A stretch of DNA of 32,434 nt from Acidobacteriota bacterium. GTDB lineage: Bacteria; Acidobacteriota; Vicinamibacteria; Vicinamibacterales; CAVVIG01. The stretch spans positions 1 through 32,434 of the forward strand of contig JAYVYV010000174.1 of NCBI GenBank assembly GCA_043783985.1. The letters are read 5' to 3'. Position numbers and translations under genes: made by a program. The notes beneath the pieces were generated by a model, which was given only the letters and a program-made list of their open reading frames with translations, did no database searches and was not told the origin of the DNA. Shown here piece by piece: positions 1 through 32,434 of this stretch. Numbering within the stretch: the first letter of the stretch is position 1; every line of letters begins with the position of its first letter.

Positions 1-314
1 GCTGCGCCGCTCTCCCACTTTTGCACTTGCTGTCGCGAGACGCCGAACTGCGCGCCAAAGACGCGTTGCGTCATGCCCAGCTTGGCCCGCAGATCGAAGA
101 CGTCGATCGCGGGGCCCTCGTGCTTCCCCACCATCGTGCGCAACCTCGCCGCGTCGCCTCCTTGAGGCGCGCGCAGCCCCTTTTCCCAGCGAGAGACGCA
201 CGCCCGAGACACGCCGAGCGTGCGGGCGAGCTGGGCGCGCGAGCAGCTCAGCGTCTTGCAGACCCGCTCGATGTCATCCGGCTGAAACTGGTACACCCTG
301 GCGACCGGTCTCAC
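1..314 (-). CDS. XRE-family transcriptional regulator with two tandem Cro/CI-type HTH segments (3' end runs off the window)
   Basis: Absent from the ORF track because there is no stop in the window. The reverse frame from GTG (314..312) reads VRPVARVYQFQPDDIERVCKTLSCSRAQLARTLGVSRACVSRWEKGLRAP...DVFDLRAKLGMTQRVFGAQFGVSRQQVQKWESG, which gives two copies of the lG.s...lA..lGVSr..vs.WE.G pattern. A GAGGTGG Shine-Dalgarno-like sequence (rc of 321-327) lies 6 nt upstream of the GTG. An in-frame TAA (rc of 318-320) closes the frame upstream. Confidence 0.7.
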   Translation of the reverse strand, partial: MRPVARVYQFQPDDIERVCKTLSCSRAQLARTLGVSRACVSRWEKGLRAPQGGDAARLRTMVGKHEGPAIDVFDLRAKLGMTQRVFGAQFGVSRQQVQKWESGA

Positions 315-315
315 G

Positions 316-415
316 TGTTACCACCTCACGCTACCATGGTAGCTTTCTGGTAACATCTTGGCAAATGGATTGGTAAGTGAGACGAAGCCTCCCCCCATCT
401 GGTAACACTTTCTGG
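316..415. promoter_or_regulatory. Operator-like cluster of TGGTAACA / TGGTAGC motifs upstream of the XRE gene
   Basis: TGTTACCA (316-323) is the reverse complement of TGGTAACA (348-355, repeated at 399-406). There is a perfect 14-bp palindrome GCTACCATGGTAGC (330-343), a degenerate copy TGGTAAGT (371-378), and CTTTCTGG twice (343-350, 408-415). Confidence 0.35.
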
Positions 416-443
416 CACCTCCCGACACGATGGGCGTACAAGC

Positions 444-469
444 AAAAGGCCCTGTTTGCAGGGCCTTTT
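444..469 (-). terminator. Rho-independent-type terminator hairpin downstream of tRNA-Pro
   Basis: AAAAGGCCCTG (444-454) pairs perfectly with CAGGGCCTTTT (459-469) across a 4-nt loop. On the minus strand the stem ends in a U-run, about 25 nt after the tRNA 3' end. The A/T runs on both sides mean it could act bidirectionally. Confidence 0.6.
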
Positions 470-493
470 GTCGGGTTGTTTTGGAGATTTGAT

Positions 494-570
<77 letters not shown>

Positions 571-583
571 ACCGGACGAACAG

Positions 584-1807
584 TTATCTTAACCCAGACG
601 CGACCGTGAATGCCACGGTCGCCTTGGTTTCCGCCCGCGTCAGCCGATCCCGCACCTGCACCTCGAGCTCGTAGCGCCCCGGCGGGAACGTCTGCAACGA
701 CACGGTCTGCGACGCGAACGCCTGCGATTCCCACGCCCCCGCCGGCGGGAGATCGGCGTCGCCAAACGGCTGCGGATCGGTGCGGTTGAACAGCCGCCGC
801 TCCCCGTCCACCCGGTAGAAGGTGTAGTTGGCCGCCAGATCCGAATCCGGCGCGCCGTAGTTGCACATCTGAAAGACCACCGTCAGCGCTTCGTCGGTCC
901 GGAACGTCGCATCGCGCACGGGAACGACCTCGGTGAACCCGAACGCGTACGGATGCTCCGGCTGTTGATTGGCCGAGAATGCCGCCTTCAGCGGCCGCAC
1001 GTCCTTGACGAGGATCAGACTGCTCAGCGCCAGCCGATCGCTCCAGAAATCAGGAATCGTGATCCTCCGGTGCAGGATCGCGGGACTGGACGTCTTGAGC
1101 CTCGCGCGGTCCACCAGCCCGAGGTAGACGTCGAATTCGCCCGGCGGCAGCGCCAGGGCGCGCTCGATCGCGCGCGCGCCGCCGTTCTCTCCCGCCGCGG
1201 CTTCGATGAAAAAATATTCCTCGAACGGGAACAACAGCGGATCGAACTCGTGCGCCTCGGCTTTGCGCCTGGCTTCATCCGCCGCCCGCTTCTCTTTCTC
1301 GTAGCCCTTCTCCTGGAGGGCCAGCGTCGCCGACGCCGCGGCCGCCGCCGCGATGGTCTGTCGCGACGAGGAGCCTGCCGGACCCGCCGCAGGCATCTCG
1401 CCGACGCCGACATAGACCGTCTCCGCGCGCCGTGGCATGACGTCGCGCTGGTGCAGCAGCCAGTCGCGCACGAACGACTGCTCGCTCGCGGATCGCATCC
1501 CGCCGTGCCGCGACACGGCCCGCACGTACAGCGCCGCCGACTTGTAGGCCGCGCCGGTCGTCAGCGTGAAGGGGACGTAGGCCGTGTCGTTGCCGGCCTT
1601 GAGGACGTGATGATCCCAGGCGAGGGCCGGATCGGAGGCGGAGTCGGTCGCCTGCGCGAGATCGACCGCCTTGACGAGCGCCAGGACGGCCTCGCGCTCG
1701 TTGGCGCCGAGCGGCTTGCGCGTGGGCGGCCCGGACGCGTCCACCCGGCCGGCGGGCGCCAGCGCCGCCGCTACGACGAAGACACCGACGAGACCACGGC
1801 TGCGCAT
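584..1807 (-). CDS. Secreted hypothetical protein (N-terminal signal peptide)
   Basis: 407-aa ORF with ATG at 1807. The N-terminus MRSRGLVGVFVVAAALAPAG is signal-peptide-like. Composition is coding-like, with no Arg/Pro shadow-ORF bias. I recognise no family motif. Confidence 0.75.
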   Translation of the reverse strand: MRSRGLVGVFVVAAALAPAGRVDASGPPTRKPLGANEREAVLALVKAVDLAQATDSASDPALAWDHHVLKAGNDTAYVPFTLTTGAAYKSAALYVRAVSRHGGMRSASEQSFVRDWLLHQRDVMPRRAETVYVGVGEMPAAGPAGSSSRQTIAAAAAASATLALQEKGYEKEKRAADEARRKAEAHEFDPLLFPFEEYFFIEAAAGENGGARAIERALALPPGEFDVYLGLVDRARLKTSSPAILHRRITIPDFWSDRLALSSLILVKDVRPLKAAFSANQQPEHPYAFGFTEVVPVRDATFRTDEALTVVFQMCNYGAPDSDLAANYTFYRVDGERRLFNRTDPQPFGDADLPPAGAWESQAFASQTVSLQTFPPGRYELEVQVRDRLTRAETKATVAFTVASGLR

Positions 1808-1819
1808 GGCGGGCGCCTC

Positions 1820-2575
1820 CTATTTGACGGCGGCTTTCTCGAACGACAACGCTTCGACGGCAGCCAGCGCGTGGTGCGCCGTCAGATCGGGATGCAGCGG
1901 CGTGACCGACACATAGCCGTCCCGCACCGCCTGATAGTCCGACCGGTCGTGCGGCTCCCAGTCGTTCTGGCCTTCCTCGATCCAGTAATACGGGTGTCCC
2001 TTCGGATCGCGGCGCTCGGCGACCGACGTCACGTGATTCCGCTTCGCCTGCACGGTGACACGATACCCTTTGGGCTCGCCTTTGGGTACGTTGATGTTGA
2101 GGAACGTCCGCCCGGGAAGCGGCTGCCGCAGCAGCGCCCCGGCCATCACCGCGGCGGCGCGCGCCGCGTGCTGGAAGTCGTAGTCGCCGCGCGTCTGACG
2201 CAGCGACACGCCGATGCTCGGAATCCCGAGCAGGGCGCCCTCCAGCGCGCCGGCCACGGTTCCCGAGTAGGTGACATCGTCACCCAGGTTCCACCCCTTG
2301 TTGATGCCGGAGACGACGAGATCGGGCAGGCCGGTGAAGACGTGGGTGACGGCGATGTTCACGCAGTCGGTCGGCGTGCCGTCGACGGCGAAGACGCGAT
2401 CCTCGATCGTCTCGAGCCGCAGCGGCCGCCGCAGCGTCAGCGCGTGGCCGATCGCGCTCGCCTCGGTCGTCGGCGCCACGATCGTGACGTCGCCGAGCGC
2501 CGTGAGTGCGGCGGCAAGCGCATGAATGCCCGCCGACCGGTAGCCGTCATCGTTGGTCACGAGGATCCGAATCAT
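1820..2575 (-). CDS. surE: 5'/3'-nucleotidase SurE
   Basis: The internal ATG at 2575 gives MIRILVTNDDGYRSAGIHALAAAL..., with GINKGWNLGDDVTYSGTVAGA; these are the SurE signature N-terminus and core. The 147-aa Arg-rich extension in the track ORF (to 3016) overlaps the MFS gene and is rejected. Confidence 0.93.
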   Translation of the reverse strand: MIRILVTNDDGYRSAGIHALAAALTALGDVTIVAPTTEASAIGHALTLRRPLRLETIEDRVFAVDGTPTDCVNIAVTHVFTGLPDLVVSGINKGWNLGDDVTYSGTVAGALEGALLGIPSIGVSLRQTRGDYDFQHAARAAAVMAGALLRQPLPGRTFLNINVPKGEPKGYRVTVQAKRNHVTSVAERRDPKGHPYYWIEEGQNDWEPHDRSDYQAVRDGYVSVTPLHPDLTAHHALAAVEALSFEKAAVK

Positions 2576-2586
2576 GTATGTCACGA

Positions 2587-3792
2587 TTATACGGCGTGAG
2601 GCAGAGGAACAAGAGCGCCGTCGCGACCAGCGCGAGCGCCGCCCGTCCCGAACGCCGCCCGCGCGCCGGACAGCTGCCAGATCAGACCGAACAGCACGCT
2701 CGCCGCCAGCGCGCCGAGCCCCTGAACCGCGTTGTAGATCCCGAAGGCGAACCCGCGACGATCGGCAGGCGCGAGATCCGCGACGAGCGCCTTCTCCGTC
2801 CCTTCCGCGAACCCGAAATACACGCCGTAGACGAGAAACCATGAGAGGAGCGCCGGCAGGCTGCCGCTGGCGGCGAAGCCCGCGTACACGGCGGCGTACA
2901 CGACCCAGCCGATGCCGATGACCGTGCGGCGGCCGACGCGATCCGACCAGCTCCCGCCCACGACGGAGATGCCGGCTTTCACGACGTGCAGCCCGGCCCA
3001 CATCAGCGGAATCCATTTCACCGTGCCGGCGACGTCGGTGAGCTTCAGGAGCAGGAACGCATCGGTCGAATTGCCGAACGTAAAGAGCGCGAGCACGATC
3101 ATGAACGCCGTGAAATCGCGCGGCATCGGTGTGGCCGGATGGGCCTCGCGCCAGCGGACGGGTTGCACCGACTGCGCCTGCTCGGGAACGAAAAAAATCA
3201 GCGTCACCGCGATCGCGCCGGGAACGATCGTCAGCGCGAAGAGCGTCCGGTAGTGCTCGGGATAAAAGAAGAGGAAGATCGACGCCAGCGTGGGGCCGAC
3301 CACCGCACCAAGATGATCCATGGCGCGATGAAATCCGTAGACACGGCCTCGCGTCGCGGGCGTCGCCCAGCTTGCCAGCATCGCGTCGCGCGGAGCGCTA
3401 CGGAGCCCTTTTCCCACACGGTCCAGCACCCGGATCGCGAACACCTGCGGCCACGTCGCCGTGATTGCGATGAACGGCCACGCGATCGACGAGAGGCTGT
3501 ACCCGAACAGGACGAGCGGGCGCTTGGAGCGGGATCGATCCGCGGTGCGCCCGGAGGCGATCTTCAGGACGCTGCTGACGGCTTCCGCCGCGCCTTCGAC
3601 GACACCAGAGACATCGCGCCGGCGCCGAGGACGCACGTCAGAAAAAACGGAAGCAAAAAACGGAAGCAGCGGGTAGATGGCTTCGGTCGCCGCATCAGTG
3701 GCGAGGCTGACCCACCCCAGAAGCCAAACGGCGCGGGGGTATCGAGGAGAGGAAGCAGGGCTCAACGGCGAGGGCTCAAGGCCGAATGGCAA
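2587..3792 (-). CDS. MFS transporter (TM1-TM2 region altered by a compensated frameshift; start uncertain)
   Basis: 401-aa multi-TM ORF with IYPLLPFF...VEGAAEAVSSVLKIASGRTADRSRSKRPLVLFGY, the MFS loop 2-3 motif. TTG start at 3792; an alternative TTG lies at 3765. See the finding on 3601-3667. Confidence 0.85.
   Translation of the reverse strand: MPFGLEPSPLSPASSPRYPRAVWLLGWVSLATDAATEAIYPLLPFFASVFSDVRPRRRRDVSGVVEGAAEAVSSVLKIASGRTADRSRSKRPLVLFGYSLSSIAWPFIAITATWPQVFAIRVLDRVGKGLRSAPRDAMLASWATPATRGRVYGFHRAMDHLGAVVGPTLASIFLFFYPEHYRTLFALTIVPGAIAVTLIFFVPEQAQSVQPVRWREAHPATPMPRDFTAFMIVLALFTFGNSTDAFLLLKLTDVAGTVKWIPLMWAGLHVVKAGISVVGGSWSDRVGRRTVIGIGWVVYAAVYAGFAASGSLPALLSWFLVYGVYFGFAEGTEKALVADLAPADRRGFAFGIYNAVQGLGALAASVLFGLIWQLSGARAAFGTGGARAGRDGALVPLPHAV
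3642..3667. repeat. Perfect 13-nt tandem duplication (AAAAAACGGAAGC x2) inside the MFS coding region
   Basis: 3642-3654 and 3655-3667 are identical. On the coding strand this reads GCTTCCGTTTTTT twice. Confidence 0.9.
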
Positions 3793-3838
3793 CCAGCCCT
3801 CAGCCCTCAGCCCTCAAGCCCTTAGCCCTCGAGCCCTC
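3757..3838. repeat. Inverted heptamer arrays: AGGGCTC x2 (3757-3763, 3771-3777) facing AGCCCT(C/T) x6 (3795-3838)
   Basis: Read directly: ...AGCCCTCAGCCCTCAGCCCTCAAGCCCTTAGCCCTCGAGCCCTCAG. On the minus (coding) strand this is TGAGGGC in tandem. The element lies between the stop of the 3849-4574 gene and the start of the MFS gene. Confidence 0.85.
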
Positions 3839-3848
3839 AGTGTCAGCG

Positions 3849-4574
3849 TCAGCGTTTCGCGTAAGGCGCCAGCGGACCGTCCTGCACCACCGACACCCAG
3901 ATGTGGCGGTTGTCGTTCTTGTCGCGGTAGACCGGGAAGCCGCGGTACTCGCCCGTCGGCTCGAAGCGTTCGGGTGAGAACGACACCGCGGGACCGCTGG
4001 AATACCAGCGAGCGCCGTTGAATTCCAGCCACACACCGCTGTCCACGCCGCTCGGCGGCACGACGGTCAGGATCGAGGTGCGGCGGGGGCGCGAACGGTC
4101 CGGCAGCACCGCGGAGTCCACGGCCACGCGGGGAACGAACGATCCCGACGTGCCGACCGCGCCGGACGTCCGTTCCCGCACCGGAACGGATGGGCTCTCG
4201 ACTGGGAACGTAGGCGCGTGGCTGCCGGTGGTCCCCGCCAGCTCCCGCTCGCGCCGCCGCTCGTAGACGCGCATCCGCCCGCTCCCGACCGGCACATAAA
4301 TCTCGCTGTACGGCTCGATCGTCGTGTCGGAGTAGACGGGCACACCTTCGAATATCCCCGTGTGCGCCATCACCTGGCCGTCGAACAGCCGGAAGCCGCG
4401 GGTCGGGTAGAACGTGAGGCCGCCGACGAGGATCGGTGCGCTGGCGATCTGCCACTCAGCCGCAGCGGCCGACACATCCGGTGCGGGCGTTCTGAACTGA
4501 CCGCCCTCGGCATTTCCTATATTCGGAAGCAGCACAGCCACTGTTAAGACACCGCTGAACAAAAACCCGCGCAT
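3849..4574 (-). CDS. Secreted hypothetical protein with an internal duplication of a ~60-aa module
   Basis: The ATG at 4574 gives MRGFLFSGVLTVAVLLPNIGNAEG, a signal peptide. Two modules share the pattern G..(F/W)Y....F.....TG...G.PVY.D.....I(Y/W)V.V..G....Y. The 18-aa extension to 4628 in the track is less likely. Confidence 0.72.
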   Translation of the reverse strand: MRGFLFSGVLTVAVLLPNIGNAEGGQFRTPAPDVSAAAAEWQIASAPILVGGLTFYPTRGFRLFDGQVMAHTGIFEGVPVYSDTTIEPYSEIYVPVGSGRMRVYERRRERELAGTTGSHAPTFPVESPSVPVRERTSGAVGTSGSFVPRVAVDSAVLPDRSRPRRTSILTVVPPSGVDSGVWLEFNGARWYSSGPAVSFSPERFEPTGEYRGFPVYRDKNDNRHIWVSVVQDGPLAPYAKR

Positions 4575-4623
4575 GGCACCCTCCGCTGTGGGGTATGTCA
4601 ACTGTCGTGCCACCCGGCGGTTG

Positions 4624-4629
4624 TACAAT
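4624..4629 (+). promoter_or_regulatory. Candidate -10 box TACAAT, 8 nt upstream of the amrS-like ATG (possible leaderless or near-leaderless mRNA)
   Basis: TACAAT at 4624-4629, ATG at 4638, no Shine-Dalgarno between them. I found no convincing -35. Confidence 0.25.
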
Positions 4630-4637
4630 CAATCGGC

Positions 4638-5756
4638 ATGTCGACTCTGGCTGAGGTGCTGGCTCGAGAGACGCGCGACGGCGAGCTCTACGGGGTGCTG
4701 GCCGACGGCCGCCTGCAGTGTGTCGCGTGCGGCCACTGCTGTCCGCTGCCTGAAGGGGCCATCGGCGTCTGTAAGGTGCGCTTCAACCAAGGGGGACGGC
4801 TGCGCGTGCCGTGGGGGTATGTCGGCGGCGTGCAGTGCGATCCGATCGAGAAGAAGCCGTTCTTCCACGCCTATCCCGGCGCGCTCGCCTACAGCTTCGG
4901 GATGCTCGGCTGCGACCTCCACTGCGGCTACTGCCAGAACTGGGTCACCTCGCAGGCGCTGCGCGATCCGGCCGCGACGACGCCTCCGATGCTCGCCGCG
5001 CCCGCCGATCTCGTGCGCGACGCGCTGCGCCAGCGGGCGCGCGTGATGGTGAGCACCTACAACGAACCGCTCATCACGAGCGAGTGGGCGGTCGCGGTGT
5101 TCAAGGAAGCCAGGGCGGCAGGTCTCATCACCGGCTTTGTGTCGAACGGGAACGGGACGCCGCAGGTGCTCGAGTACATCCGCCCCTGGGTCGATCTGTA
5201 CAAGGTCGATCTCAAGAGCTTCGACGATCGCCACTACCGCGAGCTCGGCGGACGCCTCGCGCCGATCCTCGACACCATCCGCCGGCTGCACGCGATGGGC
5301 TTCTGGGTGGAGATTGTCACGCTGCTCATTCCGGGCTTCAACGATTCGCGCGACGAGCTCACGCGCCTGACCGGGTTCATCACGGACGTGTCCCCCGACA
5401 TCCCGTGGCACGTCACGGCCTACCACGGCGATTACAAGATGACCGCGCCGCCCAACACGACAGCGGACATGCTGCACGAGGCCGCGGCGATCGGCCGCGC
5501 GAGCGGGCTGCGTCACGTCTATGCCGGCAACCTTCCCGGCCAGGTCGGCGATCTGGAGGACACGCGGTGCTCCGCCTGCGGCGCGCTGCTGATCGCGCGC
5601 TACGGCTACCACATCCGCAGTTACCGACTGACGCAGGACGGCCGCTGCCCGTCGTGCGCCGCGGCGGTGCCGGGGCGCTGGGGCACCGGATTCGAAGGAC
5701 AGGTCGCGACGCGACCCTTTCGGACTAGAATTCAGATTCTGAATTCCGAATTCTGA
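4638..5756 (+). CDS. AmmeMemoRadiSam-system-type radical SAM enzyme (PFL-activase-like)
   Basis: N-terminal Cys cluster CVACGHCC...GVC, the motif DPIEKKPFFHAYPG, the radical SAM motif CDLHCGYCQNW, and STYNEPLITSEW. Confidence 0.88.
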   Translation: MSTLAEVLARETRDGELYGVLADGRLQCVACGHCCPLPEGAIGVCKVRFNQGGRLRVPWGYVGGVQCDPIEKKPFFHAYPGALAYSFGMLGCDLHCGYCQNWVTSQALRDPAATTPPMLAAPADLVRDALRQRARVMVSTYNEPLITSEWAVAVFKEARAAGLITGFVSNGNGTPQVLEYIRPWVDLYKVDLKSFDDRHYRELGGRLAPILDTIRRLHAMGFWVEIVTLLIPGFNDSRDELTRLTGFITDVSPDIPWHVTAYHGDYKMTAPPNTTADMLHEAAAIGRASGLRHVYAGNLPGQVGDLEDTRCSACGALLIARYGYHIRSYRLTQDGRCPSCAAAVPGRWGTGFEGQVATRPFRTRIQILNSEF

Positions 5757-5760
5757 ATTC
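5728..5760. repeat. AT-rich NGAATTC heptamer array with four GAATTC sites in 33 bp
   Basis: GAATTC at 5728-5733, 5741-5746, 5748-5753 and 5755-5760. GAATTCAG-ATT-CTGAATTC and CGAATTC-T-GAATTCG are palindromic. The array encodes the last codons and the TGA stop of the upstream gene and ends 3 nt before the moaA ATG. Confidence 0.9.
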
Positions 5761-5763
5761 GTT

Positions 5764-6783
5764 ATGAATGACACCTTAGGCCGCCCGCTGCGCAACCTGC
5801 GGCTCTCGGTCACCGATCGCTGCAACCTGCGCTGCGAATACTGCATGCCGGAAGACGACTACGTCTGGCTGCCGCGCGAGGACGTCCTGCATTTCGAGGA
5901 GACGAGTGCGCTGGTCGACGTCTTCCTCTCGCTCGGCGTGGACAAGATCCGGTTGACGGGCGGCGAGCCGCTGCTCCGCCGCGACGTGGCGGCGCTCGTG
6001 CGGATGATCGCCGCCAAGCCCGGCCTGAAGGATCTTGCGCTCACGACCAACGGGGTGCTGCTCGCCGATCAGATCGACGCGCTGAAGGCCGCCGGGCTCG
6101 GGCGCATCACGGTCAGCCTCGATACGCTGCACGGAGATCGGTTCAAGGCGCTGACGCGCGTCGACCAGCTCGACGCGGTCCAGGCCGGGATCGCCGCCGC
6201 GCGCCGCGTGTTCGGCCGCCTCAAGATCGACACGGTCGTCATTCGGGGCGTCAACGACGACGAGTTGATGCCGCTGATCGAGTACGGACGCTCGGTCAAC
6301 GCCGAGATCCGTTTCATCGAGTACATGGACGTCGGCGGCGCCAGCCGGTGGTCCCCCGCGCGTGTCGTCCCGCGACAGGAGATGCTCGGCGCGCTCGCGC
6401 GCCACTACGGGGTCATCGCGGCCGTGGACGAACCGGGATCCTCGGCGCCCGCCGAGCGGTACACGCTCGAGGACGGGACCACGGTCGGGATCATCGCCTC
6501 GACCACCGATCCGTTCTGCCGCACGTGCGACAGAAGCCGGCTCACCGCCGACGGCATGTGGTACCTGTGCCTGTACGCGACGCGCGGCCTCGATCTGCGC
6601 GCGCCGCTGCGCGCGGGGATGCCGCCCGATGCGCTGAAAGCGTTGATCAGCGGCGGCTGGGGCGCACGCGACGATCGCGGCGCGGAAGATCGCCTGGCGC
6701 TCGGCGACCGCCGCGCGTTCGTGCCGGTCCAGGATCTGCTCAAAAAAGATCCGCACCTGGAGATGCATACCCGCGGCGGGTAA
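5764..6783 (+). CDS. moaA: GTP 3',8-cyclase MoaA (molybdenum cofactor biosynthesis)
   Basis: LRLSVTDRCNLRCEYCMP (radical SAM CxxxCxxC), LTGGEPLLR, and the C-terminal cluster CRTCDRSRLTADG characteristic of MoaA. Confidence 0.95.
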   Translation: MNDTLGRPLRNLRLSVTDRCNLRCEYCMPEDDYVWLPREDVLHFEETSALVDVFLSLGVDKIRLTGGEPLLRRDVAALVRMIAAKPGLKDLALTTNGVLLADQIDALKAAGLGRITVSLDTLHGDRFKALTRVDQLDAVQAGIAAARRVFGRLKIDTVVIRGVNDDELMPLIEYGRSVNAEIRFIEYMDVGGASRWSPARVVPRQEMLGALARHYGVIAAVDEPGSSAPAERYTLEDGTTVGIIASTTDPFCRTCDRSRLTADGMWYLCLYATRGLDLRAPLRAGMPPDALKALISGGWGARDDRGAEDRLALGDRRAFVPVQDLLKKDPHLEMHTRGG

Positions 6784-6817
6784 CAACCCGCCGGGCGGGT
6801 CGCGCAGGCAACGGGCG

Positions 6818-7243
6818 CTACGACCGATGTTCCCCTGGCGCCTCGACCCGCCCGAACAGCAGCAGCGCCACCGCCTGCCGCAGCCCTTCCACGCTGCACG
6901 GCTTCTCGAGAAACGCTTCGTCGGCCCAGAGCGTCACCTTCTCTTTGAACAGGCGATCGCTGAAGCCGGTCAGGTACAGGACCTTGATGCCCGGCGCGGA
7001 GACGCGAACGCGCCGCGCCAGCTCGTCGCCGGTCATCTGCGGCATCATCACGTCGGTCACGAGCATGTCGAACGAGTCGAGCTTCGCGGCGATCGCGAGC
7101 GCTTCCGGACCGTCGGACGCGGTCGTGGTCTGGTACCCCGCATCGTGCAGCACACGCTCGACGAACTTGCGCACGAGATCCTCGTCGTCGACGACCAGCA
7201 CGCGGATCGACCGGGCAGGGGTGGCCTTCACGCGCATGTCCAC
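6818..7243 (-). CDS. Single-domain response regulator (CheY-like receiver)
   Basis: RVLVVDDEDLVR...DMLVTDVMMPQMTGDEL...LEKP: acidic pocket, phospho-acceptor Asp and conserved Lys. GTG start at 7243 preceded by GGGAG. Confidence 0.9.
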   Translation of the reverse strand: MDMRVKATPARSIRVLVVDDEDLVRKFVERVLHDAGYQTTTASDGPEALAIAAKLDSFDMLVTDVMMPQMTGDELARRVRVSAPGIKVLYLTGFSDRLFKEKVTLWADEAFLEKPCSVEGLRQAVALLLFGRVEAPGEHRS

Positions 7244-7337
7244 TCCCTGAACGGCTTCGGGTCCGGCGCGGTCCGGATCGCCCCCGTGGCCGCGCTCGAC
7301 GAGCCGGCCCCCCGCAGAGGTCGCGACGCGGAATCCC

Positions 7338-8768
7338 TCATGCCGAGCGTCGCGCCGCGGGCGGCGGCGCCTCCGCTGCGAGGTGATGGCGGTCGAGCCG
7401 GCGATACAGCGCGCGGCGGCTGATGCCCAGGACCTTCGCGGCCGCCATGCGATTGCCGTTGACCTGCCGCAGCACGTCGAGGATGTGCTCGCGCTCGATG
7501 GCGTCGAGCGGCGCCGGCTCGACGCCGCGTGCCGACAGCTCCGCGATCCTCCCGCGCGGTGACGAGGGGGCGTGCGTCTCGGGACCGAAGGCGCCCGCCA
7601 GCTCGCGCTCCGACAGGAGCGTCCCCTCCGACAGCATACAGGCGCGCTCGATCACGTTCTTCAGCTCGCGGACGTTGCCTTCCCACCGCGCGTTGAGCAG
7701 GACGCGCTCGGCGCCGGCGGTCAGGCCGTGGATCGGCTTCCGGATCCGCGCCGCGCACTCGCGCATGAACGCCCTGGTCAGATATGGAATGTCTTCGCGG
7801 CGCTCGCGCAGCGGCGGCAGGATCACCTCGACGACGTTGAGCCGGTAGAACAAATCGCCGCGAAAGCGTCCCGCGGCCACTTCGGCCCGCAAATCTCTGT
7901 TGGTGGCGGCGATCAGCGTCACATCCACGCGCTTCAACTGCAACGAACCCACACGCTGCACTTCGCCGTGCTCGATGGCGCGCAGCAGCTTGGCCTGCAC
8001 CGACAGCGGGAGCTCACCGACCTCGTCGAGAAACAGCGTGCCGCCATGCGCCGTCTCGAACACGCCTGGCTTCGATTCGACCGCGCCGGTGAACGCACCG
8101 CGCACGTGGCCGAAGAGCTCGCTCTCGAACAGCGTGTCCACCAGCGCCGAGCAGTTGATCGTGACGAACGGCTTGGTGCGTCGCGTTCCCGCGTGATGGA
8201 ACGCGCGCGCCGCGAGCTCCTTGCCGGAGCCCGTTTCGCCGCCGAGCAGCACGACCTTGGCGTGCGGCGCGAGGCGCTGGATGAGGCTGAAGACCTCCTG
8301 CATCAGGGGGCTGCGCCCGAGCATGCCGCAGAATTCGAGCTGCCGCGCGACCTCGCTCTCGAGCGCCAGCACCTGCGCCCGGCGCTCGAGTTCGGCGCGG
8401 ATGTCTTCGAGCACCTCCTTCAGACGATCGAAATCGAACGGCTTGGTGAGGTATTCGCGCGCGCCGAGCTTGATCGCCTCGACCGCGCTGTCGACGCCTC
8501 CATAGGCGGTCATCAGGATGACTTCGCACCCGGGCACCGTCGTGCGGATCTGGCGCAGCAGGTCGAGCCCGTTCACGTCCGGCATCCGCAGATCGACCAT
8601 CGCCAGATCGGCCGGCTTGCGCAGCAGCGTGCGCATCGCGTCGGCGCCGTTGGCGCAGGCGACCACGTCGAATCCGATTCTGGCCGCCAGCCGCTCCACG
8701 ATCTTGAGGACCGACATGTCGTCGTCCACGACGAGGAGCAGCGGGCGTGCGGTTTTAGAAGCGGTCAT
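7338..8768 (-). CDS. Sigma-54-dependent response regulator (NtrC family: REC + AAA+ + Fis-type HTH)
   Basis: The ATG at 8768 gives MTASKTARPLLLVVDDD... (receiver). Further motifs: GETGSGKELAARAFH (Walker A), GAFTGA (sigma-54 contact loop), TLFLDEVGEL (Walker B), and C-terminal AAKVLGISRRALYRRL. The 37-aa upstream extension in the track is rejected. Confidence 0.92.
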   Translation of the reverse strand: MTASKTARPLLLVVDDDMSVLKIVERLAARIGFDVVACANGADAMRTLLRKPADLAMVDLRMPDVNGLDLLRQIRTTVPGCEVILMTAYGGVDSAVEAIKLGAREYLTKPFDFDRLKEVLEDIRAELERRAQVLALESEVARQLEFCGMLGRSPLMQEVFSLIQRLAPHAKVVLLGGETGSGKELAARAFHHAGTRRTKPFVTINCSALVDTLFESELFGHVRGAFTGAVESKPGVFETAHGGTLFLDEVGELPLSVQAKLLRAIEHGEVQRVGSLQLKRVDVTLIAATNRDLRAEVAAGRFRGDLFYRLNVVEVILPPLRERREDIPYLTRAFMRECAARIRKPIHGLTAGAERVLLNARWEGNVRELKNVIERACMLSEGTLLSERELAGAFGPETHAPSSPRGRIAELSARGVEPAPLDAIEREHILDVLRQVNGNRMAAAKVLGISRRALYRRLDRHHLAAEAPPPAARRSA

Positions 8769-9101
8769 GGCGGTTGTGTGTGCGCGTTCCAATAAACGTG
8801 CCCCGGTTTCCACCGACGGAAGCCGCAGACATGGGCTGAACCGCACGACCACTGTGCGATTTTGACCACCTACGTGCAACTACGTGGGCGTTATAGCACA
8901 TAGGCGCGCACTTCCCGGAGGCGTTTCTTGCGCCGGTGGAGGACGGTGCTCGCCGATCACGGGTGCCCTGCCACGGCGCCGTCTCGAATCGTCGAAATCC
9001 GCGCGGTCCACGGCTATTCCGCTTCCGGGACCGCCTCGTCCCGCAGCCGGACACTCCTGCCCCACGATCGTTGGCGTTAACGTGGGTCTAACTTGCTCCT
9101 G

Positions 9102-9107
9102 TATAAT
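9102..9107 (+). promoter_or_regulatory. Candidate -10 box (perfect TATAAT) in the long intergenic region upstream of the efflux operon
   Basis: TATAAT at 9102-9107 in otherwise GC-rich DNA, 92 nt upstream of the ATG at 9199. Only a weak -35-like sequence (TTAACG) at non-ideal spacing. Confidence 0.25.
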
Positions 9108-9198
9108 GACTTACTTGTCGCACCCAGACGCGCGGCGTTGGCGCGGCGAACGCGCGATCGTTTGCTTGCACGTTTCCGTCTAAGCACACACAACACCC

Positions 9199-10452
9199 AT
9201 GGATATTGCACGCCCGTCCAATGCGAAGAAGAAGCGGATCAGGCAGGCGCTGTATGCCGGCGTCGGTCTCCTGGCCGTTGTGCTGGTCAGCGTGGGCTTG
9301 TCGCGGCTGAAGCCGGCGGCGCCGACGGTGGAGCGCGCGGTGGTCTGGCCGGCCAAGGTGGAGCGCGGCCCGATGGTGCGCCAGGTGCGCGGCCTGGGGA
9401 CGCTCACACCGGAAGACATCCGGTGGATCCCGGCGACCACGCAGGGCCGCGTCGAAAAAATCATCCTGCGGCCCGGCACCCGGGTGACCAGCGGCGACGT
9501 GATTCTCGAGTTGACCAACCCGCAGCTCGAACAGCAGCTGCAGGATGCGCAACTCAAACTGGGCGCCGCCGAGGCGGGCCTCGCGAACATCAAGGTGCAA
9601 CTGCAGAACGACCTGCTGCAGCAGCGCGCGGCGTCGGCGAACATCGAGGCCGATTTCAACAAGGCCAAGATGCAGGCGCAGATGAACGAGGCGCTCGCGG
9701 CGGACAAGCTGGTGTCCGACCTGGTGCTGAAGCAGTCGCAGGTGGATGCGCAGTCGCTCGGCGTGCGCAACCAGATTTCGAAGGACCAGCTCGCGAGCAA
9801 GGCCGATTCGATGCGCGCACAGCTGATGGTGCAGCAGTCGCTGGTGGACCAGGCGCGCGCCCTGCTCGCGTTGACGCGCCAGCAGCGCAACGAGCTGAAA
9901 GTGCGCGCCGGCCTCGACGGAATGCTGCAGCTGGTGCCGGTCGAAGTCGGACAGCAGGTCGCGCCGGGCACGAACCTCGCGCGCGTCGCGAATCCGAGCC
10001 GGCTGAAAGCGGAGATCAAAATCGCGGAGACGCAGGCGAAGGACATTCAGCTGGGCCAGAAAGCTGAAATCGACACCCGCAACGGGATCGTCGAAGGCCG
10101 CGTGGCGCGCATCGACCCGTCGGTGCAGAACGGCACGCGCACGGTCGACGTCACTCTCACCGGCGTGCTGCCCAATGGCGCGGTCCCCGACCTGAGCGTG
10201 GACGGCACCATCGAGCTCGAACGGCTGAACAACGTGCTCTTCATGGGCCGCCCCGCGTTCGGGCAGGACCAGAGCGTGGTCGGGCTGTTCAAGATTTCCG
10301 CCGACGGCTCGAACGCCGAGCGCGTGCAGGTGAAGCTCGGCCGCAGCTCTGTGAACACCATCGAGGTGCTGTCGGGTCTCAAGGTCGGAGACCAGGTGAT
10401 TCTGTCCGACATGTCGGCGTACGACGCATACGACCGCATCAGATTGAAATGA
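9199..10452 (+). CDS. Efflux periplasmic adaptor subunit (HlyD/MacA family)
   Basis: N-terminal membrane anchor, a lipoyl-like motif (GRVEKIILRPGTRVTSGDVILEL), a long coiled-coil hairpin (QLEQQLQDAQLKLGAAEAGL...), and a beta-barrel/MPD region (GIVEGRVARIDPSV..., LKVGDQVILSD). Confidence 0.9.
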   Translation: MDIARPSNAKKKRIRQALYAGVGLLAVVLVSVGLSRLKPAAPTVERAVVWPAKVERGPMVRQVRGLGTLTPEDIRWIPATTQGRVEKIILRPGTRVTSGDVILELTNPQLEQQLQDAQLKLGAAEAGLANIKVQLQNDLLQQRAASANIEADFNKAKMQAQMNEALAADKLVSDLVLKQSQVDAQSLGVRNQISKDQLASKADSMRAQLMVQQSLVDQARALLALTRQQRNELKVRAGLDGMLQLVPVEVGQQVAPGTNLARVANPSRLKAEIKIAETQAKDIQLGQKAEIDTRNGIVEGRVARIDPSVQNGTRTVDVTLTGVLPNGAVPDLSVDGTIELERLNNVLFMGRPAFGQDQSVVGLFKISADGSNAERVQVKLGRSSVNTIEVLSGLKVGDQVILSDMSAYDAYDRIRLK

Positions 10453-10464
10453 ACGCGCAGGTAA

Positions 10465-10525
10465 AGCCTGAGGCCTCGCGACGAGCGCGGATCGGACGGC
10501 AACAAGTCGCGCAGGCCTTCAGCCT
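10465..10525. repeat. Imperfect inverted repeat (hairpin) between the adaptor and ATPase genes
   Basis: AGCCTGAGGCCTCGCGAC (10465-10482) pairs with GTCGCGCAGGCCTTCAGCCT (10506-10525): 6 + 6 + ~5 bp with bulges and a 23-nt loop. The arm sequence CTGAGGCCT resembles the CTGAGGGCT heptamer arrays elsewhere in the window. Confidence 0.5.
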
Positions 10526-10543
10526 GCCGGGGAGACGAAGAGC

Positions 10544-11254
10544 ATGGCTGAGAACGGACAGGCGCTGATCAAGCTGGATGGCGTGACCAAGGTCTTCTTC
10601 ACCGACGAGGTCGAAACGCACGCGCTCTCCGGGATTCATCTCCAGATCGACAAGGGCGAGTACGTGTCGATCGCCGGCCCTTCGGGCTGCGGCAAGTCGA
10701 CGCTTCTCTCGATCTTGGGCCTGCTCGACTCGCCCACCGAAGGACAGTACCTGCTCAACAACCGGCCGGTCGCCGAGCTGCCCGCGTCGGAACGGGCGCG
10801 CGTGCGCAACCGCGAGATCGGGTTCATCTTCCAAAGCTTCAACCTGATCGGCGACCTCACGGTATTCGAGAACGTGGAGCTGCCGCTCACCTACCGGGGC
10901 ATGAAGGCCGCCGAGCGCAAGCAGCGCGTCGAGGCGGCGCTCGAGCGCGTCGGCATGGGGCATCGGGCGAAGCATCTGCCCAGCCAGCTTTCGGGGGGCC
11001 AGCAGCAGCGCGTCGCGGTGGCGCGCGCCGTCGCCGGCGAGCCGCTCATCCTGCTGGCGGACGAGCCGACCGGCAACCTCGATTCGCGCAGCGGCGAAGC
11101 GGTGATGGACCTCCTACGCGAGCTGCACCGCGCCGGCGCGACCATCTGCATGGTCACGCACGATCCGCGGTACGCGCGCCACGCCGATCGCAGCATCCAC
11201 GTCTTCGACGGCCGCGTCGTCGAAGAGCAGACCGAAATGGCTGTTACGGAATAA
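10544..11254 (+). CDS. ABC transporter ATP-binding protein (MacB/LolD-type)
   Basis: GPSGCGKSTLL (Walker A), FIFQSFNL (Q-loop), LSGGQQQRVAVARA (signature), LILLADEPTGNLD (Walker B), VTHD (H-loop). Confidence 0.93.
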   Translation: MAENGQALIKLDGVTKVFFTDEVETHALSGIHLQIDKGEYVSIAGPSGCGKSTLLSILGLLDSPTEGQYLLNNRPVAELPASERARVRNREIGFIFQSFNLIGDLTVFENVELPLTYRGMKAAERKQRVEAALERVGMGHRAKHLPSQLSGGQQQRVAVARAVAGEPLILLADEPTGNLDSRSGEAVMDLLRELHRAGATICMVTHDPRYARHADRSIHVFDGRVVEEQTEMAVTE

Positions 11255-11263
11255 GAACCCTGG

Positions 11264-11332
11264 CAGGGCTGGGGGCTCAGGGCTCCGGGCATCGAAGCCG
11301 GAAGAAGTCCTGAGCCCTCAGCTCTCAGCCCT
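11264..11332. repeat. Inverted heptamer arrays: CAGGGCTGGGGGCTCAGGGCTC (11264-11285) facing GAGCCCTCAGCTCTCAGCCCT (11312-11332)
   Basis: Same GAGGGCT/AGCCCTC unit family as 3757-3838. The arms can pair (7 bp + imperfect centre + 7 bp) around a 26-nt loop. The right arm ends 2 nt before the permease ATG (11335), which has no Shine-Dalgarno. Confidence 0.8.
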
Positions 11333-11334
11333 TC

Positions 11335-13740
11335 ATGTTTACTGATCTCAGGCAAGCGCTCCGGCTCCTCTACACGTCTCCGGGTTTCAGCACGCTGGTC
11401 GTGATCGTCCTGGCGCTGGGCATCGGCGCCAACACCGCCATCTTCAGCATCGTCAACGGCGTCCTGTTGAAGCCGCTGCCCTTTGCCGACCCCTCGCGCC
11501 TTGTGGCGATCGACACGACCGTGCGGAACGAGCCGGACGACACGGCGTACCTCGACGTGCTCGACTGGCGCGCCCAGGCCACGACTCTTGAACACATCGC
11601 CGCGTACGCGACCGCCGCCGTGACGCTGACCGGCCACGGCGAGGCGGCGTCGATCCCGACGGCGGTGGTCACCTCCGATGTGTTTCCCCTCCTTGGCGTA
11701 CCGCCGATCGCCGGTCGCTTGCTGGGCCCCGGCGACGATGCACGGGGAGCGGAGCGGACCGCGGTGATCTCCGAAACGTTGTGGGCGCGCTCGTTCGCAC
11801 ACGACGCCTCCATTGTCGGCAAGCCTGCGCTCCTGGACGGCGACCCGGTCGTCATCGTCGGCGTCATGCCGGCGCGCTTCGAGTTTCCGTTCGATTCCGA
11901 AAACCCGCCGCAGATCTGGATGCCGGTGCTCGCCTCGCGCTTCTCGGCGCAGTGGGCCGACCAGCGCGGCGCGGCCTTCCTGAAGGCGGTGGGACGGCTG
12001 CGCCAGGGCATCACCCTGAGATCGGCGCAGGCCGAGATGTCCGGCATCGCAGCCCGGCTCGACGCCGCCCACCCGCGCAACGGCAGCCACGGCCTCCTCG
12101 TTCGCCCGTTCCAGGAGGTGCTGGTCAAGAACTCCCGGACCGCGCTCTTCGCCCTGCTCGGAGCAGTCGTGGCGGTGCTGCTCATCGCGTGCGCCAACAT
12201 CGCGAACCTGCTGCTGGCGCGCGGCACGGCGCGGCGCCGCGAGATGGCCGTCCGCACGGCGCTCGGCGCGAGCCGCCTGCTCATCGTCCGGCTGTTGCTG
12301 ATCGAAAGCCTGACGCTCGCCGCCGCCGGCGGTGCGGCGGGAACCGTCGTCGCCCTGTGGGGCGTTGACGCGCTCGTCCGCATCAGCCCGGTGCAGATCC
12401 CGCGTCTCAACACGATCCACATCGATCGCAGCGTGCTGATGTTCACGGTGCTGGCGTCGCTGTTGACCGGCGCGCTCTGCGGCCTTCTCCCCGCCCTGCA
12501 GCTGTCGCGGTCGAACCCGGGCGACGCGTTGAAGAACGGCAATCGCGGCGGGAGCAGCGGACGCAGCGTGCGCACCCGTCACGCGCTCGTCGTCGCCGAA
12601 GTCGCGCTGTCGCTGATGCTGCTCGCCTCCGCCGGCCTGCTGATCCGTAGCCTCAGCGGCCTGCAGCACGTCAGCCCCGGCTTCACCACCGAGCGCGCCG
12701 TGACGATGCAGTTGCTGCTGCCGCAGGGGCGTTACGGCGACGCCGCGTCGATCATCGCGTTCTACCGTCGGCTGCGGAACGAGGTCGCCGTCCTTCCGTC
12801 GGTCACCGCGAGCGCCGTCTCCACCACCCTGCCGATGACCGGCAGCGACATCACGATGGGATTCAGGCCCGACGGCCGCGCGGCCGAACCGGGCGTCCGG
12901 ACGTCGGCGGCCTTCTTCGGCGTCAGCCCCGACTACTTCTCGACGATGGGGATTCGGATCGTGCGCGGGCGCGGCTTCACGGAGCGCGACGACGAGCGCG
13001 CCGCCGGCGTTGTCGTGATCAACGAGACCATGGCGGCCAAGTACTGGCCGGGCGAGGATCCGATCGGCAAGCGGGTGACGCTGAGCTACAACAACACTCC
13101 TCCGCGCGAGATCGTCGGCATCGCCGGCGACGTGAAGCAGACCCGCCTCACCGACGCCGTGACGGCGCAGATGTACACGCCGTTCGTCCAGGCGCCGTGG
13201 CCGTTCCTGACCGCCGTCGCGAAGACCGCGGCGGCGCCTGACGCGGCGGCCGGACTGCTGCGCCGGGCGCTGGCGCACCTCGATCCGGAGCAGGCGGCAG
13301 GAGAGATCCGGACGTTCGACCAGTACCTGGCCCGATCGATCGCGACGCCGCGCTTCACGGCGACTCTGCTGGGAACCTTCGCGGCCCTGGCACTGTTGCT
13401 CGCCGGCTTCGGTCTCTACGGGGTGATGGCATATACCGTCGCTCAGCGTCGCCGCGAGATCGGCGTCCGCATGGCGCTCGGCGCGCAGGCCGCCGACGTC
13501 CGATGGCTGGTGGTGAGTCAGGCCGTGCGTCTTGGCGCGGCGGGGCTGGCGCTGGGGCTGGCCGGCGCGCTGGCGGTCACGCGCGTGCTCGACAGCCTGC
13601 TGTTCGGCGTGACCGCCTCGGATCCACTGACGTTCGCCGCCGTCTCCGCCGCGTTGATTATGGTGCTCGTTCTCGCGGCGTATCTCCCGGCGCGGCGCGC
13701 GACGCGCGTCGACCCCATCGCGGCACTCAGAGCGGACTGA
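11335..13740 (+). CDS. ADOP-family (duplicated MacB-like/FtsX) ABC transporter permease
   Basis: 801 aa. N-terminus MFTDLRQALRLLYTSPGFSTLVVIVLALGIGANTAIFSIVNGVLLKPLPF is typical of ADOP/MacB permeases. Two FtsX-type modules: CANIANLLLARGTARRREMAVRTALGASR... and VMAYTVAQRRREIGVRMALGAQ... Confidence 0.93.
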   Translation: MFTDLRQALRLLYTSPGFSTLVVIVLALGIGANTAIFSIVNGVLLKPLPFADPSRLVAIDTTVRNEPDDTAYLDVLDWRAQATTLEHIAAYATAAVTLTGHGEAASIPTAVVTSDVFPLLGVPPIAGRLLGPGDDARGAERTAVISETLWARSFAHDASIVGKPALLDGDPVVIVGVMPARFEFPFDSENPPQIWMPVLASRFSAQWADQRGAAFLKAVGRLRQGITLRSAQAEMSGIAARLDAAHPRNGSHGLLVRPFQEVLVKNSRTALFALLGAVVAVLLIACANIANLLLARGTARRREMAVRTALGASRLLIVRLLLIESLTLAAAGGAAGTVVALWGVDALVRISPVQIPRLNTIHIDRSVLMFTVLASLLTGALCGLLPALQLSRSNPGDALKNGNRGGSSGRSVRTRHALVVAEVALSLMLLASAGLLIRSLSGLQHVSPGFTTERAVTMQLLLPQGRYGDAASIIAFYRRLRNEVAVLPSVTASAVSTTLPMTGSDITMGFRPDGRAAEPGVRTSAAFFGVSPDYFSTMGIRIVRGRGFTERDDERAAGVVVINETMAAKYWPGEDPIGKRVTLSYNNTPPREIVGIAGDVKQTRLTDAVTAQMYTPFVQAPWPFLTAVAKTAAAPDAAAGLLRRALAHLDPEQAAGEIRTFDQYLARSIATPRFTATLLGTFAALALLLAGFGLYGVMAYTVAQRRREIGVRMALGAQAADVRWLVVSQAVRLGAAGLALGLAGALAVTRVLDSLLFGVTASDPLTFAAVSAALIMVLVLAAYLPARRATRVDPIAALRAD

Positions 13741-13742
13741 TC

Positions 13743-14444
13743 ATGCTGATTTCACTACGTAACGTCGAGAAGTCGTATCCGCACGGCGTCGGGCGAAGTT
13801 ACGTCCTGCGGCGGGTGAACGTGGACATCAAGGAGGGCGAATTCGTCTCGATTATGGGGCCGTCCGGCGCCGGCAAATCGACGCTCCTCCACATCCTCGG
13901 CATGCACGACAGCGCGTGGTCCGGCGAGTACTACTTCATGGATCAGCCGGTGCATCGTCTCAGTCCCAAACAGCGCGCGGAATTGCACAAGAAGCACATC
14001 GGGTTCGTGTTCCAGAGCTATCACCTGCTCGACAACCTGACCGTCTACGAGAATCTGGAGATTCCGCTCTCGTACCGGAACGTCAGCCGCAAGGATCGTC
14101 AGAGCATGGTCGGCGACATCCTCGACCGGTTTCAGATTGTCGGGAAGAAAGATCTCTATCCCAACCAGCTGTCGGGCGGCCAGCAGCAGCTGGTCGGCGT
14201 CGCGCGCGCGGTGATCGCCAACCCGCAGGTCGTCCTCGCGGACGAACCGACCGGCAACCTGCACTCGGCGCAAGGCAAAGAAATCATGACGTTGTTCCGC
14301 TCGCTCAACGAAAGCGGCGCGACAATCATCCAGGTGACGCATTCGGAAGTGAACGCATCCTACGGAACGCGAATCATCCAGTTGCGGGACGGTTGGGTCG
14401 TCGACGAGGCACCGTCAAACCAAAGGCCGCCGGCGAACCTCTGA
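13743..14444 (+). CDS. Second ABC transporter ATP-binding protein (MacB/LolD-type), compositionally distinct
   Basis: The ATG at 13743 lies 2 nt after the permease stop and gives MLISLRNVEKSY..., GPSGAGKSTLL, FVFQSYHLL, LSGGQQQLVGVARA, VVLADEPTGNL, VTHS. It uses visibly more A/T-ending codons than its neighbours. The upstream 80 aa of the track ORF overlap the permease and are rejected. Confidence 0.9.
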   Translation: MLISLRNVEKSYPHGVGRSYVLRRVNVDIKEGEFVSIMGPSGAGKSTLLHILGMHDSAWSGEYYFMDQPVHRLSPKQRAELHKKHIGFVFQSYHLLDNLTVYENLEIPLSYRNVSRKDRQSMVGDILDRFQIVGKKDLYPNQLSGGQQQLVGVARAVIANPQVVLADEPTGNLHSAQGKEIMTLFRSLNESGATIIQVTHSEVNASYGTRIIQLRDGWVVDEAPSNQRPPANL

Positions 14445-14528
14445 ACGGCGCCGTAGCCGAGAGAGCGCCCGCCGGGGCCCGAGACCCGCATCACTTGGCC
14501 CTTCCCTTGCTTCGATGTCGGCGGCTGC

Positions 14529-15146
14529 ATGCGATCCCTGTCCCATTCGATTCTGGCGTTGTTTGCGTCCCCGGCCGGGGTGTTTGTCCTCGCCGCGCTC
14601 GACTCGACGCTGTTCTTTTCGATGCCGTTCGGCATCGACACCGCGGTCATCATTCTCGCGGCGCGGCTGGGCGCGCTCTGGTGGACCGTCCCCCTGCTCG
14701 CCACCTCCGGTTCCGTACTCGGCGCCGCGCTCACCTTCTGGATGGGACGCAAGATCGGGGACCACGGGCTCGAGCGTTGGGTGCCTGCTCGCCGGCTGAC
14801 GGCGGTTCGTGCCCGCGTGCGCAAGAAGGGCGCGGTCGCCCTCGCCGTCCTCGATCTGATCCCGCCGCCGTTCCCGTTCACGCCGTTCGTCCTCGCCGCC
14901 GGCGCGCTCGAGGTGAAGCCGCGGCTGTTCTTCGTCACGCTGACGATCTGCCGCATCTTCCGCTTCGGGGTGGAAGCGGCGCTCGCCGCGACCTACGGCC
15001 GCCGGATTCTGGACGCGCTGGACTCCGACCTCTTCCACGAGATCATGATGTTTTTCGTGGTGATTGCGATCGCGCTCACCCTGTTCTCGCTCGTGCAGGT
15101 GGTCCGCGCGACGCGCGCGCCGAGGCGCCGGGACGCCGCCGCCTAG
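14529..15146 (+). CDS. YqaA/DedA-like (SNARE-associated family) membrane protein
   Basis: 205 aa with 4-5 hydrophobic segments. FVLAALDSTLFFSMPFGIDTAVI and DLIPPPFPFTPFVLAAG resemble the YqaA/DedA family pattern. Confidence 0.75.
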   Translation: MRSLSHSILALFASPAGVFVLAALDSTLFFSMPFGIDTAVIILAARLGALWWTVPLLATSGSVLGAALTFWMGRKIGDHGLERWVPARRLTAVRARVRKKGAVALAVLDLIPPPFPFTPFVLAAGALEVKPRLFFVTLTICRIFRFGVEAALAATYGRRILDALDSDLFHEIMMFFVVIAIALTLFSLVQVVRATRAPRRRDAAA

Positions 15147-15493
15147 AACATCCGTCCGCCGAGCGGGACGTCGCGTTCCGGTCCGAGCAGCACCACCGCG
15201 CCCTCGCCGTCTGGCACACCCAGGGTGAGCACCTCGGACATGTACGGGCCGATCTGCTTCGGCGGAAAGTTCACGACCGCGACGACCAGGCGGTTCAGCA
15301 GCGCGTCCTTCGGGTAATGCGTCGTGGCCTGCGCCGACGATTTCTTCACGCCGATCTCGCCGCCGAAATCGATGCGCAGCTTGTAGGCCGGCTTGCGGGC
15401 CTCGGGAAAATCCTCGACGGCCACCACGCGCCCCACGCGAATGTCGACGCGCTGGAACTCGGCGTAGCAAAGCGGTGCAGGCTCGGTAGTCAT
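15143..15493 (-). CDS. csaA: tRNA-binding domain protein / chaperone CsaA
   Basis: FQRVDIRVGRVVAVEDFPEARKPAYKLRIDFG...VVAVVNFPPKQIGPYMSEVLTLG is the CsaA/YgjH tRNA-binding OB-fold signature. Its stop overlaps the convergent gene stop by 4 nt (CTAG). Confidence 0.9.
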   Translation of the reverse strand: MTTEPAPLCYAEFQRVDIRVGRVVAVEDFPEARKPAYKLRIDFGGEIGVKKSSAQATTHYPKDALLNRLVVAVVNFPPKQIGPYMSEVLTLGVPDGEGAVVLLGPERDVPLGGRMF

Positions 15494-15570
15494 ATGCGTG
15501 GAAACATGACACGGTTTGCCGGCGCGGCACCAGTCGGGGCTTTTGTGCTACGGTCGAGGCGGTACGGGAG

Positions 15571-15996
15571 TTGAAACCTGCCGAGAACCGGATGACCGTG
15601 TCCGCCGCGGGGAATGTGTTGGTCGTGGAGGACGATCCCGAGGTCCGCGGGATGCTCCTGGAGTTGTTGTCCACCGCCGGCTTCTACGCCGTTTCGGCCG
15701 AGGACGGCCTCGAAGCGCTCCACCTGCTGCGCACCGTTTGTCACCGGGCGCCGGATGCGCCGTGCCTGGTCCTGCTGGATCTGAAAATGCCCAGGCTGGG
15801 TGGCAGCGAGTTCCGGCGGGCTCAGCTCGGCGATCCGACGGTCGCCAACGTCCCGATCGTCGTCATGTCTGGCGCCAGCGATCTCGAGCAGCGCGCCGAA
15901 GCCATGGGGGCGGTGGCGACGCTCTCCAAGCCGCTCGATGTCGATGTGTTGATTGACGTGGTGAAGCGCTACTGCGTGAGGCGCGGCGGCGGCTAA
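15571..15996 (+). CDS. Single-domain response regulator (CheY-like receiver)
   Basis: VLVVEDDPEVR...LVLLDLKMPRLGGSEF...LSKP. TTG at 15571; an alternative ATG at 15592 (MTVSAAGN...) is equally plausible. Confidence 0.85.
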   Translation: MKPAENRMTVSAAGNVLVVEDDPEVRGMLLELLSTAGFYAVSAEDGLEALHLLRTVCHRAPDAPCLVLLDLKMPRLGGSEFRRAQLGDPTVANVPIVVMSGASDLEQRAEAMGAVATLSKPLDVDVLIDVVKRYCVRRGGG

Positions 15997-16226
15997 GATC
16001 GGCCGGTGACGGCCTGGCGCACGGCCGATGTGAGAACGGCCCCGAGGGCGGCAGCCGCCATCACCAGGGCTGGAACCGGTCGCTCTTCGAACAGATACAG
16101 GATCACCGTCCCGATGACCGCGCCCAGCGCCACCGTAGACAGCGCCGCCGTGAGGCGATGCAGGGGGCCGCGGGGGCACCGATGGTTCTCGGTGAGCGCG
16201 CCCATGCACTTGGGACAGGTGGCCAA
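15993..16226 (-). CDS. Small membrane protein with N-terminal zinc-ribbon-like CxxC...HxC motif
   Basis: 77 aa. MATCPKCMGALTENHRCPRG is followed by two hydrophobic helices. Third-position GC is high, as in neighbouring genes. No family recognised. Confidence 0.5.
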   Translation of the reverse strand: MATCPKCMGALTENHRCPRGPLHRLTAALSTVALGAVIGTVILYLFEERPVPALVMAAAALGAVLTSAVRQAVTGRS

Positions 16227-16286
16227 CTTCGGGCCATTTTACCACACGAGGTCGGCCAACGATCGCGTGCCGCGTGCGAAGCGCGT

Positions 16287-17450
16287 CTAGGCCCGGAGGC
16301 CTTTCATCGCGCCGAACACCGCGATGTGCGAGTCGACGACCCGCTTGCGCTCCGCCTCATCCGGTTCGAGCGTCCAGACGCCGCGCTGCGACGTTCCGCC
16401 CAGGATGATGCCGTCGTTGCGCGCCATCATGTGAATGCCCAGGCTCGCGCCCGGCACGGGCGGCACGCCGCCGTTGGTGTGGTAGTTCACTTCGGATTGC
16501 GGCGGCATCACCGTCAGCTGACCCTTGAGCGGGATGAGCTCCTGATCGCCGAAGAGATCCCTGGCGCCCAGACCGGTGCAGTTGATCACGATCGGCTCGC
16601 GCAGCGCCGCCAGCTCCCGCGGCGACTCGAACTTGCGGATGACGATGTGCCCGCCCCAGAGCTGGAAGTCGCGAACCAGGTTGTCGAGGTAGATGTTCGG
16701 CTCGATCCGGATCTGCGGCGATCGGAGCGCGTATTTCGTCGGGAACGGGTGCTCGCCCGGCTGCAAGATGTCCTGCCCCACCTCCAGGCCCGCCATCAGG
16801 CTCGGACGCTCCGTCGTGGCCGGTATCGGCGGACGCAGTGCGTCGGTCAGCGTGTAGTTGTCCAGCCACGACACGCCGAAGTGCGGTCCCGCCAACAGCT
16901 GCAGCTGACGGTACGAGATCTCGGCGGCGCGCCGGTACTGCGCGTCCCATTCCGGCGTCCGCTTGTCCGTGACGACGAGGCCGGACTCGGGCGTGAACCC
17001 GGCGAGCGACATGTTCGACGTCACGTTGGGCGGAACGGCCAGCGCGTAAATCGTCACGTCGAAGCCGCGGCGCTGCAGTTGCCGCGCGCAGGTCAGGCCG
17101 ACCGATCCGCAGCCGATCACGGCCGCCTGCCGCGACGGGTGATCAGTGGCGAACTCGGCCGCCATCAGCCCCGTGCCCCACGCCAGCGACATCCCGGCGC
17201 CGCCGTGTCCGTAGTTGTGCACGAGGAGTTTGTCGCCGAGCTTGTCCGGTCTCAGCACGAAACCGGCGTCGCGATGCGGCCGCAGGCCGACGGTCGTACG
17301 AATGATGCGGTCCCAGGACGCCTTCACCGGCGCGAGGTTCACGGGCAGCCGCCGCGGCGCCAGAGCGGGCTTCGGGTTCGTGGTGCATGCCGAGACGCCG
17401 AATCCGATGGCCGCCATCCCGCCGGTCGCAAGAAATGTGCGTCTCTGCAT
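16287..17450 (-). CDS. FAD-dependent oxidoreductase (DAO/D-amino-acid-oxidase-like) with Tat-type signal
   Basis: The ATG at 17450 gives MQRRTFLATGGMAAIGFGVSA (twin-arginine-like RR-x-FL). AAVIGCGSVGLTCARQLQRRGFDVTIY is the GxGxxG Rossmann motif. HNYGHGGAGMSLAWG is DAO-like. Confidence 0.87.
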   Translation of the reverse strand: MQRRTFLATGGMAAIGFGVSACTTNPKPALAPRRLPVNLAPVKASWDRIIRTTVGLRPHRDAGFVLRPDKLGDKLLVHNYGHGGAGMSLAWGTGLMAAEFATDHPSRQAAVIGCGSVGLTCARQLQRRGFDVTIYALAVPPNVTSNMSLAGFTPESGLVVTDKRTPEWDAQYRRAAEISYRQLQLLAGPHFGVSWLDNYTLTDALRPPIPATTERPSLMAGLEVGQDILQPGEHPFPTKYALRSPQIRIEPNIYLDNLVRDFQLWGGHIVIRKFESPRELAALREPIVINCTGLGARDLFGDQELIPLKGQLTVMPPQSEVNYHTNGGVPPVPGASLGIHMMARNDGIILGGTSQRGVWTLEPDEAERKRVVDSHIAVFGAMKGLRA

Positions 17451-17469
17451 GATGCGTCCGCCGCGGATT

Positions 17470-19608
17470 CTAGCGTGTCGCGCGCATGTTGGCCAGCGCG
17501 AACGCCCATACATCGGCCAGCTCCGCGATGCGCCTGTCGGTCGGCCGATAGCCGTGCGATCCCTGGGTCTCCACGCGAATCAGCACCGGCTTGCCGCAGC
17601 CCTGCGCCGCCTGCATTGCCGCGGTGAACTTGAACGAATGGCTCGGGACGACGCGGTCGTCGTGATCCGCCGTGGTGACGAGCGTCGCGGGATAACACGC
17701 GCCGGCCGTCACGTTGTGCAGCGGCGAGTATTTCGAGAGATACGCGAAGTCTTTCGCGTTGTCCGACGACCCGTACTCCGTGGCCCAGGCGACGCCGCTG
17801 GTGAACTTGTGGTATCGGAGCATGTCCATGACGCCGACCGCCGGAAGGGCGACGGCGAACAAATCGGGACGCTGCTGCTCGACGGCTCCGACCAGCAGCC
17901 CGCCGTTCGAGCCGCCCATGATCCCGAGCGTTTGCGGCGAGGCGTAGCCCTCGCGGACGAGGTACTCGGCCGCGGCGACGAAGTCGTCGAAGACGTGCTG
18001 TTTCTTCTCGAACATGCCCGCCTCGTGCCAGGCCTCGCCGTACTCCCCGCCGCCGCGCATGTTGGCGGTCGCGTAGACGCCGCCGCGCTCGAGGAAGGCG
18101 ATCACCTCGGGTCGGAACCGCGGCACCTCCGAGATGTCGAATCCGCCGTAGCCGTACATTATCGTCGGGTTCGCCCCGTCCTTCTTCAGGTCACGCCGGC
18201 GCGTGATGAAAACCGGAATGCGCGTGCCGTCCTTCGAGGCCGCGAACACGCGCTCGGTCGTGTACGGCGACGGATCGAACGTCAGCGACGGCGCCTCGAA
18301 CGGCGTGCTCGCGCCGGTGGCTACGTCGTAGCTGAATACCGTCACCGGATAGAGCGGCGACGTGAAGGAATAGAAGACCTCCGGGCGCGAGAACTTGCCG
18401 AACGGCCCGGCCACCGAGCCCAGGCCCGGCGTCGTGATCCGCCCGGCGGCCGACCCGTCGAGATTGAAGAAGCGCACGTCGCCGGCCACGTCGTTCAGCG
18501 CGTTCACCGCGAGCTTGCCCGCGACGAGCCCCGCCGACTCGATCGCGTTCCGGCTCTCCGCCACAATGGTCTTCCAGTTGGCAGCGTCCGGCCGATCGAC
18601 CGGGACCGCCACGACCTTCCTGTTCGGCGCGCCGCGATCCGTCAGCAGGTACAAGGTGCGCCCGACGACACCCAACGCCTCGTAGGCGCCCGTATGGCCG
18701 GCGTAGAGCGTGCGGATCGGTGCATCGAACACCGGCGCCAGCGGAGTGCCGAGGTCCTTGACGAACAGCTCGTTCCTGTGGCTCGAGCCCTTGTTCGTGG
18801 TGAGAAAGAGATAGCGGCCGGTCTCGTCGGTGTCGGCGTCGAGGAACAGCGCCGGCTCGTCCGGGCGTTCGAAGATCAACCGATCGGCCGATTGCGGCGT
18901 GCCGAGCGCGTGATAGTAGATCTTCTTGTTCCTGGCCGAATCCTCGAGCGCCTTCCCGGCCCTCGGCTCGGGATAGCGTCCGTAGAAGAAGCCCTTGCCG
19001 TCCTGCGTCCACGAGAGGCCGCTGAACTTGACCCAGCGGATCACGTCGGGCAGCTGCTTGCCGGTGGCGAGCTCCCGCACGTAGTACGTCGACCAGTCCG
19101 ACCCGCCGTCCGACTGCCCGTACGCGAAGTGCCGCGCGTCTGGCGCCGGCACGAACCCGGACAGGGCGATCGATCCGTCCGGCGAGAGGCTGTTGGGATC
19201 GAGCGCCACCGTCTCGGGCCCGCCGATCGTCTCGCGCGTGAAGACGACCGACTGCCGCTGCAAGCCGGTGTTTCGGTTGTAGAACCAGTGGCGACCTTCA
19301 TAGCGCGGCGGGGTGACCTTCGGGTAGTTCCACAACTCCGTGATCCGCTTCTTCAAGGCCTCGCGCTGCGGCAGCGCATCGAGATACCTGTAGGTGACGG
19401 CGTTCTCCGCGTCGACCCATTCCTTGACCTCCGGCGCGTTGAGGTCTTCCATCCAGCGATACGGATCCGCGATCTTCGTCCCGAAGTAGTCGTCGACCAC
19501 GTCGCCTTTTCGCGCGCGCGGGTACATCAGCGACGGGGATTGGGCGAGGAGCCCGCCCCCGCAGGTCATGAGGGTGAGCAGGACGGCGTGGCGGAGGGCG
19601 CGGCTCAT
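17470..19608 (-). CDS. Prolyl oligopeptidase (S9A family serine endopeptidase)
   Basis: [19 protein letters not shown] (POP N-terminal signature), a beta-propeller region, [10 protein letters not shown] (nucleophile Ser), ADHDDRV (Asp) and GSHGY (His). Start at ATG 19608 ([18 protein letters not shown], a signal peptide); an alternative ATG lies at 19635. The track extension to 19830 is rejected. Confidence 0.92.
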
Positions 19609-19616
19609 GACGGAGC

Positions 19617-19622
19617 ATTGTA
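19617..19622 (-). promoter_or_regulatory. Candidate -10 box TACAAT, 8 nt upstream of the prolyl oligopeptidase ATG
   Basis: The reverse strand reads ...TTGTGTGCGATATGCGAGCTCCTT-TACAAT-GCTCCGTC-ATG. This is the same TACAAT-N8-ATG geometry as at 4624-4640. A weak TTGTGT lies 18 nt upstream. No Shine-Dalgarno. Confidence 0.25.
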
Positions 19623-19818
19623 AAGGAGCTCGCATATCGCACACAAAGCCGACGCAAGCAGGGCACGCTCGCGCTCGATGGAGTTCGAGACGCGAGCCGG
19701 TTGCCTCCTGCCTCCGACGATGGTAGCGTCGTCTCTCGACCTTGGTACGACGTTCGCAGTCAGCCTTCATTGCGCCCGCGACCTCTCGCGAGCGAGCCAC
19801 AAGGACTGGAGCGATGTC

Positions 19819-20529
19819 ATGGTCACGCAAACCCTTGCTTCAAGAGTCAATAGCTTGGAAGAACGAGTAACGCGGCTGGAAGAGTTACCGGCGCGTATCG
19901 ACGCCCTGACGTCGCAGGTTTTGCAACTACGCGGGGAGATGCGCGGTGAACTTTCTGCCGTCCGCGATGAAGCGCGGACGGGCGGCGATGAGACTCGACG
20001 CGTCCTCCGCGATGAGATTCGGGCCGGCGATGAAGAGACTCGGCACACCCTCCGCGACGAGATTCGGGCCGGCGATGAAGAAACCCGGCACACCCTCCGC
20101 GACGAGATTCGGGCCGGCGATGAAGAGACTCGGCACACCCTCCGCGACGAGATTCGGGCCGGCGATGAAGAAACCCGACGCACCCTCGGCGACCAGATTC
20201 GAACCGGCGATGAAGAAACCCGACGCACCCTCGGCGACCAGATTCGAACCGGCGATGAAGAAACCCGGCGCACCCTCCGCGACGAGATTCGAGCCGGCGA
20301 TGAAGAGACCCGGCGCACCCTCCGCGACGAGATTCGGGCCGGCGATGAAGAAACCCGGCGCACCCTCGGCGACCAGATTCGAAGCGGCGATGAAGAAACC
20401 CGGCGCAACCTCGGCGACCAGATTCGAACCGGAATGGTGGAAGTGATGACCCATGCCCGCGTGCTTCATGAGGATCAGAAGGCGGCGTTGGCGTTGATCG
20501 CCGAAGGACTGCGCCCTCGCAACGAATAG
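19819..20529 (+). CDS. Coiled-coil repeat protein built from ~10.5 tandem 15-aa units (LRDEIRAGDEETRRT / LGDQIRTGDEETRRT)
   Basis: ATG at 19819 preceded by GGAG (7-nt spacing). N-terminus: heptad-like LASRVNSLEERVTRLEELPARIDALTSQVLQLRGEMRGEL. A unique C-terminus MVEVMTHARVLHEDQKAALALIAEG follows the array. Confidence 0.75.
   Translation: MVTQTLASRVNSLEERVTRLEELPARIDALTSQVLQLRGEMRGELSAVRDEARTGGDETRRVLRDEIRAGDEETRHTLRDEIRAGDEETRHTLRDEIRAGDEETRHTLRDEIRAGDEETRRTLGDQIRTGDEETRRTLGDQIRTGDEETRRTLRDEIRAGDEETRRTLRDEIRAGDEETRRTLGDQIRSGDEETRRNLGDQIRTGMVEVMTHARVLHEDQKAALALIAEGLRPRNE
19960..20433. repeat. 45-bp tandem repeat, ~10.5 units, in frame
   Basis: Unit boundaries at 20005, 20050, 20095, ... 20410. 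19960-20004 is a degenerate first unit. Units differ at only a few positions. All six frames are open across the array. Confidence 0.95.
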
Positions 20530-20630
20530 GAGCGCTCGATGTCTCTCAATTTCGAGACACCCGTCGAGATGCGTTTCTGAAGGGAATCGACCGCGGCTGC
20601 GGAAGGCGTCGCCGCTGCCGTTAAGCGGGC

Positions 20631-23312
20631 GTGCCTTATACTCGGCCGGTGCGCATCCGCGTGATCCTGTCTCTCCTGGTCTTCTCCATCCCGATCGCCC
20701 TCGTCGGCGAAGGACGCGTCCCGACACCGGAATCGGTCTTCGGCTTCCGACCCGGCGCCGACTACAAGCTCGCAACCTACGATCAATCGATCGAGTACTT
20801 CAAGAAAGTCGCCGCCGGCAGCAAGTACGTGAAGCTCGTCGAAGCCGGAAAGACCAGCCAGGGGCGCGCCATGTACTTTGCCCTGGTGTCGTCGCCCGAC
20901 AACCTCGCCAGGCTCGATCGCTACCGCGAGATTGCGCGGCGTCTTGCGCACCCGCAAGGGCTGACCGACGCCGACGCGAAAACGCTGGCGCGCGACGGCA
21001 GGGCGTTCGTCCACATCGACGGCGGGCTCCACTCCACCGAGGTCGCCGGACCGCAGCACACGCCGCAGCTGCTCTACGATCTGGTCAGCAAGGCGGACGA
21101 AGTCGACACCAGGGCCATCCTCAACAACGTCGTCGTCATGCTGTGGCCGACCATCAACCCGGACGGCCAGCAGATGGTCTCCGAGTGGTACATGCAGAAC
21201 GTCGGCACGCCGTACGAGCTGTCCGGTTTGCCGCGGCTGTACCAGGAATATGTCGGCCACGACAACAACCGCGACGCGTACATGCTGAACATGGTCGAGT
21301 CGCGCGTGCTCGAACACACGTGGCGGCAGTGGGAGCCGCAGATCATTTACGTCCATCACCAGTCGGGTCCCTTTCCCAGCCGCATCTGGCTGCCGCCGTT
21401 CTCCGAACCCGTCGGCAGCGACGCGCCGTTCATCATGTCGCGCGAGGTGAACATGATCGGCATGGCGATCGCCAAGGGTCTCGAGGAGCGCGGGCAGGTG
21501 GGCGCCACGCACATGGGTACGGCGTTCGATGCGTGGTACCCGGGGTACGTGGACTACGCGCCCAACTTCAAGAACATCGCGGCGTTCTGGACGGAGACGG
21601 CGCTCTTCCAGTACGCGACGCCGCACGACTACACGATCGGCGACTTCCCGCAGAACATGCGCGACCTGCGGCCGCAGAGCCTGTACTCGAGCCCGTGGCC
21701 GCCCGGCACATGGCGCCTGCGCGATGCGGTGGATTACATGGAAACGGCGTCGCTGTCGGTGCTCGAGTTCGCCGCGAAATACAAGGACTCGCTTCTCTTC
21801 GATCGGTATCAGGCGGGACGCGATCAGATCGCGCTCGGGAAGAAGAAGGCGCCCTTCGCGTACTTCGTCCCCCAGCAGCAGCGCGATCCGGTCGCGGCCG
21901 TGGAGATGCTGCGCCGCATCGCGTTCGGCGGCGTGCGCGTCTCCATGTTGACCGCGCCCGTGACGATCGGCGGGGACACCTTCCCCGCCGGCACGTGGGT
22001 CGTTCCCACCGATCAGGAATTCGCCGCGATGGCGCGCGAGGTGCTCGACGCGCAGACGTATCCGGATCTGAGGCAGTATCCGGGCGGCCCGCCCGAGCGG
22101 CCGTACGACGCCGCCGGCTGGTCGCTTCCCCTGCAGATGGGCGTGCGGGTGGTCGCGGCGGCGTCGCCACTGACCGACGAGATGCGCGCGAAGCTGACGG
22201 TCATCGGCGCGATGCCCGACCCGAAGAGCAAGCCGACCCCGTACGACGCGGGCCTCCACACCGATGCCGCGCCGTTCGACAGCCTGCCGGGCGTCGGGTT
22301 CAACACGGATCCGGCGTCGGCTGCGATCGTCCCCATGCCGGGGCGGATCACCGGATCGGGACCGGTGCTCCTCGTGGATCCGGCGCAGAACAACGCGTTC
22401 AAAGCCATCAACCGCGCGTGGACGCTGGGGGCGACGGCGCAGGCCAGCGCCGGTGCGGCGGGCGCGCCGATTCGCTACGCTCTGCGCGGCCTCTCGAGCA
22501 GCGCGCAGGAGGACCTGGTCCGGTCCCTGTCGCTACAGGCCGAGCGGGCGGAGTCCGCGCCGGGCCGCGCGGTACGGCGGCCGCGCATCGGCGTGTATCA
22601 GCCGTGGACCGGGAGCATGGACGAGGGGTGGACGCGCTGGGTGCTCGAGCAGTACGGCTTCTCGTTCGTCGCCGTGCACCCGGAAGACTTCACATCGCCG
22701 CTCGCGCAGACCATCGACGTCCTGATCATGGCCGACGATGCGCGTGTGCCGGTGGCGGGGGCGGCCGGGGGGCGCGGCGGACGCGGAGGGCCGGCGGCGG
22801 CGGTGCGGCCCGAGTACGCCTATCAGCTGACGGCGACCGACCTCCAGGGATTCGAGCGGTTCGTCCGCAACGGCGGCACCGTCGTCTGCCTGAGCAACGC
22901 GAGCGCCTTCGCGATCCAGCAGCTGAAGCTGCCGGTGACCAACGTCGTCGCCGGCCTGCGGCCGGAGGAGTTCTTCCTGCGCGGATCGATCGTCGAGGTC
23001 ACTACCGATCCGACGCACCCGGTGATGGCCGGCATGCCCGACAAGGCCGCGGTGTTCGTCGACGGCAGCCCGGTCTTCGAGACGCAGGACGGCTTCAAGG
23101 GCACGATCCTCGCGCGCTACCAGGATTCCGGATCGCCGCTGCTGTCGGGCTATCTGATTGGCGAGCAGCACCTGCAGGGGAAAGCGGCGGCGCTCGACGT
23201 CCAGCTCGATGCGGGCCACGTCGTGCTGATCGGGTTCCGGCCCGAGTGGCGCGGCCAGCCGTTCGGCACATTCCGGATATTGTTCAACGCCGCGCTGTTC
23301 AGCCGTTCGTAA
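20631..23312 (+). CDS. M14-family metallopeptidase (zinc carboxypeptidase-like) with a large C-terminal extension
   Basis: FVHIDGGLHSTEVAG (HxxE zinc ligands), WPTINPDGQQ, YVGHDNNRDAYM. Signal-like RIRVILSLLVFSIPIALVG. GTG at 20631; an alternative GTG lies at 20649. Confidence 0.87.
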   Translation: MPYTRPVRIRVILSLLVFSIPIALVGEGRVPTPESVFGFRPGADYKLATYDQSIEYFKKVAAGSKYVKLVEAGKTSQGRAMYFALVSSPDNLARLDRYREIARRLAHPQGLTDADAKTLARDGRAFVHIDGGLHSTEVAGPQHTPQLLYDLVSKADEVDTRAILNNVVVMLWPTINPDGQQMVSEWYMQNVGTPYELSGLPRLYQEYVGHDNNRDAYMLNMVESRVLEHTWRQWEPQIIYVHHQSGPFPSRIWLPPFSEPVGSDAPFIMSREVNMIGMAIAKGLEERGQVGATHMGTAFDAWYPGYVDYAPNFKNIAAFWTETALFQYATPHDYTIGDFPQNMRDLRPQSLYSSPWPPGTWRLRDAVDYMETASLSVLEFAAKYKDSLLFDRYQAGRDQIALGKKKAPFAYFVPQQQRDPVAAVEMLRRIAFGGVRVSMLTAPVTIGGDTFPAGTWVVPTDQEFAAMAREVLDAQTYPDLRQYPGGPPERPYDAAGWSLPLQMGVRVVAAASPLTDEMRAKLTVIGAMPDPKSKPTPYDAGLHTDAAPFDSLPGVGFNTDPASAAIVPMPGRITGSGPVLLVDPAQNNAFKAINRAWTLGATAQASAGAAGAPIRYALRGLSSSAQEDLVRSLSLQAERAESAPGRAVRRPRIGVYQPWTGSMDEGWTRWVLEQYGFSFVAVHPEDFTSPLAQTIDVLIMADDARVPVAGAAGGRGGRGGPAAAVRPEYAYQLTATDLQGFERFVRNGGTVVCLSNASAFAIQQLKLPVTNVVAGLRPEEFFLRGSIVEVTTDPTHPVMAGMPDKAAVFVDGSPVFETQDGFKGTILARYQDSGSPLLSGYLIGEQHLQGKAAALDVQLDAGHVVLIGFRPEWRGQPFGTFRILFNAALFSRS

Positions 23313-23330
23313 TCAGAGGAGGAGTTCAAG

Positions 23331-24020
23331 ATGAAGACAATGGCACGCACGTTCGGAGTCGGTCTCACGCTGGCGATCGCCGGAGGCTCGTATCTCGCAG
23401 ACGCGCAGCAGCCGCCGGCGGCTCCGGCGCCGCCGATGTCGTTCTTCGTGACGAGCGCCGGATCCGGCAAAGGCGCGGATCTGGGCGGCATCGCCGGCGC
23501 AGATCGGATCTGCCAGACGCTGGCGACGGCTGCCGGCTCCAGCAAGACATGGCACGCGTATCTGAGCGCGGCCGCGGCCAACGGTCAGCCGGCGGTCAAC
23601 GCCCGGGAACGGATCGGCGCCGGCCCCTGGTTCAGCGCGAAGGGAGGGCGGATCGCGCAAAGCGTGGCGGACCTGCACGGCGACACGCTCGAGATGGCCC
23701 GTCGCGGCAACAACATCAACAAGACGACCGCTCTGACGGAAAAGGGGGAACCGGTCAACGGCGTCGGCGACACGCCGAACCAGCACGACATGATCACCGG
23801 ATCGCAGCTCGACGGCACCGCGTTCGCGGACGCGGCGGATCACACCTGCGCCGGTTACACCAGCAGCGCCACCACCGGCGTCGTGCAGCTCGGGCACCAC
23901 GACCGGACCGGCGGCGGCAACACGTCGTGGAACTCGACGCATCCCAGCCGCGGATGCAGTCAGGACAACCTGGTGGCCACGGGCGGCGCGGGACGGTTCT
24001 ACTGCTTTGCGATCAACTGA
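23331..24020 (+). CDS. Secreted protein with endostatin / DUF1554-like (C-type-lectin-fold) motif pattern
   Basis: Strong RBS (GGAGGAG) and signal peptide MKTMARTFGVGLTLAIAGGSYLADA. GIAGADRICQTLATAAGSSKTWHAYLS parallels endostatin [27 protein letters not shown]. The C-terminal FYCFAIN parallels IVLCIEN. It has four Cys in the same order as endostatin. Confidence 0.8.
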   Translation: MKTMARTFGVGLTLAIAGGSYLADAQQPPAAPAPPMSFFVTSAGSGKGADLGGIAGADRICQTLATAAGSSKTWHAYLSAAAANGQPAVNARERIGAGPWFSAKGGRIAQSVADLHGDTLEMARRGNNINKTTALTEKGEPVNGVGDTPNQHDMITGSQLDGTAFADAADHTCAGYTSSATTGVVQLGHHDRTGGGNTSWNSTHPSRGCSQDNLVATGGAGRFYCFAIN

Positions 24021-25057
24021 CGGATGCGATCGATGATGGCTCGCGCGAAGCGGGTGGCTTCCTCGCCGGTTGCACCGCTGGCGAGGAGCCCCTCGTTGAG
24101 CTGACGCTCGGTCAGCCGGCCGGCGTATGCGTGAAACCAGCGGGCGTGTTCCGTCGTGACGTCGCCCGCGATGTCGGCCGTGCGCTGGCCGGTGTAGCCG
24201 AAGCGGACGCGGCTACCGTCGACGCCTGTGACGAATTCGGGGGTCTGCGCCTCGAAGCCCTCGGGGTCCCAGCGGCCCCGCGTCACGATCGTCGTACCCC
24301 ATCTACCCATCGAACCGCCCCAGTCGGTGAGGAGATACCGCGCCTCGTGACGCACGCGCGGCCAACGGCCGGCGCGCTGCTCGAAGATCGCCGTGTTCGA
24401 CCCGCGCGCGACGTCGCGGCGATCCTTCGAGTCCCAGTTCGAGAGGAGCATCACCAGAATTTTCAGCCCGCTCAGTTCGGGCGTTCCGACAAACGGGTTG
24501 TCGTCCCACGACCAGCTGTGTTCGTCGAAGAACTTGTTGACGGCGGGGTCGTCGAGCTCGAATCTCGCGTCGACGAAGGCACCGTCGGCGCCCTGGATGC
24601 AGTCGCGCGCGCGCTTCAGTGCGGGGCCGTCGCCCCCGAGGTCGATCGTCCCGGACGGCACGAAATGCGTCACTTCCGCGAAATAGCCGCACGCCCACGC
24701 GAGCCGGACCGCGAACGTCTCAACCCGGGCTTCGTGTCCCCATTTCACGCGCCACCGGCGCCCCCGTGCGTCGCGCACGGACACACAGGGCTGCGAGCCG
24801 CTGCTGTGTTCTTGGATGAATCGAAACGGCGGCGCGGGCGCACCGTCCGGACCGCCGGGGCCATGCGCGAGGCTCAACGCCTCGACTACTCCGGGGTCGC
24901 GCCAGATGGAATGCCGCGACGCCCGAAGCCGCCGCGGACCGGCTTTGCGGAGCCGGTACAGGCCGACCACATGCCACACGGCACGGAGAAAGAGACGGCC
25001 GAGGACGAGGCCCGCGATCGCGCCCCCGACCCACAACATCGCGTCGGTCGCGCTCAT
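23999..25057 (-). CDS. Membrane-anchored protein-kinase-like-fold protein (uncharacterised family; paralogue of 25856-27013)
   Basis: 352 aa. A TM helix ([18 protein letters not shown]) is followed by the basic stretch [15 protein letters not shown]. Motifs [32 protein letters not shown]...SN and LLTDWGG align with the paralogue. Confidence 0.8.
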   Translation of the reverse strand: [352 protein letters not shown]

Positions 25058-25073
25058 GGTGTAATGGGTGCCA

Positions 25074-25259
25074 ATGGATGATGGGTTCGACGTGACATGC
25101 CCGTACTGCGGAGAGCAGGTCGAAATCTACCTCGAGCCGGACGTGACGGGCACGTTCGTCCAGGACTGTGAAGTCTGTTGCAACCCGTGGCGCGTCCGCG
25201 TATCCGGATCCGGCGAGACTCGAGACATCGACGTCGGACGTGCCGACGGGTCGGAATAA
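25074..25259 (+). CDS. CPXCG-motif cysteine-rich (zinc-finger) small protein
   Basis: MDDGFDVTCPYCGEQVEIYLEPDV...FVQDCEVCCNPW matches the CPxCG ... DCxVCCxP pattern of that family. ATG at 25074; an upstream GTG lies at 25068. Confidence 0.85.
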   Translation: MDDGFDVTCPYCGEQVEIYLEPDVTGTFVQDCEVCCNPWRVRVSGSGETRDIDVGRADGSE

Positions 25260-25292
25260 CGCCGGGTGGTGCCCTGCGGCACCCTCGGCGCC

Positions 25293-25751
25293 TTACCCGC
25301 GTCCGCGCTGTTTCATCGTCTTCATCGACGCCTTGCCGGCCTGAAGCGTCACGCGCTTGGCTTCGGCCGCGACCGTACGGAGATCGCGCGGAACCGGCTT
25401 GCGGTGCTTCTTACCCGGAGCATCGACCACGCCGCCGCTGCGGCCCCTGGGGCTCTTCGAGCTGGTGGCGGCGCTGACCGCCGTCTTCTTCGCGGCTTTG
25501 GTCAGGCTCGTCACGCCATCGGAGAGTTGGTCGAGCAGTTCGGCCGCGCTGTCGCGCACGCTGGTGATCTGCTTGTTCAGCGCGTCGCGGTCCATCCAGC
25601 CTTCAGCCCTGGCCTGAACGGTGCCCACCATTCGCCCGAGTTGCTCCGCGAACGCCATCACCCGCTGCTCCATGGCGTCGGTGGCCGTGTTGTTGGCTGT
25701 CCTGGCCGTTGGTGCAGTGCTCCCTTTCCCGCCGTTGTCGCGCTTCGCCAT
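25293..25751 (-). CDS. Small basic hypothetical protein (helical core, Lys/Arg-rich C-terminus)
   Basis: ATG at 25751 preceded by GGAG (6-nt spacing), 152 aa, high third-position GC. The sequence runs MAKRDNGGKG...EQRVMAFAEQLGRMVGTVQARAEGWMDRDALNKQI...GKKHRKPVPRD...KTMKQRGRG. The 60-aa upstream extension in the track is rejected. Confidence 0.65.
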   Translation of the reverse strand: MAKRDNGGKGSTAPTARTANNTATDAMEQRVMAFAEQLGRMVGTVQARAEGWMDRDALNKQITSVRDSAAELLDQLSDGVTSLTKAAKKTAVSAATSSKSPRGRSGGVVDAPGKKHRKPVPRDLRTVAAEAKRVTLQAGKASMKTMKQRGRG

Positions 25752-25855
25752 GCGAGCTCCATATCTGTGGCGTTCAATCGCCGCCCGATCGTGAGCAGGT
25801 TTCATGCCGCCGACTCGCCTCAGCTGGCGCACGCCTTGCTCTGGTGTCGGGCGTG

Positions 25856-27013
25856 ATGAGGCGCTGGTACCTAGTTTCGACCGCCGCGTTTCTGGCGGCC
25901 TCAATCGCGCTCGCGGTATGGCTGCTCCCAACCGGGCGCGAGCAACCGCCGTACGCCTTCGCGCGCGCGCGGGTGAAACATGCCTGGCCGATCGACGGGT
26001 CGGCGCCGGAAGACTCGCGAACGCACGCGCTCAGGCTGGCCCGGGTCTGGATGCCGACCGACGCGGCGTCGGTGGACCTCGGGATCAACCCGGCTGACCC
26101 CGCCGGCACGTTGTCGGAGACGATCGTCCGCTGCCGCTACCTCGACAGTCCCGCCCGCGGCACGACGGCGAAGTTCGACTGCGTGCTGCGCGACGGCGAA
26201 GTCGTGAAGGTGAAATACGGACACACCGGCGAAATTCACGCGGAGCTCGCCGCCACCCGCCTGCTGTCCGCGCTCGGCTTCGGCGCCGATCGCATGTTTC
26301 TGATCCCAAGCCTGCGCTGCTACGGCTGCGTCCGGACGCCGTTCTACACGAACTGGTTGCTCGACAAAGTCCATGCGCGAGAGCTGGTGGTCGCTTCGGT
26401 TGCGGACGACCGCTACACCGACTTCTCCTGGGTCGCGGTCGAGCGGCGCTTCGACGGCCTGTCGATCGAGGCCGGCGACCACGAGGGGTGGGCGTGGTTC
26501 GAGCTCGAATCGATCGATCCCGCGGTCGGCGCCAACCAAGCGGAACGTGACGCGCTCCGCCTGATGGCGATCCTGCTCGCGCACTGGGACAACAAGGCCT
26601 CCAACCAGCGGCTCGTCTGCCTCGCGCCGGAACCGTCAGCCGCCGCACCCTGTCCCCGCCCGTTTGCGTTGATCAACGACCTCGGCGCGACCTTCGGGCC
26701 CAACAAGGTGGAACTCGACCACTGGAAAGCGGCGCCGATCTGGGCGGACCGCGGGCGCTGCACGGTCAGCATGCGACAGTTTCCATACAGCGGCGGTACG
26801 TTTTCCGACAGGACGATCTCGGAGGCCGGGCGCCAGCTGATCGCGCATCAGCTGGCCGCGCTCACCGCGCGTCAGGTGACGTCGCTCTTCTCGGGCGCGC
26901 GGTTTCGTGAATTCTACGGAGGCAGAGGCGCGGACGCCGACGTGGGCGCCTGGACAGCGGTGTTTCTGGACAAGGTCCGGCAGATCGCGGACGGCGGCCC
27001 CTGCCCGTCGTAG
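25856..27013 (+). CDS. Membrane-anchored or secreted protein-kinase-like-fold protein, Cys-rich (uncharacterised family; paralogue of 23999-25057)
   Basis: The ATG at 25856 gives MRRWYLVSTAAFLAASIALAVWLL (N-in anchor or signal). Motifs: VVKVKYGHTGEIHAELAATRLLSALGF; HWDNKASN (26582-26605, an HxDxKxxN pattern); INDLGATFG (D at 26678-26680, a DxG). Eight Cys. The upstream 49 aa of the track ORF overlap the divergent gene and are rejected. Confidence 0.8.
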   Translation: MRRWYLVSTAAFLAASIALAVWLLPTGREQPPYAFARARVKHAWPIDGSAPEDSRTHALRLARVWMPTDAASVDLGINPADPAGTLSETIVRCRYLDSPARGTTAKFDCVLRDGEVVKVKYGHTGEIHAELAATRLLSALGFGADRMFLIPSLRCYGCVRTPFYTNWLLDKVHARELVVASVADDRYTDFSWVAVERRFDGLSIEAGDHEGWAWFELESIDPAVGANQAERDALRLMAILLAHWDNKASNQRLVCLAPEPSAAAPCPRPFALINDLGATFGPNKVELDHWKAAPIWADRGRCTVSMRQFPYSGGTFSDRTISEAGRQLIAHQLAALTARQVTSLFSGARFREFYGGRGADADVGAWTAVFLDKVRQIADGGPCPS

Positions 27014-27022
27014 GCGTTGGCG

Positions 27023-28510
27023 TTATTTCGTGCGCGGCTTCACCTGGTCGATGTACCACCCGACGCGAGCCGGCGAATCGCCATGCGACTCGGATCCGTT
27101 CAGGTAATACCGGACGACGCCGCCGGCGTCCACATAGAAGGTGGCCGGCAGGTTGTCGAATCCCATCGCCGTTTCAGCCTGTCGCGCGTCCATACGCACC
27201 ACCGGGAAGGGAAACTTCATCTCGGCCAGATAGCGTCGCAACCGCTTGTCGTCTTCGTCGAGGCTGACTAGCAGGAAGGCCACGCCGGGGTCGGCTTGAT
27301 ACTTCGCGTACGAGGCTTTCAGGTGCGGTAACTCCGCACGGCAGATCCCTCACCAGGAGGCGAAGAAATTCAGGAGCAGGACCTTGCCGCGAAGGCCCGA
27401 TGCGTCGTACGGCTTTCCACCGAGGTCCGTGAACGCCAACACCGGGAGGGGCCGATCGACCAGGCTTCTCAGCGCAGCGGCCTTGCGCTCGTCGCGGCGC
27501 CGCGTGAGCTCGGACTCGAGCCACGCGTCGAACCCGGCGGCGTCGCCGCCCTGCGTCTGGAGGGCGGCCAGCGCGTCCTTGGCCCGCTGCCGCAGCGGCG
27601 CGAGGCCGCCTGCCAGCGAGAGCGCCTCGAGATAGTGATCGCGCGCGCGCACGGGCACCTTCTGCACCCGCGCGAGCTCGGCCATGTGAAACTGGTTCAC
27701 GACGTCGAGCCCCTGCGACAGCCGTTCCGCTTCCCCGAGTTTCGCGGCCGCGGCCGCGTAGTCCTTCTCGAGCACCAGCGCCCATCCGGCGAGATCAGCC
27801 GCCGCGGCCCGTCCGCGCGCGTAGGCGCTCTGTGACTTCCCGGTCATCTGATACGCGCTGAGATTCTCGTCGATAAAGCGATCGGAAGCGGCGGCGCCGC
27901 GGCCGGCCAGCGCGATCGCGCGGTCGTACTCGCCGCGATCGATCAGCATCTGCGCGCCGGTAAAGAACGGCGCCGGATCGGCCTGCGCCTTGGCGCGCGC
28001 CTCGACGGCCGCGAGGATCTGCGCGACCACAGCGGGGTCAGACGCCGATGCCGGCGCCGTGGTCTGCAGGGCCAGTAGCGCCGCGTCGAGCGCGCGGATC
28101 TCCGGGCGCGGCGGCGCGGGATCGACGGTGTCGGCGGCGGCGAAACCTTCCGCGACGCGGAGGGCGTCCCGAGCGGATGCGCGGCCCGGATCGGTGGCGA
28201 CCGCGGTCTTCAGCTCGACCAGCGCGCGCGCGCGGAGCGACGGCTCGTCGTGCCATCCGGGAAACGCGTTTTCCTGCTGCCACCCCTTGAAAGTGTACAG
28301 GCGGCCGAGCGCTTCGTGCGCCGCCGCCTTGGTGTCGCGATCGCGCGCCGCCTCTTCCAGCGCCGCGATCGCACTCTTCGCCAGCCGCTGTTCCCACAGC
28401 GCGGTCCCGCGCGCCAATGGCTCCCGCGGCGGGCTCTGGGCGGACCCGCCGGCGGCTGACGCGAGGACGGCAACGGCTATCGCACACGCGGTGGATCTCG
28501 TCACGCGCAC
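27023..28510 (-). CDS. TPR-like + TlpA/ResA-like thioredoxin-fold protein with in-frame UGA at the CxxC position (probable selenoprotein, U-G-I-C)
   Basis: Track ORFs 27350-28510 and 27023-27283 are in the same frame. Reading through the TGA (27352..27350) gives ...GKVLLLNFFASW-U-GICRAELPHLKASYAKYQADPGVAFLLVSLDEDDKRLRRYLAEMKFPFPVV...NLPATFYVDAGGVVRY. This is a complete TlpA-like domain with the stop at the first redox Cys. N-terminal signal peptide MRVTRSTACAIAVAVLASAAGGSAQ. Confidence 0.72.
27323..27352 (-). other. UGA plus candidate bacterial SECIS hairpin
   Basis: The mRNA reads UGA-GGGAUCUGCC-GUGCGG-AGUUA-CCGCAC: a 6-bp GC-rich stem starting 10 nt after the UGA, with a 5-nt apical loop whose second base is G. 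A possible lower stem forms between GAGG (overlapping the UGA) and CCUC downstream. Confidence 0.5.
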
Positions 28511-28522
28511 AGTGTAATTGAA

Positions 28523-30850
28523 TCAGAAATCAAAGAGCCGCGTGAATTTGACGATGAAGGATCGCCCCAGCGTCTCTTCTGGGTTGAACACGGTCGTGTC
28601 TCGGCGGTCGTTGTACACCACGAACAACCCGGTGCCGCTGCGGTTGAGCAGAGCCAGGCGGACGTTAGACGTCAGCAGCGACGACTGGTTGTTGTACTGG
28701 ACGAGCGCCTGGATGCTCGCCAGCGTGGTGAAGGCGTAGCTCACTTTCACCGGGACCAGGTCGGTGTGAAACTTGCCGGACGGAAGGTCGACGTTCTGCC
28801 GGGTCCAGCCGACCGATCCGACGAACCGGGCGCCGGCGCGCCAGTTGAGCGCCGCCTCGTACGCGTCGAAGTCGCCGTCATAGAAGCTGCCGTGCCGCCA
28901 CCGCAGCGCGGTGGCCAGGACGGCGCTGGGATCGCTCTGGAACTCGTTCGAAATCTGGCGCCACGTGTACAGCCCCGGCGCAATGACCACCTTGTGGCCG
29001 CCGGCGTTGAACACCGTGAACGGCGCGAGCGGCCGATCCTGGAAGCGGTCGACCCACGTGCCGAAACGGCCGCCTTGCTTCGGGTCAATCTCGAGGAAAT
29101 GGATATGCGTCATCGAGCTCTGGAGCTGGCCGTCGGCGACGCCGTAGTACGAGTTGTAGGCGACGTGCGGAGAAATCCGCCGGATCCACGGCCACCGCTT
29201 GGGCTGGGGCTGGAAGAACACGCGGAACTCCGGGTGGCGATAGCCCTTGCGGGGCAGGTACCCGACCTCCGGATTGAAGTTGGCGCCCACCTGCGAATAG
29301 CCGCCTGAGGCCAGCCACAGGTTGTTCGTGAAGTTGTAGAACACGCGCTCCGAGTGGTCGGTACCGCCCTTGACTAGCGGTGACGTGGTGCCCGCGACGT
29401 ACGCAAACACCTTGGAGTTCTTCGTCACCTGCACGTTGGCATCGAGGCCGTAGGCGCGATTGAAGTCGTTCGCGCCCGCGTAGCGTCCGGTACCTTCGCG
29501 ATTCACGAGGATCGCGCCGAAATTGGACCGGCCGATTTCGCGCTGCACCCGCAGGACGCCGAAATTGTTCGCGGCCGTGACCAGCCTCGCGGTCTGCGGA
29601 TCCAGTGCCGAATCGGTCTGCATGTCGAGCAGCCCGATGTTGAAGGCGCCAACTTTTCCCGACAGGCGCGCGCCGCCGTTGATGTCGATGGGCAGCCCCG
29701 AGGAGCCGGTCGCGGACAACCCGATGCGCCGCGAGAAGAAGAGGTCCACCTGCTGGGGCGCGCCGAACTGGAAGACCGACGCGTTCTCGAGGAAGAACGG
29801 GCGTTTCTCGGGAAAGAACAGGTCGAAGCGGGTCAGGTTCAACTGCTCCTCGTCGGCTTCCACCTGCGCGAAATCGGTGTTGACGGTGAAGTCGGCGGTG
29901 AGGTTCGGCCGCACGCCCCATTTGACGTCGAGGCCGACGTTGCGGTCCTCGACCGGGTTCACCCGGCTGACCACTTGGTTGGTCGGCACGGTGTAGTCCT
30001 TGTTGACGGACGCAAGCACGTAGGGGATGAGCTTGAGATCGTGACGCGCGGGCAGGTCGAGCCCGGTCAGTTTCGCCGCCGAGGACACGCGATAGATGTC
30101 GAACCCCCGCCCCACCGGCGACAGAAACACTTGCTCGTTCTTGCGACGGATATTGCGCTTGAGGTTGAAGCCCCACGTGCGGTTGCTGCCGACCGGATAC
30201 CGCAGGGTCTTGAGCGGAATCGCAAGCTCGGCTTCCCAGCCGCGCTCGGTGATCGCCGTCTTTACGCGCCAGTCGCCGTCCCAGTTGGCGTTGAATGAAC
30301 TGATCGTACCGCGTTGGGATCCGCCCCCTCCCGATACGTTCGAGGAGATACCGCCCGTCTGGCCTTCACCCGACACCTGGCCGTCGTACTCGATACCGAG
30401 GGGATTGGTGCCGAAGACAAAAGCGTTCTGGTTGTCGTTGAACGTGTCGAGCACCAGGATGATCGCGTCGGTCTCGGTCAGATCCGCGTCCCGGCGGTTC
30501 TGGCTGACGACGATCTTCGACGGGTCCGAGTCGAAACAGATCACGCCGATGTACACATGCGTTTTGTCGAAGAGGACGCGGACCTCCGTGCGCTCGGTTG
30601 CGGGCGCGCCTTCAACCGGGTCGGTCTGCGTGAACGTCGCATACGACGCGACCTTGAGCCAGGCATCCTCGACGACTCTCCCGTCGAGGGTGGGGGCGGG
30701 GGTGCCTTCGGGCAGGCGCCCGGCCGACAGCTGAACCGGCGCGGGGTCCGCCGCGGTCCGCGGGGCGCCGGCCGCGCCCGGCGGCGCCAGCAGACCGGAG
30801 CAGAAGATGCCAATCACCCACCAGCGGTTGGACCAACGCCGATTCAGCAT
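28523..30850 (-). CDS. DUF5916 / carbohydrate-binding-family-9-like outer-membrane protein
   Basis: The ATG at 30850 gives MLNRRWSNRWWVIGIFCSGLLAPPGAAG (signal). LDGRVVEDAWLKVASYATFTQTDPVEGAPATERTEVRVLFDKTHVYIGVICFD...RRDADLTETDAIILVLDTFNDNQNAFVFGTNPLG is the CBM9-like N-terminal pattern. The body is long and beta-rich, ending in ...TRLFDF (terminal aromatic residue, as in OM barrels). Confidence 0.85.
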   Translation of the reverse strand: MLNRRWSNRWWVIGIFCSGLLAPPGAAGAPRTAADPAPVQLSAGRLPEGTPAPTLDGRVVEDAWLKVASYATFTQTDPVEGAPATERTEVRVLFDKTHVYIGVICFDSDPSKIVVSQNRRDADLTETDAIILVLDTFNDNQNAFVFGTNPLGIEYDGQVSGEGQTGGISSNVSGGGGSQRGTISSFNANWDGDWRVKTAITERGWEAELAIPLKTLRYPVGSNRTWGFNLKRNIRRKNEQVFLSPVGRGFDIYRVSSAAKLTGLDLPARHDLKLIPYVLASVNKDYTVPTNQVVSRVNPVEDRNVGLDVKWGVRPNLTADFTVNTDFAQVEADEEQLNLTRFDLFFPEKRPFFLENASVFQFGAPQQVDLFFSRRIGLSATGSSGLPIDINGGARLSGKVGAFNIGLLDMQTDSALDPQTARLVTAANNFGVLRVQREIGRSNFGAILVNREGTGRYAGANDFNRAYGLDANVQVTKNSKVFAYVAGTTSPLVKGGTDHSERVFYNFTNNLWLASGGYSQVGANFNPEVGYLPRKGYRHPEFRVFFQPQPKRWPWIRRISPHVAYNSYYGVADGQLQSSMTHIHFLEIDPKQGGRFGTWVDRFQDRPLAPFTVFNAGGHKVVIAPGLYTWRQISNEFQSDPSAVLATALRWRHGSFYDGDFDAYEAALNWRAGARFVGSVGWTRQNVDLPSGKFHTDLVPVKVSYAFTTLASIQALVQYNNQSSLLTSNVRLALLNRSGTGLFVVYNDRRDTTVFNPEETLGRSFIVKFTRLFDF

Positions 30851-30913
30851 AGGAGTTTTATCGCAGAGGTTCGACGCGTGAGTGTCACGACTTGTCATTG
30901 CCCTCGGTGCAGC

Positions 30914-30922
30914 TGGTATAAT
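30914..30922 (+). promoter_or_regulatory. Candidate extended -10 promoter (TGgTATAAT) for the ABC-F gene
   Basis: TG at 30914-30915 and TATAAT at 30917-30922. TTGTCA lies 19 nt upstream, which is long spacing. The ATG is 14 nt downstream, implying a very short 5' UTR. Confidence 0.35.
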
Positions 30923-30936
30923 GAGCGGTTGTCTTT

Positions 30937-32434
30937 ATGATTTCAGTCCAGGGTGTATCGATGCGGTTCGGGTCGAAGGTGCTCTTCGACGAGGTGACCA
31001 CCACATTCTCGACGGGTCGTCGGTACGGCCTCACCGGCCCGAACGGCGCCGGCAAGTCGACGTTCATGAAGCTGCTGACCGGCGAGCTGCCGCCGCAGCG
31101 CGGCACGGTCGTTCGCCCCGCGAAGGTCGGCGTGCTCCGGCAGGATCAGTTCGCCTTCGATCGGTTCCGCGTCATCGATACGGTCATCATGGGCAACCAT
31201 CGGCTGTGGGGCGCGCTGCAGGAGCGCGAGCTGTTGTACGCGAAGAGCGATCTGACCGACGGCGAAGGCATGCGCCTGGGCGAGCTGGAAGGAATCGTCG
31301 GCGACGAGGACGGCTACGAAGCGGAGGCCAGCGCCGCGATTCTCCTCCAGGGGCTCGACATCCCGGAGGCGCTGCACGAGCGCACGATGTCGGAGATGCA
31401 GGGAGGCCAGAAAGTGCGCGTCCTGCTCGCGCAGGCGCTGTTCGGCCGGCCCCAGGCCCTCCTGCTCGACGAGCCGACGAACCATCTGGACCTCGACTCG
31501 ATTCACTGGGTGCGCGAGTTCCTGCTGCGCTATGAAGGCACCCTGATCGTCATCTCGCACGATCGGCACTTCCTGAACGGCGTCTGCACGCACACCGCCG
31601 ACATCGACTACCAGACGATCATCACCTATACCGGCGGGTACGACGACATGGTGCTCGCCAAGACACAGATCCGATCGCGCGTCGAGTCGGACAACGAGCA
31701 GCGCGAAAAGAAGATCTCACAGCTGCAGGATTTCATCGCGCGCTTCTCCGCCGGCACGCGCGCCAGCCAGGTGATGTCGCGCAAGAAGGAAGTCGAGCGG
31801 CTGCAGACCACCGAGCTCGCGCGGTCCAACATCCAGCGCCCCTACATCAAGTTCGCGATGAACCGGCCGTCGGGCCGCGTCGCCGCCGAGATCAAGGGGG
31901 TCAGCAAGGCATTCGGCGCCCTGAAGGTCGTGAGCGGCTTCAGCGCGATCGTGAACCGCAACGAGAAGATCGTGCTGGTCGGCCGCAACGGCCTCGGCAA
32001 GACGACCATGCTGAAGGCGCTGCTCGCGGACGCGCCGAGCGTGGAGCCGGCGCCCGACGCGATCGACGGCGGCAGCGTGAAGTGGGGCCATGAAGTGTCG
32101 ATCGGCTACTTCCCGCAGGATCACACCGGCGAGATCAAGCCGGGGCTCACCGCCGTCGAGTGGCTCCACCAGTTCGATCCCGACGCCTCGCGGCAGGACA
32201 TTCACGGGCTGCTCGGCCAGATGCTGTTCCAGGGTGAAGAGGGGCAGAAGCCGACCGAGGCGCTGTCTGGCGGTGAAACCGCGAGGCTGCTCTTCTGCCG
32301 GATCATGCTCCAGAAGCCGAACGTCCTCGTCCTCGACGAGCCGACGAACCACCTCGATCTCGAGTCGATCAACGCGGTGAACATCGCGCTGCAGAAGTAC
32401 GAGGGTACGGTGTTCCTCGTGACGCATGACGAGG
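30937..32434 (+). CDS. ybiT: ABC-F family ATPase, YbiT-like (3' end runs off the window)
   Basis: Absent from the ORF track because there is no stop in the window. Translation: MISVQGVSMRFGSKVLFDEVTTTFSTGRRYGLTGPNGAGKSTFMKLL...LRQDQFAFDRFRVIDTVIMGN...MQGGQKVRVLLAQALF...LLLDEPTNHLD...ISHDRHFLN, then a linker, then a second cassette GRNGLGKTTMLK...LSGGETARLLF...LVLDEPTNHLD...VTHDE. This closely parallels E. coli YbiT. Confidence 0.92.
   Translation, partial: MISVQGVSMRFGSKVLFDEVTTTFSTGRRYGLTGPNGAGKSTFMKLLTGELPPQRGTVVRPAKVGVLRQDQFAFDRFRVIDTVIMGNHRLWGALQERELLYAKSDLTDGEGMRLGELEGIVGDEDGYEAEASAAILLQGLDIPEALHERTMSEMQGGQKVRVLLAQALFGRPQALLLDEPTNHLDLDSIHWVREFLLRYEGTLIVISHDRHFLNGVCTHTADIDYQTIITYTGGYDDMVLAKTQIRSRVESDNEQREKKISQLQDFIARFSAGTRASQVMSRKKEVERLQTTELARSNIQRPYIKFAMNRPSGRVAAEIKGVSKAFGALKVVSGFSAIVNRNEKIVLVGRNGLGKTTMLKALLADAPSVEPAPDAIDGGSVKWGHEVSIGYFPQDHTGEIKPGLTAVEWLHQFDPDASRQDIHGLLGQMLFQGEEGQKPTEALSGGETARLLFCRIMLQKPNVLVLDEPTNHLDLESINAVNIALQKYEGTVFLVTHDE

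Follow-up and report, generated by a model that had tools for sequence, protein, structure and literature searches.

Two neighboring genes from a soil Acidobacterium, located in a 32,434-nt stretch of DNA (the window), encode distant relatives within a large unnamed family of kinase-shaped proteins. Gene A (23999..25057, minus strand) encodes 352 aa with an N-terminal membrane helix and a kinase-like domain, and falls in an A-like clade of the D-W-G type; gene B (25856..27013, plus strand) encodes 385 aa with an N-terminal signal anchor or signal peptide and a Cys-rich kinase-like domain, and falls in a B-like clade. The best explanation overall, to which we assign a probability of about 60%, is that both are active phosphotransferases, with B exported and A at the cytoplasmic face. 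The predicted export of B matters because we know of no phosphorylating enzyme that works in the bacterial periplasm. A first-pass annotation had proposed much of this, and its fold, residue conservation, undescribed status, and opposite topologies stand, while its suggestions of a pseudokinase, a four-gene unit, and a family with one inside and one outside member do not.

An unnamed family with a predicted kinase-like fold

The open reading frames of A and B each have a GC3 of 0.84 against a GC2 of 0.54, so both appear coding-like. The start of B is placed at MRRW (25856), backed by homologues; the TTG upstream, at 25709, lacks conservation. Judged by sequence, A and B are true remote paralogues: BLASTP aligns them with 26% identity over 188 aa (E=1e-4), and profile-profile alignment with hhalign (probability 95.6%, E=1.2e-8) covers 284 columns reaching the C-terminus, which confirms the first-pass observation of paralogous neighbors alignable at three blocks. 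Homologues number 2,362 for A and 2,415 for B, none with a Pfam domain, and the family comprises 2,928 clusters at 50% identity; the members named or fetched are all from Acidobacteriota and all annotated as hypothetical. Searches found no sequence match in Pfam-A, NCBIfam, or PDB sequences, and the family is absent from PADLOC and PHROGs and from those families on the KINtaro list that have a Pfam link. Within these resources, the proposal of an undescribed PKL-fold family is borne out.

AlphaFold2 models of A (pLDDT 82.7, pTM 0.80) and B (pLDDT 87.5, pTM 0.86) both show a predicted bilobal kinase-like fold. Foldseek searches, for which a non-kinase fold had been named as the refuting outcome, returned only kinase-like folds as significant matches for both proteins. 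The top matches of A were actin-fragmin kinase (1cja; E=2.6e-3, probability 0.99), Fam20C, Rio2, and HipA, and B matched CtkA (3akl/3akk; E=2.5e-4, probability 1.0), HipA, actin-fragmin kinase, HipT, Fam20C, and PI4KIIalpha; these best E-values are modest, TM-scores against solved kinases are low (0.26–0.51), and RMSD is large. The models come closest in fold to the atypical CtkA/HipA/actin-fragmin-kinase/Fam20C group, not to canonical eukaryotic-like kinases, so the PKL fold stands but the earlier choice of nearest relatives does not.

The HipA/CtkA group (HipA_C PF07804; HipA 4pu5/3tpt; HipT 7ab3) supplies the best matches of B, with TM up to 0.51 on the target. The G-x-x-x-K that precedes the beta3 Lys in the family resembles the HipA loop G-x-Q-x-K, and HipA has its catalytic Asp..Asn and following Asp in the same order, with D309/N314 placed on B D245/N250 in a non-significant hhalign alignment (probability 0.2%). 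However, HipA_C gives no significant HMM match, scoring weakly (E=0.007) in only 2 of 81 family members; the family loop reads D-x-K-x-x-N rather than D-x-H-x-K-N; and A and B have neither the HipA N-terminal domain nor a HipB/HipS antitoxin neighbor. Unlike this group, both start with an export or anchor sequence, and eight Cys are present in B.

Actin-fragmin kinase of Physarum (PF09192), which ranks sixth for B, is also the sole PDB match of the family sequence profile, over the N-lobe only and at a non-significant E=0.029, in an alignment containing G-T-x-x-[K/L]-F, a V-K strand, and a Glu-containing helix. Unlike A and B it is a eukaryotic cytosolic enzyme, and the family has no PF09192 match. 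Fam20C and related secretory-pathway kinases (ranks 2–6 for A) resemble the family as exported, disulfide-containing kinase-like enzymes outside the cytosol, but show no sequence similarity, a TM-score of ~0.3, and no Pfam Fam20C match. Canonical eukaryotic-like kinases (PF00069) share the beta3 Lys, the alphaC Glu, and H-x-D-x-K-x-x-N with D-x-G ~30 residues later, whereas the family has no Pfam match, no G-x-G-x-x-G loop, and an unlike C-lobe ending in a family-specific helical region, and true ePKs reach Foldseek probabilities of only 0.1–0.44 for B.

Conserved catalytic residues

Conservation was counted over 81 diverse relatives, 120 close homologues of A, and 121 of B. By sequence, the full catalytic set (G-x-x-x-K loop, beta3 Lys, alphaC Glu, D-x-K-x-x-N, and D-x-G) is strictly conserved: the last four elements are kept in 73–81 of the 81 diverse relatives (71 for the Lys at D+2) and in no fewer than 119/120 close homologues of A and of B alike. 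Loss of the aligned Lys/Asp/Asn/Asp positions, the second refuting outcome named beforehand, is thus not what the alignments contain.

In B, residues 102–106 (GTTAK, 26159..26173, plus) form a candidate phosphate-binding loop in the beta1-beta2 region, between model strands 91–96 and 106–110, with G102 in 76/81 and K106 in 78/81 relatives. Residues 116–130 (VVKVKYGHTGEIHAE, 26201..26245, plus) hold the beta3 Lys K120 (79/81) and alphaC Glu E126 (79/81) and E130 (75/81), all kept in 120–121/121 of the B family and lying on model strand 116–120 and helix 125–139. The catalytic loop HWDNKASN (residues 243–250, 26582..26605, plus), whose coordinates were checked, fits HxDxKxxN as first noted; D245 is found in 81/81, K247 in 71/81, and N250 in 73/81 diverse relatives, with Gln replacing it in six, and all three in 121/121 of the B family. 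The loop follows helix 228–240 and precedes strand 251–255. D275 and G277 of the DFG equivalent D-L-G (residues 275–277, 26678..26686, plus), which follows strand 269–273, are each present in 81/81. The order in the model (strand-K120, helix with E126/E130, helix 228–240, loop D245..N250, two strands, D275-x-G) is consistent with the motif order.

In A, the beta3 Lys K105 and alphaC Glu E109/E113 (residues 103–113, 24719..24751, minus) are each invariant in 120/120 and lie on model strand 101–106 and helix 109–122. The catalytic loop (residues 207–221, 24395..24439, minus) keeps D209 in 119/120 and K211, D212, D215, and N221 in 120/120 close homologues, with a conserved 7-residue insertion. 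The loop has low pLDDT, and MAFFT and hhalign differ in gap placement here, but the insertion site identified earlier is supported by relatives: 16 of 19 A-like sequences carry an insertion of 5–8 residues, while the three that do not read NWDIKRANTAVV or NWDLKRSNTGAL against NWDSKD[RRDVARG]SNTAIF in A. The DFG equivalent D-W-G (residues 245–247, 24317..24325, minus) is invariant (120/120 at each position). The reading of TDWG and NDLG as D-x-G holds for both proteins. A had also been suspected of being a pseudokinase, since Asn replaces the catalytic-loop His and an insertion follows. This is not likely: the catalytic residues, K105, E109, E113, D209, K211, N221, and D245, and the loop insertion are invariant (D209 with a single exception), and in the A-like and C-like clades W-D is usually preceded by Asn.

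Predicted topology

The hydrophobic helix of A (residues 6–30, 24968..25042, minus; AlphaFold2 helix 3–39), with a mean hydropathy of 2.36 across 108 homologues, is followed by a strongly basic stretch (residues 34–49, 24911..24958, minus). In these homologues the N-side flank averages a charge of +0.76 and the C-side flank +3.36, which predicts an N-out/C-in anchor and a cytoplasmic domain. The B N-terminus (residues 1–24, MRRWYLVSTAAFLAASIALAVWLL, 25856..25927, plus) is positively charged before a hydrophobic helix (AlphaFold2 helix 2–22), and across 114 homologues the flanks of the helix average charges of +3.23 (N side) and +0.16 (C side), predicting N-in/C-out and an exported domain. The opposite orientations proposed earlier are thus supported by the positive-inside rule, from charge bias alone. 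As a description of the family, however, one inside and one outside member does not hold: lipoboxes are present in B-like relatives, an N-in score is given to 69 of 81 relatives (often together with a lipobox), and ~85% have a signal peptide or lipobox, which makes the A clade the inward-facing exception. B has exactly the eight Cys first counted (93, 109, 155, 158, 255, 266, 302, and 383), kept in 120–121/121 homologues; the three Cys of A are replaceable.

Proposed function and gene neighborhoods

As predicted active phosphotransferases, A and B would bind Mg-nucleotide between the lobes, with the catalytic-loop Asp acting as base and metals held by the Asn and the D-x-G Asp. The Lys at D+2 follows the Ser/Thr-type kinase pattern, which makes a hydroxyl group, on a protein or on an envelope molecule, the probable acceptor. 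Export of B would run via Sec, and the protein, stabilized by its eight invariant Cys, would then either stay at the outer face of the inner membrane or be released from there; A would be held at the cytoplasmic face by its anchor, with the conserved basic insertion in its putative catalytic loop.

The surroundings of relatives add a possible partner. At 38 of 66 loci, the gene directly beside a B-type gene, in convergent orientation, is a Metallophos gene with a lipobox (ACP5/TRAP-like, E=1.5e-15), and C-like relatives occur in operon-like PKL-f25-PAP and PAP-PKL-DUF4956-PLD arrangements. This tie to exported purple acid phosphatases (PAP) points to a cycle in the cell envelope in which phosphorylation is written and erased, although the convergence with B could be partly inherited synteny within Vicinamibacterales, and the window holds no purple acid phosphatase or other phosphatase partner. 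Convergent arrangement is not co-transcription. Fam20C offers a parallel: ACP5/TRAP removes phosphate from Fam20C substrates, osteopontin among them. CotH, another atypical kinase-like family, is contiguous with a DUF4956 membrane-protein gene (bioRxiv 10.1101/768473), as are C-like relatives; the family has no PF08757 match, no VTC-type polyphosphate polymerase was seen in its loci, and none of these partner genes lies in the window.

It is unlikely that the fold serves something other than phosphotransfer, as in pseudoenzymes, ligand-binding scaffolds, or enzymes of another nucleotide-dependent reaction such as AMPylation (SelO) or glutamylation (SidJ). The periplasm is widely regarded as free of ATP, so that an exported kinase relying on ATP would have no obvious donor there; Fam20C acts in the Golgi, into which ATP is imported, and no such supply is known for the periplasm. 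The fold matches are also distant, K247 and N250 vary in some relatives, and PKL families with other activities are reviewed in the KINtaro paper. Yet the canonical set is complete and invariant in A and B and nearly so family-wide, and the catalytic-loop and D-x-G Asp are universal among the diverse relatives. SelO-type enzymes, by comparison, have altered motifs.

A secreted effector or toxin acting inside another, ATP-containing cell, like CtkA of H. pylori, is quite improbable for B. CtkA, a secreted protein, is its best structural match, export is predicted for the Cys-rich B, and the family has expanded, some single loci holding several paralogues; but the long hydrophobic helix and the lipoboxes of B-like relatives point to envelope retention, the phosphatase that is the conserved partner is a lipoprotein belonging to the same cell, PADLOC and PHROGs gave zero matches, and among nearby genes none for secretion systems, immunity, or toxin delivery was seen.

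Between A and B lie the two genes expected from the first-pass annotation: a CPXCG zinc-ribbon gene (25068..25259, plus; 63 aa; PF14255, E=5.6e-12), divergent from A across a 10-bp gap, and a minus-strand gene for a small basic protein (25293..25805; ~152–170 aa; start uncertain among 25751, 25805, and 25931) with no family in Pfam, NCBIfam, PADLOC, or PHROGs. Both are regarded here as neighbors only. That the four form one module, a kinase pair signaling across the membrane and coupling inside to outside, is very doubtful and already weakened by synteny. The same order recurs in L001 and, with A frameshifted, in L002; B-type paralogues adjoin A at ~8 of 63 A loci; and some Vicinamibacterales loci hold genes of the A-like, B-like, and C-like types close together. 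However, at the same site L004–L007 have M14 (then p229 in L004–L006) followed by the zinc-ribbon gene, the basic gene, and B, without A, so the four genes are not a unit. The zinc-ribbon gene adjoins B in all six loci whether or not A is present, and for both it and the basic gene, linkage to B is confined to relatives with an identity of 63% or more. Across the 63 loci, A neighbors vary with none dominant, and most A genes are solitary beside unrelated housekeeping genes. Orientation flips between each successive gene, making a single transcript impossible. A and B thus probably need neither each other nor the two intervening genes.

Finally, an artefact of misleading models, Foldseek matches, and chance motif resemblance would be in keeping with the low TM-scores and large RMSD, the lack of Pfam kinase matches, and the 0.2% probability of E. 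coli HipA against the family profile, but is most improbable, as the highest-ranking matches of two independently modeled paralogues are all kinase-like folds, actin-fragmin kinase is retrieved by an independent sequence profile (at the E-value given above), the order and spacing of the four motifs fit the predicted strands and helices, and the expected catalytic residues are the invariant ones among 81 diverse sequences.

Homology of A and B and extent of their family

Within the window (G+C of about 68%), gene A (23999-25057, minus strand, 352 aa) and gene B (25856-27013, plus strand, 385 aa) each form an open reading frame whose codon bias resembles that of coding sequence (GC3 0.84 vs. GC2 0.54 for both), and each protein has more than 2,300 database homologues. 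The start of B was placed at the ATG at 25856 and not at an upstream TTG, since its homologues begin with M-[RK]-R-W. A plus-strand ORF of 1,312 aa (21143-25081) spanning an M14 peptidase gene, a 229-aa gene and the antisense of A was set aside as a probable high-GC artefact, because the codon-bias gene filter retained A, the M14 gene and the 229-aa gene, and A has 2,362 homologues. Between A and B lie a CPXCG zinc-ribbon gene (25068-25259, plus strand; PF14255, E=5.6e-12) and a small ORF for a basic protein (minus strand, from 25293) without a match to any family. A promoter and terminator scan of 23200-27500 found nothing better than in shuffled sequences. Only 10 bp lie between the start codons of A and the diverging zinc-ribbon gene (9 bp in the related locus L001), which means that each promoter must sit within the coding region of the other gene. 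At its 3′ end, A shares 22 bp (23999-24020) with the converging 229-aa gene.

The first-pass annotation had aligned the two proteins at three blocks. This relationship is real: BLASTP of A against B gave E=1e-4, and a profile-profile comparison (47 A-type against 46 B-type sequences) gave a 284-column alignment with 95.6% probability and E=1.2e-8. The annotated motifs, coordinates and eight cysteines of B were likewise confirmed on checking. A profile search of 1.84 billion representatives recovered 2,928 clusters at 50% identity with E up to 1e-3, and 1,644 with E up to 1e-10. All named homologues of A and B are labeled “hypothetical protein”, and cluster look-ups of ten diverse relatives returned no name beyond this.

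When A and B are aligned with 79 diverse members (81 sequences in all), three clades can be told apart. B-like proteins (39/81) carry at least 8 cysteines and no insertion in the catalytic loop. A-like proteins, recognized by a D-W-G motif (19/81), carry 0-4 cysteines, and 16 of the 19 have a loop insertion of 5-8 residues. The C-like clade (23/81), with the motifs NNWDLKxxNN and SDLGATFG, also has 0-4 cysteines, with no insertion in 20 members and a single inserted residue in 3. Taxon labels of the homologues point to Acidobacteriota, mostly Vicinamibacterales, with Blastocatellia for the third clade; the exceptions are a single MAG of the Gemmatimonadales and two MAG records bearing the title Bifidobacterium/Bifidobacteriaceae.

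Kinase-like fold and conserved catalytic residues

Confident AlphaFold2 models were obtained for B (pLDDT 87.5, pTM 0.86) and A (pLDDT 82.7, pTM 0.80), both in keeping with the bilobal architecture of protein-kinase-like proteins, a beta-rich N-lobe containing one regulatory helix and a helical C-lobe. The Foldseek comparison suggested by the first-pass annotation returned kinase-like folds for both proteins: the top PDB matches, and every match with a probability >0.5, are kinase-like. B matches Helicobacter pylori CtkA (E=2.5e-4, probability 1.0, TM-score up to 0.51), HipA, actin-fragmin kinase, HipT, Fam20C, PI4KIIalpha and VPS34, while A matches actin-fragmin kinase (E=2.6e-3, probability 0.99), Fam20C, Rio2 and HipA. 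TM-scores are low (0.26-0.51), and kinship to solved kinases is therefore distant.

Both proteins contain a beta3 lysine and an alphaC acidic residue, as well as residues assigned by alignment as the catalytic-loop aspartate, the downstream asparagine and the metal-binding aspartate equivalent to that of DFG. In the model of B, K120 lies at a strand end and E126/E130 open the next helix; the D245-x-K-x-x-N250 loop lies between helix 228-240 and a strand, and D275-x-G comes after the next strand. In the model of A, too, a strand ends with the beta3 lysine and a helix begins with the alphaC glutamate. Across the 81 sequences, D245, D275 and G277 (B numbering) are invariant, and K120 (79/81), E126 (79/81), E130 (75/81), N250 (73/81, with Gln instead in 6), G102, K106, R135 and G281 are each retained in at least 90%. 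A Cys-rich subgroup (P0323, P0338, P0346, P0367, P0382 and P0389) has Q-H-[TGS]-D-[SN]-K-x-x-Q-Q-[RE] in place of H-W-D-N-K-x-x-N-Q-R, so that the metal-binding Asn is replaced by Gln and the Trp is lost, with both Asp retained.

A had been proposed as a possible pseudokinase, with Asn in place of the catalytic-loop His and an insertion following. Conservation argues otherwise. All 120 close homologues of A that were compared retain K105, E109, E113, K211, N221 and D245, 119 of them retain D209, and within the insertion D212 and D215 show no variation either. Asn before W-D is usual in the A-like and C-like clades, and His is kept by most B-like members. The A loop NWDSKD[RRDVARG]SNTAIF reads NWDIKRANTAVV in A-like proteins lacking the insertion, so that the proposed equivalence of its N221 with N250 of B holds. 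Since the catalytic residues are conserved and the Asn is usual in its clade, A looks catalytically competent rather than degenerate, and the pseudokinase proposal was discarded.

Searches against Pfam, NCBIfam, PADLOC and PHROGs, which also covered the zinc-ribbon and basic proteins, gave no match for A or B. No Pfam match to Pkinase (PF00069) or PK_Tyr_Ser-Thr was found for either protein at E up to 1, or among the 81 relatives at E up to 0.1; eukaryotic-like protein kinases have a G-x-G-x-x-G loop, whereas B has G-T-T-A-K. Membership in the HipA family was rejected, as the profile comparison with Escherichia coli HipA reached only 0.2% probability. HipA_C (PF07804) matches 2 of the 81 members (best E=0.0074) and HipA_2 (PF20613) a single one (E=0.024), and no HipB, HipS or other HTH partner gene indicative of a toxin-antitoxin context is present in the window or related loci. 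Neither PI3K/PI4K (PF00454) nor Fam20 (PF06702) nor CotH (PF08757) matches A, B or their relatives in Pfam searches. The PI3K/PI4K lipid kinases use a D-R-H-x-x-N loop, in contrast to D-x-K-x-x-N here, and PI4KIIalpha and VPS34 are weaker structural matches of B than CtkA; Fam20C is only a distant structural match of both proteins. All Pfam-linked protein-kinase-like (PKL) families of the KINtaro list fall within these negative scans. The residues reported for SEAE1 (K140, R146, D216, N221, D241 and D243; 2026 HOMD preprint) place an Arg at K+6 and form D-x-D, whereas the present family has Glu at K+6 (B) or K+4 (A and C-like proteins) and an invariant D-x-G. Because of these differences SEAE1 probably represents a different family, and identity with it is unlikely, as judged from its reported motifs only. 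In sequence searches of the PDB, the family profile matched only the N-lobe of actin-fragmin kinase, marginally (E=0.029), and phmmer with A and B returned noise only; literature searches found no description of the family. We conclude that A and B define a distinct family of the PKL superfamily, nearest to the atypical group of CtkA, HipA, actin-fragmin kinase and Fam20C.

Opposite orientation signals and gene neighbourhoods

The opposite topologies proposed for A and B in the first-pass annotation are supported in silico by the positive-inside rule, applied to the charges flanking the helix. A-type flanks average +0.76 before the helix and +3.36 after it (108 sequences), and B-type flanks +3.23 and +0.16, respectively (114 sequences). 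A is thus predicted to be N-out/C-in with its domain in the cytoplasm, and B to be N-in/C-out with an exported domain. The eight cysteines of B are invariant, while the three of A are replaceable. An N-in score was obtained for 69 of the 81 diverse relatives; many relatives carry lipoboxes, and convincing reversal is limited to A's own clade. Judged from these signals, the family as a whole would be exported, with the A clade as a single inward-facing offshoot.

A and the basic gene run leftward and the zinc-ribbon gene and B rightward, and with these alternating directions the four cannot form one transcript. The same order is found in L001 and in L002; the L002 orthologue of A (4042-5077) is split over two frames (tblastn 4653-4042 and 5077-4661; called as 273 aa), which reflects a frameshifted pseudogene or else an error of assembly. 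The conserved four-gene cluster envisaged earlier did not survive comparison. L004-L006 retain the M14, 229-aa, zinc-ribbon, basic and B genes without A, as does L007 without the 229-aa gene, and more distant B genes (identity of 54% or less) lack both the zinc-ribbon and the basic gene in their vicinity. A survey of 63 metagenomic loci found no dominant neighbour of A. A conserved four-gene operon was rejected on these grounds, and as synteny keeps B without A and gives A no dominant neighbour, we consider the two to be independent genes, adjacent here by chance. No conserved partner for A emerged either, its neighbours being xth, MacB, HrpB, response regulators and similar genes; a cardiolipin-synthase-like gene that adjoins 55%-identical relatives of A is absent from A-clade loci.

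Gene A is a clean presence/absence difference between the window and L001 on one side and L004, L005 and L006 on the other: only 24 bp separate the 229-aa and zinc-ribbon genes in L004 (7143-7167), a gap occupied by A in the window and by a MacB-type gene plus A in L001. In 21 loci (L013, L016, L029, L050 and L053 among them), a counterpart of the large M14 carboxypeptidase-like gene (20631-23312, 893 aa) lies no more than 8 kb from a B-type gene, at varying distance and orientation. The other genes of the window encode peptidases and housekeeping functions.

B-type genes show one strong neighbourhood association. In 38 of 66 loci the directly adjacent, convergent gene encodes an exported Metallophos protein (about 324 aa, with a lipobox) that resembles the mammalian purple acid phosphatase ACP5/TRAP (E=1.5e-15), and the gene for it lies within 8 kb in 51 loci. 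Operon-like arrangements are seen among C-like relatives: the PKL gene, f25 (an exported protein of about 200 aa without a Pfam family) and the phosphatase gene run in the same direction in L167 (6001-8709); PLD, f25 and phosphatase genes diverge from the PKL gene in L170 (2123-6017); and in L028 phosphatase, PKL, DUF4956 and PLD-like genes have overlapping stop and start codons. A module of an exported ACP5-like purple acid phosphatase, a DUF4956/MgtC-like membrane protein, a PLDc_2 protein with a weak PPK-C match and f25, with stop/start overlaps at some junctions, recurs beside family members in different Acidobacteriota lineages (L024, L027, L028, L038 and L054, in each at about 7.7-14.5 kb, and also L167 and L170). 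None of the phosphatase, f25, DUF4956 or PLD partner genes is found within the window.

A possible phosphorylation system outside the cytoplasm

A and B are probably Mg-nucleotide-dependent phosphotransferases, and D-x-K-x-x-N with Lys at D+2 fits the Ser/Thr-kinase pattern. B would act in the periplasm or on the outer face of the inner membrane, with A working on the inner face; in relatives, the purple acid phosphatases would probably undo the modification. A more novel and rather improbable reading, which we put at roughly one in five, is that Acidobacteria possess a real extracytoplasmic phosphorylation system, in which Sec-exported, membrane- or lipid-anchored kinases write marks and exported purple acid phosphatases erase them. 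The marks could sit on envelope proteins, glycans or lipids, and the A clade would be a secondary flip to the cytoplasmic face.

Such a system requires a phosphoryl donor in the periplasm; either exported nucleotide or a donor other than ATP, for instance polyphosphate, could serve. Polyphosphate is hinted at by the DUF4956 and PLD/PPK-C-like genes beside C-like relatives and by a parallel with Gram-positives, in which CotH is reported in a gene set with DUF4956 and a polyphosphate polymerase (bioRxiv 10.1101/768473); the parallel gives reason to consider a non-ATP donor without demonstrating one.

A family most of whose members are predicted to be exported, yet retain a complete catalytic site, is unexpected in Gram-negative bacteria, because their periplasm is generally considered to lack ATP. 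A non-phosphotransfer or non-catalytic use of the fold is accordingly the alternative that fares best, if still improbable beside the near-invariant catalytic set. Secretion of the exported members as effectors acting in other cells would suit their predicted export, and we regard it as doubtful given their membrane or lipid anchors. That A and B form a functional module is more doubtful again: they are adjacent in the window, and B persists without A elsewhere. A false fold assignment is very improbable, the low TM-scores notwithstanding, given kinase-like matches for both models.

We rate A and B as a new family, with an unusual predicted location, of a known kinase-like superfamily; it has no Pfam or NCBIfam model and its named members are all “hypothetical”, and yet it spans about 2,900 clusters at 50% identity. 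At the least, definition of a new family is justified and would correct thousands of such labels. The family's repeated association with exported purple acid phosphatases offers a concrete system for bacterial phosphorylation outside the cytoplasm, and A and B a natural comparison of one domain on two sides of one membrane.

Downstream of B, a gene for a TPR and thioredoxin-like protein (27023-28510, minus strand) has an in-frame TGA (27350-27352) at its redox motif. A hairpin downstream of this codon (GUGCGG-AGUUA-CCGCAC) is not significant (z=-1.2), and the window contains no tRNA-Sec gene. The motif reads W-TGA-G-I-C here and WCGIC or WCGAC in five orthologues, and the TGA could represent selenocysteine, a pseudogene or a sequencing error.

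Follow-up and report, generated by a model that had tools for sequence, protein, structure and literature searches.

Does an in-frame TGA end a gene, or does it lie within one? The question is raised by a minus-strand locus in a 32,434-nucleotide stretch of DNA from a member of the Vicinamibacterales (Acidobacteriota), the whole of which was analysed and is referred to here as the window. An open reading frame of 386 aa with a GTG start (28510..27350) has the tail ...GKVLLLNFFASW, its last residues being ...LLLNFFASW, and is closed by TGA (27352..27350). Beyond this codon the same frame continues for 108 sense codons (GICRAELPHLKASYAKYQADPGVAFLLVSLDEDD...FPFPVV...NLPATFYVDAGGVV...) to a TAA at 27025..27023; the predicted continuation without another stop is therefore real. 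An 86-aa 'orphan' ORF, also with a GTG start (27283..27023), is contained within the read-through stretch. We consider it highly probable (about 0.9) that the locus encodes one 495-residue exported redox protein, in which the UGA is recoded as selenocysteine (Sec) at the active site and a hairpin just downstream serves as the SECIS element. This reading draws on the continuity of the gene, the conservation of the UGA, selection on the part downstream of it, and an RNA hairpin that is tied to the UGA state. Each check suggested with the original prediction that was carried out spoke for it.

One thioredoxin fold on both sides of the stop

The complete read-through coding sequence (27023..28510, minus strand) consists of 386 codons, the UGA (Sec), 108 codons and the TAA, and would yield a 495-residue TPR-redoxin protein of about 52 kDa; it was delimited from the sequence and its translation, from one domain that runs across the stop and from collinear Cys orthologues. 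When C was substituted for the stop, a Pfam profile search on the read-through protein returned a single redoxin/AhpC-TSA match at residues 353–477, which spans the stop (AhpC-TSA 57.6 bits, cutoff 26; Redoxin 56.4 bits, cutoff 26.6; Thioredoxin_8 40.9 bits). The protein also matched the PDB sequence of ResA (4nmu, E=3.8e-16), and an AlphaFold model of the orthologue P0001 reached Foldseek TM values of 0.75–0.85 to ResA, DsbE and TlpA. Pfam, PDB sequence matches and structural comparison thus support the TlpA-like thioredoxin fold that had been proposed, and place a TlpA/ResA/DsbE-type redoxin domain at 27080..27454 (minus strand), with the UGA inside it.

Aligned with solved ResA structures, the stop falls on the first Cys of CxxC (WCKPC vs W*GIC; LPtsF vs LPatF). 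The active-site motif (27341..27352, minus strand) would accordingly read U-G-I-C, a UxxC motif with the UGA (27352..27350; residue 387) at the position of the nucleophilic Cys and the codon TGC (27343..27341) for the resolving Cys. The codon of the cis-Pro (27146..27148, minus strand; Pro455 in NLPATF, aligned to ResA ...gvgpLPtsFliD) is encoded only 3' of the UGA and forms an invariant column among the orthologues. In both respects, the stop at the nucleophilic position and the cis-Pro only downstream, the ResA alignment bears out what the original prediction had proposed.

Upstream of the redoxin domain, approximately residues 30–345 (27476..28423, minus strand) form an all-alpha helical-repeat, TPR-like domain according to the AlphaFold2 model of P0001, which is 80% identical, and its Foldseek comparison. 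The model has 16 helices in an all-helical solenoid, with pLDDT mostly >85, and it matched SPY, OGT-TPR and consensus TPR superhelices with a probability of 1.0 at low TM (0.2–0.37). The earlier assignment of this part to the TPR class is supported structurally, through this orthologue; the 495-residue protein itself gave no Pfam TPR match at E<=0.01, and weak TPR matches were obtained for several orthologues. The N-terminal segment (MRVTRSTACAIAVAVLASAAGGSA, followed by Q; 28439..28510, minus strand) resembles a signal peptide, with a basic n-region, a hydrophobic core and an A-x-A-like site. It has equivalents in the orthologues and low pLDDT in the AlphaFold model, and its presence implies that the 495-residue protein is probably exported to the periplasm.

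Conservation and age of the UGA codon

The state of the codon was compared over 86 orthologous loci from independent metagenomes and metagenome-assembled genomes (MAGs) of Vicinamibacterales / Acidobacteria subgroup 6, the only group in which our searches found the TPR-redoxin family. The UGA column holds TGA in 52 of the 86 loci and TGC or TGT in the other 34. The TGA loci include five named GTDB MAGs (L006, L008, L010, L011 and L017), and the TGA form is carried by the MAG contigs QHWJ01000043, QHWF01000130, MNEX01000081, CAWGRQ010000047 and JBKPAI010000004; MAGs of the Cys type include CAWCFI01, JAOBWF01, DAIUKO01, CAVTHG01 and CAWCDQ01. Among the best 120 database homologues, 116 are full-length with Cys at the UGA column and 4 end exactly at ...NFFASW. 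The Cys orthologues (480–495 aa) are uninterrupted, collinear and up to 80% identical. Homologues had been expected to remain collinear across the UGA with Cys or Sec aligned to it, and this is what was found, with Cys in 34 loci and 116 database proteins and TGA in 52 loci. The second Cys of the motif is invariant in both groups (43/43 unique Sec-type and 34/34 Cys-type sequences).

Downstream of the UGA, the frame is open for 104–109 codons in every TGA locus that reaches far enough. The median dN/dS over codons +12..+99 is 0.25 at a dS of ~0.80 in Sec-type genes, as against 0.32 in Cys-type genes; judged from these substitution rates, the part downstream of the UGA in TGA loci is under purifying selection. 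Decayed or out-of-frame downstream codons in close relatives, which the original prediction had named as the mark of a pseudogene, were never seen among the TGA relatives. Because the downstream codons are intact and under such selection, the reading as a nonsense pseudogene is excluded. Pairwise identity among Sec-type genes goes down to 56%, and the UGA is therefore old.

Judged from one sequence, an in-frame TGA is most frequently caused by a nonsense mutation in a pseudogene, by a sequencing or assembly error, or by a lineage-wide reassignment of UGA to sense, and together these explanations have next to no probability here. The first was rejected because 52 loci share the TGA, at protein identities as low as 56%, with an unbroken frame beyond it and a dN/dS of 0.25. 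Sequencing error was rejected since separate samples and assemblies show the identical TGA. It is found again in two further assemblies from independent read sets, with 0 mismatches in the gene and 99.83% identity to the window over 3 kb, and this reproduction rules out an assembly error. Derivation of all 52 loci from one contaminating sequence is excluded by their divergence (56–100%). As for reassignment, seven further genes of the window with GC3 support, among them the one that lies 12 nt upstream, use TGA as a normal stop, and a scan of 657 kb of related DNA found no other case of an in-frame TGA flanked on either side by coding signal; the remaining in-frame TGA matches in that scan are adjacent genes that share a frame by chance. 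As a point against the Sec reading, the 657 kb of acidobacterial DNA showed no other selenoprotein genes and yielded only more members of the TPR-redoxin family.

The UGA could also be a true stop, which would leave a stand-alone 386-residue periplasmic TPR protein and either a separately initiated C-terminal fragment or nothing, with the hairpin serving mRNA stability or translational coupling. Gene callers split the locus at the UGA in every public source, the 86-aa ORF with its GTG start lies downstream, and termination always competes with Sec insertion at a UGA, so that some truncated product is likely. However, a stop at this position would separate strand beta1 from the active-site helix of one and the same thioredoxin fold, and neither half would be a complete domain. 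Further, all loci conserve, in frame and as protein, the codons from the UGA to the first downstream start; 52/52 loci keep the downstream part in frame with the upstream one, and the Cys-type orthologues have no interruption. We regard obligate termination as highly improbable; domain continuity and the collinear orthologues support one 495-aa gene, as first proposed, rather than a truncated gene plus an 86-aa orphan. An intermediate arrangement, in which canonical Sec insertion competes with termination and selenium supply decides whether the TPR-redoxin fusion or a periplasmic TPR protein on its own is made, seems to us unlikely.

The exchange between the two codon states has been recurrent. 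In the TPR-redoxin family at least five Cys<->Sec switches occurred (5–10 in 200/200 bootstrap trees), and some Cys subclades are nested within the Sec clade. Bacterial selenoproteins are known for this evolutionary signature, in which Cys and Sec replace one another repeatedly at a redox CxxC (PMC1794560).

A hairpin linked to the UGA and the identity of the inserted residue

On the minus strand the UGA is followed by a 10-nt spacer (GGGAUCUGCC, 27349..27340), whose first codon, for Gly, is GGG in 42/43 unique Sec-type sequences, and then by a hairpin (27323..27339) with the 5' arm GUGCGG (27339..27334), the loop AGUUA (27333..27329) and the 3' arm CCGCAC (27328..27323). The 6-bp GC-rich hairpin with loop AGUUA, 10 nt past the UGA and with the loop at 16 nt, was recovered exactly as predicted. 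Published criteria for bacterial SECIS (bSECIS) elements specify a loop of 3–9 nt, a stem of 4–16 bp, a G at loop position 1 or 2 with a U after it, a UGA-to-loop spacing of 16–37 nt and a minimum free energy of <= -7.5 kcal/mol (PMC13188914). With a 5-nt loop (AGUUA/AGUUG, G at loop position 2), a 6-bp stem, a loop that starts 16 nt after the UGA and a fold of -8.8/-9.0 kcal/mol (-8.8 kcal/mol in the window), the element satisfies all of these, and the supposed fit to generic bacterial SECIS geometry extends to all four published constraints. The spacing of 16 nt is the lower limit of the published range. Among the encoded amino acids, the hairpin dictates one, His at +9.

In the loci compared, the hairpin is strictly linked to the TGA state. 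All six Watson–Crick pairs are present in 52/52 TGA loci and in 0/34 Cys loci, the nested Cys subclades included, and the core energy of -8.8/-9.0 kcal/mol compares with a median of -4.3. Synonymous codons are frozen only in the TGA genes, as seen in the Sec-type versus Cys-type counts for CGT (43/43 vs 0/25) and TTR (42/43 vs 3/33), and further for CAC (43/43 vs 14/34) and GGG (42/43 vs 9/34). The hairpin in the TGA loci is built with genome-rare codons, namely Arg CGT and Leu TTR. The stem is invariant across the family and hence offers no compensatory covariation; what supports the RNA structure is the freezing of synonymous sites and the difference from Cys-type genes. The local folding z-score of the 81-nt region was -0.01, no more stable than shuffled sequence, so that folding energy by itself is uninformative here. 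Bacterial SECIS elements are barely covered by Rfam; the whole window gave no match to an Rfam SECIS family at gathering thresholds, and at permissive E-values the interval 27200..27420 gave only chance miRNA-like matches and no SECIS family.

The window has a GC content of 67%, and downstream of 16.8% of all its TGA triplets there is a hairpin compatible with the generic bSECIS model; for 1.7% of the triplets the hairpin is as good and as close as that at 27323..27339. In sequence of this composition, an open downstream frame or a hairpin, each alone, is unremarkable. What lifts the locus beyond chance is that one redoxin match spans the stop, that the stop aligns with the first Cys of ResA and that the combination of TGA and hairpin recurs in 52 independent orthologous loci.

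How would the UGA be decoded? In the mechanism we propose, one minus-strand gene (28510..27023) specifies a signal peptide, a TPR-like domain of ~320 residues and a C-terminal TlpA/ResA-type thioredoxin fold with UxxC, and its in-frame UGA (27352..27350) would be read as selenocysteine. The 17-nt hairpin, 10 nt downstream of the UGA, would act as a bacterial SECIS: at a ribosome stalled on the UGA it would bring in SelB loaded with Sec-tRNA(Sec). Once mature, the protein would be a periplasmic thiol-disulfide reductase; its selenolate would attack a substrate disulfide or sulfenate, and Cys390 would resolve the selenenylsulfide. The TPR domain probably binds and picks the client protein.

The machinery for such decoding was looked for in the surroundings of the locus. 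Neither selA, selB or selD (tblastn with E. coli SelA, SelB and SelD) nor tRNA-Sec (aragorn) was found in 168 loci with 1.68 Mb of short flanks (<=20 kb), a search that is uninformative because it covered only short flanks. The window itself contains tRNA-Pro as its only tRNA gene, and no ccdA/dsbD, ccm, sco or selenium-related genes. According to the literature, the phylum Acidobacteria includes Sec users; the searchable literature holds no report of Sec use in Vicinamibacteria, and the lineage is not mentioned by Peng (2016).

The conservation evidence shows hairpin-aided decoding of the UGA, whichever residue is inserted. In principle this could be one other than Sec, brought either by a tRNA(Cys) that resembles tRNA-Sec, has a UCA anticodon and works with a SelB paralogue, or by an acidobacterial allo-tRNA acting as an opal suppressor. 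Mukai et al. (2016; PMC5389517) described a selC* tRNA(Cys)-UCA with SelB* in Deltaproteobacteria, together with acidobacterial allo-tRNAs for which a role in nonsense suppression is possible. However, the selC*/SelB* systems were reported from anaerobic Firmicutes, Thermodesulfobacteria, Nitrospirae and Proteobacteria, not from Acidobacteria (PMC5389517). Insertion of Cys through a costly and inefficient UGA would also bring no gain over the TGC codon that 34 orthologues use, yet the UGA is kept down to 56% identity. In addition, the hairpin matches the SelB-type bSECIS model, and the pattern established for true selenoproteins is that Cys and Sec exchange repeatedly at UxxC sites. Recoding with another residue is, on balance, very unlikely; if it were true, an abundant soil lineage would provide a natural example of non-Sec recoding directed by a SECIS. 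The residue inserted at the UGA would thus most plausibly be Sec.

Relation to known families and implications for Vicinamibacteria

Comparison with known systems places the protein in a familiar class with an unfamiliar architecture. ResA (Bacillus), TlpA (Bradyrhizobium) and CcmG/DsbE are extracytoplasmic CxxC thiol-disulfide reductases involved in the maturation of cytochrome c and Cu centres. The protein described here shares their fold, active-site position, cis-Pro and, as its N-terminus suggests, extracytoplasmic location; unlike it, they are Cys enzymes, membrane-anchored or lipoproteins, and have no TPR domain. Its NCBIfam scores lie far below the cutoffs (ResA NF002854, 71.3 vs 170 bits; DsbE TIGR00385, 53.2 vs 123; TlpA NF047696, 50.1 vs 230), which makes it a homologue and not an orthologue of ResA, DsbE or TlpA. 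For the RNA element, the paradigm is E. coli fdhF, where the minimal stem-loop bound by SelB begins ~11 nt downstream of the UGA and carries G-U in its apical loop. The hairpin here is similarly placed within the coding sequence, with its stem 10 nt after the UGA and a loop A-G-U-U-R, but it lacks a bulged U and an extended lower helix, spans just 17 nt, does not vary within the family and has no Rfam match.

Among selenoproteins, the nearest counterparts are the 'Thiol:disulfide interchange protein' family (UxxC, PF13098, exemplar WP_011366075.1) and the related predicted families 'Prx-like thiol:disulfide oxidoreductase' and 'Redoxin family protein' (PF08534, UxxC, HEU0032618.1) (PMC1794560; PMC13188914). 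Common to these and the present family are a TlpA/DsbE-like thioredoxin fold, Sec in place of the N-terminal Cys of CxxC, the existence of Cys orthologues and a SECIS right after the UGA. PF13098 is recorded for most orthologues, and the 495-residue protein does not reach E<=0.01 with it. In contrast to the known UxxC families, which have been described as single-domain proteins, mainly from Deltaproteobacteria and marine metagenomes, the protein here carries a TPR-like N-terminal domain of ~320 residues. The WAxxUGC_long selenoprotein family (NF041054) is also TlpA/ResA-like, with Sec directly after a conserved Trp-Ala-x-x stretch; the protein here scores 42.7 bits against its cutoff of 300, has U-G-I-C instead of U-G-C, and bears an N-terminal TPR domain where NF041054 has a C-terminal extension. 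UxxC TlpA-like selenoproteins are hence a known class, of which the TPR-fused family appears to be an undescribed and systematically mis-annotated member, unless it coincides with the 'Redoxin family protein' entry.

In every public gene call examined, the locus is split into a domain-less protein of 386–396 aa and a fragment of ~100 aa, a mis-annotation that affects 60% of the sampled orthologous loci (52/86). Hundreds of entries from soil metagenomes and MAGs would be put right by a curated model that has U at the active site. The switches between Cys and Sec, at each of which the hairpin was gained or decayed along with the codon, amount to a natural experiment, and the family offers a clean system in which to study how a SECIS originates inside coding sequence and why Sec is kept or dropped at UxxC.

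Vicinamibacteria (Acidobacteria subgroup 6) are abundant, largely uncultured soil bacteria which, to our knowledge, are not usually counted among Sec users. Our analysis indicates that they depend on selenium for an envelope redox enzyme, which would tie the availability of selenium in soil to the physiology of this lineage.

An in-frame UGA within a redoxin domain

The gene under study lies on the minus strand. Its first 386 codons, counted from a GTG at 28510, make up an ORF that closes with …GKVLLLNFFASW and a TGA (27352..27350). Translation of 28510..27023 continues in frame through GICRAELPHLKASYAKYQADPGVAFLLVSLDEDD…FPFPVV…NLPATFYVDAGGVV… for 108 codons to a TAA at 27025..27023, and the 86-aa ORF expected from a gene caller (27283..27023, minus strand) is the tail of this stretch. 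The original prediction was that a single UxxC selenoprotein had been split into two ORFs; the in-frame TGA, the 386-aa ORF and the open downstream frame on which it was built were all borne out by strand reading, ORF listing and translation. In DNA of 67% GC, neither the open frame alone nor the hairpin alone has significance. Sequencing or assembly error at the TGA was excluded, because the identical gene, TGA included, recurs in two independent SRA-run assemblies; five differences from the window over the 3 kb compared all fall outside the gene.

When the Pfam search was run with Cys in place of the stop, single matches to AhpC-TSA (57.6 bits), Redoxin (56.4 bits) and Thioredoxin_8 (40.9 bits) were obtained over residues 353-477, all crossing position 387. 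Among relatives of solved structure, ResA 4nmu ranks first (E = 3.8e-16); its LNFWGTWCKPCEKEMP is aligned with LNFFASW*GICRAELP. The stop falls on the nucleophilic Cys in this alignment and the cis-Pro motif (LPtsF in ResA, LPatF here) is coded only downstream of it, exactly as had been proposed. The NCBIfam ResA, DsbE and TlpA models all match with scores far under their cutoffs, and the predicted protein is therefore classed, from its sequence, as a TlpA-like homologue that is an orthologue of none of the three.

The upstream 791-aa DUF5916/CBM9-like gene ends at a TGA (28523..28525) 12 nt before the GTG start, and the two genes are probably co-transcribed. If so, a single transcript would carry a UGA that terminates and another that is recoded. 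Reassignment of UGA to sense was excluded; seven other GC3-supported genes of the window terminate at TGA, this adjacent gene among them, and a search of 657 kb of related DNA for in-frame TGAs flanked on either side by coding signal gave only further family members.

Orthologues and selection beyond the UGA

A database search returned 504 homologues. Among the best 120, 116 are full-length (462-508 aa) with W-C-G-x-C and, where named, are TlpA/redoxin family proteins of Vicinamibacterales or Acidobacteria; the remaining four, including the window's own product, end exactly at …NFFASW. The three foreign proteins of this kind (78-83% identity to the window protein) sit on independent contigs, each with a TGA and, after it, 107-108 codons of an intact domain in the same frame. 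A scan of genome and metagenome collections gave 160 loci, of which 86 were clear orthologues, with TGA at the active-site codon in 52 (Sec type) and TGC or TGT in 34 (Cys type). Homologues are thus collinear across the UGA position and carry there either Cys or the same TGA, as the prediction required. Five named GTDB representative MAGs have the TGA type, namely QHWJ01 and QHWF01 (both 'gp6'), MNEX01, CAWGRQ01 and JBKPAI01. A more divergent member on another contig (L144, 4057, plus strand) reads …LLNFFTSW-TGA-GACRAELP with an identical GTGCGG-AGTTG-CCGCAC hairpin; the first motif pattern missed this locus, and Sec-type loci therefore number slightly more than 52.

A nonsense-mutation pseudogene was excluded as an explanation of the downstream frame. 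At the divergence seen among Sec-type proteins (identity down to 56%), a pseudogene tail would have drifted towards dN/dS = 1 and gathered stops and frameshifts. No decayed or out-of-frame tail was seen: 104-109 codons are open after the TGA in every TGA locus that reaches far enough, compared with 105-112 in Cys genes. Over codons +12..+99, i.e. beyond the hairpin, median pairwise dN/dS is 0.25 in the Sec type (median dS 0.80) and 0.32 in the Cys type; ahead of the codon, the two types give 0.18 and 0.28. Judging by this selection, translation continues past the UGA.

The members that diverge most in a neighbour-joining tree (75 full-length read-through proteins) are of the Cys type, and the Sec type forms a large deep clade with several nested Cys subclades. 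Parsimony required 6 state changes on the observed tree and 5-10 across 200/200 bootstrap replicates, against about 23.5 with shuffled states. This pattern fits an old Cys-to-Sec gain followed by repeated reversions, possibly with a second gain, and such dynamic Cys/Sec exchange is on record among redox selenoproteins of the UxxC kind (PMC1794560).

The hairpin downstream of the UGA

Folding confirmed a 6-bp hairpin with an AGUUA loop (GUGCGG-AGUUA-CCGCAC; 27339..27323, minus strand), starting 10 nt after the TGA with its loop 16 nt away. Minimum-energy and centroid folds show no stable element other than this one (-8.8 kcal/mol in isolation), and the 81-nt region has no extra stability over shuffled sequence. 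Some hairpin fitting the generic bacterial SECIS model follows 16.8% of the window's TGA triplets, and one as good and as close follows 1.7%. The published bacterial consensus (PMC13188914) asks for an apical loop 3-9 nt long, 4-16 bp in the upper stem, a G at loop position 1 or 2 that is usually followed by G or U, a UGA-to-loop distance of 16-37 nt and an MFE no higher than -7.5 kcal/mol. The family element, with its 5-nt loop A-G-U-U-R, 6-bp stem, 16-nt spacing and energy of about -9 kcal/mol, agrees with it throughout, the spacing lying at the lower bound; the SECIS-like geometry originally suggested thus holds. No Rfam model matched the hairpin.

All six Watson-Crick pairs are present in 52/52 TGA loci and in 0/34 Cys loci, which have 3-5 pairs; energies at the homologous position are -8.8/-9.0 kcal/mol and a median of -4.3, respectively. 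Cys subclades nested in the Sec clade also lack the full six-pair hairpin, which evidently decayed after reversion. There is no compensatory covariation because the stem never varies, and the argument therefore draws on the frozen synonymous sites and on the contrast between Sec and Cys types.

Codons after the UGA were counted by position in 43 unique Sec-type and up to 34 Cys-type sequences. The Sec type uses GGG for Gly +1 (42/43, against 9/34 in the Cys type), CGT for Arg +4 (43/43 against 0/25, where CGC or CGG is found), GCG for Ala +5 (43/43 against 17/32), GAG for Glu +6 (43/43 against 30/34), TTG/TTA for Leu +7 (42/43, against TTG in 3/33 and mostly CTG) and CCG for Pro +8 (43/43 against 33/34). 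CGT and TTR are uncommon codons in this high-GC family and precisely the bases the stem needs, and adjacent synonymous sites are free to vary (dS about 0.8). Because the +9 codon (27323..27325) is fixed as His CAC in the Sec type (43/43) and is His CAC (14/34) or Gln (16/34) in the Cys type, the terminal pairs of the stem appear to impose the amino acid.

Upstream, Asn -6 and Leu -9 (27368..27370 and 27377..27379) go with the Sec type (KVLLLNFFASW, against KVVLLDFFASW in most Cys types). RNAalifold also proposed a 7-bp helix (27346..27366, minus strand; columns 5-24 of its input alignment) pairing the Phe-Phe-Ala codons (UUCUUCGC) with G-UGA-GGG, which would sequester the UGA itself. It is weak, having three G-U pairs and showing no covariation, and may reflect nothing more than coding constraints.

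Inserted residue, function and context

Domain continuity, orthologues, selection and hairpin linkage together support the single-selenoprotein interpretation, and we put the probability of one read-through gene decoded via a SECIS-type hairpin at roughly 95%. The residue at the UGA is very likely selenocysteine. Insertion of another residue is conceivable, since Mukai et al. (PMC5389517) describe tRNA(Cys)-UCA/SelB* systems as well as allo-tRNAs of Acidobacteria with a possible role in stop suppression; we regard it as highly improbable, as there is no rationale for keeping a costly UGA merely to insert Cys when a third of orthologues use TGC. No sel genes or tRNA-Sec were found in the short flanks of the loci. 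The phylum does include Sec users, with three selenoprotein families in Acidobacteria (Zhang et al., 2006) and Occallatibacter riparius as a Sec-utilising test genome in the deep-Sep paper.

The protein most likely functions as a periplasmic thiol-disulfide reductase. Its N-terminus (MRVTRSTACAIAVAVLASAAGGSA|Q) resembles a Sec-type signal peptide. AlphaFold2 gave a confident model (pLDDT 85.5, pTM 0.83) for the nearest full-length orthologue with Cys (80% identical; 48-sequence alignment), in which 16 helices span residues 25-346 and a thioredoxin fold comes after them. Low TM scores are normal for solenoids. In Foldseek searches against the PDB, the helical part matched TPR superhelices (SPINDLY, OGT-TPR, designed consensus TPRs) with probability 1.0 and low TM, and the C-terminal part matched ResA, DsbE and TlpA (TM 0.75-0.85). 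The TlpA-like fold is upheld by the Pfam, ResA and Foldseek matches alike; the TPR assignment is putative and comes from the modelled orthologue, and Pfam gave no TPR match in the window protein. Many residues of the N-terminal domain are invariant (FKGWQQE, FPGWHDEP, DRFIDENLSAYQM.GK), pointing to a specific ligand or client. The TPR-like domain would bring in a client protein, and the selenolate would attack substrate disulfides.

No CcdA/DsbD, cytochrome-maturation, Sco or selenium genes occur within the window. The downstream side is conserved between the window and other Sec-type contigs (7500..13000 in L001-L003), all on the plus strand of the window: a convergent protein of 385-434 aa (25709..27013) and a 229-aa protein (23331..24017), both without Pfam match, and an M14 zinc carboxypeptidase (20631..23309). 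Upstream gene order differs, with DUF5916/CBM9 in the window and F420-related genes and an ABC-F ATPase in L002 and L003. Elsewhere, a radical-SAM protein precedes MoaA (molybdenum cofactor biosynthesis, Mob_synth_C) at 4638..6780 (plus strand). Molybdopterin enzymes, e.g. formate dehydrogenase, are the commonest bacterial selenoproteins; no such gene lies within the window. A sigma-54-dependent response regulator adjoining an HlyD/ABC ATPase/MacB-FtsX efflux cluster (7341..13737) and tRNA-Pro(CGG) (494..570) are ordinary context genes.

UxxC thioredoxin-fold selenoproteins are an established class. The gene falls outside the WAxxUGC family (it scores 42.7 bits where 300 is the cutoff; motif UGIC here, UGC there), none of the best 120 of the 504 homologues is annotated as a selenoprotein, and no link between Vicinamibacteria and Sec was found in the searchable literature. 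We therefore rate it as a new, or at least unannotated, UxxC thioredoxin-fold selenoprotein. A selenoprotein specialist would find the gene no surprise. It is real and well supported, and is of use for annotation and for studies of SECIS evolution.
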